Positions 1 through 64,000 of a DNA stretch of 64,000 nt are shown here, one piece after another. Below the pieces are notes generated by a model. It was not told where the DNA came from and did no database searches. It saw nothing but the letters and a program-made list of their open reading frames with translations. Within the stretch, counting starts at the first letter, position 1; each line of letters begins with the position of its first letter. The DNA is from Mytilus californianus (lineage: Eukaryota), in assembly GCF_021869535.1 (NCBI RefSeq), contig NW_026262712.1, forward strand, positions 53,072,001 to 53,136,000, read 5' to 3'. The position numbers and the translations under genes were made by a program.

Positions 1-1359
1 GATCTTTTATGGGTTTAAGTTATGTTCTGTATAATAATTTAAAAACATTTTGAAAGTAAAACAGTCAATATCTTATGATATTTCGACAATTTATTTATGT
101 TTGTCGCCACTTTACACCTGCGTAACACGTCAAGTAAGTATTGTATTATATTTTAAATTGATTTTTGAAATAGAATATTAAGGGTGCCTTGTGCGTAAAT
201 CCGTTCATGCGTTCTTGTAATGTTGCTTTTATAATACAGTATATCTGGATATTTCAACAGGATTACATTCATATATACCATTGATAAACATCCAAATGGC
301 TTTCAAAGTAATGCATCTGTGCAAATTTAATGCGATAGATTTTGGTTTGAAAATTAAAACAAAAAATGTACGGAAAGTGGTTGATTATTTAAAAGTCCAT
401 TCGTAATAATAAATTTTAATTCATCCAAGTCATGTTATACCATTCCAAAAGGCCTCTATATTTAATTCATTCTTCTATCCTATCACACTTTTTACATACA
501 CCTTACCGGTGTTTTTTCCATGTTTTATGCAGAAAATATAAAATAGAAATTTCACTGATAAAATTTGGATCATGTAGTATACCTAGGTCCATTTGAAAAA
601 AAAATCTAAATGAGATTACCTCAGGCTGTAAAACTGAATCAAAGGGGTAAAATGGTTACATAAATTTTGCCATATTTTTTGTTACAGCTGATGAATATTT
701 CTATATTTTCTCGATATTTCCCCCCAAAAGTAGGACACCAATCTGAAAATGTCTCATCGAGAAATGCATATGTAGCTAATTTTACAAAATATAAAAATAA
801 AACACGGATTGCCAAAAGTATTTGATAACTAACCACCAACATCCAACTCCTCCTAAAAAATAGAGGCACACACCGAACCAATTTGCCTTTATTGTATACA
901 GATATAAACAACATGTATTAGTAAGTCTTGTCGCCAGCCTACTTGTAGATCCTGCACGTCATTTGTTGTTGACCGTCAGTTATCGTCATTAGTATTACCC
1001 CTGCCAAAATATTTAATAGACAGGACATTGATGAGCGATGGATAGGAAAACGCAACGTTCTAACTCAATCAGAACGGGGTATGAAAACAAGTAGTCGAGA
1101 ATAATTTAATTCAATATAAATACAACTCCGAAAATATTCGTATGGAACAAATATAAAAATAGAAGATGTGGAATAATTGCCAATGAGACAAGGCAACTCT
1201 CTACCAGAGACCAAATGACATAATTATATGTTAACGACTTCAGGTCACCGAAGTTGCACATTTAATTTTTTGTTTGTTTGTGTGTGTAGAAAATGATTGT
1301 GCTATATTTGTATTGTTAAATACTTGTAACTGTTCATTTTTATTTGACAGACTGATATA

Positions 1360-1625
1360 ATGCCGGTCCCAACTCAGTATCCTCTAGCCTTTGTCAGTAT
1401 ATTGTACTTTTTAAAATTTTGGTTCATTTGAATGTTTAGGAGTTTTGTGTGGCGTCCATTTCGCTGAACAGCATACATTGTTGTTTATATGAGGGTCCAG
1501 CTGAAGACCGCCTCCGGATGCTAGATTTTTTTCGCTGTTGAAGACCCATTGGTGGCCTGGGGCTGTTTTCGGCTCTTTGGTCGGGTTGTTGTCTCTTTGA
1601 CACATTCCCCCTTTCCATTCTCTAT
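1360..1625 (+). mobile_element. Non-autonomous bivalve interspersed repeat (family ending ...gacacattccccatttccattctc); other copies ~46970-47275, ~26975-27090 (-), ~60085-60165
   Basis: The same block (cctctagcctttgtcagt ... gaagacccattggtggcc ... gtcgggttgttgtctctttgacacattcccc) recurs several times in the window. Class not assignable from sequence alone. Confidence 0.75.
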
Positions 1626-2528
1626 TATAAATATGACATCATAAAGCAGCCACTGCTACATATTTTGTTGAAAATAGTAACATACATGACATTGTATATT
1701 TTGGTTAACTTCCGAATGGCTTTTAAAGCCAATTTATAATGCATGTTATAAAATCAGTTTCTACTTTATACTGTATCACGGTACCCCTGTTTGTTGTAAA
1801 AATAAGACATCGTTATGATTAGAATACGTGAATATATGCTTAGTACTAATGTATACGCCGAATATATTCGTATTGGTCGAATATAAAAATGAAGATGTGG
1901 AATGTTTACCAATGAGACAATTCTCCACCAGAGACCAAATGACATAAAAGGTAACAATTATAGGTCGCCGACGTTACACATATAGTTGGGGTTTTTTTTT
2001 TTTTGTGTGTGTAGAAAATGAAATTTGTGCTATCTTTGTGTAACTGTTCATTTTTTTCTTAACGGACTGCATAGAATGAACCTAGCATATACTTATTTCA
2101 ATCAATTTTACGCAATATTCTCATGATTTTGTGATACTTTATTGTTGTGGGCAAAGTTGGTTTCATGGAATGATCATTTGATATCCTGCAGGGGTAGAAG
2201 GAGGATGTTTCGTAAATGAATATTCTGGCTTGGTTAGAACTAAAAAAATGACTTTGCATAAAACAGGATGAAAATAAATATAATGCCCAAGAATATGCAG
2301 GCTATAAATGTGTACAAAAGCTGAAAATGGTTATAATATCCTCTTAGACCCCAACGAATATCAAATTGTCATCCCATTGTAATTTCTGAAAAGAATTTTA
2401 CTGATATTGATATTTAGAAAACAACAATGAGGGAAACGATTTATACAGCTTAATTTTAACATTGTGTGTATATTAATATTAGTAAAAATAAAATTTGGAA
2501 GAGATCGCAGAAAAAAAATAGACGGCTG

Positions 2529-2988
2529 CAGGCATGGGGCAAATTACATTGCAATGTAATGTATTATATTACAATTACTTTGACAAAACCCTGCATTAAA
2601 TTACAATTACAATTACATGCATTTATTAAAGTTATGCATTAAATTACAATTACTTTTGCAAAGTAATGTATTGAATTACACATTACATTTGTAAATTTTA
2701 TTATCAAGTGAAAAGAAAATTCAAACATTTTAAAAAAGCAACATTAAATCACAAAAGATTCTAGCATATGCAGTAACTGTTCCGTGTATTGAATTTAAAT
2801 ATACATGTAAAAAGTCTATTCAATACGACTATTACATTTTAACATCATAAGGGTTTCGAGGTTTCATCCTTCATGCGCATTCTATGTTTCAAGGTATACA
2901 TCTCTGTGTTTTCTCTAAAAAGAAATTACAGAGATGAAGTTTACTACTAATTATAACTTAATGTTTACTTTACTTTTATAAATATACA

Positions 2989-3020
<32 letters not shown>

Positions 3021-3705
3021 CAATCAAAATATTTACTGAGAATTTCTTTCCTAATTATATAATAAACATAGAGCTTAATTTATGACCAAGGGTCAAAATG
3101 GTGAAAAGATTGATTGTAAACCAAACTAATTAGAATTTTTGACAATGTTCAATTATCTGTTATTTCATCACGACAAGGTATTAATTGATCTTTTGACAAC
3201 AATGGAAGACTTTTACAGTAAATATCAATCTTTTTATGCAGGAAAATGTATGAAATAAAATGAAATAAAAAAAGAACTCAATCTGATATACAGTGTTGTG
3301 GTAATCATTTATAATTTTAATTTGGTCATTCTAGTATTTATACCAATTTTTTTCAAGTTCTACCTTGGGCACGGCTTAATCTCCAAATTCCCTCTAGTGA
3401 TTTATGTAAAGTGTGAAAAATAAATAGAAAATAGAAAATCAATATTCAAATGAGTATGTTCTTAGTTAATCAAGAAATCTTAAATTCTGCTTCAGTTAAA
3501 TCTCCAACGATCTGTTAAAGATATATAGTTTATGAAAAAAGTAATGCCATGTAATGCAATGTAATGCATGAAATTACACAACTTTTTGCTGAAATAATTG
3601 ATTAAATTACAATAACATGTAATGCAAAAGTTACATGCAATTACCTTGAAAAATGTAATTCATTACCATGCATTACAATTACAAATTTGTATTACCTCAT
3701 GCCTG
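2529..3705. mobile_element. Non-autonomous hAT-like DNA transposon
   Basis: TIRs caggcatggggcaa / tattacctcatgcctg with subterminal (attac/gtaat) repeats. 8-bp TSD gacggctg (2521-2528) / gacagctg (3706-3713). Absent at the paralogous site near 48040. Confidence 0.85.
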
Positions 3706-3732
3706 GACAGCTGTTATCAGTGCAAGCACTAT

Positions 3733-3892
3733 ATGCAAAAGAAATGTATATTAACGGGAAAATGGTTTGTTTTCTTTGTTCTATTTGCAACTGGAGCAGT
3801 ATCTATTAAGATCAATATAATAGAGTGGCTGGAATCTAAACTTAATAAAAGCACTTCGATGTTGCAGGAAGTACTAGCAATTCTTCGAAAAG
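3733..3892 (+). pseudogene. Orphan first exon (signal peptide plus short amphipathic/coiled-coil segment) of a secreted lectin gene
   Basis: MQKKCILTGKWFVFFVLFATGAVSIKINIIEWLESKLNKSTSMLQEVLAILRK-G, then a phase-1 donor GTAATT at 3893. Its paralog at 48082-48226 precedes an F-type lectin exon; no such exon follows here. Confidence 0.7.
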
Positions 3893-4524
3893 GTAATTCT
3901 GTTTTTTGGGGCCAATCCTTGCGAATATCAAATTTTGTACGGCTACATGTATTATGGAAAAGATGGAGAAGCCAATTGAAAGAAATCGATTGTTTTTATT
4001 GAAAATAAGTAAAAATAATAATTATAAATTAAGAAACTTGATTAAAGATATCCTATTCCTATATGGTATTTAGGAAAAAAAATGTTTTATTAAAGTTGAA
4101 AAAATTATTTGAGATGAAAACCTAGACACTAGACACACATGTATATAAACAAGTCTAAATTGAAAACAACGTTCAAACCTATGATTGCGTTGGATAAAAA
4201 CCGCAATTTTTATACGTGTGCATGCAAAACAGATTTCTTGTTAGAGGGGTCTAAATACAACACAAACAACATTTTCCAAAAGACCAAAAAAGTGAAAAAG
4301 TATATTTTAACAAAACGCAGGTCAAACAACAAATGTATAAATATATATAAATATATATTTACCAGCGTATTGATTATTGATAATGTGTATAGCGATTAAG
4401 ATTATTATTTCAGTTTGACTACCACATGTCAAGATAAAATTCATTTTACATCTTACTGATGAAAGATATTAGTTTTCCGAAATATCTAACATTTGTTCAT
4501 GATTTTATTATTTTTTGGTGATGT

Positions 4525-6024
4525 TGTACCCTTTTAGACTTGTTATATATATAATTATATATATATGTAGGACTCTAAAGTGCGATGGTACTATAAAGTG
4601 CGATGGTCACTCTAAAGTGCGGTGGTCACGCTAAAGTGCGATGTTATACGCTAAAGTGCGATGGTGTCAAACGCTTAAGTGCGATGGTATTACACGCTAA
4701 ATGCGATAGTATAACACGCTAAATTGCGATAGTATAGCACCCTAAAGTGCGTTGTTGTGACCGGAATGGGGTTTAGGCAATGGTTTCGTTTGTTGCTGTG
4801 TTCCTATTTGTGAAGTTTTTCATTTATTATCATGTTTATTAATCAAGCCGTTGTCTTTTTCTTTTGATTTGTTTTACACAGGTCAATGTTTGGCCTTATA
4901 TAACTTGCTATGCGGCGTGGACCAAGGCTCCACGTTGAAGGCCGTACACTTATTAGTTGCATATATTAATGACATTTGTTCTTGGGTGGTCATTTGTCTT
5001 ATTTTTTTATTTAAAGTACGATAGTTGTGAAAAAAGTGTAATGGTTACATTGTAGTAGCTAGTATATACTTCATGAACCTGTCTCAAGCCAGGAACCTGT
5101 AATTCAGTGGAAGTCGTTTGTTGCTGTATTTCATATTTGTTTTCCGTTTATTGTTTTGTATATAAATCAGGTTTTACACTGGTCGTTTTGTGGCCCTTTG
5201 GTCTTTATAGAATACTATGCGCTGTTAGCCAATGCTCCGCGTTAAAGGCATGCGGTAACCTATAGTTGCTTACAATAATGACATCTGATCTAGGATGGTG
5301 AGTTGTCTCATTACCTCTGGTCGTTAGGTTACTGTCTAGTTGACGTATATCCATATCTTTAACAGAAATGAAGAACCATATTGTAAAAAAATAATTTATA
5401 GTCGAAGAATGATTTCATAAGAAAGTGCAAAGTAGACTTTATTTCACGCAAATTCATAACATGGAATTACAAACATAGAAGGAGCTGCTAAACTAAATTT
5501 GGACGAATTAAATTCCTCAACGTCCAAGTGAGCCACCTTCAGAATCTCTTTTTCCGCTTTAGTTAAAATACATTTTGCAAACTTAACATAAATAGTAGAA
5601 ATACTAAAATTATTTCAGTATGAATGATCAAATGGTCATGAGTTTGATCGTCCTGTATATGCATGTGATATTTGCCACTGTACGTTCAACAAGCAAACAT
5701 TAGTTTACATTACTTTAATTTATTAATTTATTTTACCGAACTACTGGAAAATATGATTTTCAAAGTGTTTCATAGACAGCGTCACTTTTATATTAATCTG
5801 CTTTATCATTTTTGTTGATTTCCATTGTTTTCGGGAAAACGCACTTTTGCGTATTGAGGCATCGGACGTTAGCGTGTTCCATTAAATAGCACAGACCATC
5901 GCACTTTAGCGTATCAAACCATCGCACTTTAGCGTAGACAATCGCACTGTAGCGTGCCCATCGCGTTTTAGTGTGCCCATCGCACTTTAGAGTCCTACAT
6001 ATATAACAAGTCTAAAAGGGTACA
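4525..6024. mobile_element. Foldback/MITE-like element with long TIRs containing tandem (taaagtgcgatgg) subrepeats
   Basis: Left arm tgtacccttttagacttgttatata...taggactctaaagtgcgatgg with ~10 subrepeats (to ~4760). Right arm is the reverse complement (~5895-6024, ...ccatcgcactttagagtcctacatatataacaagtctaaaagggtaca). Confidence 0.8.
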
Positions 6025-6204
6025 TAGGTTTGAACGTTGTTTTCAATTTAGATTTGTTTATATTTTTTTCGTTTTGGGCTTTTATTATATTTGCCTTCGG
6101 GTTTATCTGATCCCTTCATCCTATTTCGACTTTTTATAATGCAAGAGTCTATCCTAAATTGAGGTAAATTATATAGCCTTCCAAATACCGTTTCGATCCC
6201 CCTA

Positions 6205-6248
6205 ACATCACTGAAGAGACATTAATTGTTGAAATCCGGTTATGGTGT
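6205..6248 (+). ncRNA. Minimal type I hammerhead ribozyme motif (near-intact core)
   Basis: ACATCA-CTGAAGA-GAC-attaatt-GTT-GAAA-T-CCGG-T-TA-TGGTGT. Stem I ACATCA/TGGTGT, core CUGAAGA and GAAA intact, stem II GAC/GTT, palindromic CCGG stem III loop, one U-U mismatch next to a UUA triplet. Confidence 0.75.
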
Positions 6249-7093
6249 ACACATTTTTGCACCTCATGATTGCGGTATATCATCTTTTCCGCAAGTTTAT
6301 TGTTTTCTGTTTGGTATTAAATTAATATGTAAGATCCATTTTTTACATCTGGTGATCAATTTATTTGACAATCGAAAATGGCAGTCAACATTGTTAAAGA
6401 ACATCAGTTGTTCGACCTGTTAGTCAAATGCGTTTTGTTGAAATATACTTTTTCACTTTTTGGTTTTTTGGAAAATTTTGTTTGTGCTGTATTTAGACCT
6501 CTCTACCAAGAAATTTGTTTTACATGCACACGTATAAAAATTGCGGTTTTTATCCAACGCACTTATAGGTTTGAACGTTGTTTTCAATTTAGACTTGTTT
6601 ATAAATATATATATATATATATAAATAACTGTACAAAGTCAGGAGCTGTACTTCTATGGATGTTGTTGGTTTGCTACCTGTCGTATTCGTTATCGATTAT
6701 TGTTTTATCATAAATGAGGCCGTTGGTTTTCTAGTACGAAATGCTATACATTTTATCTTGTCCGGGACTTGTTCCGCTTTCTTTGAGGAATGGTATTGCT
6801 CATTGTTTAAATACTTTTAGATGTATATACATCCATGACTTTCAAATGTCTGTGTTGGAGCGTTTCTAATAACGGTGCTTTCATAAAAGCGTTTCCGACG
6901 CACGACATTTATCAAGTGTGTTTTTTTTTTTGTTTTGTTTTGTTTTTTTTTTTTTTTTTATTCAAGGCCATGCGATCAAATATATTTGCTTACATACACA
7001 TTCACGCCATTATGTCTCTTTTTGGTGGTTGTCTCGTTGGCAATCTTCCCACATCGTTTTATTATATACTAGCTAGTATTTTGTTATTTTTAG

Positions 7094-8081
7094 GCAACGA
7101 GAATTTGCACTTTATCACAAGGAAACTAGGAAATGAGGAAAGAGTTTGCAATTGGAGATGAAAGTTCGAAGTTCAAACTAACCGCAAATGGATACCATGG
7201 CACGGCAGGTATATACTTTATGTTTATGGTATTTTCAAAAAATGTAGATATAAAAAGTTTTTTTAAAAGGTTTTGCCAAATACAGCTAAGGTAATCTATT
7301 CCTGGGGTAGAAAATTCTTAGTTCTTCCAAAACTTTAAAGTTGTATAGACAATTAATTTATAACTATGAATATATAAACGATAATGCCTGTCAACACAGA
7401 AGTGCTGTTTACTGGGCTGATGATACCCGTGATACCCTTGGGGAGAAACCTTCACCAGCAAAACCGACAGACAATCATTGCGATGAAACAAATTTTGAAT
7501 GAAATATATGACATTTATTGTACATCTATTATAATGTTCTTCTTTTAAAAAAATGAGAGAAATGATCGGAGCCGTATTCAAAACGATTTTTAGAAAACGC
7601 CTGCGCTATTCTTTGCTGTCAATTGATTTCTTTTCTATATATCTTGTTACCGTTATTTCCAGAACATCTACATTCTATGCTGGCTCCCAAATATACCTAC
7701 GTTTTGGGGACAAGAAACCTAAAAGTTCAGGAAATGATTGTTTTCTTTGGATAAAAGAATAACTTATCTCATTTTTTGTTGGGATATTAATATGGTTCAA
7801 TTTTTGATGGAGTATTTATATTTTCAGGTAACAGTATGGAACATCACAACGGCCATGGTTTCGCAACAAAGATTAGCGATAACGATAACTACAATGGTTA
7901 TTGTGCTATGGGGTATCCCGGTGCCTGGTGGTTCAATAAATGTGTAACATCTGATCTGAATGGCCAGTATTTTCTGAAGACACCGGACGCGCAACATCGA
8001 GGCGGCTACTGGCGTGCTTGAAAAGAAGCAAACTATTCTTTGAAAGGATTATTGATGATGATCCGTAGAGTGTCAATTTAG
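7094..8081 (+). pseudogene. Fibrinogen-related domain (FReD) pseudogene, last two exons (7094-7208 and 7828-8081)
   Basis: Exon 1 reads GNENLHFIT / GN*EMR / KEFAIGDESSKFKLTANGYHGTAG with a frameshift, a TAG at a Tyr position and an internal deletion. Exon 2 reads GNSMEHHNGHGFATKISDNDNYNGYCAMGYPGAWWFNKCVTSDLNGQY...YWRA*KEANYSLKGLLMMIRR with TGA (8019-8021) at the conserved Trp. Canonical AG/GT phase-1 boundaries. Confidence 0.92.
7255..7470 (-). mobile_element. Fragment of a retrozyme-like repeat (opposite strand to the 40330-40830 copy); second fragment ~53190-53335
   Basis: gccaaatacagctaaggtaatctattcctgg ... acacagaagtgctg(a/t)ttactgg is shared with 53190-53335 and is the reverse complement of sequence following the hammerhead at 40525-40600. 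Confidence 0.6.
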
Positions 8082-8199
8082 GATTTGCACATAATTAAAA
8101 TTTCAATTAAGTTATTAGTATTTTATTTAGCAGTATTTTGTATTTGTCCCGCTTTGTATCAATATCAGAAAAGAGTAGCGACTCGATCGGACTAAGACT

Positions 8200-8560
8200 T
8201 GAAATTAATATATTCTTAGATCCTCTTCAGTTTTATCTTATAAATACAGTAAGAAAGTGTTTTAACTAATGACTGTCAGTCCTCTAGGATATCATCAGCA
8301 CAGAAGTCAGTGGCATGAAAATACGGATAGTGTTTTTGTTTTAAATTTGCTGTTATAAAATGTCGAAATTATCTTAAATCAAATAATGTATTTCCCTCAT
8401 GCATACCACGGAATCCTTGTCCGGGTTCGGTTTTACCTTTGATCCTTTTAAGTCTCATCAGCACTTGTATTAGGTTTTGGACTTTTGGATATTTTGGCCT
8501 GAAGCATCGGTGAAGATAGATTATTTGTCGTAATGTGCATCTGGTGCAAAAAAATATGTA
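8200..8560 (+). mobile_element. Degenerate retrozyme-like monomer with decayed type I hammerhead (8504-8547)
   Basis: GCATCG-GTGAAGA-TAG-attattt-GTC-GTAA-T-GTGC-A-TC-TGGTGC has the same layout as 6205 and 40460 but both core elements are mutated. Upstream sequence resembles 40400-40455 and 40560-40720. Confidence 0.65.
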
Positions 8561-9880
8561 CCGTTAATGGAATTAATGACTGTTAGGGCGCGGAAGAAAT
8601 CAAGACAACTGACCAGACGAGCATAAATGTTTTCAGCCGTTTTTCTAAAATATATCAAGTATACAATTTAGTGTATTTTATGTTTCGAAAATCCATACTT
8701 TATGATCTTAAATTTTTTTCCGGTTAGATATGAAGGGAGTGAACCGATGTCAATTGAAATCCTCAATGAAAATTATAAATACGTTTTAAAGACTACGCCA
8801 ATGCACTGAGACTTACAAAATTTACATAAGCCTTGTATTCCGTTTGTAAATGCATCGGTCCAGTTTACATCGGACTGAAATTTAGTTCGTGAGAGAATCG
8901 ACACAGCTAACACACCAATAACCCCTAGAACAAATGTGATTCATCCTATAATATCCCATCCAAGTCACAATTTGTAAAGGTAAATCATTACAGGTCAAAG
9001 TACGGCCTTCAACACGGAGCCTTGGCTCACACCGAACAGCAAGCTATAAAGGACCCCAAAAATGACTAGTGTCAATTTCAGCAGTATATTCAACTTCAGA
9101 TAGTATTGCCCAAAACAAAACGATGGTCGTTGAAGGACACAAGGTGAAGGACAATATATATCATATCTTGAAATAAAATAGGTCCTCGGGATGATTTCCC
9201 GTGTTGTCTTCAAGATAGAAAAAAAGAAAATAGGGTATGATTATAGTTACCTTTATCATAAGGTTTTCCCTATTCAATGTATAGACATAAGACAGCTACA
9301 ATATCCTGTTGGATCTAATAGTGCATACGATCTGTACAATTACACAGCTTTGTTTTGTGTTTATTATTGACAGTGTGGTAGGAGACAGGTCGATACCTTT
9401 ATCATTTTCCCCGATGAAATGCAATAGATCAAGATTTCAGAAGAAATGTCAAAATGTTGGAAAAGACAATTTTAACTCAGAAAATTTTGCGGTAGTATTA
9501 TTTATAAAGCTGTCAAATTTATGAATTGTACTGTAAATCGGTCATTTTGTCTTGATGACCCATTGAAAAGAGTTGTAATTCCGCTTTTGTTTTTTTTTTT
9601 TATTATTGCGCTTGAAAATTATTTATGAAGAACTTCAACTTACTCATTTTAACAGAACTAAATGGTTCCGTATGTTTTTTTCTTGTGATTTAATGTGATT
9701 TGGGGCATTTAACAAGATCGTGTACCATTTATATCGTTGCTGTATGAAATCTACTGTGAAGTACAACTACCAATTGAGTATTGGACGGCATTATTTTATA
9801 AACCCAATTCATCATATAAAGATAATGTCCTTTCACTGAATAATGAATAATACGTTTTTTGACTTTGTTGATCGTATCTA

Positions 9881-10045
9881 CTGTAAAAGCAGACATTTTC
9901 GTGGATGATTGAATTTCGTTTATTTCGTGGAAAGAATATATCCACGAAATTAAAACCCCCACGAAAATTTAACCTACATATAATATCACTTCCAATTAAT
10001 CAAAACCACGAAATTTTAACCCCACGAAAATTAATGTTTCTACAG
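9881..10045. mobile_element. Tc1/pogo-type MITE
   Basis: TA|ctgtaaa ... tttctacag|TA with subterminal ttcgtgg / ccacgaaa repeats. Confidence 0.7.
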
Positions 10046-10054
10046 TATATCAAT

Positions 10055-10340
10055 ATATTTGAAATAAAGGATACCACACGCAGAGTTAAGTATGCTTCAT
10101 ATCTTGACTTCCATCTAGAAATTACCGACGACCGTTCGGTGAAAAAAACAAAACATTACGACAAAAGAGATTATTACATTTTTTCCATAGCAAACTTTCC
10201 ATTTCTTTGTAGTAAAATGTAGCTACACCTGCATATAGGGTATACATCTCCGAGTTTATACGATATTCCAGGACGTGCGTTTCCAACCATAGTTACCTTG
10301 AAAAGGTGTTGCTGCTTGGAGGGAAACTGTTGGAACTGTT
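10055..10340 (+). mobile_element. Penelope-like retroelement reverse transcriptase remnant
   Basis: FEIKDTT...ASYLDFHLEI...YDKRDYYIFSIANFPFLCS, then after a frameshift AYRVYISEFIRYSRTC. This matches the PLE RT C-terminal pattern (FLD, NFPFL.SNIP, AYGVYISQLIRY.RAC). Confidence 0.8.
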
Positions 10341-10957
10341 GATCCCGTTAACAAGTTTTTAAGGACATCCTCATAACTTGGTTTATTGTTATAATTTTTA
10401 AATAGCCACAGTATCCGATGTCTATGAATCTTATAACGTCTGCCTTTGTCTATTAAAAGAATGTGTTCACTCATTTTAAACTTTATTATTGATATTCTAA
10501 AATCAAATCTATTTTGATTAAGGTAACCTTTTATGGTTCAGATAATTTGTATGGCTTAATATGAATAAATTGTATCATAATTAAAGTCAATTATTCTTTC
10601 TCTATTAATGTTTTAAGATCTTCCTTACAGCATGATTTAGTTAGCATTTTTAATTTATTTCTATTCCTAACACCTACATGTGAATCGTAATTTGTGATCT
10701 TGATTTTTTTTCTAATTCAGATAAATTATCAGTAAGATGTTAATTCCTTCTAAATGTGTTTTTTTTTCACGAAGTTTATAGGCTTCTTTTACATTCTTGT
10801 AATAAAGTGTTAATGTTTTGTGTTTCTAAGCGTAACTTATATAGCAAAGTTTCACATTCTTCCGCATAAAGTCTACTTTGCTCTGTACGTGCACATAAGG
10901 TTGGGGGATGACTTGCTTACCCCTAGAACATGTTTACATGATTATAATTAGATAAAA

Positions 10958-11128
10958 TATAATAATGGAACCACAACATATAATTAAATGCACACATCAT
11001 ATAATTATAGACCAACAGCATATAATTATAGAACCACAGCATATAATAACAGAACAATAACATACAATAATAGAACAACGACATATAGTTCAATACCTAC
11101 AACATATGATAATAGAACGACAGAATAC
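10958..11128 (+). repeat. 21-bp-unit minisatellite that reads as Y-N-x-R-T-T-x heptads
   Basis: Units YNNGTTT, YN*MHTS, YNYRPTA, YNYRTTA, YNNRTIT, YNNRTTT, YSSIPTT, YDNRTTE. Confidence 0.8.
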
Positions 11129-11527
11129 ATCAGTATATATTCATACCATTTTATCAAATTTCCCAAACAAGACAGTTATTGCGTTGCATACAAATGATCA
11201 TGTTTCGATTGACCGACGATATTTAAAACGCAAAGTGTCGTCCCTCATCTGGGAAAATTACTATCTAGAAATAAAGTTTTAGTCTATATGTTGACTGTTT
11301 CATAGAGCACTCCCAGCAGATCAACATGTCCTTCTGTGGACTGTTACATTTTGCACGTCAATAAATAGACTTGTCGTGCAAGAAAGGTACACAGTAGGGT
11401 ATCTTCATACAACAATAACATTTATCGTCCTTCATATACAGTTTATATAAGCAGCTTGACGTTAAGCAGTAGACATCAATCAATCATAAAGTATATCCTT
11501 ATATGTAATAAAAGGTTTTATATGCTA

Positions 11528-12257
11528 TCTATACTATTAAATGAGTAGACCTCATTTTGTGTGTCGCTTCTCTTTCTTCCACAATAAATTAATCATCATG
11601 CCTCTGTGTCCTATAGGTACCATGCATAGTCGCATTTTTCATCCTCGCTTAAGATTATTCCGTTTGGGTTATTTGGGAGGAAAACGAAAATAAAGGCGTT
11701 CGGATATTGATTCCGTCATCGGACGGACTTTTAAGTCATAGACAAGACTTCCGTTTAGGACTGTTTAAAATTACACAGAATTTTGGTAAATTTACAAACA
11801 ACCCTTTATTCCTAACTTGATTAGATACAATGTTTTAGGTACCTGAGCTAAAGGAACCGGTATCAAACATTCCTTCGGTCCCTGGAAGTGATAAAAATCC
11901 GATTTCTTGGTACCCCTGGAACCGGTATATACTCATGTTTTATTTAAGAAATAATTCATGCAAGCCATAGATTTGGTAAAGATTTTCACATGGCCTGGGT
12001 CGTCTCCTAACATATTGTACGTTCATGTTACTACAAATAGTTGACCCTTGCCTTGACATTCTTTAGATTTACATCCAATATTTTGAACAGGTGAAAAATT
12101 CAAAATGTTATATTGACATCAGTTCATGTTTAAGATACTTTTGATACCTTTCCTGAAATTTTCCAGTCATAAAATCTTTTACTAAAATTCATCCTACAAC
12201 AGTTTACATACTTTCAACCACGCCCTAAATGCCCGCGATTTAGCGGGTGTGTTCTAG
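11528..12257 (+). mobile_element. Non-autonomous Helitron (730 bp)
   Basis: A|TCTATACTATTAAA 5' end. 3' end has hairpin cccgc-gattta-gcggg followed by tgttCTAG|T. Inserted between A and T with no TSD. Confidence 0.85.
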
Positions 12258-15200
12258 TTGTATTTATAAGAAAATAGAAATAAGCGTAGTATAAAGTAAG
12301 TACGATGTCCATCCATCCTGGTTCCTAAATGTCAAGTTGGTGTGTTCAGTTTAGAACGTTCGATTTACCTTCATCACAAAATTAAAGTGAATGCGATTTG
12401 AAAATAAAGGAATCGACAGAACATATTCATTATCAGTGCTGTTAGATAAGATTCTTCGTTCAAAAAGATATTGAATTTGTATAATTTGATATGATTTTAA
12501 ACGAGTTCCTATGGTTTTTTTATGTAATGTTTAGAAATATTTTGATTTTAAAATAAAATAATGACAATAGTTATAGATTATCGTTGGTCATCTCAACGAG
12601 ATTGATTTTATCGCTTGAGCCGGTACGGCGAAAGTGAGAAAAGCAATCGAGTTGAGATGACCAATGATAATCTGTTAACGCTGTTTTACCTATGACGACG
12701 TTGTTAATTTCATTGACAACAGCACGTGTGCCCTTAGTTTCTAGCGATAATTTTTCATATCACTCTACTGTGCCGAGAAAGGAAATTATCAGTCAGAAAG
12801 ATTAAAGGAAAATTTCGTGAAATAGCGATAATTGCTATTATGTGTTATACACTTTGTTGAATTTTGATTTAAATTTAAATACAAACATTCTATTTCGAAG
12901 TTGAGGTTTGGATCACAGGGAGCAGGTAAGATAATACCAGGTTCGAATGTTAGAAAGGATATTAAATCTATTAGTATACATCTTCTAGATTAGACATCAG
13001 TAATACTATATTTTAGTTGGTGCTATATCATTATTGATAAAGGCTTTGAAGAAACTTTTACATTTAAGGGAAAACTACAATTTAATGTAAAATTACTTCA
13101 CTTCAGTCCTGCACAGAACATTCTTCACATAAATAGTGTCCAACACAAAGCGTGTGTTAGGTTAGCAATTTTATTCTTATTGTACCCCTAATATTTTTGT
13201 TAATTGTATAAGAACAGCAGCCTTACCCTATCAAATCCCTGATTTATGACTTTTGCCGGAATTTATATAATTGTACAAGGTTAAATGCCATTTAAATAAC
13301 AAATGATAGCTATTATCATACCCCATCATTTTGTCTTCAATGATAGACTTGTATGAATATGATATTTTAATTCTAAACCCTAATTTGCCCGGAAACTTAC
13401 TAGGTTGTCATTGAACTCCACAAGTAAGACCAAAGGGAAACGCTAAGTTTTAAGCAACACCAATTATCAACAGTATTTGAAATAAGTCATACGTGTCAAA
13501 TGAAAAACAATTCTGGTCTTATTTCTGCTTTATTGGGTTGTCAGGTTTTCTTCAACTTTGAGTTTTGTATCTCCCTTGGTATTTTCCGCCTTTTTTCATT
13601 TTTTATTAACATACAAGATTTTGAAATTGATTTTGTATCAAACGATAATTTAGAAAAAGTAATGCCTGCGATTCTTACAACTAATGCAGGGGTGATATGT
13701 GTAAGTTAATTTTATCATGGTGCAAAGTAAAAGTAATTTTTACTGGCCTTTCATTCACAACATAAATGCAGAAATTAAACTCGAATAAATGGAATCATTT
13801 AAAATTGAACACACATTTCATGTATATTTACAACTCTTGTTAAATTTATACCATGTATACAGTATCACTGTACTTAATTAATATTGTAACAATATATGAA
13901 CAGTTTGTCACTATAGAATTTACTAATCGCGTGTCTATCCGATTCAGTTGTTGTGTAATTTCAATCATTCGCTTAGAAAAATTTCGCCTGAATTTTTACT
14001 TTAGAGTCCTGTAAGATCTTTAACAAAAACATGTTTATGAGAAAATCTAGATTGTGTCATATTTTTTTGGCAACCTTTTTGTTTGAAAAAGAATTATTGA
14101 CTATCGGAGAAGTTGTTGGCAAGGAAATGAATAGTCGATTGGAATTGGGCCTCAATTATAACACTGAGGCATTGGAAAACATTTCCGCCATATTGAAAGA
14201 CAACACTAAGAAACTAAAAAAAAATACCGAAAGCATAAAACGTAATTATAAAATGCTGGAAGATATTCTAAAATTCTTGAAAGGGCTTGATTTTTTTTAA
14301 GGTGATGTCGCACGGGGCAAAAATTAGCATCATATTTGTTGCTTTCACCGGGACACTATGATACTTGTATGAGTCTTCGATTGTGGCATAGGTCAAGTGG
14401 CTAAAACATATTTATTGAGATGATGTACATTCAACATTTTGGCTGTAAAATTCCAGTTCGTGAATTATCTTATTGTACTTACTATAATCTAAGGTTGCAA
14501 CTAAATCAAACAAATTTCACTTTTTGTAATTTTTGGATAATCTGATAGTTTTTTCTGTTAAGCATTTTAAACAGAAAAAAAAAACACTTATCATTATTAA
14601 GTTCATTATGATTAAATCCGCTTTTAATATTTTGCAACATAAATATTATTTCATATAGTTCATGTTTAAGATACTTTTGATACCTTTCCTGAAATTTTCC
14701 AGTCATAAAATCTTTTACTAAAATTCATCCTACAACAGTTTACATACTTTCAACCACGCCCTAAATGCCCGCGATTTAGCGGGTGTGTTCTAGTTGTATT
14801 TATAAGAAAATAGAAATAAGCGTAGTATAAAGTAAGTACGATGTCCATCCATCCTGGTTCCTAAATGTCAAGTTGGTGTGTTCAGTTTAGAACGTTCGAT
14901 TTACCTTCATCACAAAATTAAAGTGATTGCGATTTGAAAATAAAGGAATCGACAGAACATATTCATTATCAGTGCTGTTAGATAAGATTCTTCGTTCAAA
15001 AAGATATTGAATTTGTATAATTTGATATGATTTTAAACGAGTTCCTATGGTTTTTTTATGTAATGTTTAGAAATATTTTGATTTTAAAATAAAATAATGA
15101 CAATAGTTATAGATTATCGTTGGTCATCTCAACGAGATTGATTTTCTCGCTTGAGCCGGTACGGCGAAAGTGAGAAAAGCAATCGAGTTGAGATGACCAA

Positions 15201-15807
15201 TGATAATCTGTTAACGCTGTTTTACCTATGACGACGTTGTTAATTTCATTGACAACAGCACGTGTGCCCTTAGTTTCTAGCGATAATTTTTCATATCACT
15301 CTACTGTGCCGAGAAAGGAAATTATCAGTCAGAAAGATTAAAGGAAAATTTCGTGAAATAGCGATAATTGCTATTATGTGTTATACACTTTGTTGAATTT
15401 TGATTTAAATTTAAATACAAACATTCTATTTCGAAGTTGAGGTTTGGATCACAGGGAGCAGGTAAGATAATACCAGGTTCGAATGATAGAAAGGATATTA
15501 AATCTATTAGTATACATCTTCTAGATTAGACATCAGTAATACTATATTTTAGTTGGTGCTATATCATTATTGATAAAGGCTTTGAACATTTTGGCTGTAA
15601 AATTCCAGTTCGTGAATTATCTTATTGTACTTACTATAATCTAAGGTTGCAACTAAATCAAACAAATTTCACTTTTTGTAATTTTTGGATAATCTGATAG
15701 TTTTTTCTGTTAAGCATTTTAAACAGAAAAAAAAACACTTATCATTATTAAGTTCATTATGATTAAATCCGCTTTTAATATTTTGCAACATAAATATTAT
15801 TTCATAT
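12121..15807 (+). repeat. Near-identical local duplication A...B-A'-B' (A 12121-13050, B 14435-14656, A' 14657-15586, B' 15587-15807)
   Basis: The 930-bp A/A' pair differs at about 3 positions that I could see. The 222/221-bp B/B' pair differs by one A in a poly-A run. Confidence 0.95.
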
Positions 15808-17724
15808 TTATGCAGCACGCTTTTATAACAGAATTATAAAAAAAAAACATCACACAAGAACAACAAATAATATAAACGATAAAAGGTTGTAATACAAAAA
15901 CTCCTTCAGTAGGGTTATGAGAAATAACAAATACATATTACATTATGCAAGTATTACGGTCACCATCACAATTTGAGTTTGAATATAAAGACACCGTAAT
16001 GTTTTTGATAATTGATTACGAGTAGCTGCCTCACACTATCATATCTCAGATTTATGACTTTTTTGCATCCGTGAGAATTACCATAATTAACATAATTATT
16101 GTGAGAGAATTGAATAACATTTACACTACCAAATGATGGCTTTGACCATACATCCTCTCTTCACCCCCCTCCCCCCACCCCCCGTGGTACTGTATCCTTC
16201 CCCTCCCCAGCTACTGCATGTTGTCTTTAACTAGTTGCTTATGATTATTCCCATTTTAAAATATTTTTGCAGCGAAATGAGATATGTTCATACTATGTTC
16301 AGACCGTTCAGTCGTTGTAATTTACCTGTACGTATCAACATCATATTGAATTATCTGGAAAGCAACTGAACAGTGCTAAATTGACTGCAAGCGAATTGTC
16401 TGAACAGTATTGAATATACTGCAGTGGATAAGTGTGAAAATGACTGAAAGACTGAACAACTAAATAATGTTGTGTTCAGATTTTTCAGATGGTGTTCAGA
16501 TCAAAATTACCGTTTAAGACTATGTGGATGATTAATGTATAGATTTATGTGATTTTAACATCGGTACACTAAGGTTCCTTCTTATCTATCCAAAAAAAAC
16601 ATGTACATCAGAATGATATTTTTTATTTTAGATTCAAAACCAGAAAAAAAACTGCTTGAAGTGGCTCAAGGGAAACGTACATACCAAAGTTCAACATGGA
16701 ACCCTTTATATCCTTCTCAACTTGCTGTTGACGGACGTCTAGTTACAATTCAACATACAAACAAGGAACATTTTCCATTTTGGATAGTAGATCTTGGCAA
16801 GATGTATAACATAGAACGAGTCGAAATTTATAATGAGCCAAACTCTTGTGGTAAGTCATTTTTCTAAAAATCTTTTTTGAAAAAAAGAAGTTGGTTTTAG
16901 TAATATTAAAGAAACAATGAAATAGTTAAGAATTGCAATGTATCTTCATGATATTGAAATAACATTTTTGCCCGACATAGAATTATCCCCAGTATAATTT
17001 CTTGTAATCAAAGGCGTGTCACTGTAAGATACCCTATGCAATATAGGCCATTGAAAAAATATCAAGAAACACTAGTTAATATTTTACAAGTCTTAGAATA
17101 TATTTGTGCTAGTATATGCAGTTAACTTTAATTTGAAAGTCTCAAAATTTCAGATGCTTTCATGCGAAATATGTTTAGAGAACAGACACATATTTTTATA
17201 TACATTTCCTTGCGAATTTGTACGATCGTAGATAAAGAAAAAAAATTTACTTTTTATTTCATATTACTTCATCTGTTATATTAACCTTCAATATAGACAC
17301 GAAATGTTGACGTTGAGTTCCACAACTGACTAAATCGAGAAATATACAAGTTGTCTGTTAATCACCTTTCAAAATACGCTCATGTGAAGCTAGTCTGACC
17401 TATTAACAAATGTACGCTTTTGTACATCCACGGTTCTAGGTAAACAAGGCCAATAAAACCAAAGTTCACAAGTATAGAGAATTATAATACTAGTACATCA
17501 TTAATGTTCAATTCTAATTGTTTTGTAAGAGAACGTCTTCGTGATTTAGATGTTTTAATTGGACCATACCACAATGCTATGAAAATATGTGCACACTATG
17601 CTGTGCAGGAGATCATCTGGTATTCAACTGTAGCGGAGTCTTACCAGGGAGATATGTAAAACTTATGATGAGGAGAACGGAATATCTCCATGTAGCTGAA
17701 GTGAAAGTTTTTGCTATGACATAA
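14031..17724 (+). pseudogene. F-type lectin (fucolectin/FTP domain) pseudogene: putative exon 1 14031-14283, exon 2 16632-16850, exon 3 ~17529-17724
   Basis: Exon 2 reads LLEVAQGKRTYQSSTW...SQLAVDG...QHTNKEHFPFWIVDLGKMYNIERVEIYN, bounded by AG/GTAAG. Exon 3 reads ERLRDLDVLIG...CAHYA, frameshift, AGDHLVFNCSGVLPGRYVKLM...LHVAEVKVFAMT*. Exon 1 encodes a hydrophobic leader and coiled coil, but its expected donor reads GG; that link is tentative. Confidence 0.85.
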
Positions 17725-17776
17725 TGAATTGTTGTTTTCTTTATATTATTGTTATCATATTTCTTTGTTATAGATA

Positions 17777-18049
17777 TAAAAAGAAGATGTGGTATGATTG
17801 CCAATGAGACAGCTCTCCACAATAGACCAAATGACACAGAAATTAACAACTATAGGTCACCGTACGACCTTCAACAATGAGCAAAGCCCATACCGCATAG
17901 CCAACTATAAAAAGCTCCGAAATGACAAATGCAAAACAATTCAAACGAGAAAACTAACGGCCTAATTTATGTACAAAATAAAGAACGAAAAACAAATATG
18001 AAACACAGCAAGAAACGACAACCAATGAATTACAAGTTCCTGACTTGGG
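17777..18049 (+). mobile_element. Abundant Mytilus-type interspersed repeat (aagaagatgtggtatgattgccaatgagacaactctcc...); further copies ~1155, ~1885, ~46525, ~47405, 52348-52810, ~58340, 59805-60038, and minus-strand copies ~4770-5310, ~35345-35660, ~41430-41710, ~60990-61270
   Basis: The same consensus recurs more than 10 times on both strands with variable truncation. Class uncertain. Confidence 0.85.
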
Positions 18050-19759
18050 TAAATAGAGTTTATTAACGCACTAGAGTAATACATGCATGCAAATAATAAA
18101 AAGACATATCGTCTTCAAAATTTAAACTTTGCACAACGTAACCATTGTTGTCGTTAAGAAACAAAGTAAGAGTTATTGACTCTTCTTGAAATAGCCTCTA
18201 AATGGTTCCATTTTCCCGTAATGATAAGAAAAAGAAAGTATATAGTGTATAATCTATATCGTACGCGCAATTCACTTGACCTGAAACTAAGGAAAAACAC
18301 TTTTTTTGCTATTCTTCATCGAAAAGTCACAGTGGGAATTTCAAGGATTGTGGCAAAAGCTTGTATCCAAATGCAAGAAAAAAAACGGCAACGATGGGAG
18401 CAGGATTCTTTGCCTAATTTCACGGGTAGTCTCAACCTACAAATGATGACACAGACGTCCGGCTAGGGTTTTTAAAAACATCTCCATTCATATATTGATT
18501 TATTCGAAAATATTTCACAAAATAATCTCAACCCATTTATACATATTCCGAGTTATCATGACATCTTCTTTTAATGAGATGTTTACCACATAGAATCCGT
18601 GATTCATATTATGAGATAAAAATATCAAAACACAGATTATACACACATTGACATATATATTTATAGCCATCGATACATCCGTGAAATTGCACCCCATTGA
18701 TATACTAGTATTTGACATTCCAAAATTGTGACTCATACAAAGGCCATGTCTCTGTATACCTCTATTTAGGGAGAGACCACCGTGCGCGATTGTATAAACA
18801 TAATATAAGGGTAAAAAAAGTAAATACTATCACATTTTGCAAGAAACTACAGAAATATTTGGAGAACCACTGGACACATGTAATATTTGGAAGATAACAG
18901 GATAATATAAAGATGTCATTTTTTTTTCTTGTGTTGTTGGATCTCATGGACATATGCTCCGCACCTTTCACATATAGTTTTGCCTAACTACGCCTTTTTA
19001 ATCAGGAGCACAGGTACAAATGGTGCTACAAAAACTTCACTTTAGAAAAGTTTAGATTTATTAATGAATTTATATATCAACAATATTTGTTCCAAATTAC
19101 ACTCTTCTAGGTGAATGAAAGCAATTCACTTTTTTAAATTTGTTTGAAGAAAAGTTTATCATCTATGGAAAAAAAAAAACATTTTTTCATAAAAATGTAG
19201 TAACCAAGAGATGTAGCTTTGCTTTTTCAAATTTGATAATTTCGCATTTTCTTGTCACCATTTATATACAATGATATATCTTTGTTTTAGCCTTTCAGTC
19301 CAGAATAGTAAAATATCTAAAACTGAATTAATTTGTGAAGTGCTGTAAAATCTCTTTTTTGAAAACTAATCCGGGAATGTTTGCGATGCACTAAATTAAG
19401 GCAAAAGTAGATGTCCAAATCTTGTAACTCGATAAAGAAGAGACAAATCAAGGTGAAAAACAAAACATGAGGGAATCGTATCAACTCAAAAAGGGCGAAT
19501 CGACAGGCATACGTGCTACTGTAGAATCAATAGTTTCACACAATACATGAACAGTAATTACTTCCATTCGTTTCGTTTGATTTTGAAAGTTTTTATTGAC
19601 TTTCCCCTTTTTGAATTTTTATCTTGAATTTTTTTTTTACTGCTTCATTATCGACGTCGTGAAATCACTTGTGCAACTCAATAGAAAAGTATGGAATGCC
19701 ACAGCTATCTTATGTGGTACTCTGGTATTACGTTACATTGTTTTATTTTGTCTTTACAT

Positions 19760-19950
19760 ACATGTAATATGGTTTTGACATTACGTAATGATGTTTTGAT
19801 ATAACTCAATATGAAATAGTCATTACTTAATGATACTTCAATATTACTTGATATGGTTTCGTATTGAATTGTTATGTCATTACTTAATATGGTTTGGTCA
19901 TTACTCGGTCTGGTTTCACCATTATTTAGTGTGGCTGTGTCGTTAGGCAA
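19760..19950. repeat. Degenerate 21-bp minisatellite
   Basis: Repeated tcattacttaatatggttt-like units explain the SND-repeat minus-strand ORF 19705-19950. Confidence 0.6.
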
Positions 19951-21590
19951 TGTTGTTTTAACTTTACATTTTTTAGATTTCTATGTTGTGTTTCATATAC
20001 TTTAACATTGTTTATCTTTTGTACGCATACAATTATGTGATGAGGCTTTTTATCAACTGGCATGTGTCAAATTTGTGCCGCTTAATATGCTGTAATACGC
20101 AAAAGTGCAACTTCGATCTTTAAAAATTCTGACGAAGCGGTTCCGATAGTGATTTACGAGTTGCGTATCTTTGTTGACACTTTTGAAGAACAAAGGTATT
20201 TGTACTATTATATATCAGGCTGATATCCATTTGAAGTTAAACAAAAGAAATGGAACTCTTCATTAGAGAAGGTAAAAATGGTCTTGTTGGTATATTTGAA
20301 TTGTTTAAATCGGTTTCTATGGTCTTTAAAAGTTTAATGTAGGTGCTTAAATTATGATGTTTTGCATCTTATATACATGTTTGCATTTTGTTTAAAGCAT
20401 GGAGCTTTGAGATATTTGTAAACTTTTAAACTAGAGACAAATCATTAAGTCGTTTATGCTATGTGCAAATACATGTGGATCTTTTATGTGCATAATCAAA
20501 AATTCAGATTAAAAAAAAATCCACAGAAAGATAAAAAAAAATGGTCTTTTTTAAGCAAAAAGTTGCATCTCTGCCCCCGACAACATTTTTTTTTTTTTGG
20601 GAAACAATCCTAAAAAAAAGTCAATAATCTCATCTAAAAGAGAAAGTTGGGTACACCTTTTTTGTGTTCAGGCGTGTTAGAGTTGGCTGTTTTGTCTTGA
20701 AAACGTATAAAGCAACAGTATGTGAGACCCAATCTCGCTTCCGGCTTTATTATTATTATTCATTAAGGCTACATATTTATATAATAATAATAATAATTCA
20801 CAGTACCAAAGATATATGTATATTGGTCAAGCGAAATACCTTTCTAATGAGCCATGACAACAGAGTAGGTGTGTTTAAATATCAAGTTTATAATACAAAA
20901 TAACAAAAAGCACTTGTTACAAGTGGATCTTAAAAATGCATAATTTTAAAACAAATTCTCATTTTTTGTGTATATTACCTAGTGTAATTCGTCTTCAACC
21001 TCTGAAAGTTATTAGTGTTTCCTTCCACAAAATATTCAGTTACATGTTTTTGATGTTTTTGAACTTTTGGAAATTCACCCTGACAAAAAAAGTAAAATAA
21101 CAAAAATACCGAAATGCAAGGGAAATTCAAAACGGAAAGTCCTTTATAACATGGCAAAATCAAAAGCTCAAACACATTTAACAAATGGAAAACAACTGTC
21201 ATATTCTGATCAGACAATAGTTTTAAGTTGACAAAAGGCATACAAGTAAATTACATGATGCTTAAATGCTAGTAGATAAATTTTGTCTTTTTTAAAATAT
21301 AACTGTCATGTTAGAATGGTAATGATGCTATGTGGACAAATTATCAGTTTTCAAGAGCTAAATTGACATCCCGACAATGCCTTCCATTTTCGAGATTAAA
21401 AAATAGAAAAAATAAGTTTGCGTAATAGGGAGATAATTTTGACGAAGTAGAATCCGGACTAATATATTTAGCACTTTATGATGTTAGTTACAAGTAAACA
21501 TATTTAAAAATAAGTAATTACATTTTAACTGAATATAATTGATTATATTTCTATCCTGCAGTTATACGTAAATCATTGTCGAAAACAATC

Positions 21591-23245
21591 AAGACAAATA
21601 TAATAGTATATTGACGTTGACTAATACTGAAATAAGAATAAGGCTTAGAAACAGGGAAATTCGAGACAGTATTTGCCAAATGTTCAAATCGTTTTATTTC
21701 AAGTCAATATTTTTGTTGTTGTCATATAATGAATTTTATTTGCTAATTTTCAAAAAAAGAAAAAAATGATATTAGACAGTAGGGTAGATTAATTGTTTGT
21801 TTATTGCTATATTGAAAAAAGAGGGAGTTATTTATACTGCACATGTATGATGTCTCTGCAGTGGTCATTAATGTCTGAATCCAACGGCAAGTAAGAAACA
21901 GAAAACAGATTTTTTTTTCTGAATTGCCGCCAATTAAACTTTTTCCGCGAAAAAAAACGCAACATTAGAATGGCGTGCTTAACTATCAGTCCCGTTGTTA
22001 TCTTTAGAAAGTATCAACAACGGTCGTTTCTAAATGTTTGTTTTCCGACTGATCTGGTTATTTGACATATCATTTCATATTTAGATAATTTTTCAATTAT
22101 CAGTGCTATCCCTTCCAAAAAGCTAATAAGAACAAAAACAAAACAAAACAGAACAAGCAACCAATACATACGACTTGTCATGTTGATAGTTCTGAATTCC
22201 TTATGATATGGATTGCCATATATAATAAGTCGCCTTTTGAATGCACACATCAACCTTGCACAAATAATGTTTACATCTTCCAGTCAGCCCTTAAACAATA
22301 AAGGATTATTAAGCATTCTTTAATACAATCATAAACTTTAGATTACTTTTAAATATTTTACTTCAGCATTAAAAAACACCAACTTATATAGAAATAACAT
22401 GTCAAAGACTAGACGAATACCTAATGAGCAGTTAGACATTAGATCACAACGGCTTTTAATAGAATTTCGTGTTGCTCAGTCTTTAGTTTTCAATCTTGTG
22501 TTATGTATAATGTTGTTTGTCATTTGGTTTTTTTTTTTGTGTTTTTCAATGGCGTTGTCAGTTTGTCAGACTAATGAATTTGAATATCCTTTGGTATCTT
22601 CAACCCCTCTTTTAGACCTTAAAACTGGAAAGTGTGGAATGAGAACTATCGAAAACAACCCTTTCGTCTTAAACTTTAAATAGTTCTCGTATGATCCTCG
22701 ATGCAAATTGTCGAAACGTGTGTCATTTGTATCTGTGGTAACTTTTACATTGCATTCAATGGGACGAATGTCACCACCAAACGTCAAATAACTTGCCGAG
22801 ATGACAACATATTTACCGCGGAAGGTAAAGTTAAAGGATAAAACTAGTTTCCGTTCACTACATGTATTTATGAGAAATTCTGTCTGAAGTCTGTATCATA
22901 CAAACACGAGTACAAATGCTTTTTTCGTGTATTATAACTGTAACTGTTAGGATACTGGTGAATAAAGACAAATATAATTATAGTATATTGACGTTGACTA
23001 ATACTGAAATAAGAATAAGGCTTAGAAACAGGGAAATGCGAGACTGTATTTGCCAAATTTTCAAATCGTTTTATTTCAAGTCAATATTTTTGTTGTTGTC
23101 ATATAATCAATTTTATTTGCTAATTTAAGAAAATGAATAAAATGATTTAAGACAGCAGGGTTGATTATTTCTGTTTGTTTATTGTTATACTGAATCAAGA
23201 GGGAGCTATTTGTTCTGCACATGTATGATGTCTCTGCACTGGTCA
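21591..23245 (+). repeat. ~280-bp direct repeat pair (21591-21867 and 22965-23245)
   Basis: aagacaaatataat ... gacgttgactaatactgaaataagaataaggcttagaaacagggaaat ... gcacatgtatgatgtctctgca occurs twice, roughly 85-90% identical by eye. Confidence 0.9.
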
Positions 23246-23334
23246 GTGGATCAGTTTTGTCAAACGTAGTTAGTCGATTATTGTTGAGATAAGATAACAC
23301 GTTTTACGTGTATAGAAATTCAACTAATGACCAG

Positions 23335-23464
23335 TGCATGATTGGAGTACGTCTTCCTTATTGGTCAATGATTCTTGCGGAGTCAGCACGAGTTCATGTG
23401 TATGTATGTACTTCCTTTTATCACCAGTTTTGACTTGTTAATTTGTTATTCCTATCAAGTAAGT
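23335..23464 (+). promoter_or_regulatory. Candidate promoter and non-coding first exon for the 23880 gene
   Basis: Two reverse CCAAT boxes (ATTGG at 23341 and 23360) in a locally more GC-rich patch. A consensus donor GTAAGT lies at 23459, ~420 bp upstream of the ATG. Confidence 0.3.
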
Positions 23465-23879
23465 TATGTGAAATTTAAATTCCCTACCGTATACCTCCCT
23501 TAATGTTCCGTGTAAGATGTCTGTACGGGGTTTACCATTCGGTTTTGTTGTTCGGTTGTTTCCATGTTTTAAACGTAAAGGATCCGCGTTGGTTGATCGC
23601 AAAGGAGTCATTTAATGTCAAACTCCGCGTATAGGTTCAGATAGAGAAAAAAATCGTTTAAATGTATACATGTTTTATTTTTAAGTTTCATAAATTTTTT
23701 CCCATTTTTTTTAAAGTGGATAAATTTTAAACAATAATAAAATAAATTAAAATTTATCGTTTGCATCACTATGATAATGTTATTTATTGACTTTTTTACG
23801 ACTGTTTAAATGTCAACCTGTTTACTAGTATTGTAAATCACTGATGTCATAATCTAGCAGTCAAAGTTATACTTTCTAA

Positions 23880-26534
23880 ATGATTCCAATCATGCCTCAT
23901 ATTTTCCGCAGGATTCAGAAAAAAAAGACTTTACTCTTATTTGTATGTGCGTTTATTGTACTATTTTTGTTTACTAAATTTTATCATGTTAAATATGACA
24001 ACAGAATTGCGTCTACAAACATTGCTGTGGAAGACCATATGGTAAGATCTGGAAAAACAAATATAAGTAACAGTCTGTTTAATCTTCTGAACGAACTAGA
24101 TATCACAATTCGTAAAAAAGCAACAGAGCGAACGATATACGGGAATATATACAGTGGTAAGGAGAAAGTACAAATAGAAAGTTATATATCAGCTATAAAG
24201 AATTTTACAAAAAAAAGTCCTGTAAAGACAATTTGCGAAATTGGATTTGCCGGAGGACACAGTGCAACCCTTTTCCTTTTTTTAACAGATTCCGCTAGTT
24301 ATACGGGATTTGATATGTGGAATCAACCTGTGTATGAAAACACTGCAATCGAATGGGTAAGAAAGCAATTTAATAATCGCCGAATTAAACTAATTAAAGG
24401 TGACTCTACAAAAACAGTTCCTCAATTTGAAGGTCAATGTGATATTATACATATAGATGGCGCCCACCATGCAAACTTCCCAGAAACGGATATGAAAAAC
24501 ATGGCCCGTGTTGCTTCCGTTAATAATTTATTACTGGTGGACGACTGTTCTAAATCTTGGCCTGCTGTACTAAAGGGGGTGGAATATCTGAAGACAAATG
24601 ATCTATTGAATAACATTCAAATGCATGTACCAGAGGGCTGGATCTACAGAGGCGCTAAGAAAGGGTGGTGTATAGGCAGTTATAATGTAAAATACCAAGC
24701 AGATACTATACCAAGGAATTTTACGTTTCTAAATAAAACGTTTTGTACACCGTCATGGTATGGAGACAACTGCGATGTATTTTTTTCCAAATCTTGTTCA
24801 AAACTGAGCGATCAATGTTTTTATAGTAACGTTACTGGGACCCTATCAGTATCATGTCAACGCTGGCATGGTGCACAGAACACTGAAAACATAACATGGG
24901 ATAAACGATTTACTGCCAAAGACAGGAACGATGCACATGCAAAATCATTTAATTATTATAAATCTTTACCCCAAAATTTAGGCAGTATAATTGAAATTGG
25001 CGCTGGTCCGTTCACTCAAGCACAAACAATATTACAAGGTAAGACAGCAACAAGTATTACCTTGATAGAACCAATGGCATTCCATTATATGACAAACGTG
25101 AAGCGTTGTTTCTACAAGAATGGAAGTTTCGGAAATCTTCCGACCACCATATTATCTATACCTGCGGAGGAGCTCAGTAATACACGGAAATGTGATACTT
25201 TAATCATGATTAATGTTATTGAACATGTCTATGATGCTATATCTATATTTAATGCAGCCGTTAATTTGATTAAAGAAAATGGCGTATTCATTTGGCATGA
25301 ACGAATTTGGAATAACTATCTAGGGGTTGCGAATTCTGAACACGATCGCGAATTTCAGTTGCATCCGATTCGAATCAAGCAGGTTATTGCAAAACAAGTT
25401 TTGTCTATGTTTGATGAAAACTATATTTCCTGGGACACAGAAGAATTGCGTCGAATACAAAACCATGGTGTGTATTTCATTGGTCAAAGGAGTAATATGG
25501 TTGCAAAAACGTTCATTCCACAACACCGTCCGTGTTTTGAACAGATTGGAGGCAGGCAAACAATCATATTTTTTGTTTCAAATGAAAATGCAACATTCAT
25601 TCAACTTCAACTGAAATTGGTGAACAATGCAGCTAATACCAAACTCATCGTGATAATACAGACAGATGAATTTAATGATACGGCAATATCAAATGTTCTC
25701 CAATTTTCCAAAATTCGGATATTAATTTCACATCAACATTTACGCAACTGGAGGAACGAAGTTAGTAATTATGTTGAGCCTTGCCTTTTCATTATTCCAC
25801 ATTTAACCCGAGCAATGCTAGATGGCTCCGATACTTATTGTGTCGGCAACAGTGGGGTGACAGTTATTCTAATGGGATATTCATCCAGAAGGCTGAATAA
25901 TTACGGCTTAATTTTGCCAGCATATATACATATGCCAATAATCAACCAAATAATATTTATATGGAATAACAGAAATAAATCGTTCACTCCTGAAATCGAT
26001 TCGCCAAAATTTACGTTTATAAAAGCAGAAGTTAATAGCATGAACAATCGTTTCAATGTATCACAATATGTTCATACAGATGCTGTTCTGATAATTGACG
26101 ATGATGTTTTGATTAGTGAATCCTTATTGTCATTGTTGGTATTGCGATGGAGTGAAAATATGGATAGATTAGTTGGAATAAGCAGAGACATGCGGTTTGT
26201 TAATTCAAAAAATGAATATCTTGTTCAAGGTAAAGAACCATCCTTGGTTATCGGTAAAACAATGCTTTTTCACCGCAAGTACTTACAAAAATATATTCAA
26301 GATAAAGCATTGGTAGAATGGAATGATAAACGGTTTTGCGAAGATATTTCAATGAATGCTTTAATTTTTAAGGAAACAAAATTAAAACCGCTATTTGTTC
26401 CGATGACTGCACATAGTTCACGCAGAGATCTCTCAGATATAGACGGTGCTTCTATCATAGATAAAAATTGGTCTTTACGTAGAACCGAATGTGTTCAATG
26501 GGTTGCTGGATATTTCCAAATACAATTATACTGA
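23880..26534 (+). CDS. Type II membrane protein: SAM methyltransferase (Methyltransf_24-like) + Cys-rich linker + second class I SAM methyltransferase + GT64 (EXTL2-like) glycosyltransferase; 884 aa, uninterrupted ORF
   Basis: N-terminal RRIQKKK plus hydrophobic anchor. MTase1 motifs: EIGFAGGHSA, GFD, KGDS, DIIHIDGAH, LLVDD. Linker CTPSWYGDNC. MTase2 motifs: IIEIGAGP, LIEP, DTLIMINVIEHVYD, LIKENG. GT64 motifs: VILMGY, IIFIWNN, NSMNNRF, TDAVLIIDDD, DRLVG, CEDISMN, RTECVQW...F. Confidence 0.93.
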   Translation: MIPIMPHIFRRIQKKKTLLLFVCAFIVLFLFTKFYHVKYDNRIASTNIAVEDHMVRSGKTNISNSLFNLLNELDITIRKKATERTIYGNIYSGKEKVQIESYISAIKNFTKKSPVKTICEIGFAGGHSATLFLFLTDSASYTGFDMWNQPVYENTAIEWVRKQFNNRRIKLIKGDSTKTVPQFEGQCDIIHIDGAHHANFPETDMKNMARVASVNNLLLVDDCSKSWPAVLKGVEYLKTNDLLNNIQMHVPEGWIYRGAKKGWCIGSYNVKYQADTIPRNFTFLNKTFCTPSWYGDNCDVFFSKSCSKLSDQCFYSNVTGTLSVSCQRWHGAQNTENITWDKRFTAKDRNDAHAKSFNYYKSLPQNLGSIIEIGAGPFTQAQTILQGKTATSITLIEPMAFHYMTNVKRCFYKNGSFGNLPTTILSIPAEELSNTRKCDTLIMINVIEHVYDAISIFNAAVNLIKENGVFIWHERIWNNYLGVANSEHDREFQLHPIRIKQVIAKQVLSMFDENYISWDTEELRRIQNHGVYFIGQRSNMVAKTFIPQHRPCFEQIGGRQTIIFFVSNENATFIQLQLKLVNNAANTKLIVIIQTDEFNDTAISNVLQFSKIRILISHQHLRNWRNEVSNYVEPCLFIIPHLTRAMLDGSDTYCVGNSGVTVILMGYSSRRLNNYGLILPAYIHMPIINQIIFIWNNRNKSFTPEIDSPKFTFIKAEVNSMNNRFNVSQYVHTDAVLIIDDDVLISESLLSLLVLRWSENMDRLVGISRDMRFVNSKNEYLVQGKEPSLVIGKTMLFHRKYLQKYIQDKALVEWNDKRFCEDISMNALIFKETKLKPLFVPMTAHSSRRDLSDIDGASIIDKNWSLRRTECVQWVAGYFQIQLY

Positions 26535-29500
26535 ATCAAAAGGTTGAAAAATTCAAAAGATCAATGTGTTGTTTATTATAAAATAACTCAGCGTGATAGC
26601 TTACTTCATTGTCTAGTTTTTGTGAGGTGGGGATAAGTAAAATATTGAAATAATTGTTCATATCCCTCTCTCTTTATATTTTGGTCATTTTTTTACTTGA
26701 TCATAGAAACACTAAAAATCGTTGAAATATGTTACAAAACAAATATCAAAAACTACTACATGCTATATATCAAGAAAGTTAAAATGAATGTATATTTTCA
26801 TTTTTGGTATTCAGCAAAATATTTCTTGTCTGATCCTTTTTTCCAAACCAAATGAACTGTTATAATAAGCTCATAACATTGACTATCAGCCTTTCTTCTG
26901 AACTGTACGACAAGCAGGGTAATTAAACCTCGCCTACCCGAGTCCCTGACATTGCTGGATTTTACTCTAAAGTAATTTACATACATAAAATTGAGAATGG
27001 AAATGAGGAATGTGTCAAAGAGACAACAACCCGACCATAGAGCAGACAACAGCCGAAGGCCACCAATGGATCTTCAATGCAGCGAGAAACTATTGAAGCT
27101 CTTGTCTTCAGTGTTGATTTTTTGATTTTTTGCTTTTTATTTTTTATGTGTTATTTGGAATGTTGTCATATATTTGTTTGATGTTATAATATTTTGTCGA
27201 TTTTGCATTTCTTATGTTTGCTAAAATCTTACGACGTGCAAACATAACATAAGTTGTTTTGAAGCTCCAAGCAGGGTTAGAAAAAAACAATTTTAGTATT
27301 TAAGAACTATACCGGGAAAGTATGATCTAAATTAATATTTCAAAGTTAAAATAAAATACGAGAAAGATATCTTATTACATACTAGCTAATAAAACAATAT
27401 TAATTGGGTTGTTGTACTCTTTTTTATACGTGTGCTCAAAACAAAATACAAAATGTTGTTAACTTTCAAGTAACACAATCTGTTCATAAAAACCTTATCA
27501 TTGGATAATTATTTCTATTTTAATGACTTTTTTTTTTATTTTTAATGAATAAATCCAAAGTTTTCTGTGATTAAAAAGGTTAGATAAAAAGCACATAATT
27601 ATATTATTTTATTACAAATGTCTTCATGAAAACGAAATTTGTTCAAATAAAATAGTCATAATAACTTATATAGTTATTTATTTAATGGTATATATTTTGA
27701 TCTGGTTGACAAATATTTCGTGAAAAATAAGTAATTAAGTATTCTTATAAATATTGAGGAACAATTCAATCGAAAACTAATATATATTGGCGCATTAAAT
27801 TGGAAACCACACTAAACGTGCTTAACAAATACTATTTTTCTCTTTTAAATGATATCACGGTATACAAGTATAATCATGAAAAAAAAATAAACCCTTGATG
27901 TATAATTGTTATAAAACATAATTAAGAGCATTTTCTTTTAGATTAATACACCGCACCGTTCGCATTTGGAGAACATTATTGTCAAAAGAATAAAAAAAAC
28001 ATTCAATTATTTGCAGAATCAAATGTTGAGTCTACGAATCAAACATTGTTGTTATTGAAGACAGTTCGTTACATATAATTAAGTAGACTTGCATAGACAA
28101 AAATAATAAATAAAATAGAGCACAGCCGTTGACAAAACGATGTCCAAAGCTAAAAACTCTGACACATTTCCATCTTGACGCTTCTTTAATAACATCACAA
28201 TCAAATCTGTCCACATGGCTTGCATTCAATTCAACATTTCGAATAATCTTTCATCGACATAAGGAAATGCCTGTACTAAGTCAGGACTATGACAGTTGTT
28301 TTTCATTCGTTTGATGTGTTTCAGGTTTTGATTTTGCCATTCGATAAACGATTTTCTGTTTTGAATTTTCCTTGCGTTCGGTATTTTTGTTATTTTACTT
28401 GTTTTTTTTTCAGAGCTGAAAAAATATTAACATGTAATAACGGAGTCAATTTTTTTTTTAATTTTTATTTTTGTTAATATATATAGACCAAATAAAACTC
28501 AAAATCTACCGTCTTTTTAGACTTTAAAAATGGTATTTATTTGATTTTAAGGAACATACATTCAAGTGTTCCCTTGTTCGTTATTCATTTATGAAACAGT
28601 CAAGATATTTATCTCAAGAAAAATTGCTTAAATATTCTTATGACTATTATGTGGACAAAAAACTCTATCAAGCAAAAGTAACATATTCACTATGAAATTA
28701 CGCAAGGTGACTATTTAAATTTTATCTTTAGATTTTGTGTAATAAAGAATATTCTTATAAAGTGACTTATTTCAATAATATTTCATTATTATAAAGGATA
28801 AAAAAGTGTTATAATTGAAGTAATCTTAAAACGAATAAAAAACCAGTTATATTTAATCTAGTACATATCTATGATAACTGCGATATGTTATTTTTGTAAA
28901 ACTTATATCTTTAAATTTTGTATGATAAAGAATAAGCTTAAAAATTAAACAAGAGATTTATTTCAATTTACAAACTTGTTTTTGCATTTTTCATTGTTAT
29001 TCAACGCAAAATAATTATCTAAGATACAGATACCTGGAACGATCTCATTTCATAAAGGATCGCTTTTGTTTACTTATTGTACCTCGAACTTATTAATTCG
29101 GTGTAGGTCTTTAAGTTGAGGTTCTATTTACTAAAAGTTAATCGGGCATGATGAAATTAGACACGTCCTTTTAGAATCAGGGGGTCCAAAATAGGATCGG
29201 GAAAAAACAGCCAACAAAATACCATAATTTGCTATTTCAGAGAATCAAAGTTCTTTTGGCTGATTATCTCCGGTCAATAATCAGACGGTATTTGAGTGGA
29301 AATACAAATCTGTCCGAAAAAAGAAAAGGGAGGGGGACTAATAGCTTAACCTGCGACTTTAATCATGGTTTAACTTTATTCTAGAACGGCACACGTTTTA
29401 CCTCTAGCCAACGCTCTGTCTTATTAAATTGTCACTCTAGCATTGTTAACATTTGCTTCAGATCGATCCACTTTGCATCTCGTCGTGAATATGCCTGATA

Positions 29501-30576
29501 TATTTGCCACTGGGCGTTAAGGGAGCAATCAATTAATCAGCTTCATTAAGTGATGTATAATCATTAGTCTTCAGTTGATAATTGTCTAAAATCGTTTTTT
29601 AATTTTTATATATTTGATTTTTTAAGCGAGGATTTAAATAAAAATGACATTTTTGAAGTTGCATTTACATGGATAGGTTTAAAAACGTCTATAATAGGGA
29701 ATGCTACATATGAAAAATACGTTGAATATATTTGCAAATCGATTCGGTTTTACTTGAAATAAAAGATTTATGGTGGTAACTAAACATTCAGCTAAATATT
29801 ACAAACAACTAAATAAATGTTTAGCTTTAATTCGTATTGTCAATCATACCAATGCTAAAATACAAATGTGAATGGTAAAGGGGCGACACATAATGGGATT
29901 GATTTATAATGTGATGTTTGAAGAAAAAGAATGGAATCATAATAAAATAGTGTAAGAACTTTTGATGTTTTATGATTTTCATGATTTTATTTTAGATTTT
30001 ATTCCACCAATAGCAAGAAGATCTGAAATAAACGTAAATTTTAGAATTTCTTTTCCCATTTTTCTCTTTCCATTTAATTTTAATGTTTTAACATTAAAAA
30101 AAGTAGTCCACATCAAGGGTTACATTGTATCCTATCAAGCTAAATTAGGGGAGGGGAGTAGAACAGAAAAAAAAAATGTCATTAAGTGGCAATAAGTCAT
30201 ATATTGAAGCGTACAATGATGGCGGTCTTGCCTAGGTAACAAAATTTGTTGTTTCAAGTTATTTTTATCTGGTATAGTTGTCATAAAAGCAAAAATGGAT
30301 AAAAAAAATGTTTTAAAGGGCAACAATTTATATGAGGATTCAACTTATTTTGGCCGTTTCATTTAATTGTTAGATATTGTCTTACTGTTTAGTTTTGTTA
30401 TTTAAAGTTTTCTTCATCTTCAATTGTCTTTGCAAAAGGCGCCAAATAATGTGTTAAAATCAGCCATGCGACTTATTTGAAGATATAGCTGACCTTTCTT
30501 GTGGTTTAAAGATTTAAATCATTTAACTTGTGCGTAGATCGTATTTCCCCCTCAAAGATTTATTCAAATGGTTCTG

Positions 30577-32247
30577 GCACAGAGTGTTGAACAGATAACA
30601 TGGGATAAACGTGTCACTTCCACCGATCGGAACGATGCACAAATAAAATCTATTAATTACTATAAATCTTTACCCCCGAATTTAGGCAATATCATTGAAA
30701 TTGGCGCTGATCCGTTCACCCAAGCGCAAACAATAGTAGAAGGTAAAACAGCAACAAGCATTACATTGATAGAACCAATGGCGTTCCATTACATGACAAA
30801 CGTGAAACGTTGTTTCTACAAGAATGGAAGTTTTGGAAGTCTGCATACCATGATATTATCTATACCTGCGGAGGAACTGAGTAATACACGGAAATTTGAT
30901 ACTTTGATCATGATTAATGTTATTGAACATGTCTATGACGCTATATCTATATTTAACGCAGTCATTAATTTGATTAAAGAAAATGGCGTTTTAATTTGGC
31001 ATGAACGACTTTGGAATAACTATCTAGGGGTTGCGAATTCTGGACACGATCGTGAATTTCAGTTGCATTCGATTCGAATCAAGCAGGTTATTGCAAAACA
31101 AGTTTTGTCTATGTTTGACGAAAAATATTTTTCCTGGGACACAGAAGAATTGCGTCGATTACAAAACCATGGTGTGTATTTCATTGGTCACAGGCGTAAT
31201 ACGGTTGCAAAAACGTTCGTTCCACAACACCCGCCTTGTTTTGAACAGATTGGAGGCAGGCAAACAATTATATATTTTTTTTCAAATGAAAATGCGACAT
31301 TCATTCAAGATCAACTGAAATTGGTAAACAATGCAGCAAATACAAAACTCATTGTAATAATACAGACAGATGAATTTAATAATACCGCAATATCAAATGT
31401 TCTCCAAATTCCAAAAATTCGGATATTAATTTCATATTAACACTTACACAACTGGAAGAAAGAAGTTAGTAATTATGTTGAGCCATGTCTTTTCATTATT
31501 TCACATTTAACACTGGCAATGTTAGAAGGCGTTGATACTTATTGTGTCGGCAACAGTGGGGTGACAGTTATCTTAATGGGATATTCATCAAGAAGGCTTA
31601 ATAATTACGACTTAATTTTACCAGCATATATACATATGCCGATAACTAACCAAATAATATTAATATGGAATAACAGGAATATATCGTTTACTCCTAAAAT
31701 CGATTCGCCAAAAATTACGTTTATAAAAGCGAAAGTTAACAGCATGAATAATCGTTTTAATGTATCACAATATGTTCATACAGATGCTGTTCTGATAATT
31801 GACGATGATGTTTTGATAAGTGACTCCTTATTATCATTAATGTTATTACGATGGATTAAAAATATAAATAGATTAGTTGGTATTAGCAGAGACATGCGCT
31901 TTGTTAATTCAAAAAATGAATATTTAGTTAAAGGTAAAGAACCATCCTTGGTTATAGGTAAAACAATGCTTTTTCACCGCAAGTACTTACAAAAATATAT
32001 GCAAGATAATTCATTGGTAGAATGGAATGATAAACGGTTTTGCGAAGATATTTCAATCAATGCTTTAATTTTTAAAGAAACAAAATTGAAACCTCTATTT
32101 GTACCGATGACTGCACATAGTTCACGCAGAGATCTCTCAGATATAGACGGTTCTTCTATTACATGTATTATAGACAAAAACTGGTCTATCCACAGAACAG
32201 AATGTGTTCAATGGGCTGCTGAATATTTCAAAATACAAATATCCTGA
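30577..32247 (+). pseudogene. 5'-truncated, nonsense-disrupted paralog of the MTase-MTase-GT64 gene
   Basis: Homology begins abruptly at AQSVEQITW, so the anchor and MTase1 are absent. SAM motif EIGAGP is changed to EIGADP. CAA>TAA at 31438-31440 with the frame preserved beyond it. The GT64 part is complete to TGA 32247. Confidence 0.93.
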
Positions 32248-32773
32248 ATCAAATGCTAATCAAAAAATTAAAATGTCAATGTTTAAATGTGTTGTTTTTT
32301 TTTTTAATTTTAGTTTTAAGCATTTTTCTTTAGTGTTGTTGTTTTTCATTTTATCAGTCGGTTATATCCTTGTACTTTGAATGTTTGTCCAGGTCTGTTT
32401 TCAATATGTAAAAATCCTTGTAAGTATGACGTGTGTCTGTCCCGGTCTATTATCAAGATGTGAAATTCTTTTTTCAATAGGATATGTCCTTGTGATTATG
32501 AAGTTTGTCTGTCCCGGTCTGTTTCCATTGTTCGAGGTCAATCTCTTTTGCCAAATTTTCATATCTGAAATCGACAAAATGTGTTGTTTCGTGAAGGTTG
32601 CAAGTTATGTTTCTTTCGAATATTGCGTAATTTGGAAACATGAGCTTATTCAAATGTCTTTAAGTAGTATAACAGCAAAAATGGAAGAACTTTTTATAAC
32701 ATGCCAAAAAATATTCTATATCAATGTATCTCCTAAATTCCAATAATGAGAAATATCATGAACATCACACATG

Positions 32774-32965
32774 TTTTATGCCCCCCGCCGCTAGGCGAAG
32801 AGGGCATCAAGTTTAACCCTTGACCGTCTTTCCGTCTGTCCGTCTTTTTGTCTTTCCGTTCGTCCTTCTGTCCGTCTTTCCGTATGTCCTTCCGTCCGTT
32901 TAAAAATGTATTATCACATATTATAAGCAAGCTTGAGCGTGGGCATTTGTGTCCTCAGACACATT
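32774..32965 (+). mobile_element. HINE/pearl-MgE-like non-autonomous Helentron; related minus-strand copy 56982-57226
   Basis: tttatgcccc...gggcatcaag start, (ccgt/tccg)n microsatellite, subterminal gggcat inverted repeat and 3' hairpin tgtgtc-ctca-gacaca. Confidence 0.75.
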
Positions 32966-35761
32966 ATTCTTTTATTTTAAGAAGCTGTATGCTACAAGGT
33001 TGAAAAAAAAGCTAAATTATGATGTTCGAATTATACAGCCAAAATCACAAAAGCTAAAAAATGCGAATTGTTATTCTTATTAAATAATCTTAAAAACAAC
33101 AGTAACAATTGGGTCAACGTATCCGTGTTTCAGATACATGTACATATAACAAAATATTTAATGTTGAAGCAATAAAAGCTATAACTGTAAGTACAATTAT
33201 AAGGCGATTTCTATTTCTATTTTCGATTTTTAAATGAAAATAACTTGAAATTGATGAATGAATCAAAATTTTTCTTTAAATAAAAACACTTCATACAGAA
33301 ACAATATTTAAGAACATATAAATTGTTTTAAACAAATGTGTTACTATAAACTTTATAGTATAGATTTTGAATTTGTTGACACACACAGGTTTGGTGAAAT
33401 GATAAGTAATTTGAAATTCTCAAAAACTTATCTATTGGTCAAAAAATGATATTCAATATTTTTTTTGTAATTTGGTTAATGTCAAATTATTAAGAAATAT
33501 TTAGAAAACGAATATGATTTGGATCATAAAATTTAATTAGACGCCTAAAAATATTAATTGATCTTTTTAAATGCTTACACGATATCTGTAGAGGTATACA
33601 CGTGATAAATACACAAAATTGTCACTGGAATCGATAATATATATCAAACTATCATTGATTTTCAAAATTGAATGTTGAATCTGTGTACTTTAATAGAATA
33701 TTGTTGTGTTATGCGTTTGATGCCTTATACAGTCTTATGAGGCAGAATATTAAGTAAAATTACACATGTTGTTGATTTGCACATGCTCAGAAATAATATA
33801 GAGCACATTCGATGCCAATAACGGTAAAAAGATTAACTTATTTACTATTAAACTTTTGAAACAGTTTTATTTGGCCATCACAATAAAATTTTGTCATCAT
33901 GGTTTGCTTGAAAATTAAAAAAATCTTTTCAATGTAATGTTGATGCATATTTTTTTTTCTGTGAAGCCAAAACTCGCCTCCTTAAGTTTTAAAAAGTAAG
34001 ATAAAAAGAATCTTTGATGAAATTTACAAGCTTTTCCTACTTTGTGATTTTTCTGAAAATCAATAAAATCTAAGATAAAAAATATTTCTTATGACGGTTA
34101 TGCGAATTTTAAACTTTATCACCCAGATTTACTTTAAAACCTACGCTAAAAAATATTGTCAATTTGATTCGTTCAAAAATATTATTCAGGTGCATAGCTA
34201 TAACAACTTTTATATTTTGTTTCGGTAAAAGTTATTTCCTTAAATTTTGAATAATAAGAATAGTTTATAAAAGTGAAAACAACAGGTTTATTTCAATGTA
34301 AGTTCGTGTAATTTTGTTATGTTTAAATTTGTATTAAATTTTGTGTTTTAAATATATTGCTATGATGATAACTGTATCATTTAATATATTTTAACTGCTA
34401 TCATAAATTAAATCGTGCATGATTAAGGATATTCAACAGATTATTTCAGTATAAGTTTAGGTCATTTTATTTTTTTATTTTTTTTTTTTTTGCCATTGTG
34501 TTGTCCGTTTCTTTTTTACTTATAATTGTTGAATATCCACTTTGTTTTTTCGCCTTTTTTATAGAAATCTTTGATATTTGTGTTAAAGTCTTATTCAAGT
34601 AATTATTATACGATTATCAAAATATTATTAATCAGTTCCAAGTTGACATTTCTAAGTTCCAAACTGACCTTTCAATTCTCTATTCCAAGTTGAAATTTCT
34701 CATATCCTACTTGGAACTGAGAAACGGTAAGATGGAAGTGAGAAATTCGACTTAAAAATTAGAAATGTAATGTTTGAAATTAGAGATTTTAGCAACAGCA
34801 TGAGCAAAATGTAGTCAATGCAATACTGATATAGATCATGTATACGTTCTATATATCCTATGTTTGGCAAAATATTGACTGTTTACAACTTCTGTGGAGA
34901 TCAACTTTACACAACTTCATTATTAAATCAGTTCACATGAAGCATTCAAAAACATTGACATCATAAATAGTTATTTGAATATTTGTATGTTCAAAATCAA
35001 AGCTAAATATTTGGAAATTATATATAAATAAAAACAAAAAAGGGGTATTATTCAATACGACCAAACTAAAAGCAGTTTATACTATTGTGTGGAGAGAGGC
35101 AATGGCTCTTCAGCACAAATATTCAACATACAGAAATAAACGTAGATATCCACAAGATTTCCCTCATAATGACATGCAATGGCATATCTGCTTCAGATTA
35201 TCTTCCAGTAGTACTATGCGGTTATCAGTGAACGGAGAGCATTTTTTCCTTTTTTCCTTTGACATTACAAGAAATAATCAAAGTGTGGAAGACCATGATT
35301 TGTTTATTAGTTATTATTGGCCTTGAACTATATTGTACTGTTACACCACTGTCTTCGGTAAGGGGGAGGGTTGAGCGCGCATAATCCTGTCTAACGCTGC
35401 TAGATGTTTTATATGCCGGTCAAGAACCAGAAGCGTGTAATTCAGTGGTCATTTTTCTTTTATTGTTGTTAGCATTAACCAGTCATTTCGTTTTCTTTTT
35501 TACAATTGTTTCACGATCCGTCATGCCGTGCCTTTTATGTATGGTATGGATTTGTTCATTGTTGAAGGCCATACGGTGACCAAAAGATCTCTACATCCTC
35601 GTCATTTGGTCTCTGGTGGATAGTTGCCTCTTTTGCAGTCATATCACATCTCCTTATTTTGGATATTTGTCTTTACAAGATGACAAGCTATTAATTGTCT
35701 ATAAAAGCCGTTTATAAAGGATGAATTGAGATAAGAGTCATTATTTTGCTCCTGAATTACT

Positions 35762-35974
35762 AATCACTAGCCAGTCAACACTGAGGTTGTGAGTTCGAAC
35801 CCCGCTCGTGCGGGTGCATTCGACTCCAATCTTAATTGACTAGGATTGTCAGTTTTCCTACCGAATGTCGGTGCTTTTCTCCGAGGACTCCGGCTTCCTC
35901 CACCAATTAAAACTAACCACCGCGAAATAGCACAACAGTGTTTAAAGTGGCGTTAAACACCAATCAATCAATCA
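35762..35974 (+). mobile_element. tRNA-derived SINE with V-domain-like core
   Basis: B-box gagttcgaacc, core ttttctccgaggactccggcttcctccaccaa, 3' gtggcgttaaacac(caat)n tail. Confidence 0.8.
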
Positions 35975-37500
35975 GTCATAACTGATGTGTGTAAATTTGA
36001 GGCTGTAATTATATATTAAACATATGAAAAAGAATAAATTAAGCCGACTATTAAATTTCTTTAAAAAAATCAATAAAAATACAACCACCGTGACGACAGT
36101 ATAGCTAGCTACCGAATACATTTAATTAATTTATGGTCTATGTATACGCAGTTGTATTTGAGCTGTACTTCATTTCAAGTGTTGATAACAGGTTCCTATA
36201 TAATTTTATAAGTGTCATAATTCATATTTTATGTTATTTATTCAAAACTGTTGACCTTAAATATCGTGTTTTATTGAGTAACATGAACTTTTCATGTAGT
36301 AGTGAAAGTGAGTCAAATCAAAACTGAAAATCAAAATTTATAAAAAAAATCTAAATTACGACCATGTTAAGGGAAGTGTGATTAACCACTTATGTTCCTC
36401 TATGATAATATTGCTAACGAATTATTTCAGAATAAAGCAAGTAAAACTCTACACATTTTTTCTTATGCATTTGTTGGAGATTTGAAAATTAAATAAAAGT
36501 TTATATCAGCCGATAGGATGTTATGATCATTAACACAATGTGTGTAGTTTTTGTTACGAGAAACAAAGACACATAGGCTAATATGTTACCTTCTCTCTTT
36601 AGTCCAGGCATTGGAGAAGGTGTGATAGAGCTACCATTTGGCCCTTGAATTTAAAATCACGTTTTATCAAAATCAATCAAATAAAACCCTTGAGATGTAT
36701 TTAGGTCATGCATCCATTAGATACCAATGAAAAATCAAATTTTGTCGAAAATATTTGCCATAGGCCTTTTCACACTTGAAAGGTTATGAGACTATTAAAA
36801 CTGCCAAAAATTCCTCTACCTAGCGTCTTTCGATTATACTTATATACGAGCAACCGACTTTCCTCAACACATGTTTTGCCACAATATTTTCAAAGATACA
36901 TAACATCATTTTTGGAAGATATGCATCTGCTTCATTTTACCATTAACGACTTGTATAATGCACCTCTTTAGTAATCTATGTTAATTTATGGCAGTTATGC
37001 ACTAGCACGAGCAAATTGTGTCATCTTTGATATATGTAAGTAGAATGACATGGTATAGTCACACAATGTAGATGGATTACAACAATTACGCATTCACCAA
37101 ACTTGTACAGAACTAAACAATTCAAAGTGACAAATATCAGATGAAATATATCTCGGAGTCCATAGTCTTCATCTCATATTTGATTTGCATAAAATTTAAA
37201 CAAATTGGTTCCTTGTTTCTGTTGCAAGATTTATGATATTTACATTTACTTGATTTTTGACTTATCACTATACAAACGTCAATGGTTTATACTTAGTCTA
37301 TTGTTTAAAAAATTATTAAAAGTAATACAAGGAAGATACCTACATAATTGTGGTCTTTAATTATAAAAGACTTAATGTATTTTTATCCTTTTACGATGTC
37401 TGTCGCAAATGTTCAAAAATGTAAACACTGACAAGTACTGATAGCGTTATCTTTATATCGCTCTATTGCCATTCTATATAATATGTAGTGGTGTACAAGT

Positions 37501-40146
37501 ATGACTAGGATGTTCTGTAAAATTAAAAAAAGAAATATTTTACTATTATGTGTATGTGTTATAGTTGTGCTATTTCTGTTCATTAAAACCGAACACGTTG
37601 AAATAAGACAGAAACCTAATAAAATTGAAACGTCTAAAGCAAGTATAAGTGATAATTTGTTTAATCTTCTGAATGAATTAGATATTACAATCCGTAAAAA
37701 GGCACCTGAGAAAAAGATATATGGGAATATATACAGTGGTAAAGAGAAGATGCAAATAGAAAGTTATATTTCAGCTGTACAGAATTTTACCAAAAAGTAT
37801 GAAGTAAAAACAATTTGTGAAATTGGATTTGCCGGAGGACATAGTGCAACCTTATTCCTTCGTTTGACAGACTCTGCTAGTTATATAGGATTTGATATGT
37901 GGGATCAACCTGTGTATGAGAACACTGCAATTGAATGGGTAAGACAGCAGTTTAAAAATCGTCGAATCACTCTTATTAAAGGTGATTCTACAAAAACCGT
38001 TCCCCTATTTCAAGGGAAATGTAATATTATACATATAGATGGCGCCCACCATGCACACTTCCCTAAAATGGATATGAAAAACATGGCACGAGTGGCTTCA
38101 GTAAATAATTTGTTACTGATGGACGACTGTTCGAAGTCATGGCCTGCTGTGCTGAAGGGTGTTGAATACTTGAAGACAAATGATCTATTAGATAACCTTA
38201 AAATGCATGTACCAGAAGGCTGGATCTACAGAGGTGCACAGAAAGGATGGTGTATTGGTAGTTATAAGGTTAAGAACCAAGCTAAGCATATCCCAAAGAG
38301 TTTTACGTTTCTAGATAAAACGTTTTGTACATCATCATGGCACGGACATAACTGTGAAGTTTATTCTACCAAACCTTGTTCCAAGCTGAGTGATGAATGT
38401 TTCTATAGTAACGTTACTGGTACCTTATCAGTGTCTTGTGAGCGATGGCATGGTGCACAGAGTGTTGAACAGATAACATGGGATAAACGTGTTACTGCGA
38501 CCGACCGGAACGATGCACATGCAAAATCTTTTGACTACTATAAATCTTTACCCCCGAATTTAGGCAATATCATTGAAATTGGCGCTGGTCCGTTCACTCA
38601 AGCACAGACAATAGTACAAGGTAAGACAGCAACAAGCATTACTTTGATAGAACCAATGGCGTTCCATTATATGACAAACGTGAAGCGTTGTTTCTACAAA
38701 AATGGAACTTTTGGAAATCTTCCGACCACGATATTATCTATACCGGCCGAGGAGTTAAGTAATGTACGGAAATTTGACACTTTGATAATGATCAATGTAA
38801 TTGAACATGTTTATGATGCAATATCAATTCTTAATTCAGCCATTAATCTGATCAAAGAAAATGGCTTATTTATTTGGCATGAGCGACTTTGGGATGACTA
38901 TCTAGGAGTTGCTAGTTCGGTCAATGATCGTGAATTTCAGCTTCATCCGGTTCGTATAAAGAACGTTATTGCAAAACTGGTTATGTCCATGTTTGATGAA
39001 AACTATATTTCTTGGGACACAGAGGAATTGCGCCGATTGAAAAATCAGGGCGTTTATTTTATTGGCCGCAAGCGTAAAATTATTGCAAAAACAAAAGTCC
39101 CACAACACCCGCCATGTTTCGAAGGAGGTCATGGTACACAAAGTGTAATATTCTTTCTTTCAAATACAAATTCCACAGAAAAAATATTTCAAGATCAACT
39201 GATGTTGGTTAACAATGCAGCTAATACCAAAACTATCGTTATTATACAGACGGACAAATTTAATAATACAGCTATAACAAATCTTCTCAAATTTAGTAAA
39301 ATTCGGATATTAATTTCATATCAACATTTACAAAATTGGAGGAAAGAAGTCAGTCACTACGTTAAACCTTGCTTCTTTATTCTTCCGTATCTTACATTGG
39401 AAATGTTAAAAAGCTCTACGACTCATTGTGTCGGCAGCAGTAGAGGTCACGTGTCTGTTGTTCTCATGGGATACTCATCTAAAAGGTTTTCAAATTATAA
39501 CGCAATTTTACCAGCATATACAAATATGGAAATAATTGACCAAATAATATTGATATGGAACAATAAATATGAACCGTTTATTCCCAAATTAAATTTGACA
39601 AAAATCACGTTCATTAAAGCGAAAGTTAACAGCATGAATAATCGTTTTAACGTGTCTCATTTTGTTCATACAGACGCCGTTTTGATCATTGATGACGATG
39701 TTTTAATGGGTGAATCTTTGTTATTATTAATGTTATTAGAATGGAAAGAAAATACTGATAGACTAGTGGGTCTCAGCAGAGACATGCGCTTTGTGAATTC
39801 AAAAAATGAATATCTTAGTCATGGTAAAGATCCATCATTAACTATCGGAAAAACCATGCTTTTTCATCGCAAGTATTTAGAAAAGTACATGCGAGATGAA
39901 GTGTTGGTAGAATGGAATAAAAATCGGTTTTGCGAAGATATTTCAATGAATGTTCTAATCTTCAAAGAGACAAATTTAAAACCGTTGTTTATAGATATGA
40001 CTGCAACTAGTACGCGTAGAGATCTATCAGAAATAGATGGTGCTTCTATTGTAGACAAAAACTGGGCCATACACAGGACAGAATGTGTTCAATGGATTTC
40101 TGAATATTTCAATGTCCAATTATATGGAAACAGAAGCTTAGTTTAG
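37501..40146 (+). CDS. Second intact MTase-MTase-GT64 type II membrane protein; 881 aa, uninterrupted ORF
   Basis: Colinear with 23880-26534 with every listed motif retained (EIGFAGGHSA, IHIDGAH, MDDC, EIGAGP, NVIEHV, NSMNNRF, IIDDD, CEDISMN). KIKKR plus hydrophobic anchor. Many synonymous differences and only in-frame indels. Confidence 0.93.
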   Translation: MTRMFCKIKKRNILLLCVCVIVVLFLFIKTEHVEIRQKPNKIETSKASISDNLFNLLNELDITIRKKAPEKKIYGNIYSGKEKMQIESYISAVQNFTKKYEVKTICEIGFAGGHSATLFLRLTDSASYIGFDMWDQPVYENTAIEWVRQQFKNRRITLIKGDSTKTVPLFQGKCNIIHIDGAHHAHFPKMDMKNMARVASVNNLLLMDDCSKSWPAVLKGVEYLKTNDLLDNLKMHVPEGWIYRGAQKGWCIGSYKVKNQAKHIPKSFTFLDKTFCTSSWHGHNCEVYSTKPCSKLSDECFYSNVTGTLSVSCERWHGAQSVEQITWDKRVTATDRNDAHAKSFDYYKSLPPNLGNIIEIGAGPFTQAQTIVQGKTATSITLIEPMAFHYMTNVKRCFYKNGTFGNLPTTILSIPAEELSNVRKFDTLIMINVIEHVYDAISILNSAINLIKENGLFIWHERLWDDYLGVASSVNDREFQLHPVRIKNVIAKLVMSMFDENYISWDTEELRRLKNQGVYFIGRKRKIIAKTKVPQHPPCFEGGHGTQSVIFFLSNTNSTEKIFQDQLMLVNNAANTKTIVIIQTDKFNNTAITNLLKFSKIRILISYQHLQNWRKEVSHYVKPCFFILPYLTLEMLKSSTTHCVGSSRGHVSVVLMGYSSKRFSNYNAILPAYTNMEIIDQIILIWNNKYEPFIPKLNLTKITFIKAKVNSMNNRFNVSHFVHTDAVLIIDDDVLMGESLLLLMLLEWKENTDRLVGLSRDMRFVNSKNEYLSHGKDPSLTIGKTMLFHRKYLEKYMRDEVLVEWNKNRFCEDISMNVLIFKETNLKPLFIDMTATSTRRDLSEIDGASIVDKNWAIHRTECVQWISEYFNVQLYGNRSLV

Positions 40147-40329
40147 AAGTCTGTGTCCGATGTGACAACTGTAACAAACTTGTCTTACAAAATATACACC
40201 AAGAAAATATTTCATATTTTTAATAATCTAGTTGGTCTACTTTCACGTTTTAGCTACAAATGACACGTCTCTTGTTTGTTTGAAATTCGCTGTCAGACAA
40301 ATTGGGAAATCATTTTAAATTAAGAAAGA

Positions 40330-40830
40330 TATCCCCTTAATGCATATTTCTAATACCTTGTCTGGATTTGTCTATACTTTAATTCCTTTCTTATTATATT
40401 ATCAGATCTTCAACTTTTAATTAGGTTTTGGATTTGCAAAATTTTAGCCACGAGCATGCACATCACTGAAGAGACATTAATTGTCTAAATACGCATCTGG
40501 TCAAGTCCTATTGGTACTGTTAAGTTTGTTACTACTACTGGATCAATACCTTTACTGTTGGACTGTAAGTCTTCAAGTGTATCACTAGCCCAATAGCCAG
40601 TACCTTGGTAATAGCATGAACATACGGACATTGTTTTATTGAAATTGCTGTAATAACATTTTGGAAAAAACATTTTGAATTAAGGAAAATATCTCCCTCG
40701 TGCATAGTTCAGATGCCGTGTCCGGATTTGACGATACGTTTAGCCCCTATTTTATTTTATCAGCTCTTCGACGTTTATAAAATAGGTTTGCTTTTGTGCT
40801 TATCTAAATGTCATATACGTAATATAAACT
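40330..40830 (+). mobile_element. Retrozyme-like repeat (~358-bp period) with type I hammerhead motif at 40460-40503
   Basis: ACATCA-CTGAAGA-GAC-attaatt-GTC-TAAA-T-ACGC-A-TC-TGGTCA, with GAAA mutated to TAAA. The unit start atcag(a/c)tcttc recurs at 40401 and 40759. Confidence 0.75.
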
Positions 40831-42173
40831 ATTGTAATTTCTATTGATATCATCATCGGTCTTTAGTGCAATCCACATGTAACTCAATATTTGTTTTGGT
40901 TTTTAACTGTTGAATAGATTTTTTTATTTCTTTGTCTGCGTAGCCTGGTTGCCCCCTTCGTCGTTAGTTTACCGTCCAGTTAGCCTAAATTTCTCTATGC
41001 TCTTTTGGCGATTGATAAACTTCCTGTTGATTCTTATTTTCATCTTTTTAAAACTTGTATGAAGATTGCTTAGTTGTTTATTTTGCAAGATCTTTGTATC
41101 AATTCATATGAATATTTTTACTGGGTTTTCTAGTTTGAAAACACTGACGACACGCATGCAAATCTGTTATTCGCAATTCGCAGAGCTTTCGTGTGAAGCA
41201 TTGTTTCTGTGCAGACATTTACTTTCTTATCCAAACCCCTCTAAAAACTTAACTAAAACAAATACAAAAACAAATAACAATGAAAAAAAATAAAGATAAA
41301 AAAACGATAAAAAATCAGGAAATGCAGTTATGATAATTTGTTTTTCAAATAATAAAGAAAATCAGAAAGAAAAAAAAGCGTTCCAAATGTTAAATTTTGT
41401 TTGATGTAGAGAAATATCGCGGTTAAAACATGTCAATATTTATAAAAGCGGGAGGTTTGGCATGCCACAAAACCAGGTTCAACCCACCATTTTTTTCTTA
41501 AAATGTCCTGTACCAAGTCAGGAAAATGGCTTTTGTTATATTATAGTTCGTTTCTGTGTGTGTTACATTTTAATGTTGTGTTTTTGTTGTGTCGTTGTTC
41601 TCCTCTTATATTTGATGCGTTTCCCTCAGTTTTAATTTGTAACCCGGATTTGTTTTTATCTCTATCGATTTATGAGTTTCGAACAGCGGTATACTACTGT
41701 TGCCTTTATTTATAACACTATAATAATGGTTATAAAAGTTTTAATTTATTGAGCCAATAAAACTTAACCATTTTATTATACATGCACTACTATAGCATGA
41801 AAGCATAAATTACATCATTAAAAATACACTGACGAGTATTTTGGTATCGAAAAAAAAGGAAGAAAAAAATGGGAAATTGTTGATTATTGAATTAAAATTT
41901 AAATACTTCATATATTGACACGAATATAAAATTGTAGTAATACATTCGGCGTTAGGAAACAACATTGCCCTTAAAGATATCCGATATAAAATAAAGAGGT
42001 TTGGCCTGATTGCTAATGAGACAGCTATTCAATATAGTCAAAATTACATGGCATTTATCAACTGTAAGTCACCGTACACACTTCAACAAAAATGAGGAAA
42101 ACCCGTATAGTTAGCCATAACACGTCTCAATATGGCAAAATGTGAAATAATTCATACGACAGAAAGAAAAAAT

Positions 42174-45001
42174 TACGGCATGATCTATAACAAAACAAAA
42201 CGAAAAGAAAAGAAAATATAGACAGCAAACACAACAACCAATGAAAAACAGGCTGGCACATAAACAATGTGGCGGGGATAAACATGTTTGTGGGCGTTCA
42301 ACTCTCCCCTAACCTGGAAAGTGTTGTAATAGAACAACATCAGAACAAACTGTAAAAATCAGTTGGAAATGATTTGATCCGTCAGATTGGCGCTTAGCAC
42401 AAAAACAACTGACATTAAACAAAAGACACAGAGAGTCCAATTTAAGAATACTTACAGTTACTGGAAACAGACAATTATAACTAATAAATAAATCATTCTT
42501 TCTCAGACTAAACATATTAGTTTAAAGAATTAAAGCATTGCTTCCTACACTCATATATCTGCGATAGTACTTCTGAATAGATTTCATATCAGTGAATATG
42601 TTGAAAATCTTACATAAAACAATTAAAAACCGTGTGATGCCGTTTAAAAATAATTAATCCAGTTTATTTTGAACGTACATTATAAGTCATATGTTAAGAC
42701 TTGACCAAAAGAAACCATATCCAATTGTCAGTTAAATTGTAAAACAAATTATGATTTATTATATGAACATTATATGCAAAAACTGATATCAGTAATCAAA
42801 ATCCGCACGAATATTACCCATAGGGTTTCCCTTCAAGTCAGTTGTTGTCTCATCTTTTATATTGTCGGTTGTCATCTAGGGAACCGAAAACTGATGTAAA
42901 GATAAGTAGATGTGTTGTGATGATTGCCAATGAGACTTATATCCCCCAGTGGCTAAGGACCAGAATATAAGAAATTTGATAGTCTGTTTAAATGTGTTCA
43001 ACATTTCTTGTTTAGTTTTGCACTATATAGCGCTTTTGCATAATGTATACATCTTGACTAGTTGTTGAAGTTTTTCAGGGAAATGATTTCTACAGCAAAA
43101 AAAAACAGTTGATTGTGTCATATTTAATTTATTCAATGTAAATTGTACAAGCTTAAGTTTTCCTATACAAATAAATCGTTTGAACAACACTCAATCTATC
43201 AACCAATCAAACGTTCGCTACACGTGTGTATATATTACCTAAGGACCTCTTTATGTGTTTGTGTCGTTTGGTAGCTGTCTCATTGATTTATACTATTCGT
43301 CGTCTTTATTTCATATTTTCATAATATATATCTCCACTCCAACATATTTATTTTTATCCTACATTGTCTGGTTTAGTATAAGGGCTCACAGAGTGGTCAT
43401 AAATACTTTTTTGTGCAATTGAAAACTCATATAGTAGGTAACATCAGGTTTAGGAAATTAAAATCAAATAGAATCAACCACCAGATATTGGATTTGCGTT
43501 GATAAATCAACTGTTCATATAGTTTCTAGCTTGAAATTGTCGTATATTCTGCATGTGTGTTTTTTTTTTTTTAAGTACGGCATGATCTATATATAACAAA
43601 ACATTAAACGAAAAGAAAATATATATAGCAAACAACAACAACCACTGCAAAACAGGGTGGCACATATAGAATGTGGCGGGGATACACATGTTTGTGAGCG
43701 TTCAACTCTCACCTAAACTTGGAAAGTGTTGTAATAGAACAGCATCAGAACAAACTGTAAAAATCAGTTGGAAATGATTTGACTCATCAGATTGGCACAA
43801 AGCACAAAAAACAACTAACATAAAAACAAAAGACACAAGAGTGTCCAATCTAAGAATACTTACAGTTACTGGAACCACAATTATAACTAATAAATAAATC
43901 ATTCTTTCTCAGACTAAACATGTCAGTGTAAAGAATTAAAGCATTGCTTCCTACACTCATATATCTGCGACAGTACTTCTGAATAGATTTCATATCAGTG
44001 AAAATGTTGAAAATCTTACATAAAACAATTAAAAACCGTGTCATGCCGTTTAAAACTTAATCATCCAGTTTATTTTGAACGTACATTATAAGTCATATGT
44101 TAAAACTTGACCAAAAGAAACCATATACAATTGTCAGTTAAATTGTAAAACAAATTATGATTTATTATATGAACATTATATGCAAAAACTGATATCAGTA
44201 ATCAAATCTGCACGAATATTACCCATAGGGTTTCCCTTCAAGTCAGTTGTTGTCTCAGCTTTTGTATTGTCGGTTGTCATCTAAGGAACCGGAAACTGAT
44301 GTAAAGATACGTAGATGTGTTGTGATGATTGCCAATGAGACTTATATCCCCCAGTGGCCAAGAACGAGAATGTAAGAAATTTGATAGTCTGTTTAAATGT
44401 GTTCAACATGCCTTGTTTAGTCTTGGACTATTTAGCACTTTTATATAATGGATATACACTTGACTTTTCTTCAAGTATTCAAATTTCAGGAATATGATTT
44501 CTACAGCAAAAACAAGCAATACAGTTGATAGTGTCATATTTAATTAATTCAATGTAACTTGTACCAGCTTAAGGTTTCAGATACAAATAAATCGTGCATG
44601 TGAACACCAATATATCTATCAACCAATCAAACGTTCGTTACACGTGCATATGCATTATCTAAGGACCTCTATAGGTCTTAAAGTTTTTAGTGTCGTTGGG
44701 TTGCTGTCTCAATGATTTATACTCTTAGTCGTCTTTATGTCATATTTAAATAATATATATCTCCAGCATATTTATTTTTATCCTACATTGTCTTGTTGAT
44801 GATAATTACAGGCTTGTAGAGTGGTCATAAATAACTTTTTTCTTTTTGCAATTGAAAACTGATATAGTAGGTAACATCAGGTTTAGTAAATGATAATCAA
44901 ATAGAATCGACCACTAGATATTGGATTTTTGTTAATAGTTCTCTTCTTAATATAGATTCTATCTTAAAATTGCCATATGTTCTGTACGTTTTTAAAAAGT
45001 A
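42174..45001 (+). repeat. Tandem duplication of a ~1.4-kb unit (42174-43575 and 43576-~45001)
   Basis: Both units start tacggcatgatctata and are colinear throughout, e.g. ttagactaaacat...gcattgcttcctacactcatatatctgcga. Roughly 85-90% identical by eye. Confidence 0.92.
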
Positions 45002-45419
45002 CTTCAAAAATTTCTAAATTGATATCTACCGGGAAGCCGATCTCTATTTATGACCTCACAAAATATATAATTTGAATTCGTGATCGTTATTTCAATTTCG
45101 AAGATAAACTTCATTTCTCTTATGGGATCAGTGCTATGTGGATTATTAGCTGATATGCATCCTGCTCAAGCATTGAAATAGTTTCCAATAAAATTTGGTT
45201 TATGCTTAGTAAAAAATTAAGAGGAATGGATATCCCTTAATTTGGCTGGTGAGGCAAACAGTGCAACTGTATGGTGACATTACCGTTATATGAAATGAAC
45301 TTTGGCAGAACTTTTTGGAGGATATACTTTTTAAGACTTATTTAATTTAATCCTTTAAATACATAAAATTTGAAAGTTGAAATAAATCATTTTTAAACGT
45401 CGAAATAAAATTGATTGAC

Positions 45420-48400
45420 GATCGGTGTAAGTGATGTTCTGTATAATAATTCAAAAACATTTTGTAAGTAAAACAGTCAATATTTTGTTTGATATTCGAT
45501 TATTTATTCATGTTTGTTGTCACTCTACAACTGCGTATAAAACGTGCAAGTAAGTATTGTATTATATTTTAAATTGATTTGTGAAATAGAAATTTAGAAT
45601 ATCACGGTTTTTTTTTCATTCAAGGGTGCCCAGTACGTAAATCCGTCCATGCGTTACTTTTATAAAACAGTAGATCTGGATATGTTATCAGGACTACTTT
45701 CACGTATGCCTTTGATAAACACCCAAATTGCTTTCAAAGTAATGTAACGGTGCGAATTTAATGGGATAGATTTTGGTTTGAAAATAAAAAAAAAAAAAAA
45801 AAAATGTACGGAAAAATGGTTGACTATTAAAAATTCCATTCGAAATAATAGATTTTCATCGCAGTCATATGTTATACCATTCCAAAAGGCCTCTATATCT
45901 AATTTATTCTTCTATCACACTTTTTACAAACACCTTGCCGGTGTTTTCTCCATGTTGTATGCAGAAAATATATAATAGAAATTTCACTGACAAAATTTGG
46001 ATCATGAAGTATAGCTAGGTCCACTTGAAAACAAAATCTAAATGAGATCATCTCAGTCTGTAAAACTGAATTAAAGAGCGTATGAATATTTCTATATTTT
46101 CGATATTTTACCCAACGGTGGTACGCACACTGTGAAACTCTCATCGAGAAAACGCATATGTGACTCATACTACAAAATAAAACAAGGATTGCCAAAAATA
46201 TTTGACATATGAACAGACCACACCAACCACCAACAACCAATAAAATAGAGGCACATACCGAACCAATTTGCCTTTATTGTATACAGATATAAACTACATT
46301 AGTAAGTATTGTTGCAAGCCTACATGTAGATACTGCACGTGGTTTGTTGTTGACCGTCAGTTATATTCATTAGTGATACACCCGCTATAAAAGTATTTGA
46401 CAAAAAGGACATTGATAAGCGATGGATGGGAAAACGCAACTTACTAACTCAGTCAGAACAGGCTATAAAAACAAGTAGTCGAGAATAGTTCAATTCAATA
46501 TAAATGCAACGCCGAAAATATATGAAAATAGAAGATGTGGTATGATTGCCAATGAGACAAGGCAACTCACCAGCAAAGACCAAATGACATAAAACTTTTA
46601 ACAACTGAGCCTCCTCATAGGGTTTTTGATTATGTGATTACTTGGCCGTTTTTATAGTGATTATTTGATTACCAGACCAAATATTTCATGATTATTTGAT
46701 TATTTAATAATCTAGGACTGTTTTTTGATTATTTGATTATCTTTTTTAAAAAAATAATTAATGATTATGTGATTATATTGGCAAAAAAATTGTGATTATG
46801 TGATTACTTGGACACTCCCATGAGGGGCCGCACAACTATAGGTCACCGAAGTTACACATTTAGTTCGGGTTTCTATTGTGTGTAGAAAATTATTTTTTTG
46901 CAATATTTCTATTGTTAAATATTTGTAACTGATCATTTTTATTTGACAGACTGCACATAATGATATAATGCCTGTCCCAAGTCAGGATCCTCTAGCCTTT
47001 GTCAGTATTTTGTACTTTTTTAAAATTTTGGTTCATTTGAATGTTTTGGAGTTTTGTGTGGCGACTATTTCGCTGAACTAAAAATAAGAAGATGAGGTAT
47101 GAGTGCCAATGAGACAACTATCCATCCAAGTCGCGCATACATTGTTGTTTAGCGGCCAATTAAAGCCCGCCTCAGGGTGCAGGATTTTTTTCGCTGCGTT
47201 GAAGACTCATTGGTGGCCTTGGGCTGTTTTCGACTCTTTGGTCGGGTTGTTGTCTCTTTGACACATTCCCTTTAGTTTCTGCTTAATATTTTATCACGGT
47301 ACCCCTGTTTGTTGTAAAATAAGATATCGTAATGATTAGAATTCGTGAATATGTGCTTAGTACTAATGTATTATAATACGCCGAATATTTTCTTTTGGGA
47401 CGAATATAAAAAAGAAGATGTGGTATGATTGCCAATGAGATCCATTAACTTTCCACCAGAGACCAAATGACATAAAGGTTAACAGCTATAGGTCACCGAA
47501 GTTACACATATAGTTGTTTTTTTTTTTGTGTAGAAAATGAAATTTGTGCTATCTTTCTATTGCTAAATATTTGTAACTGTTTTTTTTAACAGACTGCACA
47601 AAATGAACTTCGCATATACATATTTCAATCAATTTTACGGAAAATTAGCATGTTTTTGTGATACTTTATTAAGGCAAAATTGGTTTATGGGGTAACCATA
47701 TGATATCCTGCAGGGGTAGGGGTAGGAGGAGGTGTTGGAAATAATTACCTTGCCAAAATAGGATCGAAATGAATGTATTGCTCAAGAAAAAGCCGGATAT
47801 ATTAAAAGTGAACATAATTAATTTTCCGTCAGATAAAATATAATCTTGGAACCCCTAGAATATCAAAGTATCTTCCCGTTATATAATAATAGTACAAAAA
47901 TGTTACTCAGCTGATTTTGATATTTCGAAAACACCAATAAATGCAACGATCTATGAAACCTAATTATAGTATTGCGTGTAAATATATATACTAGTATAAC
48001 TGTTTATCGACTTTGGAAGAAATCACAGAAAAAAATAATAGACGTGTTATCAGTGCAAGCATTATATGATCCAGGAACAGAATGTATACAGGAAAAGTGT
48101 TTGTTTTCTTTGTACTATTTGCAACTGGAGTAGTATCTACTCAGATCAATATCTTACAGTGGCTGGAATCTAAATTTAATAAAAACACATCAATGTTGAG
48201 GGAAATATTAACAATTCTTTGAAAAGGTAATTTTGATTTTTTAGGTCAAACCTTGCGTGTACCAAATTTTGTACAGCTCGACTATCAATAAACATGTGTT
48301 AAGGAAAATGCGTCAGAAGCCAATTGAAAGTAATCTTTGTTTCTATTGAAAATAAGTAAAAATAATAATCATCAATGAAAAAAATGATTAAAGAAAATCT

Positions 48401-48470
48401 TGTTCAAGCTTGGTATTTAAAAAAATATTTTTCTATTAAAGTTTAAAACAATTATTTGAGATGAGAACCC
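45420..48470 (+). repeat. Segmental duplication, copy B (paralog of 1-4122)
   Basis: See copy A. Lacks the hAT insertion and carries its own 46607-46831 insertion. Confidence 0.92.
46607..46831. mobile_element. Small TIR element with (tgatta) subrepeats, nested in an older repeat
   Basis: Imperfect TIRs gagcctcctcataggg / cccatgaggggccgc. 6-bp flanking duplication acaact (46601-46606, 46832-46837). Absent at the paralogous site near 1235. Confidence 0.7.
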
Positions 48471-49153
48471 CACTCCACCACACACGCAATAATACTTGTG
48501 TTTTTTTGTTTTTTTTACAAATACAATGTTTTTATGATCACCTTCGTTTTAATAAAGTAGTTGCATTGCAAGATATAAATAAAACATACTTTTTTTTATC
48601 TATTGAGCTGCGTCGGGTAGAAATCGACCTTTTGCAAGTGCATGTATACTTGTTCCTGTATAAGACTGATTAATTTTGGAACATTCAGATACGAAATAAA
48701 AGAGTAATTTTGGTCTGTTTTGTAGGGTTCTTATAACAAATAAATTTCAAACAGTTACAGACTTTCCGTAGAGATTTTTTCAACCCGAAACATGTTAACA
48801 GGTGTATTGATTTCATTTGCATAAGGTCGATTTCTATCCGACGCAGCTGGATTCTTATCTGAAACTTTCTGGTTATTCGTATTAAACATCATATTTGATT
48901 TTTTTTTATATAAAACTATATTTTTTTGCAGAGAACACGCCCCATTTGAGAGAAGTTTCCTATAGTAAGACCAGTTACCAAAGTTCAACTGCTGTAGACC
49001 ATGGTAATCCATATTCATCGAATCTTGCTGTTGATGGCAACATGGATACGTTCATGCACACACATACTGAAAATTCACCATACTGGGAGGTAGACCTTGG
49101 AAAGAATTATCAAATCAAACGAGTTGAAATATATAACAGAAGAAATTGTTGTG
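48082..49153 (+). pseudogene. F-type lectin pseudogene: exon 1 48082-48226, exon 2 48932-49153; final exon not found
   Basis: Exon 1 reads MYTGKVFVFFVLFATGVVSTQINILQWLESKF...ILTIL*K, with CGA>TGA at 48220 relative to the paralog. Exon 2 reads LREVSYSKTSYQSST...SNLAVDGNMDTFMHTHTENSPYWEVDLGKNYQIKRVEIYNRRNCC, bounded by AG/GTAAG. Confidence 0.88.
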
Positions 49154-51488
49154 GTAAGGCATTGATGAATTTATTTGTTTTGCATTTTCTTTTTTTTCTC
49201 TCGAAAATTTCATCCTGAGTGGTAATAGGATATGACCCAAACACCAGAGACGTCAAGTCATATGAGAATGCAGAAAGTCTCATACGACGGACAAATGCAA
49301 ACACCATACCGCAAAAATCTTGTCTATAAAATCTCGCCGGGTATAAATAAAAATAAGGAGTTTGGTATGAAGGCCAATGAATAATTTTACATCAAAGACC
49401 AAAAGGGCGAAGATATGAACAACTTCAGGTCACTGTACGACCTTCAACAAAGTACAAAATCAACACCGCTAGCATTACGATATAAAAGAAACCGGGATGT
49501 CAAAATGTGAAATAATTCAAAAGGGAAAACTAACTGCATGCATGCTTATGCTAAAAAAATAATAAACAAAACACAATTATGACAGACAGCAATCACAAAC
49601 AATTACTGGATTACAGGTTCCTGGCTTGGAATATGCACATACTTGATGTGTAGGGTAAAGTAGTGTAATAGAACAGCAATAAAAAAATGTAAAACTCATT
49701 TGAAAAGGAGCACAACTCACCGAATCAGTATGAGCACACATAAAAAACTAAAATATGACAAAAGACACATAGTACCGACTTAAGATTACTCGCAGTTACT
49801 GAAATAGGTCAAAGGCAAATATCACTTAAAAAATAAAACAGGTCTCCTGACCTGAATGACCTCCAATGGATTAAGAGTACAAACGTAAAAAGCGGCAGTA
49901 TGAGAAAAGTGTGACCTTGTACAATGCAAATATATTAGTATCGCCAAGATACAGGACCATATGTGTTAAAATTGGTTAGCAGTATATTTTTATATTATAT
50001 ATTTTTTTCTCCCCACCTTTGCTATTCTTTGTCATTTATTCAATTGATATGATATTAGTTGATGTAATTTCGTATTAATTATGTATTAATATTTCATATT
50101 AAATATGAACTTTTATGTCAAATGTTTTATTTGCAAAATGTATTTTTTGCATTTTATGATTTTAAATAAATGACCTTTTTTCGTCAGTTTAGTTTTTATA
50201 TCATATAGCAAATCAAGCTCAGACTCTGGCCTGTGTATACATAGTATGTTTATTATGGCGTACGGAAAGGGTCAAAAGTAAAAAGAGGTGCATAAGCTAT
50301 AAAATATAGCTTATGCTGCTTTGTAGCATAAGCTATATTTGACGTCCCAAAAGGGTCAATATATATTTGTCTGGTTATGCTGCATTTTTATCGCATATGC
50401 TATATCACAAACATTGACTATGCAATATTTTTAAATTGTAGCATATGCTGTACTATTTCAAACACATCATTAAAGGGTCAAAACTCGAAAGTAGCATAGG
50501 CTGTATAATTTATTTTGATTAGACTGTATATCTTACTGTTGGAAGGCGTGTTTAACGAATCTAGTCAATTATCATCACTAAAGTCTCCGCCCTTTTTTAT
50601 CAGTACTTATAGAAATGAAATGTATAATGCGATCATTTGAAAACAAAAAAAACTTTTTTAATGATCAAGTCCGAGTTTATTGAAAAACAAATCATTTTTT
50701 AATATTATTACATTTTATATATTCATATGTTTTGCCTGGTATATAATTAGTGGATTTTATCACACTGGCATCGGGTCACTAATTTTAAAACAAGTGGAAT
50801 TGGAAACGCGGCATAAATGAACAATAATTTTCTTATATCATCTCTGTCTCGGGTGATGTATTAATTATGTACCCAGCAGAGCCTTTTCGCTAACAAATAT
50901 TCACATGTACGTCCCTGCCGTGGCATTTAAGGGCATATCCAACAATTTATTTCTGACGGTGAGAATTTTTCCCTTTAAGATATATAGGCTATTTTTTACC
51001 TGCATAAATCAAATATGTAATAAAAAATATACCTTCATGTGCTACTTTTTGAGTAAAATGAGGTCAAAATTTCAGATATTTGTTCAAAATTCGGATTTGT
51101 GGACGTATTTTTCCTCCCGACAGATGTGCATAACTTTTTTGTTTTAAAAGATAAACAGATAAACACAAGCTGTTTTTTTGTTAAATTATTTATAAGTTCT
51201 CTTTTATATAAGTATCCTATAAATTTATGAAATATTTTGTTTAGAAATAACTAAAAGGACAAGGTACGATAAGCATCAGAGAACGGCCCCCGATTTCGAT
51301 TCAAATTAAAAGTGATATGCCATAAATTATAGTACTATATTTTTAAAGTTTAAAACCTATATTTTTGTAAACATCAATAGATCTGTCAACTTTCAGCTGA
51401 TATTATTCATGCTTTGTTGCTGTAAACACCTCAAGATTCGCGAAAACGGCAGATAAATGGCAGTTTCTAAATGTTTTTCTGCATTTTA

Positions 51489-51597
51489 AACTATGAGCGT
51501 ACCTACGGCCCACGATAATATTTAAACCTAACATTCCTTGAATATAAATGTTGATGCAGTTCAAATATCTTAGTGGGCCGTAGGTACGCTCATAGTT
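51489..51597. mobile_element. 109-bp MITE-like hairpin with perfect 25-bp TIRs
   Basis: aactatgagcgtacctacggcccac (51489-51513) and gtgggccgtaggtacgctcatagtt (51573-51597). Confidence 0.8.
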
Positions 51598-53384
51598 AAA
51601 AATTAATAAAAGGTGAAAAAAAATCGTCAGTTTTCATTGAATCATCGAAATATTTAAACAAACTGCGGACCGGAGATGATTTCCGGTATTCACTGGATTC
51701 GACAAAAAGACTTTTCTTCGTGCTAAAATGGCTAGTTTTTTATGACAAATTTTACATCTACGAGAAAGGAACACAGAATATTCCTGTATTTATTATTGTA
51801 TGAATTTAAAGTGAGATTATAGCAGATTGTCGGGGTTTGACACAAATCAGAAGAAACTGTGACAAACTGCAGAGAAATTTTGGGAATGTAAATCACTAAC
51901 TGAAACCAAAGTTATTAAATAACTGGTTCATGCTCAAACAGTTCCTTTTTGACTAAATTTCAATATTTGGAACACTGTGACACAGACGTTGATTGGCATG
52001 TCGAAGCATACATATCGTTTTTTTTGTAGCGTAAAAACTGCACAGATTTGTTAAACATGTTATCCATGGAATGGTGTATTCTAAACAAAAACAAGTTTTG
52101 ACTATATATTCTATACTCAACAGATTGATAATGGCAATGAATGGTGTCAACATTAAATGTTAGTACAACTTTACCCGTCAGAAACTTGTATTTTGTTTTA
52201 TAAATGACGAAATCGTGGCCCTGGAATCTATTAATCTCCGTTGACGCTTTTGTGAAAAGTCCTTTCTTTCACGTCTTTCAAGATCAAACAAAACTATCCA
52301 ACACTATTGCGAAATCATATTGTGTAATTGTTTTACCATGATATTTATAAAAAGAAGATGTGGTATGATTGCTAATGAGACAACTCTTGACAAGTGACCA
52401 AATGACACATAAATAAATTAACAACTATAAGTCACCGTACGGCCCTCAACTATGAGTAAAGCCCATACCGTATAGTCAGCTATAAAAGTCCCCAAAATGA
52501 CAAATGTAAAACAATTCAAACGAGAAAACTAACGGCATAGTTGATGTACAAAAAATGAACGAAAAACAAATATGTAACACAGTAACAAACGACAACCACT
52601 GAATAACAGGCTCCTGACTTGGGACAGGCACATACATACAGAATGTGGCGGTGTTGAACATGTTAGCGGGATCCCAACACTCCCCCTAACCTGGAACAGT
52701 GGAGTAACAGTACAACATAAGAACGAACTATAAAAATCAGTTTAAAAAGGCTTAACTCATCAGATGGATACAAATAGAAATACATCTAACAAAAACACAG
52801 AGTGCATGGATTTGTTTGTATTTATTGGACTTATGATTTGTAATTGTCCCCCGCCTCCCCGCTGCTCTTTCAAGTTCAACGACAACGCGTGCAACTTCGT
52901 ATTTCTTGTCTGAAAATTGTTCTCTACATTACATTCAATCAATCATATCTCCTCTTAATTTGCAGTACTATAATGACTTTAAACATACTTAAATAAATAA
53001 AAATGGTTATTTTTTTAATCAGATATTCATACGTCAAAGAAAAGAAAAAAAAACGAATATTGAATATCAAAGGAAAAAAATGCATCATAGTCAAAGATAT
53101 CATGCTAGTAATTTTGTATGTGTGTTTCGTGTACAAAAGGTCGATTAAAAAAGTCATTAGATCATAAAAGGCCCAAGATTCCGGAACGTGTTGCCAAATA
53201 CAGATCAGGTTATCTATTCCTGAATATAAAATTCGTAGTTTGTCAAACAATTCAAAGTTTTACTCAACAGTTTATTTATTAATTTGACCATATCAATGAT
53301 AATTCATGTTTACACAGAAGTGCTGACTACTGGACATCGTGTTAATGCATGGGTTGTTTGTGTCACTATTTTTAATGTGCTGAC

Positions 53385-53580
53385 ATATCACCCTAACTGG
53401 ACACTATATATTCTGACTCCGACCCAACTAGTCTTTGATCTTGCCCCTTAATGTCACGTGATACGGAAAATCAGCAAATACCAATTTTAAAGTCTTTGGT
53501 TTGACCCGGCCGGGGTCAGAACCCATGACATCTGACACTCGAGTGAAGACGCCTCCACAAGACAACCGAGGCAACGTTTG
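53385..53580 (-). mobile_element. Degenerate tRNA-derived SINE
   Basis: The minus strand shows a tRNA-like head (...catgggttctgaccccggccgggtcaaaccaaagactttaaaattggtatttgctg), matching a recalled mollusc SINE body. Confidence 0.65.
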
Positions 53581-54883
53581 TCTCACGAGTTTAACGCTGG
53601 GTGAGAAAATGACTAACCCAGCGAAAATGTGCACCTAAATGTGCATGTTGTTTTAAAAGATGAATATTTAATATTCTCAAATTAACTACAATAGACAAAT
53701 GTGATTATAAGTATTTAATATTTCAAACTTGGAAAAAATTGGACATTAAAACATTGAAACGTCTCTTTCACATGCGTGTGACACACATGTGAAAAAATTG
53801 GAAGTATCATTTAGTAAATGTTCAGATCAATAGGTCTAAGTATAGTATTGAATGCTTCTTTAAGTAATTTCATAGGGTTGTACATGTATTAGCGTTGACC
53901 GCGCTTCATACAAAATGTAATTCGGTCAACCCTTTGAATTTACACAAAGAAGCATTCAATTCTTAAATAAAATTTTCAAAACCTGATAATAAAATTATCA
54001 AGACTGTTGAAGACATTGTCCAAATAATCCTTGAACTTTTGGCTAAGGCCGAAACACGAACAGATATGCCAGTGACAAAAAAGTACGTACATGCAGCAGG
54101 AGAATTTGATTTCAGCTTTAAAGTGGGACTAAGTTCATAATTTAATGAAACATTTTTTTAAAGTTTTTAAAAATATTCACTGGCTATAGTACTGCTCTTA
54201 ATAAGACATTTACAGGAACATTTTGGGGACTACTCTTCAGCTGCCGACGCCAAGTTCTTAATTTGAACAAGAAATATAGAAAAGAGTCTTAACGGGCTAT
54301 TCCTTAAATTAATTCTAGAAAAATTGCATCCAGGAAACTTACTTTCTATTTTGAAGTGCTACCAAAATCTACGTTTTATCATACATAATTCTATAGTTTT
54401 TGGAAATATTCAGAGCTCTCTGTAACATCCATAGACAAATAAAGAACACAAAAAAACCAGAACAGAATGAATTAACTATTTCCTTGAAAATCGGCACAAG
54501 CAATAAAACAGAATTTCAGCTTTAGAGCGAGAGCAAGAGGTCATAATTCTATATAACACAATTTTGAAGTTTTTAGCCGGACAGAATCCAGAAACATGGG
54601 GAAAAATTAATATATCTCATAAGTGAAAAAGTTCGTGTATGTTTTGTTATAATAAAACACCCATGCAACAACGCATCCCATATTGCATGATAGGACCCGA
54701 CACTACTTTTATTTAGTGTTTCGGCAGTTAAGCTTGGGATGGTCATTTTAAGATGCATTATTTGAATATAATCAAATATGAAAGTTATTCATGTATATAT
54801 TGATATATTTATATTTTAATTCTTCTTCAATAGATCTAGTTATTATGACAGATCTGCCATCATCAGGGTTCCAACTGTCAATT

Positions 54884-55520
54884 TTATGTTAAAGTCTTTA
54901 ACTTTGATCTACTAAGCATATCTCCAACACTCTTGTGTTTGCTATACGCAACAATTGGTGCTGTATTGAATATTTGTACACAATCTTCGTCTAACTGTAA
55001 TAAATGCCCGTGTTTCATAATACGTTTCTTTATTTTACGTATATATGGATTATATCTAGTTATTAAAACTAATGGAATATTTTGTTTTTCTTTTGATTTG
55101 TTTTGTTGTAGTAATTCAGTACTGTGAATTGATAAAGCATCAGTAATACCATAGATGTATAAACCCACATCTATGGTAATACTATCATCTATTTCCACGT
55201 TATCATAACCCCTATCTAATAATTTCACTTTGAAATTAGTTAGTTTGTTTATTAATTTGTTATGGTCACTTGTGTTTCTAATTTGCCGTATTGCTTCACC
55301 TTTAATAAATCCTCTGAATACATGCTGTGAGTGACAGCTATATCTGTGCAGAAACAGATAAGAATTGGTTTCTTTAAAATGTAGTCAAGGTCAAGCATGC
55401 CATGTGTTGTAAATCTTTGACCTTTGATTACATCAACATCTAAGAACGACATTTTATCGTTTGAGATTTCATATGTGAACTTTAATAAGGGTTATAATTA
55501 TTTGCTAGACGAAACGAATC
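54884..55520 (-). mobile_element. Penelope-like retroelement RT C-terminal remnant
   Basis: LKFTYEISNDKMSFLDV..KGQRF...G.LD, then after a frameshift HRYSCHSQHVFRGFIKGEAIR, then LLDRGY...IPLVLITRYNP...IF...PIVAYSKHKSVGDMLSRSKL. Confidence 0.8.
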
Positions 55521-57229
55521 TATAATTTAATCTAGATATGCAGATCTGATTAACTTTCATAACTTTGCTACTGCAAAAATATTTTGTCATTGTTCATTAA
55601 TTTTAACTAAACAAATGATTAACTACGCAAAAATTACTCCAAGTACAGTACTTGTCTGTACTTCTACAAGGAGGGCTAATATTTAAAAAGATACCAAAGG
55701 AACAATCAAATTCAAAGGTCGAAAACAAACCGACACAGCCATGGCGAAAAACGAAAACCGACGAGAAGACAAACAGCAGCCAACATATCACAGCATAGAA
55801 AACAAAAAACTTAGCAACACGAAACCCATTTAAAAACTGGGATGATCTCAGATGCACCGGAAGGAAATTAGATCCCGCATTTTGGCCACGGAGGATTTTT
55901 TTTCAAATATGAAAGTAATTGTGCAAAAACAATCTTTTTTAGAAAGCCTTCAAAGTTTGTTTATATGAACATCAAGATTATTTTTCACTCGTTTTATGGG
56001 TTATTTTCTTTTTGACAGTCCGTATTTTCCTTAGATCCAGAAATTTTTGTAGTACAAAATGTATATGTTTCAACACAGGGAGAAAATTTCGCACCCGGTG
56101 GCGGGCTACATCTGGCCCCTAAAAGAAAATGTGTACTAATTCATTGAAGAGGCCCCTGACTTGGGAGAGGCACAAACATGCAGCGGGGCCAAATGTTTAC
56201 AAAATTTTTTTTTCACACGATCTTTTTGACGCAACTTTACAAAAAAATGAGACGAAAGTCAAATGATTTTTATTTGATCTCTTGAAGGATATATGTCAAC
56301 AGTTTGAGAAAAGGTATCACTCCAAGGAATTGAAATTTCAACTTTTGACCAAATTTTGAGGAAATGTGTGACACCTTTACACCACTTTTAGCAAAAACAT
56401 GTAGGCTTATACGTCAAAAATACATTCTAGCTTTAACCTTTCAACTTCTGGATATCAAATCTATACAAAATACTGATTACATACATATACACAAATATGA
56501 CACAAACAGTAGGCTTAATTTGTAAGAAAGGAAAGAAAAGGGGCTGGTAAAATTTATGTGTATTGTTATATAACATAAGTACCAATCTGAGGACAAATCT
56601 CATTTCATGATGTCATTTTCAAGAAAAGAGCAACAAAAGCTACCATAACATATCAGCTTCCTACTCTACTGTGAGGACTATTTTATAAACATTTGGGGTC
56701 TTCTTTGTTGAACTCCTGCAAGTCTTTCATTTTGCCCATACAGCTGTCATCGTGTCGACCTCTGTCTCACCTAGATTCTTTGGCGCACGTTGCTGTCTAC
56801 GACTTTTTGTTCGTCTTCTACGCCCTTTTCAAGGTACTTCACAGCTATTAACCTGACATTCTGGAGGACTAACCACATTGCCTACAAATCCAACTGTTTT
56901 ATTTCGACGTAGATATCTTAAATGTCTGATTTTACTCAGACCTTCTGTAAACTACTGAATCTAACCAAATGAATTAAATAGAGAATGTGTCCATGGGACA
57001 CAAATAATGGCCCGCTTGCATATATATATAGAGCATTATAAAGGGTCATTACTCAAAATCGATAAAAGTGACGCCATCCAAATTAGCACATGATCTGTGT
57101 TTTATGGTAATAAGCATTGTGTATACGTGTCATAACATTTGGTTGGGGCAAAATTTAGAGAGAAGGGAAACTAACTGATTGGACGTACACGTGTACGGAC
57201 GGACAAGGTTAACACTTAATGCCCCCATT

Positions 57230-57425
57230 TTCTGATTGCCATTTCTTCCAGCGGAGGAAGTTGAGGACGGTTTTGCTGACGATATAATGTCAGATGTTCC
57301 TGATAATAAAAAAATGAAATAAATTTGGCGACTACATAAAAGAAATTTACGTAACTAGTGAGTTGAAATTTCAGTGTGGACGATTGTGTCTAATGAAGTA
57401 ACAAATCGTACCAACAATGGTCCAG
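57230..57425 (+). mobile_element. MULE (Mutator) transposase remnant
   Basis: Frameshifted LPFLPAEEVEDGFADDIMSDVPD / KFGDYIKEIYVT / SVWT...RTNNGP, resembling the MULE DDE C-terminal FLP..EV...F, F.DY...Y, W, RTNN..E pattern. Confidence 0.6.
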
Positions 57426-58787
57426 TCTTTTTACAGCTATTACCACATGTATTATACCCATCGCTATCGCTCGGAAATAATCCAATATAAATGCCCAACC
57501 CATTGTAAAATGAAAAAAATCTATACGGCTGCCACAAATTATTTCTTAAATATAAGAATTGAAAATGTGGTATGCAAACTATGTTCTTAACAAATATGAT
57601 AGACAACCACCAACATGTTATCTCATTTTCCTAAAAAAAAAAAAATCATAAAAATCCATAAAATTCAGGTTATTCTCACAATAAAAACTCAGGTGAAAAC
57701 TCAGGTGAATTACAGGTAGATTCGCGCAAGCGTATTAATACAATTTCTTCGCGCAAACGAAATGCTTGTCATTTTGAATTTCGCGCAAATGGAGTTCGCT
57801 CGTATAATACGTTTACGGTCGCGCAATCAAAATCCCAAAACAAGTTATTTTATACATATAAAGTACCAACGGGATTATATGTTTATGTACGTTACAATGT
57901 ATTCGGCGTAAGATGCTTAACAAATATAAGAAAAACTGCAGTCGCACTATATATCATGACACCAAATATCGAAACGTAGCATCACACAAAATAACTCTTT
58001 TGATAATAGCAAAAAAAAAACCTTAAAAAAAACCCAAATGGTATTGTCATATAAACTATTTGCATATATATGTAAGACTCATCTATCTCTAATCGACGGC
58101 CGTTCCTCAAATCGACGTTCAAATCCGACGACATTAAAATAACATGCCAAATCGACGGCCAATTTTATACCCCACTAATCGACGTCTTTTTTGTTGTTCT
58201 CAAATCGACGTCCACTTTTTAGCTTCTCTAATCGACGTACGCTTTATTGATTTGTGCAATGACGTCATAACTTTATCAAATGACCGATGTTTATACAGGT
58301 TGTGATATCAATTTTAAATGTAACAGATTATATAAAACTAAGGAGATTTGGTATGATTGCCAACGGGTCAATTATGCAATAGAGTACAAATGAAGTGGAT
58401 GTAAGCAATTATAGACAACCGTACGGCCTTCAACAATAAGAAAACCCATTCCGTAAAGTCGGCTATGAAAGGCAACGACATGTAAAATGTAAACAATTCA
58501 AACTAGCAAACAAACGGTCTTATTTATAACAAAACAATTCAGAAAAACAAATATGACAGGCATAAACCAACGACAACCACTGAACTACCGGTGTTATATA
58601 GACATTCTTCCCCCATGCCAGTTCCCCCCCCCCCCCCCCCGGGAAAACTATCATGATCCAATTTTACCCCCGGGGAAATGTTGTATCATTGCCATTCTTC
58701 CCCCAGCGAAAAATTGGCAATACGTATACATATAGTCACTTTTCCCCCATGCAAATCTTTCCCCCACAGTATAGATTTCACTATATA

Positions 58788-58951
58788 CAGTCAAACCTGT
58801 TTTAAGAGACCATTTATGGGATAGCAAAAAAGTGGTCTCTTGATAAAGGTTCGATATTTATGAAATGTACTATACAGAGGGATCTAAAATCGGTGGTCTT
58901 TTAACACAGTTGTTTGCTTAATACAGGTGGTCTCTTAAGCAGGGTTGACTG
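58788..58951. mobile_element. pogo/Tigger-type MITE (164 bp)
   Basis: TA|cagtcaaacctg...ttaagagacca and tggtctcttaagcagggttgactg|TA. Confidence 0.85.
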
Positions 58952-59019
58952 TATGTCTAAAAATTAAAATCAGTGTTAGACATAGATTTTTATGTTGACA
59001 AATTTTTTGCCCATTTACA

Positions 59020-59790
59020 TTTACACAAGTCTGTCTACATTCTCATCGGTCCGTCTATGTGTCAACAAGTCTGTCTTCATGTTCACCTGTCTATCTACAT
59101 GTTTACAAGTCTGACTATGTCCACTAGTCCGTCTACATTTTCACCATTCTGTCTATGTGTCCACTCGACTAGTCTGTGTCTACATGTTCAAAAGTGTGAC
59201 TACATATTAACCAGTCCTTCTTTGTGTCTTCTATTCTGTCTACATGTCCAACAGTCTGTCTCTGTGTTAACTATAGTCTATTAACATGTTTACCATTCTG
59301 TGTATGTGTCCACCAGTCTGCCTTCATGTCCAACAGTCTGTCGACATGGATATCAATCGGTCTATATGTCTACCAAGCTGTGTCTACATGTCCAACAGTC
59401 TGTCGACATGGCTATCAGTCGTTTTATATGTCTAACAATCTGTGTGTACATGTCCAACAGTCTGTCGACACGGCTATCAGTCGGTCTATATGTCTACCAA
59501 GCTGTGTCTACATGTCCAACAGTCTGTCGACATGGCTATCAGTCGGTCTATATGTCTACCAAGCTGTGTCTACATGTCCTACAGTCTGTCGACATGGCCA
59601 TCAATCGGTCTATATGTCTACCAAGCTGTGTCTACATGTCCAACAGTCTGTCGACATGACTATCAGTCGGTCTATATGTTTACCAAGCTGTGTCTACATG
59701 TCCAACAGTCTGTCGACATGGCTATCAGTCGGTCTATATGTCTACCAAGCTGTGTCTACATGTGCATCAGTCTGCTACATGTCCACCAGT
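59020..59790 (+). repeat. Satellite array: degenerate ~20-bp monomers grading into a 62-bp three-subunit higher-order repeat (~7 copies)
   Basis: Unit acatgtccaacagtctgtcg-acatggctatcagtcggtct-atatgtctaccaagctgtgtct, with starts at 59386, 59448 and 59510 (62-bp spacing). It explains the overlapping repetitive ORFs 59224-59823. Confidence 0.93.
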
Positions 59791-61889
59791 CTGTGTATGT
59801 ATAGAAAAGAAGATTTGGTATGACTGCTAATGAGAAACTCTCCAGAAGAGATCAAATGATCGACACAGAAATTAATAGCCATAGGTCACCGTACGTCCTT
59901 CAACAATGAGCAAATCCCATACCGCATAATCAGCTATAAAAGGTCCCAAAGTCACAAATGTAAAACAATTCAAACGAGAAAACTAAAAGCCTAATTAATG
60001 TACAAAAACGATCGAAAAACAAATATGTAACACAGCAGTCTGCCAATAGACACAGCTTGGTAGACATAATGACCGACTGGTAGACATGTAACCTTGTGCT
60101 GTTTTCTGCTCTTTGTTGGATGGTTGTCTCTTTGACACATTCCCCATTTCCGTTCTCAATTTTGTTGTTTTCAAGATAGAAAAAGGCATAACTTTATATA
60201 AATACAAACAAAAAACAATATCCCAACTTCTAATTACGTAGGTTTTCTGTCTCTGCACGGGTTTCTCATCGTTGTTTTTTTTAATTTTTTATTTAACTAT
60301 TCCTTACTGGCAATTCTTGTTTGCGTTCAAATGCCAAACAGTTTTCGTTGGGGTTCATTATAAGCCAAGGAAAATTTTAATATGTATCGCCAAAAACAAT
60401 TCACGTTGCAATTTTAGTTTTTTCTGACAACAGGCTAGTATAACTAGTAAACCTGTATTTCAATGATGCAATTAAAGCATCAAAATTAAAAAGCCTACTT
60501 ATATCCGGTTGACAAACTGTCGTTTCACAACCATAATAAATATACATGTTTTCGCATTTAATGTCTGTCTCTGCATGATTGGTGTCCTTTTTTATATGGA
60601 ATGTAGCATTGTTTCATAGATATATATCTCGTTAGTAGTTATTTCGTTATTAAAGAACAACCCGTCTGGAAGAATATAGTCATATTAGTTGAAATTGGCT
60701 TTGACATAGCTTTCGGTAAATGAGTGTGCTCCTATTTCGGTGCTTTTTTTGTAAGTTAATTGTTTATTAAAAAAACACTTATACTCCCATAATATGAACC
60801 TATGGCTTACAAACATTACACATGATATACATATAATACAGTAACGCAATGAAAATGAACAATATTGTAACCCGTACCTCTAAAGTTTTAGTGAAGCAAA
60901 TTGTAATTGATATTTTACAGTTTTTTCCTATTGTGTGCTGTCCTAGGTTGGAGCTTTTTTGTAATTTTTTTGGGGGGATGGGGTGTCGAGCGCCCACGAA
61001 TATGTTTAATCCCGCCACATTCTGTATTCGCCATTCCCATGTTAGGTGCTTGTAGTACAGTGGTTGTTGTTGGTTCGTTTTGTTTTCGTAAACTATTTTG
61101 TTTTAATAATTAGGCCATTAGTTTTCTCGTTTGAATTGTTTCACATTTTTATTGCCTGGGCATTTTATAGCCGACTATATGGTATGGGATTTTCTCATTG
61201 TTGAAAGCCGTACGGTGGCCTCTAGTTACTTATTGCCACGTCAGTTTAATACGTTGGATATTTGTCTCATTTATGCTGGATAGAGTCGACCCTGTGCACG
61301 TTTAGGGCATGCGGGATCTTTTTGTAGATCTTGTACAGCTACAACTGATGGGGTAGATATCTGCATTCGATTGACGTAGTTTCTGGTAATTCCTGTACCT
61401 CCACGTCTCCCATGCTGGTTTGAGCGGGTATACCGATAACCACTGGGTTTGATGATGTTTCATCCGTATCGGACTTCTTCTGAAAGAAAGCTTTCAGGCG
61501 GCGAGTATTTTTCTCTGTCCAGCTTTCGATGTGTTCTTTTTCTTTGTCATCTCTCTTTTAGTTGTTATCTTTCCTAATGGCGGCCATCTAACTGGTAGAG
61601 TGTACTGGCCATTCCTCCTGGTTAAAGACCAGTCGGCAGTTGTACTTCCTTGTACAGCTAGTACATGTACCGATGTGACATAATTGGGTAGAGATAGAGT
61701 AGGTTCTTTGCATGATTCATATGAAGTCATTTTACCATACTAGTATTACGAGACATCATAAACATGTCTGTCCAGGGGAATGTCTTCTTACTGACCTGAA
61801 GTGATGTAACTAATTGTATTCGTCTAGTCATATGATACTAAGGGTTCACGAATGAAAATGGATGTGATCACCACATAAGAATGTGCTTC

Positions 61890-61926
<37 letters not shown>

Positions 61927-62279
61927 TATTCTGATATCAAATGTATATTAATACGCCAAAGGTTCGGTACCGCTAAACTAATCAAAAGAAGTTACTATTA
62001 TTTTTGGATTTCTAACTGACATCGCCGATGTTAATAATTTACAAGGGGGAAAAATTAGCTTCTCGTTCTATTCGGGGGGGGGGGGGGGGGGGATTGGCCT
62101 GATCCTGGTTTGTACCCCCTTTCCCATCACGCTGAGGGGGAAAAAGTAGGATCATGCCAATTTTTCCTGGGGGAACTAGATCGATCCAGTTCTACCGCCC
62201 GGAAAAAAGTATGGGGGAAGAATAGCAATAGGACACCGGCACATAAAGAATTTGGCGAAATTCAACATGTGTGTGAGGG

Positions 62280-62398
62280 GGTACGCCCGACAGTCCGATG
62301 CCTCTTTAGTCCGACTGTTCAATAGTCCGACGGTTCGAAAGTCCGACAGTTAAATATTCCGACAGTTCGATAGTCTGACAGTTCGATAATCCGACAGG
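62280..62398 (+). repeat. 16-bp tandem repeat (agtccgacagttcgat)n, probably a transposon subterminal array
   Basis: About 6 degenerate copies following ggggtacgcccgacag. Confidence 0.75.
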
Positions 62399-64000
62399 GT
62401 GACACATAATTATACAAGTCAAGGGCTTAAATATTCTTGTTTTTGTCCCGCTATCACACTTAGAGTGTTTGTTCAGGCCTTTCAACCCTTCTTAACTTAA
62501 AAGCAATTTCTCTTCTCAGTTTACCCCGAGTATGATTTAACGTAACATATTGTAACAATACGCACGTGTCAATGTGCAAAACCAAACATAAAGTGTACAT
62601 TTTTTTTTGAACTTCTGCCATTAAATGTTTAAAACTATTTGAACCTTCAAAGAAAAGGACTTGGGCCAATTTTCCCGCTATTTGTTCATATACGTACTGG
62701 TGTAGTTCGATAATTGAGATAGACAATCTCAAATCAATCAAACATGTAATGAGGTTTTTTTTCTTTTTTTTTAATTATTAAACAGTGCTTTTTAAATAAA
62801 AGATAAAACCAAAATGCTGATACTTGGATTAATCATAAATCACATACTTTTTTCGGGAACTTTAAAATTTAAACAATAATACTTCTTCATGGTTGTAAAA
62901 ATTCTTCATGTTGAGGAATCTGTCATTTAAGCGACTTTTGAAATTGTCATTTAAATTAATTTATATTCTGAATACCAGGGAAAATGGTCTTTATGTATTT
63001 TCACAAAAAAAAACAAAAAGTTGTAAAATTCCTTCAGTATTATAAAATACTAGTATAATATGAGACATTCAGATTTGAAACCTCATAGCTGACAAAATTG
63101 ATGACGTCAGTATAGCGATTAGACGGTATAAAAGGACGGACAGAACCAAATTAAAATGCATGAACTTCAAACTTTTTATGTGAAAAAAACGGTGATGTGT
63201 GTTCCCCGGTTGATGATGCAAGCAGATGAAGTGTCAAAACATGGCTCTGTACTATATTTGTAGAAATGTCAGTATATTTTTTGGTAAATTGACATCTTTG
63301 GTATGTTGAAAGTTCACATGTACAATACAATACAAAAGCTGAAACTATAAAATTTTCTTATCATTTTCTGTAATAGTCCCCGAATTTTTTCACTATTGGA
63401 ATAACCAAACCCTTCCGGGCTTGGCTGAAGTGTGCTTCACGCGAATACAAGAACAAATCGACTGAAAGCGGTGTACAAATTGTACCAATGTTTGTTCAAA
63501 CACAGACCCCAAAATCAACAATATGCTGTCAATTATAAAATCAAGTTTCTTCCATGTACATTTTGTTGGAATTTATAGTTTATAATTATTTTATTTGCTC
63601 AAAGAGTCAAAACGGTTAAGACGCAACGGTTTTTCGAACTTCGGAAGTCTTCTCCTGGAAACAATACTACAATTTAGTTTACATGTAAAATATATATGCA
63701 CTAATGTTGTACAAAAGATAATTTCGAGGAGATAGATTTAAAGCATAACTAGAAAAAGAAGCACACAGGATGAAGAAAAAGCTACAAAAATAGACGAAAA
63801 AACGTGAGTGAAGTATATGGATACCGTCACGGAGTATGATGATGTATACAGCATAGTATAGTAATGTTCAAAGTTAGACAATAAGGTATCTTTTAGACCC
63901 TCTGATAAATATAATTATAGACATTTTTTTAAATGTTGCAGTTTTCTTCATAACTAAGGTCCGGCGGTACTTCCTTGGGTCATATAAGCAAGATTATCAG

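Follow-up and report, generated by a model that had tools for sequence, protein, structure and literature searches.

O-Methylated sugars are a hallmark of the glycans of molluscs, nematodes and other invertebrates, and they are targets of innate-immune lectins. In the GT64 family of glycosyltransferases, the C-terminal domains of EXT1 and EXT2, together with EXTL2 and EXTL3, share PF09258 and its catalytic motifs with a domain of the mussel proteins described here, and plant GINT1 and GMT1 belong to the same family. COMT, CCoAOMT, PaMTH1, MycF/TylF/NovP, SpnH and MeT1 are soluble O-methyltransferases with the fold of another domain of these proteins. As late as 2023 the animal glycan methyltransferases were listed as unidentified, and genetic evidence for a Golgi SAM transporter comes from C. 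elegans only (samt-1; PMC7614267).

A precedent for joining glycan synthesis and methylation in one polypeptide comes from the chlorovirus PBCV-1, where A064R unites two glycosyltransferases with a methyltransferase, which together build a terminal rhamnose and methylate it at the 2-O position (PMC9614988). This protein is of giant-virus origin, its domains work in turn on one glycan terminus, and in the A064R system (with A061L) a second methyltransferase supplies a second methyl group (PMC9614988). Compared by domain description, A064R and the mussel protein both carry glycosyltransferase and SAM methyltransferase domains in a single chain. However, A064R has a GT-A and a new-family glycosyltransferase, one methyltransferase, no GT64 domain and no known membrane anchor, whereas the mussel protein pairs two methyltransferases with a single GT64 domain and is encoded in an animal genome.

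A tandem gene cluster in Mytilus californianus

The window, by which we mean the whole stretch of 64,000 nucleotides of M. californianus DNA that was analysed, contains three related gene copies.

23880..26534, + strand: copy A, intact single-exon ORF of 884 aa (ORF list and Pfam)
30577..32247, + strand: copy B, 5'-truncated pseudogene with MT2, linker and GT64 only (tblastn)
37501..40146, + strand: copy C, intact single-exon ORF of 881 aa (ORF list and Pfam)

The two intact ORFs of ~880 aa described in an earlier note on this DNA are thus present, and their length (2.65 kb, in local DNA of ~31% G+C) excludes a chance origin. In copy A, the order of modules is anchor, methyltransferase 1 (MT1), Cys-rich module, methyltransferase 2 (MT2), linker and GT64. 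Copy C has the same architecture and is 75% identical to copy A, which in turn is 95% identical to the M. coruscus protein A0A6J8EBV9. When copies A and C were compared, dN/dS was 0.19 overall at a dS of 0.75, with values of 0.12 for MT1, 0.17 for MT2, 0.175 for GT64 and 0.25 for the linker. Judged by these ratios, purifying selection is acting on the two intact paralogues.

Copy B, which the earlier note leaves undescribed, matches residues 332-883 of copy A in one frame at 86% identity over 30577-32241 (tblastn), is interrupted by an in-frame TAA at 31438-31440 and lacks MT1 and the Cys-rich module. Its nucleotide similarity to the other copies begins at 30577-30588, with none upstream of that point. 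An intact gene of 868 aa on Logan contigs L020/L021 may be the counterpart of copy B, since its 3' flank matches sequence downstream of copy B. The locus is a tandem cluster of a multigene family seen, among named genomes, in Mytilus alone, and one of its three copies is a truncated pseudogene.

Carriage of these genes by a transposon was considered and rejected, as the copies have neither terminal inverted repeats nor flanks in common and resemble each other in the coding sequence only. Beyond the three genes, the window holds no ORF of at least 150 aa, and five smaller ORFs gave nothing significant against Pfam. An exact-sequence look-up of both window proteins and of protein P0014 returned no record, an NCBIfam search of the window proteins gave nothing meaningful, and comparison with a protein atlas produced weak leads only (scores ≤0.85). 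Logan contigs of 2.7-4.2 kb hold full ORFs, and they show neither a poly(A) tail nor signs of splicing.

Domains of the intact proteins

The features of copy A, all on the + strand, are as follows.

23928..23984, + strand: signal anchor, aa 17-35 (top 19-residue Kyte-Doolittle window, 2.29 at aa 17)
24060..24704, + strand: MT1, aa 61-275, cation-dependent-type class I O-methyltransferase (PF13578; AlphaFold)
24705..24869, + strand: Cys-rich EGF-like module, aa 276-330 (conserved Cys; model)
24870..25514, + strand: MT2, aa 331-545, class I SAM-dependent methyltransferase (PF13489; model)
25515..25844, + strand: linker, aa 546-655 (family unrecognised)
25845..26531, + strand: GT64 glycosyltransferase, aa 656-884 (PF09258; phmmer)

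In both intact ORFs, Pfam detected exactly the three families that the earlier note had expected (PF13578, PF13489 and PF09258). Every motif that it had quoted for MT1, MT2 and GT64 was found and is retained throughout the family alignments, and the methyltransferase folds that it had proposed were borne out by AlphaFold and Foldseek. A type II anchor, also noted there, is seen as a basic tail followed by a single hydrophobic stretch of 19 residues, which scores 2.3-2.7 on the Kyte-Doolittle scale across the intact ORFs; in copy A the predicted cytoplasmic tail contains RRIQKKK. A Kyte-Doolittle scan of the intact ORFs found no further stretch of this kind, and each protein has 8-12 N-glycosylation sequons and 17-18 Cys. 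The hydropathy, sequons and conserved Cys fit a type II layout with a short tail, a lone N-terminal anchor and a lumenal catalytic part, and a Golgi location is predicted for the mussel proteins on these sequence features. Relatives of these proteins, viral ones included, share this type of N-terminal anchor.

The match of MT1 to PF13578 covers aa 120-223 in copy A (E 2.4e-15, 57.7 bits against a cut-off of 26.3) and aa 107-210 in copy C. Residues conserved in the family alignment are E120/G122/G126/H127, D175-S176, D193-G194, H196 and D221-D222, with D193, D221 and D222 each retained in 35-36 of 36 rows. By backbone position in the AlphaFold model (pLDDT 91), these candidate metal ligands are placed with D193 after strand 133-138 and D221/D222 at the end of strand 158-167. 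A D...DD arrangement of acidic residues after strands 4 and 5 resembles the pattern of TylF/NovP-type enzymes.

When the MT1 model was compared with COMT, CCoAOMT-like enzymes, MycF, SpnH and MeT1 using VIA-align, Z scores of 17-19 were obtained (Streptomyces COMT 19.3, Rv0187 19.1, MycF 18.2 and SpnH 17.8). Membership of the TylF/MycF/NovP group, to which the earlier note had likened the acidic motifs of MT1, was rejected, since the PF05711 (TylF) profile found nothing in MT1 at E up to 1 and MycF and SpnH are no closer to it than COMT/CCoAOMT-type enzymes. Over ~190 aligned residues, identity of MT1 with these soluble O-methyltransferases is just 10-21%, and the mussel-protein family is set apart from these enzymes by its GGHS motif and by two invariant residues, H196 and D204. 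In addition, the mussel protein is predicted to be lumenal and membrane-anchored, whereas COMT/MycF-type enzymes are soluble and cytosolic.

Between the two methyltransferases, the Cys-rich module is modelled as small beta strands (pLDDT >94), and four of its cysteines (C289, C298, C306, C313) recur in 32-37 of 33-39 rows. The homologous stretch of one relative (P0165) matches EGF_Teneurin at E 1.9e-7. MT2 is matched by PF13489 at aa 366-494 in copy A, where the score of 27.5 bits (E 3e-6) barely clears the cut-off of 27, and at aa 352-466 in copy C (30.8 bits). In this domain E372, G376 and P377 of the E372-x-G-x-G-P motif are invariant, and E/D397 and N445-x-x-E448-H449-V450 are conserved. 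The MT2 model (pLDDT 94) has a class I methyltransferase fold, with NodS (TM 0.7, normalised by hit length), UbiG, BioC, CmoB and PE N-methyltransferase among its best Foldseek matches. Fold searches of the Swiss-Prot models with MT1 and MT2 recovered generic methyltransferase matches only, and because of this and the plateau at Z 17-19 the fold matches do not point to a sugar substrate for either domain. MT2 is presumed to be an O- rather than an N-methyltransferase.

The linker that follows MT2 has no match in Pfam. It is confined to the mussel clade and its nearest relatives in this region (P0020, P0022 and P0029, at 30-36% identity), and Tetraselmis proteins lack it between MT2 and GT64.

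PF09258 matches the GT64 domain at aa 661-879 in copy A (E 3.7e-29) and at aa 653-871 in copy C, with scores of 102.2 and 106.8 bits in the two intact copies against a cut-off of 21.3 and coverage of profile positions 2-229 of 245. In phmmer searches this domain matched human EXT2 (2e-15), EXTL3 and EXTL2, and its NNRF, DDD, CEDI-MN and C-terminal R-x-x-C motifs align with those of EXT2. The conserved residues are N719/N723/R724, D740-D741-D742, C820-E821-D822 and R868, of which D740, D741, D822, R724 and R868 are invariant across 34-36 rows. Unlike EXT proteins, the mussel proteins have no GT47 domain and their GT64 domain is fused to two methyltransferases. The nearest relatives of this domain are algal and viral rather than animal EXT/EXTL sequences: human EXT2 scores just 59 bits, whereas many GT64 domains from algae or metagenomes reach 100-180 bits. 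The public labels "EXT2" and "EXTL3" on these genes are misleading, and their correction is due.

Relatives and probable origin of the family

The complete architecture of three domains was found in five species of Mytilus and in no other named genome. It was not found in named animals beyond this genus, despite the many annotated mollusc proteomes in the databases searched, and no homologue was found in named oysters or snails. Bdelloid rotifers are the only other named animals with a related sequence; of the three domains they have MT2 alone, from a distant subfamily. No publication on an MT-MT-GT64 architecture was found.

The nearest relatives of the mussel proteins are proteins of Tetraselmis striata and proteins encoded on gene-dense giant-virus-like contigs. 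A scan of viral contigs with a single protein query found nothing, and the viral relatives were recovered by scans with MT2 and MT1 alignments. IMG/VR contains 425 loci with MT1 relatives, many labelled GVMAG, and the best bacterial match reaches just 35-38% identity, across a portion of the domain. Fusions of methyltransferases with GT64 from Tetraselmis and marine giant viruses (IMG/VR UViG 3300020185_000009; Tara and ENA contigs) are homologous to the mussel proteins in all three domains (the methyltransferases are 45-60% identical, GT64 32-39%), and they share the N-terminal anchor and the Cys-rich module. They differ from the mussel proteins in domain order, in having extra N-terminal glycosyltransferase or NDP-sugar domains and in being without the mussel-clade linker.

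Outside mussels, the three modules recur in at least 7 domain orders, in Tetraselmis and on giant-virus contigs (IMG/VR, Tara). These include MT1-MT1-MT2-GT64 in Tetraselmis, GT64-MT2-MT1 and GT64-MT1-MT2 in viruses (the latter as a 1142-aa protein of UViG 3300020185_000009, on a 179-kb IMG/VR contig), and MT2-MT1-GT64, MT1-GT64 and MT2-GT64 in other relatives. In some relatives the polypeptide also includes GT31, an NDP-sugar epimerase/dehydratase, Nucleotid_trans or DUF273. As most relatives are metagenomic, their description as non-animal derives from contig context, IMG/VR membership and the one algal genus.

In unrooted trees, in which many rows are metagenomic, the mussel sequences grouped with viral and Tetraselmis sequences for MT2 (a clade with SH-aLRT 98) and for MT1 (support 96). 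In the GT64 tree, which was built without animal EXT sequences, the mussel clade is the weak sister (81/88) of a Tetraselmis clade. An AU test on the MT2 domain rejected a single animal clade of mussel and rotifer sequences (p 3e-5) for a group chosen after inspection of the tree. Because the family is restricted to Mytilus and its nearest kin are giant-virus and Tetraselmis proteins, the mussel genes were probably acquired horizontally from a giant-virus/algal gene pool; the Tetraselmis copies could themselves be viral insertions. These same observations argue against a general animal Golgi enzyme. Oysters and snails bear O-methylated glycans (PMC10301044, PMC8699351), so with no named homologue found in them this family cannot be the general source of mollusc O-methylation.

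Proposed function and alternatives

The reading that we favour, with some reserve, is that a gene captured from an alga or giant virus was domesticated and tandemly expanded in mussels, and that it encodes a lumenal enzyme that adds a sugar to a glycan and methylates it. Under this proposal, the gene would have been taken up horizontally from a marine alga or an algal giant virus, then domesticated, duplicated and retained by purifying selection. The DDD/Mn2+ site of GT64 would move an alpha-linked sugar from a nucleotide sugar to a glycoprotein or glycolipid glycan in the secretory pathway, and MT1 and MT2, supplied with lumenal SAM, would place methyl groups at no more than two positions on the added sugar or on adjacent sugars, giving a lineage-specific methylated cap. 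The glycan substrates and donor sugar assigned here, like expression of the genes, are presumptive, and so are the HexNAc donor put forward in the earlier note and the O-methylation of sugars. Indirect support for one polypeptide that may both build and methylate a glycan comes from the many arrangements in which the modules co-occur, often beside glycosyltransferase or NDP-sugar domains, and by analogy from A064R.

A real lumenal enzyme could instead have one or both methyltransferases directed at a non-glycan target, or MT2 could be an N-methyltransferase, an alternative that we regard as unlikely though worth weighing. The methyl group might then go to a nucleotide sugar ahead of its transfer, to the head group of a lipid, to a small phenolic or catechol compound, or to a protein. 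MT1 is equally near to catechol/CCoA and sugar O-methyltransferases, the best matches of MT2 include lipid and quinone enzymes as well as the N-methyltransferase NodS, and mussels make extensive use of catechol (DOPA) chemistry. However, the methyltransferase modules are persistently fused to or found with GT64, other glycosyltransferase and NDP-sugar domains across many rearranged architectures, and the substrate of NodS is itself an oligosaccharide. Glycan methylation by a fused enzyme also has its precedent in A064R (PMC9614988).

The origin of the genes can be read differently as well. Descent from an ancient animal gene lost nearly everywhere, with viruses and algae having taken it from animals or all lineages having it from a eukaryotic ancestor, would be in keeping with the age of GT64 as a eukaryotic family. 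Some metagenomic relatives could also be animal. The gene-poor L018 contig (33% G+C), which encodes an MT2-linker fragment of 49% identity, may come from another animal. We nevertheless consider such descent improbable, because the full architecture is limited to Mytilus among named animals, the coding region of each intact copy is uninterrupted (intron-free genes), animal EXT proteins are much more distant, the AU test rejects an animal clade for MT2, and the mussel clade is shallow and lies nested within viral and algal sequences and architectures of far greater diversity. Non-functional endogenous viral remnants, or algal or viral contamination of the assembly, are less probable still, even though one copy is a pseudogene and viral regions accumulate in bivalve genomes (bioRxiv 10.1101/2025.04.19.649669). 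Two intact ORFs persist, and their constrained divergence arose between tandem paralogues within the host. The flanks are AT-rich, the window's other ORFs are below 150 aa, with no significant Pfam match for the five examined, and the coding G+C (~36%) is close to the host value. Against contamination, tandem paralogues with a pseudogene lie in AT-rich DNA, with homologues on Mb- to chromosome-scale scaffolds of the five Mytilus species, RefSeq models among them.

On the favoured reading, an entire multi-enzyme module for glycan decoration probably passed from a giant-virus/algal gene pool into an animal and expanded there under selection. The mussel genes are concrete, clonable candidates for animal glycan methyltransferases, in one genus only. 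We put forward more tentatively, as a possibility short of even odds, that the Mytilus proteins are the first molecularly identifiable animal glycan O-methyltransferases, captured already fused to a glycosyltransferase from a giant virus or alga and making Mytilus-specific methylated caps. One example of such a cap might be found on the M. edulis extrapallial protein, for which reviews report fucose antennae branched with 4-O-methyl-GlcA/GlcNAc; if so, a viral or algal glycan-decoration module would have been repurposed for shell-fluid or surface glycoproteins of an animal. Beyond mussels, the relatives described above indicate that a large and uncharacterised family of MT-MT-GT64 fusions exists in Tetraselmis and in giant viruses of marine origin.

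Gene copies and domain anatomy

The family is represented in the window by two intact genes and, between them, a broken copy (intact copies from the ORF list):

23880-26534, + strand: copy A, intact ORF of 884 aa
30577-32241: copy B, truncated pseudogene, aligned in one frame to residues 332-883 of copy A
37501-40146, + strand: copy C, intact ORF of 881 aa

The two intact ORFs described in the earlier note were both recovered, and their domain content was as predicted there, since Pfam returned exactly PF13578 (Methyltransf_24), PF13489 (Methyltransf_23), and PF09258 (Glyco_transf_64) in each. For PF13489, copy C scored 30.8 bits and copy A 27.5 bits, the latter borderline against a cut-off of 27. 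M. coruscus A0A6J8EBV9, wrongly named 'EXT2', shares 95% identity with ORF A. Copy B is classed as a truncated pseudogene because everything upstream of the residue 332 equivalent is missing and an in-frame TAA is present at 31438. An intact 868-aa family member was seen in Logan assemblies SRR29152243 and SRR29152241; its 3' flank aligns downstream of copy B, with 85% identity to 30577-32873, so another mussel genome may have an intact counterpart of copy B.

At the nucleotide level the copies resemble one another in coding sequence only, and the window holds no further ORFs of at least 150 aa besides the family copies. An overlapping ORF cluster at 59.2-59.8 kb, where the G+C content of the window is highest, is explained by a 62-nt tandem repeat (59325-59781, 7.4 copies, 92% match); a 199-aa ORF there has a sub-threshold match to an apextrin C-terminal domain (E 7e-4). 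Direct-repeat pairs lie upstream of copy A (21587-21867 / 22961-23245) and downstream of copy C (42192-42594 / 43595-44000), both with a spacing of ∼1.4 kb and 83-97% identity. They are unrelated to the family genes and may belong to the dispersed or tandem repeats of mussels.

Each intact protein begins with a short basic tail and a single hydrophobic stretch of ∼19 residues, and contains 8-12 N-glycosylation sequons and 17-18 cysteines. The remainder is organized as follows (copy A numbering):

aa 61-275: first methyltransferase domain, MT1 (model pLDDT 91)
aa 276-330: Cys-rich module, four cysteines almost invariant
aa 331-545: second methyltransferase domain, MT2, a class I SAM methyltransferase (model pLDDT 94)
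aa 546-655: linker of 110 residues, for which a search found no family assignment
aa 656-884: GT64 glycosyltransferase domain, aligned to human EXT2

The MT1 model matches cation-dependent class I O-methyltransferases (Z 17-19), including COMT, Rv0187, and PFOMT as well as the sugar O-methyltransferases MycF, SpnH, and MeT1. In this model, D193 (after strand 4) and D221/D222 (ending strand 5) would occupy the topological metal-ligand positions of the fold; these residues, along with E120, G122, G126, H127, H196, and D204, are kept in 35-36 of 36 family members. The closest folds to MT2 are NodS, UbiG, BioC, and CmoB, and its conserved residues are E372-x-G-x-G376-P377, E/D397, and N445-x-x-E-H-V. 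The GT64 domain can be aligned (E 2e-15) to its catalytically active counterpart in human EXT2, matching it at the NNRF, DDD, CEDI-MN, and C-terminal R-x-x-C motifs, which vary little or not at all among 36 relatives. In one relative (P0165), the segment homologous to the Cys-rich module matches a teneurin-type EGF domain.

Relatives outside mussels

Several family members each were found in M. coruscus, M. galloprovincialis, M. edulis, M. trossulus, and M. californianus, on scaffolds of up to chromosome size, under the public annotations 'uncharacterized protein', 'EXT2', or 'EXTL3'. In a search of 5.8 billion non-redundant database proteins, Mytilus genomes were the only named ones to show the full architecture. 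Bdelloid rotifers have a distant MT2-only subfamily, which groups tightly with 212-260-aa proteins from JGI, ENA, and NCBI and is probably a separate acquisition; standalone MT2-type methyltransferases were seen in Rotaria and Didymodactylos (P0171-P0173, P0179). Bacterial and archaeal genomes gave only partial matches (24-38% identity).

An exhaustive HMMER search returned 72 representatives at E<1e-30 and 780 at E<1e-10. The best non-mussel matches are large multi-domain proteins with 45-60% identity in the methyltransferase domains. Two members of one cluster come from Tetraselmis striata, and Tetraselmis sp. GSL018 supplies the best-named GT64 relative. Other relatives are encoded on Tara/ENA contigs whose intron-free genes are densely packed on both strands; Arf/Ras, Snf7, PI3K-FYVE, RING, and EF-hand genes stand there alongside HNH, MutS_I, endonuclease VII, NeuB/CMP-sugar synthetase, and GH125. 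This gene content is giant-virus-like.

Scanning IMG/VR with the MT2 alignment picked up 11 viral loci, whose contigs measure 32-408 kb, and the MT1 alignment gave relatives at 425 loci, many labelled giant-virus MAGs. At the top MT2 locus (UViG 3300020185_000009, L007 7556-10981, on a 179-kb contig), a 1142-aa protein has a 355-aa N-terminal region of no assigned family followed by GT64-MT1-MT2, with an MT2 segment identical to metagenomic protein P0017. Its gene neighbours encode Stealth-CR2-like, SET-domain, Ser/Thr kinase, and SNF2-RING helicase proteins; a related contig (L001) has a separate TylF-type methyltransferase ∼4 kb upstream.

Domain mapping of the relatives placed the three modules in at least seven arrangements:

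MT1-MT2-GT64: mussels
MT1-MT1-MT2-GT64: Tetraselmis
X-GT64-MT2-MT1, X-GT64-MT1-MT2, X-GT64-MT1, MT2-MT1-GT64, MT1-GT64, and MT2-GT64: other relatives

The domain at X can be GT31, an NDP-sugar epimerase/dehydratase, Nucleotid_trans, a GT7-like domain, or DUF273. A hydrophobic N-terminal anchor is shared by most full-length relatives, including those from viruses. A 1400-aa protein on a Tara scaffold (P0028, L006 3548-7750) combines GT64 and MT1 with a GT31 galactosyltransferase and an NDP-sugar epimerase/dehydratase; its gene adjoins EamA transporter and NeuB/CMP-sugar synthetase genes, and the region looks like a compact viral glycan-synthesis island.

Origin and selection

Trees of MT2 (143 rows, quick search), MT1 (97 rows), and GT64 (36 rows, careful search) were unrooted, with organism names missing for most rows. 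For MT2, mussels and a few unnamed sequences join giant-virus fusion proteins (SH-aLRT 95) inside a clade with Tetraselmis (98), and rotifers are far off; a single mussel plus rotifer clade, picked after tree inspection, was rejected by the AU test (p = 3e-5). For MT1, mussels again group with viral fusions and Tetraselmis (support 96); 40 further viral sequences and 13 bacterial ones fall outside this group. For GT64, the mussel clade is weakly sister (81/88) to the Tetraselmis clade, with a viral clade near. The mussel domain scores only 59, 48, and 43 bits against human EXT2, EXTL3, and EXTL2, versus 100-180 bits for many algal or unnamed GT64 domains, so it did not recently branch off from exostosins of the animal itself.

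We infer donor and direction from the sequences: the shallow mussel clade is deeply nested, and diversity of sequence and architecture is far greater outside it. Vertical inheritance with massive loss seems very improbable. That the genes are a dead viral remnant or contamination is harder still to credit, being contradicted by their occurrence in several Mytilus species and by purifying selection. Copies A and C differ with dS 0.75 and dN/dS 0.19, and the low per-domain values (MT1 0.12, MT2 0.17, GT64 0.175) indicate purifying selection on all three catalytic domains since duplication in the mussel genome. Logan contigs with full family ORFs showed no poly(A) tail or splice evidence. A gene-sparse contig of 33% G+C (ENA ERZ25067879, L018 7277-8440) encodes no more than a fragment spanning Cys-rich module, MT2, and linker, with 49% identity to the mussel protein. 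Its source may be a different bivalve or some other animal, and the contig would bear on the age of acquisition.

Proposed activity and methylated glycans

Taken together, we somewhat favor a horizontally acquired, domesticated, and tandemly expanded family of lumenal enzymes, in which GT64 would add a sugar and MT1 and MT2 would methylate its product or neighbouring sugars. We link the three activities because the modules recur together in rearranged fusions, because they are fused to other sugar-pathway enzymes, and because chlorovirus A064R, which likewise combines glycosyltransferase and methyltransferase domains in one polypeptide, provides a biochemical example of the principle: two glycosyltransferase domains and a single methyltransferase domain in that protein make a terminal rhamnose and 2-O-methylate it, with the second methyl group coming from A061L (PMC9614988). 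The fold matches fail to discriminate substrate, and methylation of non-glycan substrates, or N-methylation by MT2, is an unlikely alternative.

According to reviews, the antennae of M. edulis extrapallial protein bear 4-O-methyl-GlcA and GlcNAc as branches on fucose (PMC9300197; PMC8699351), and one may speculate that these are a product of the mussel family. O-methylated GalNAc, Fuc, Man, and Gal are abundant in oysters and snails too (PMC10301044; PMC8699351), yet no named homologue was found in either, so this family cannot be the general mollusc glycan methyltransferase. The glycan methyltransferases of C. elegans 'remain to be identified' (PMC7614267).

Searches of the literature turned up no MT-MT-GT64 protein from animals, algae, or viruses. 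Fused glycosyltransferase-methyltransferases of giant viruses are an already known kind. What appears to be new is the GT64-based version with two methyltransferases, along with how widely marine giant viruses and Tetraselmis carry it and the fact that an animal has it as an expanded family under selection.
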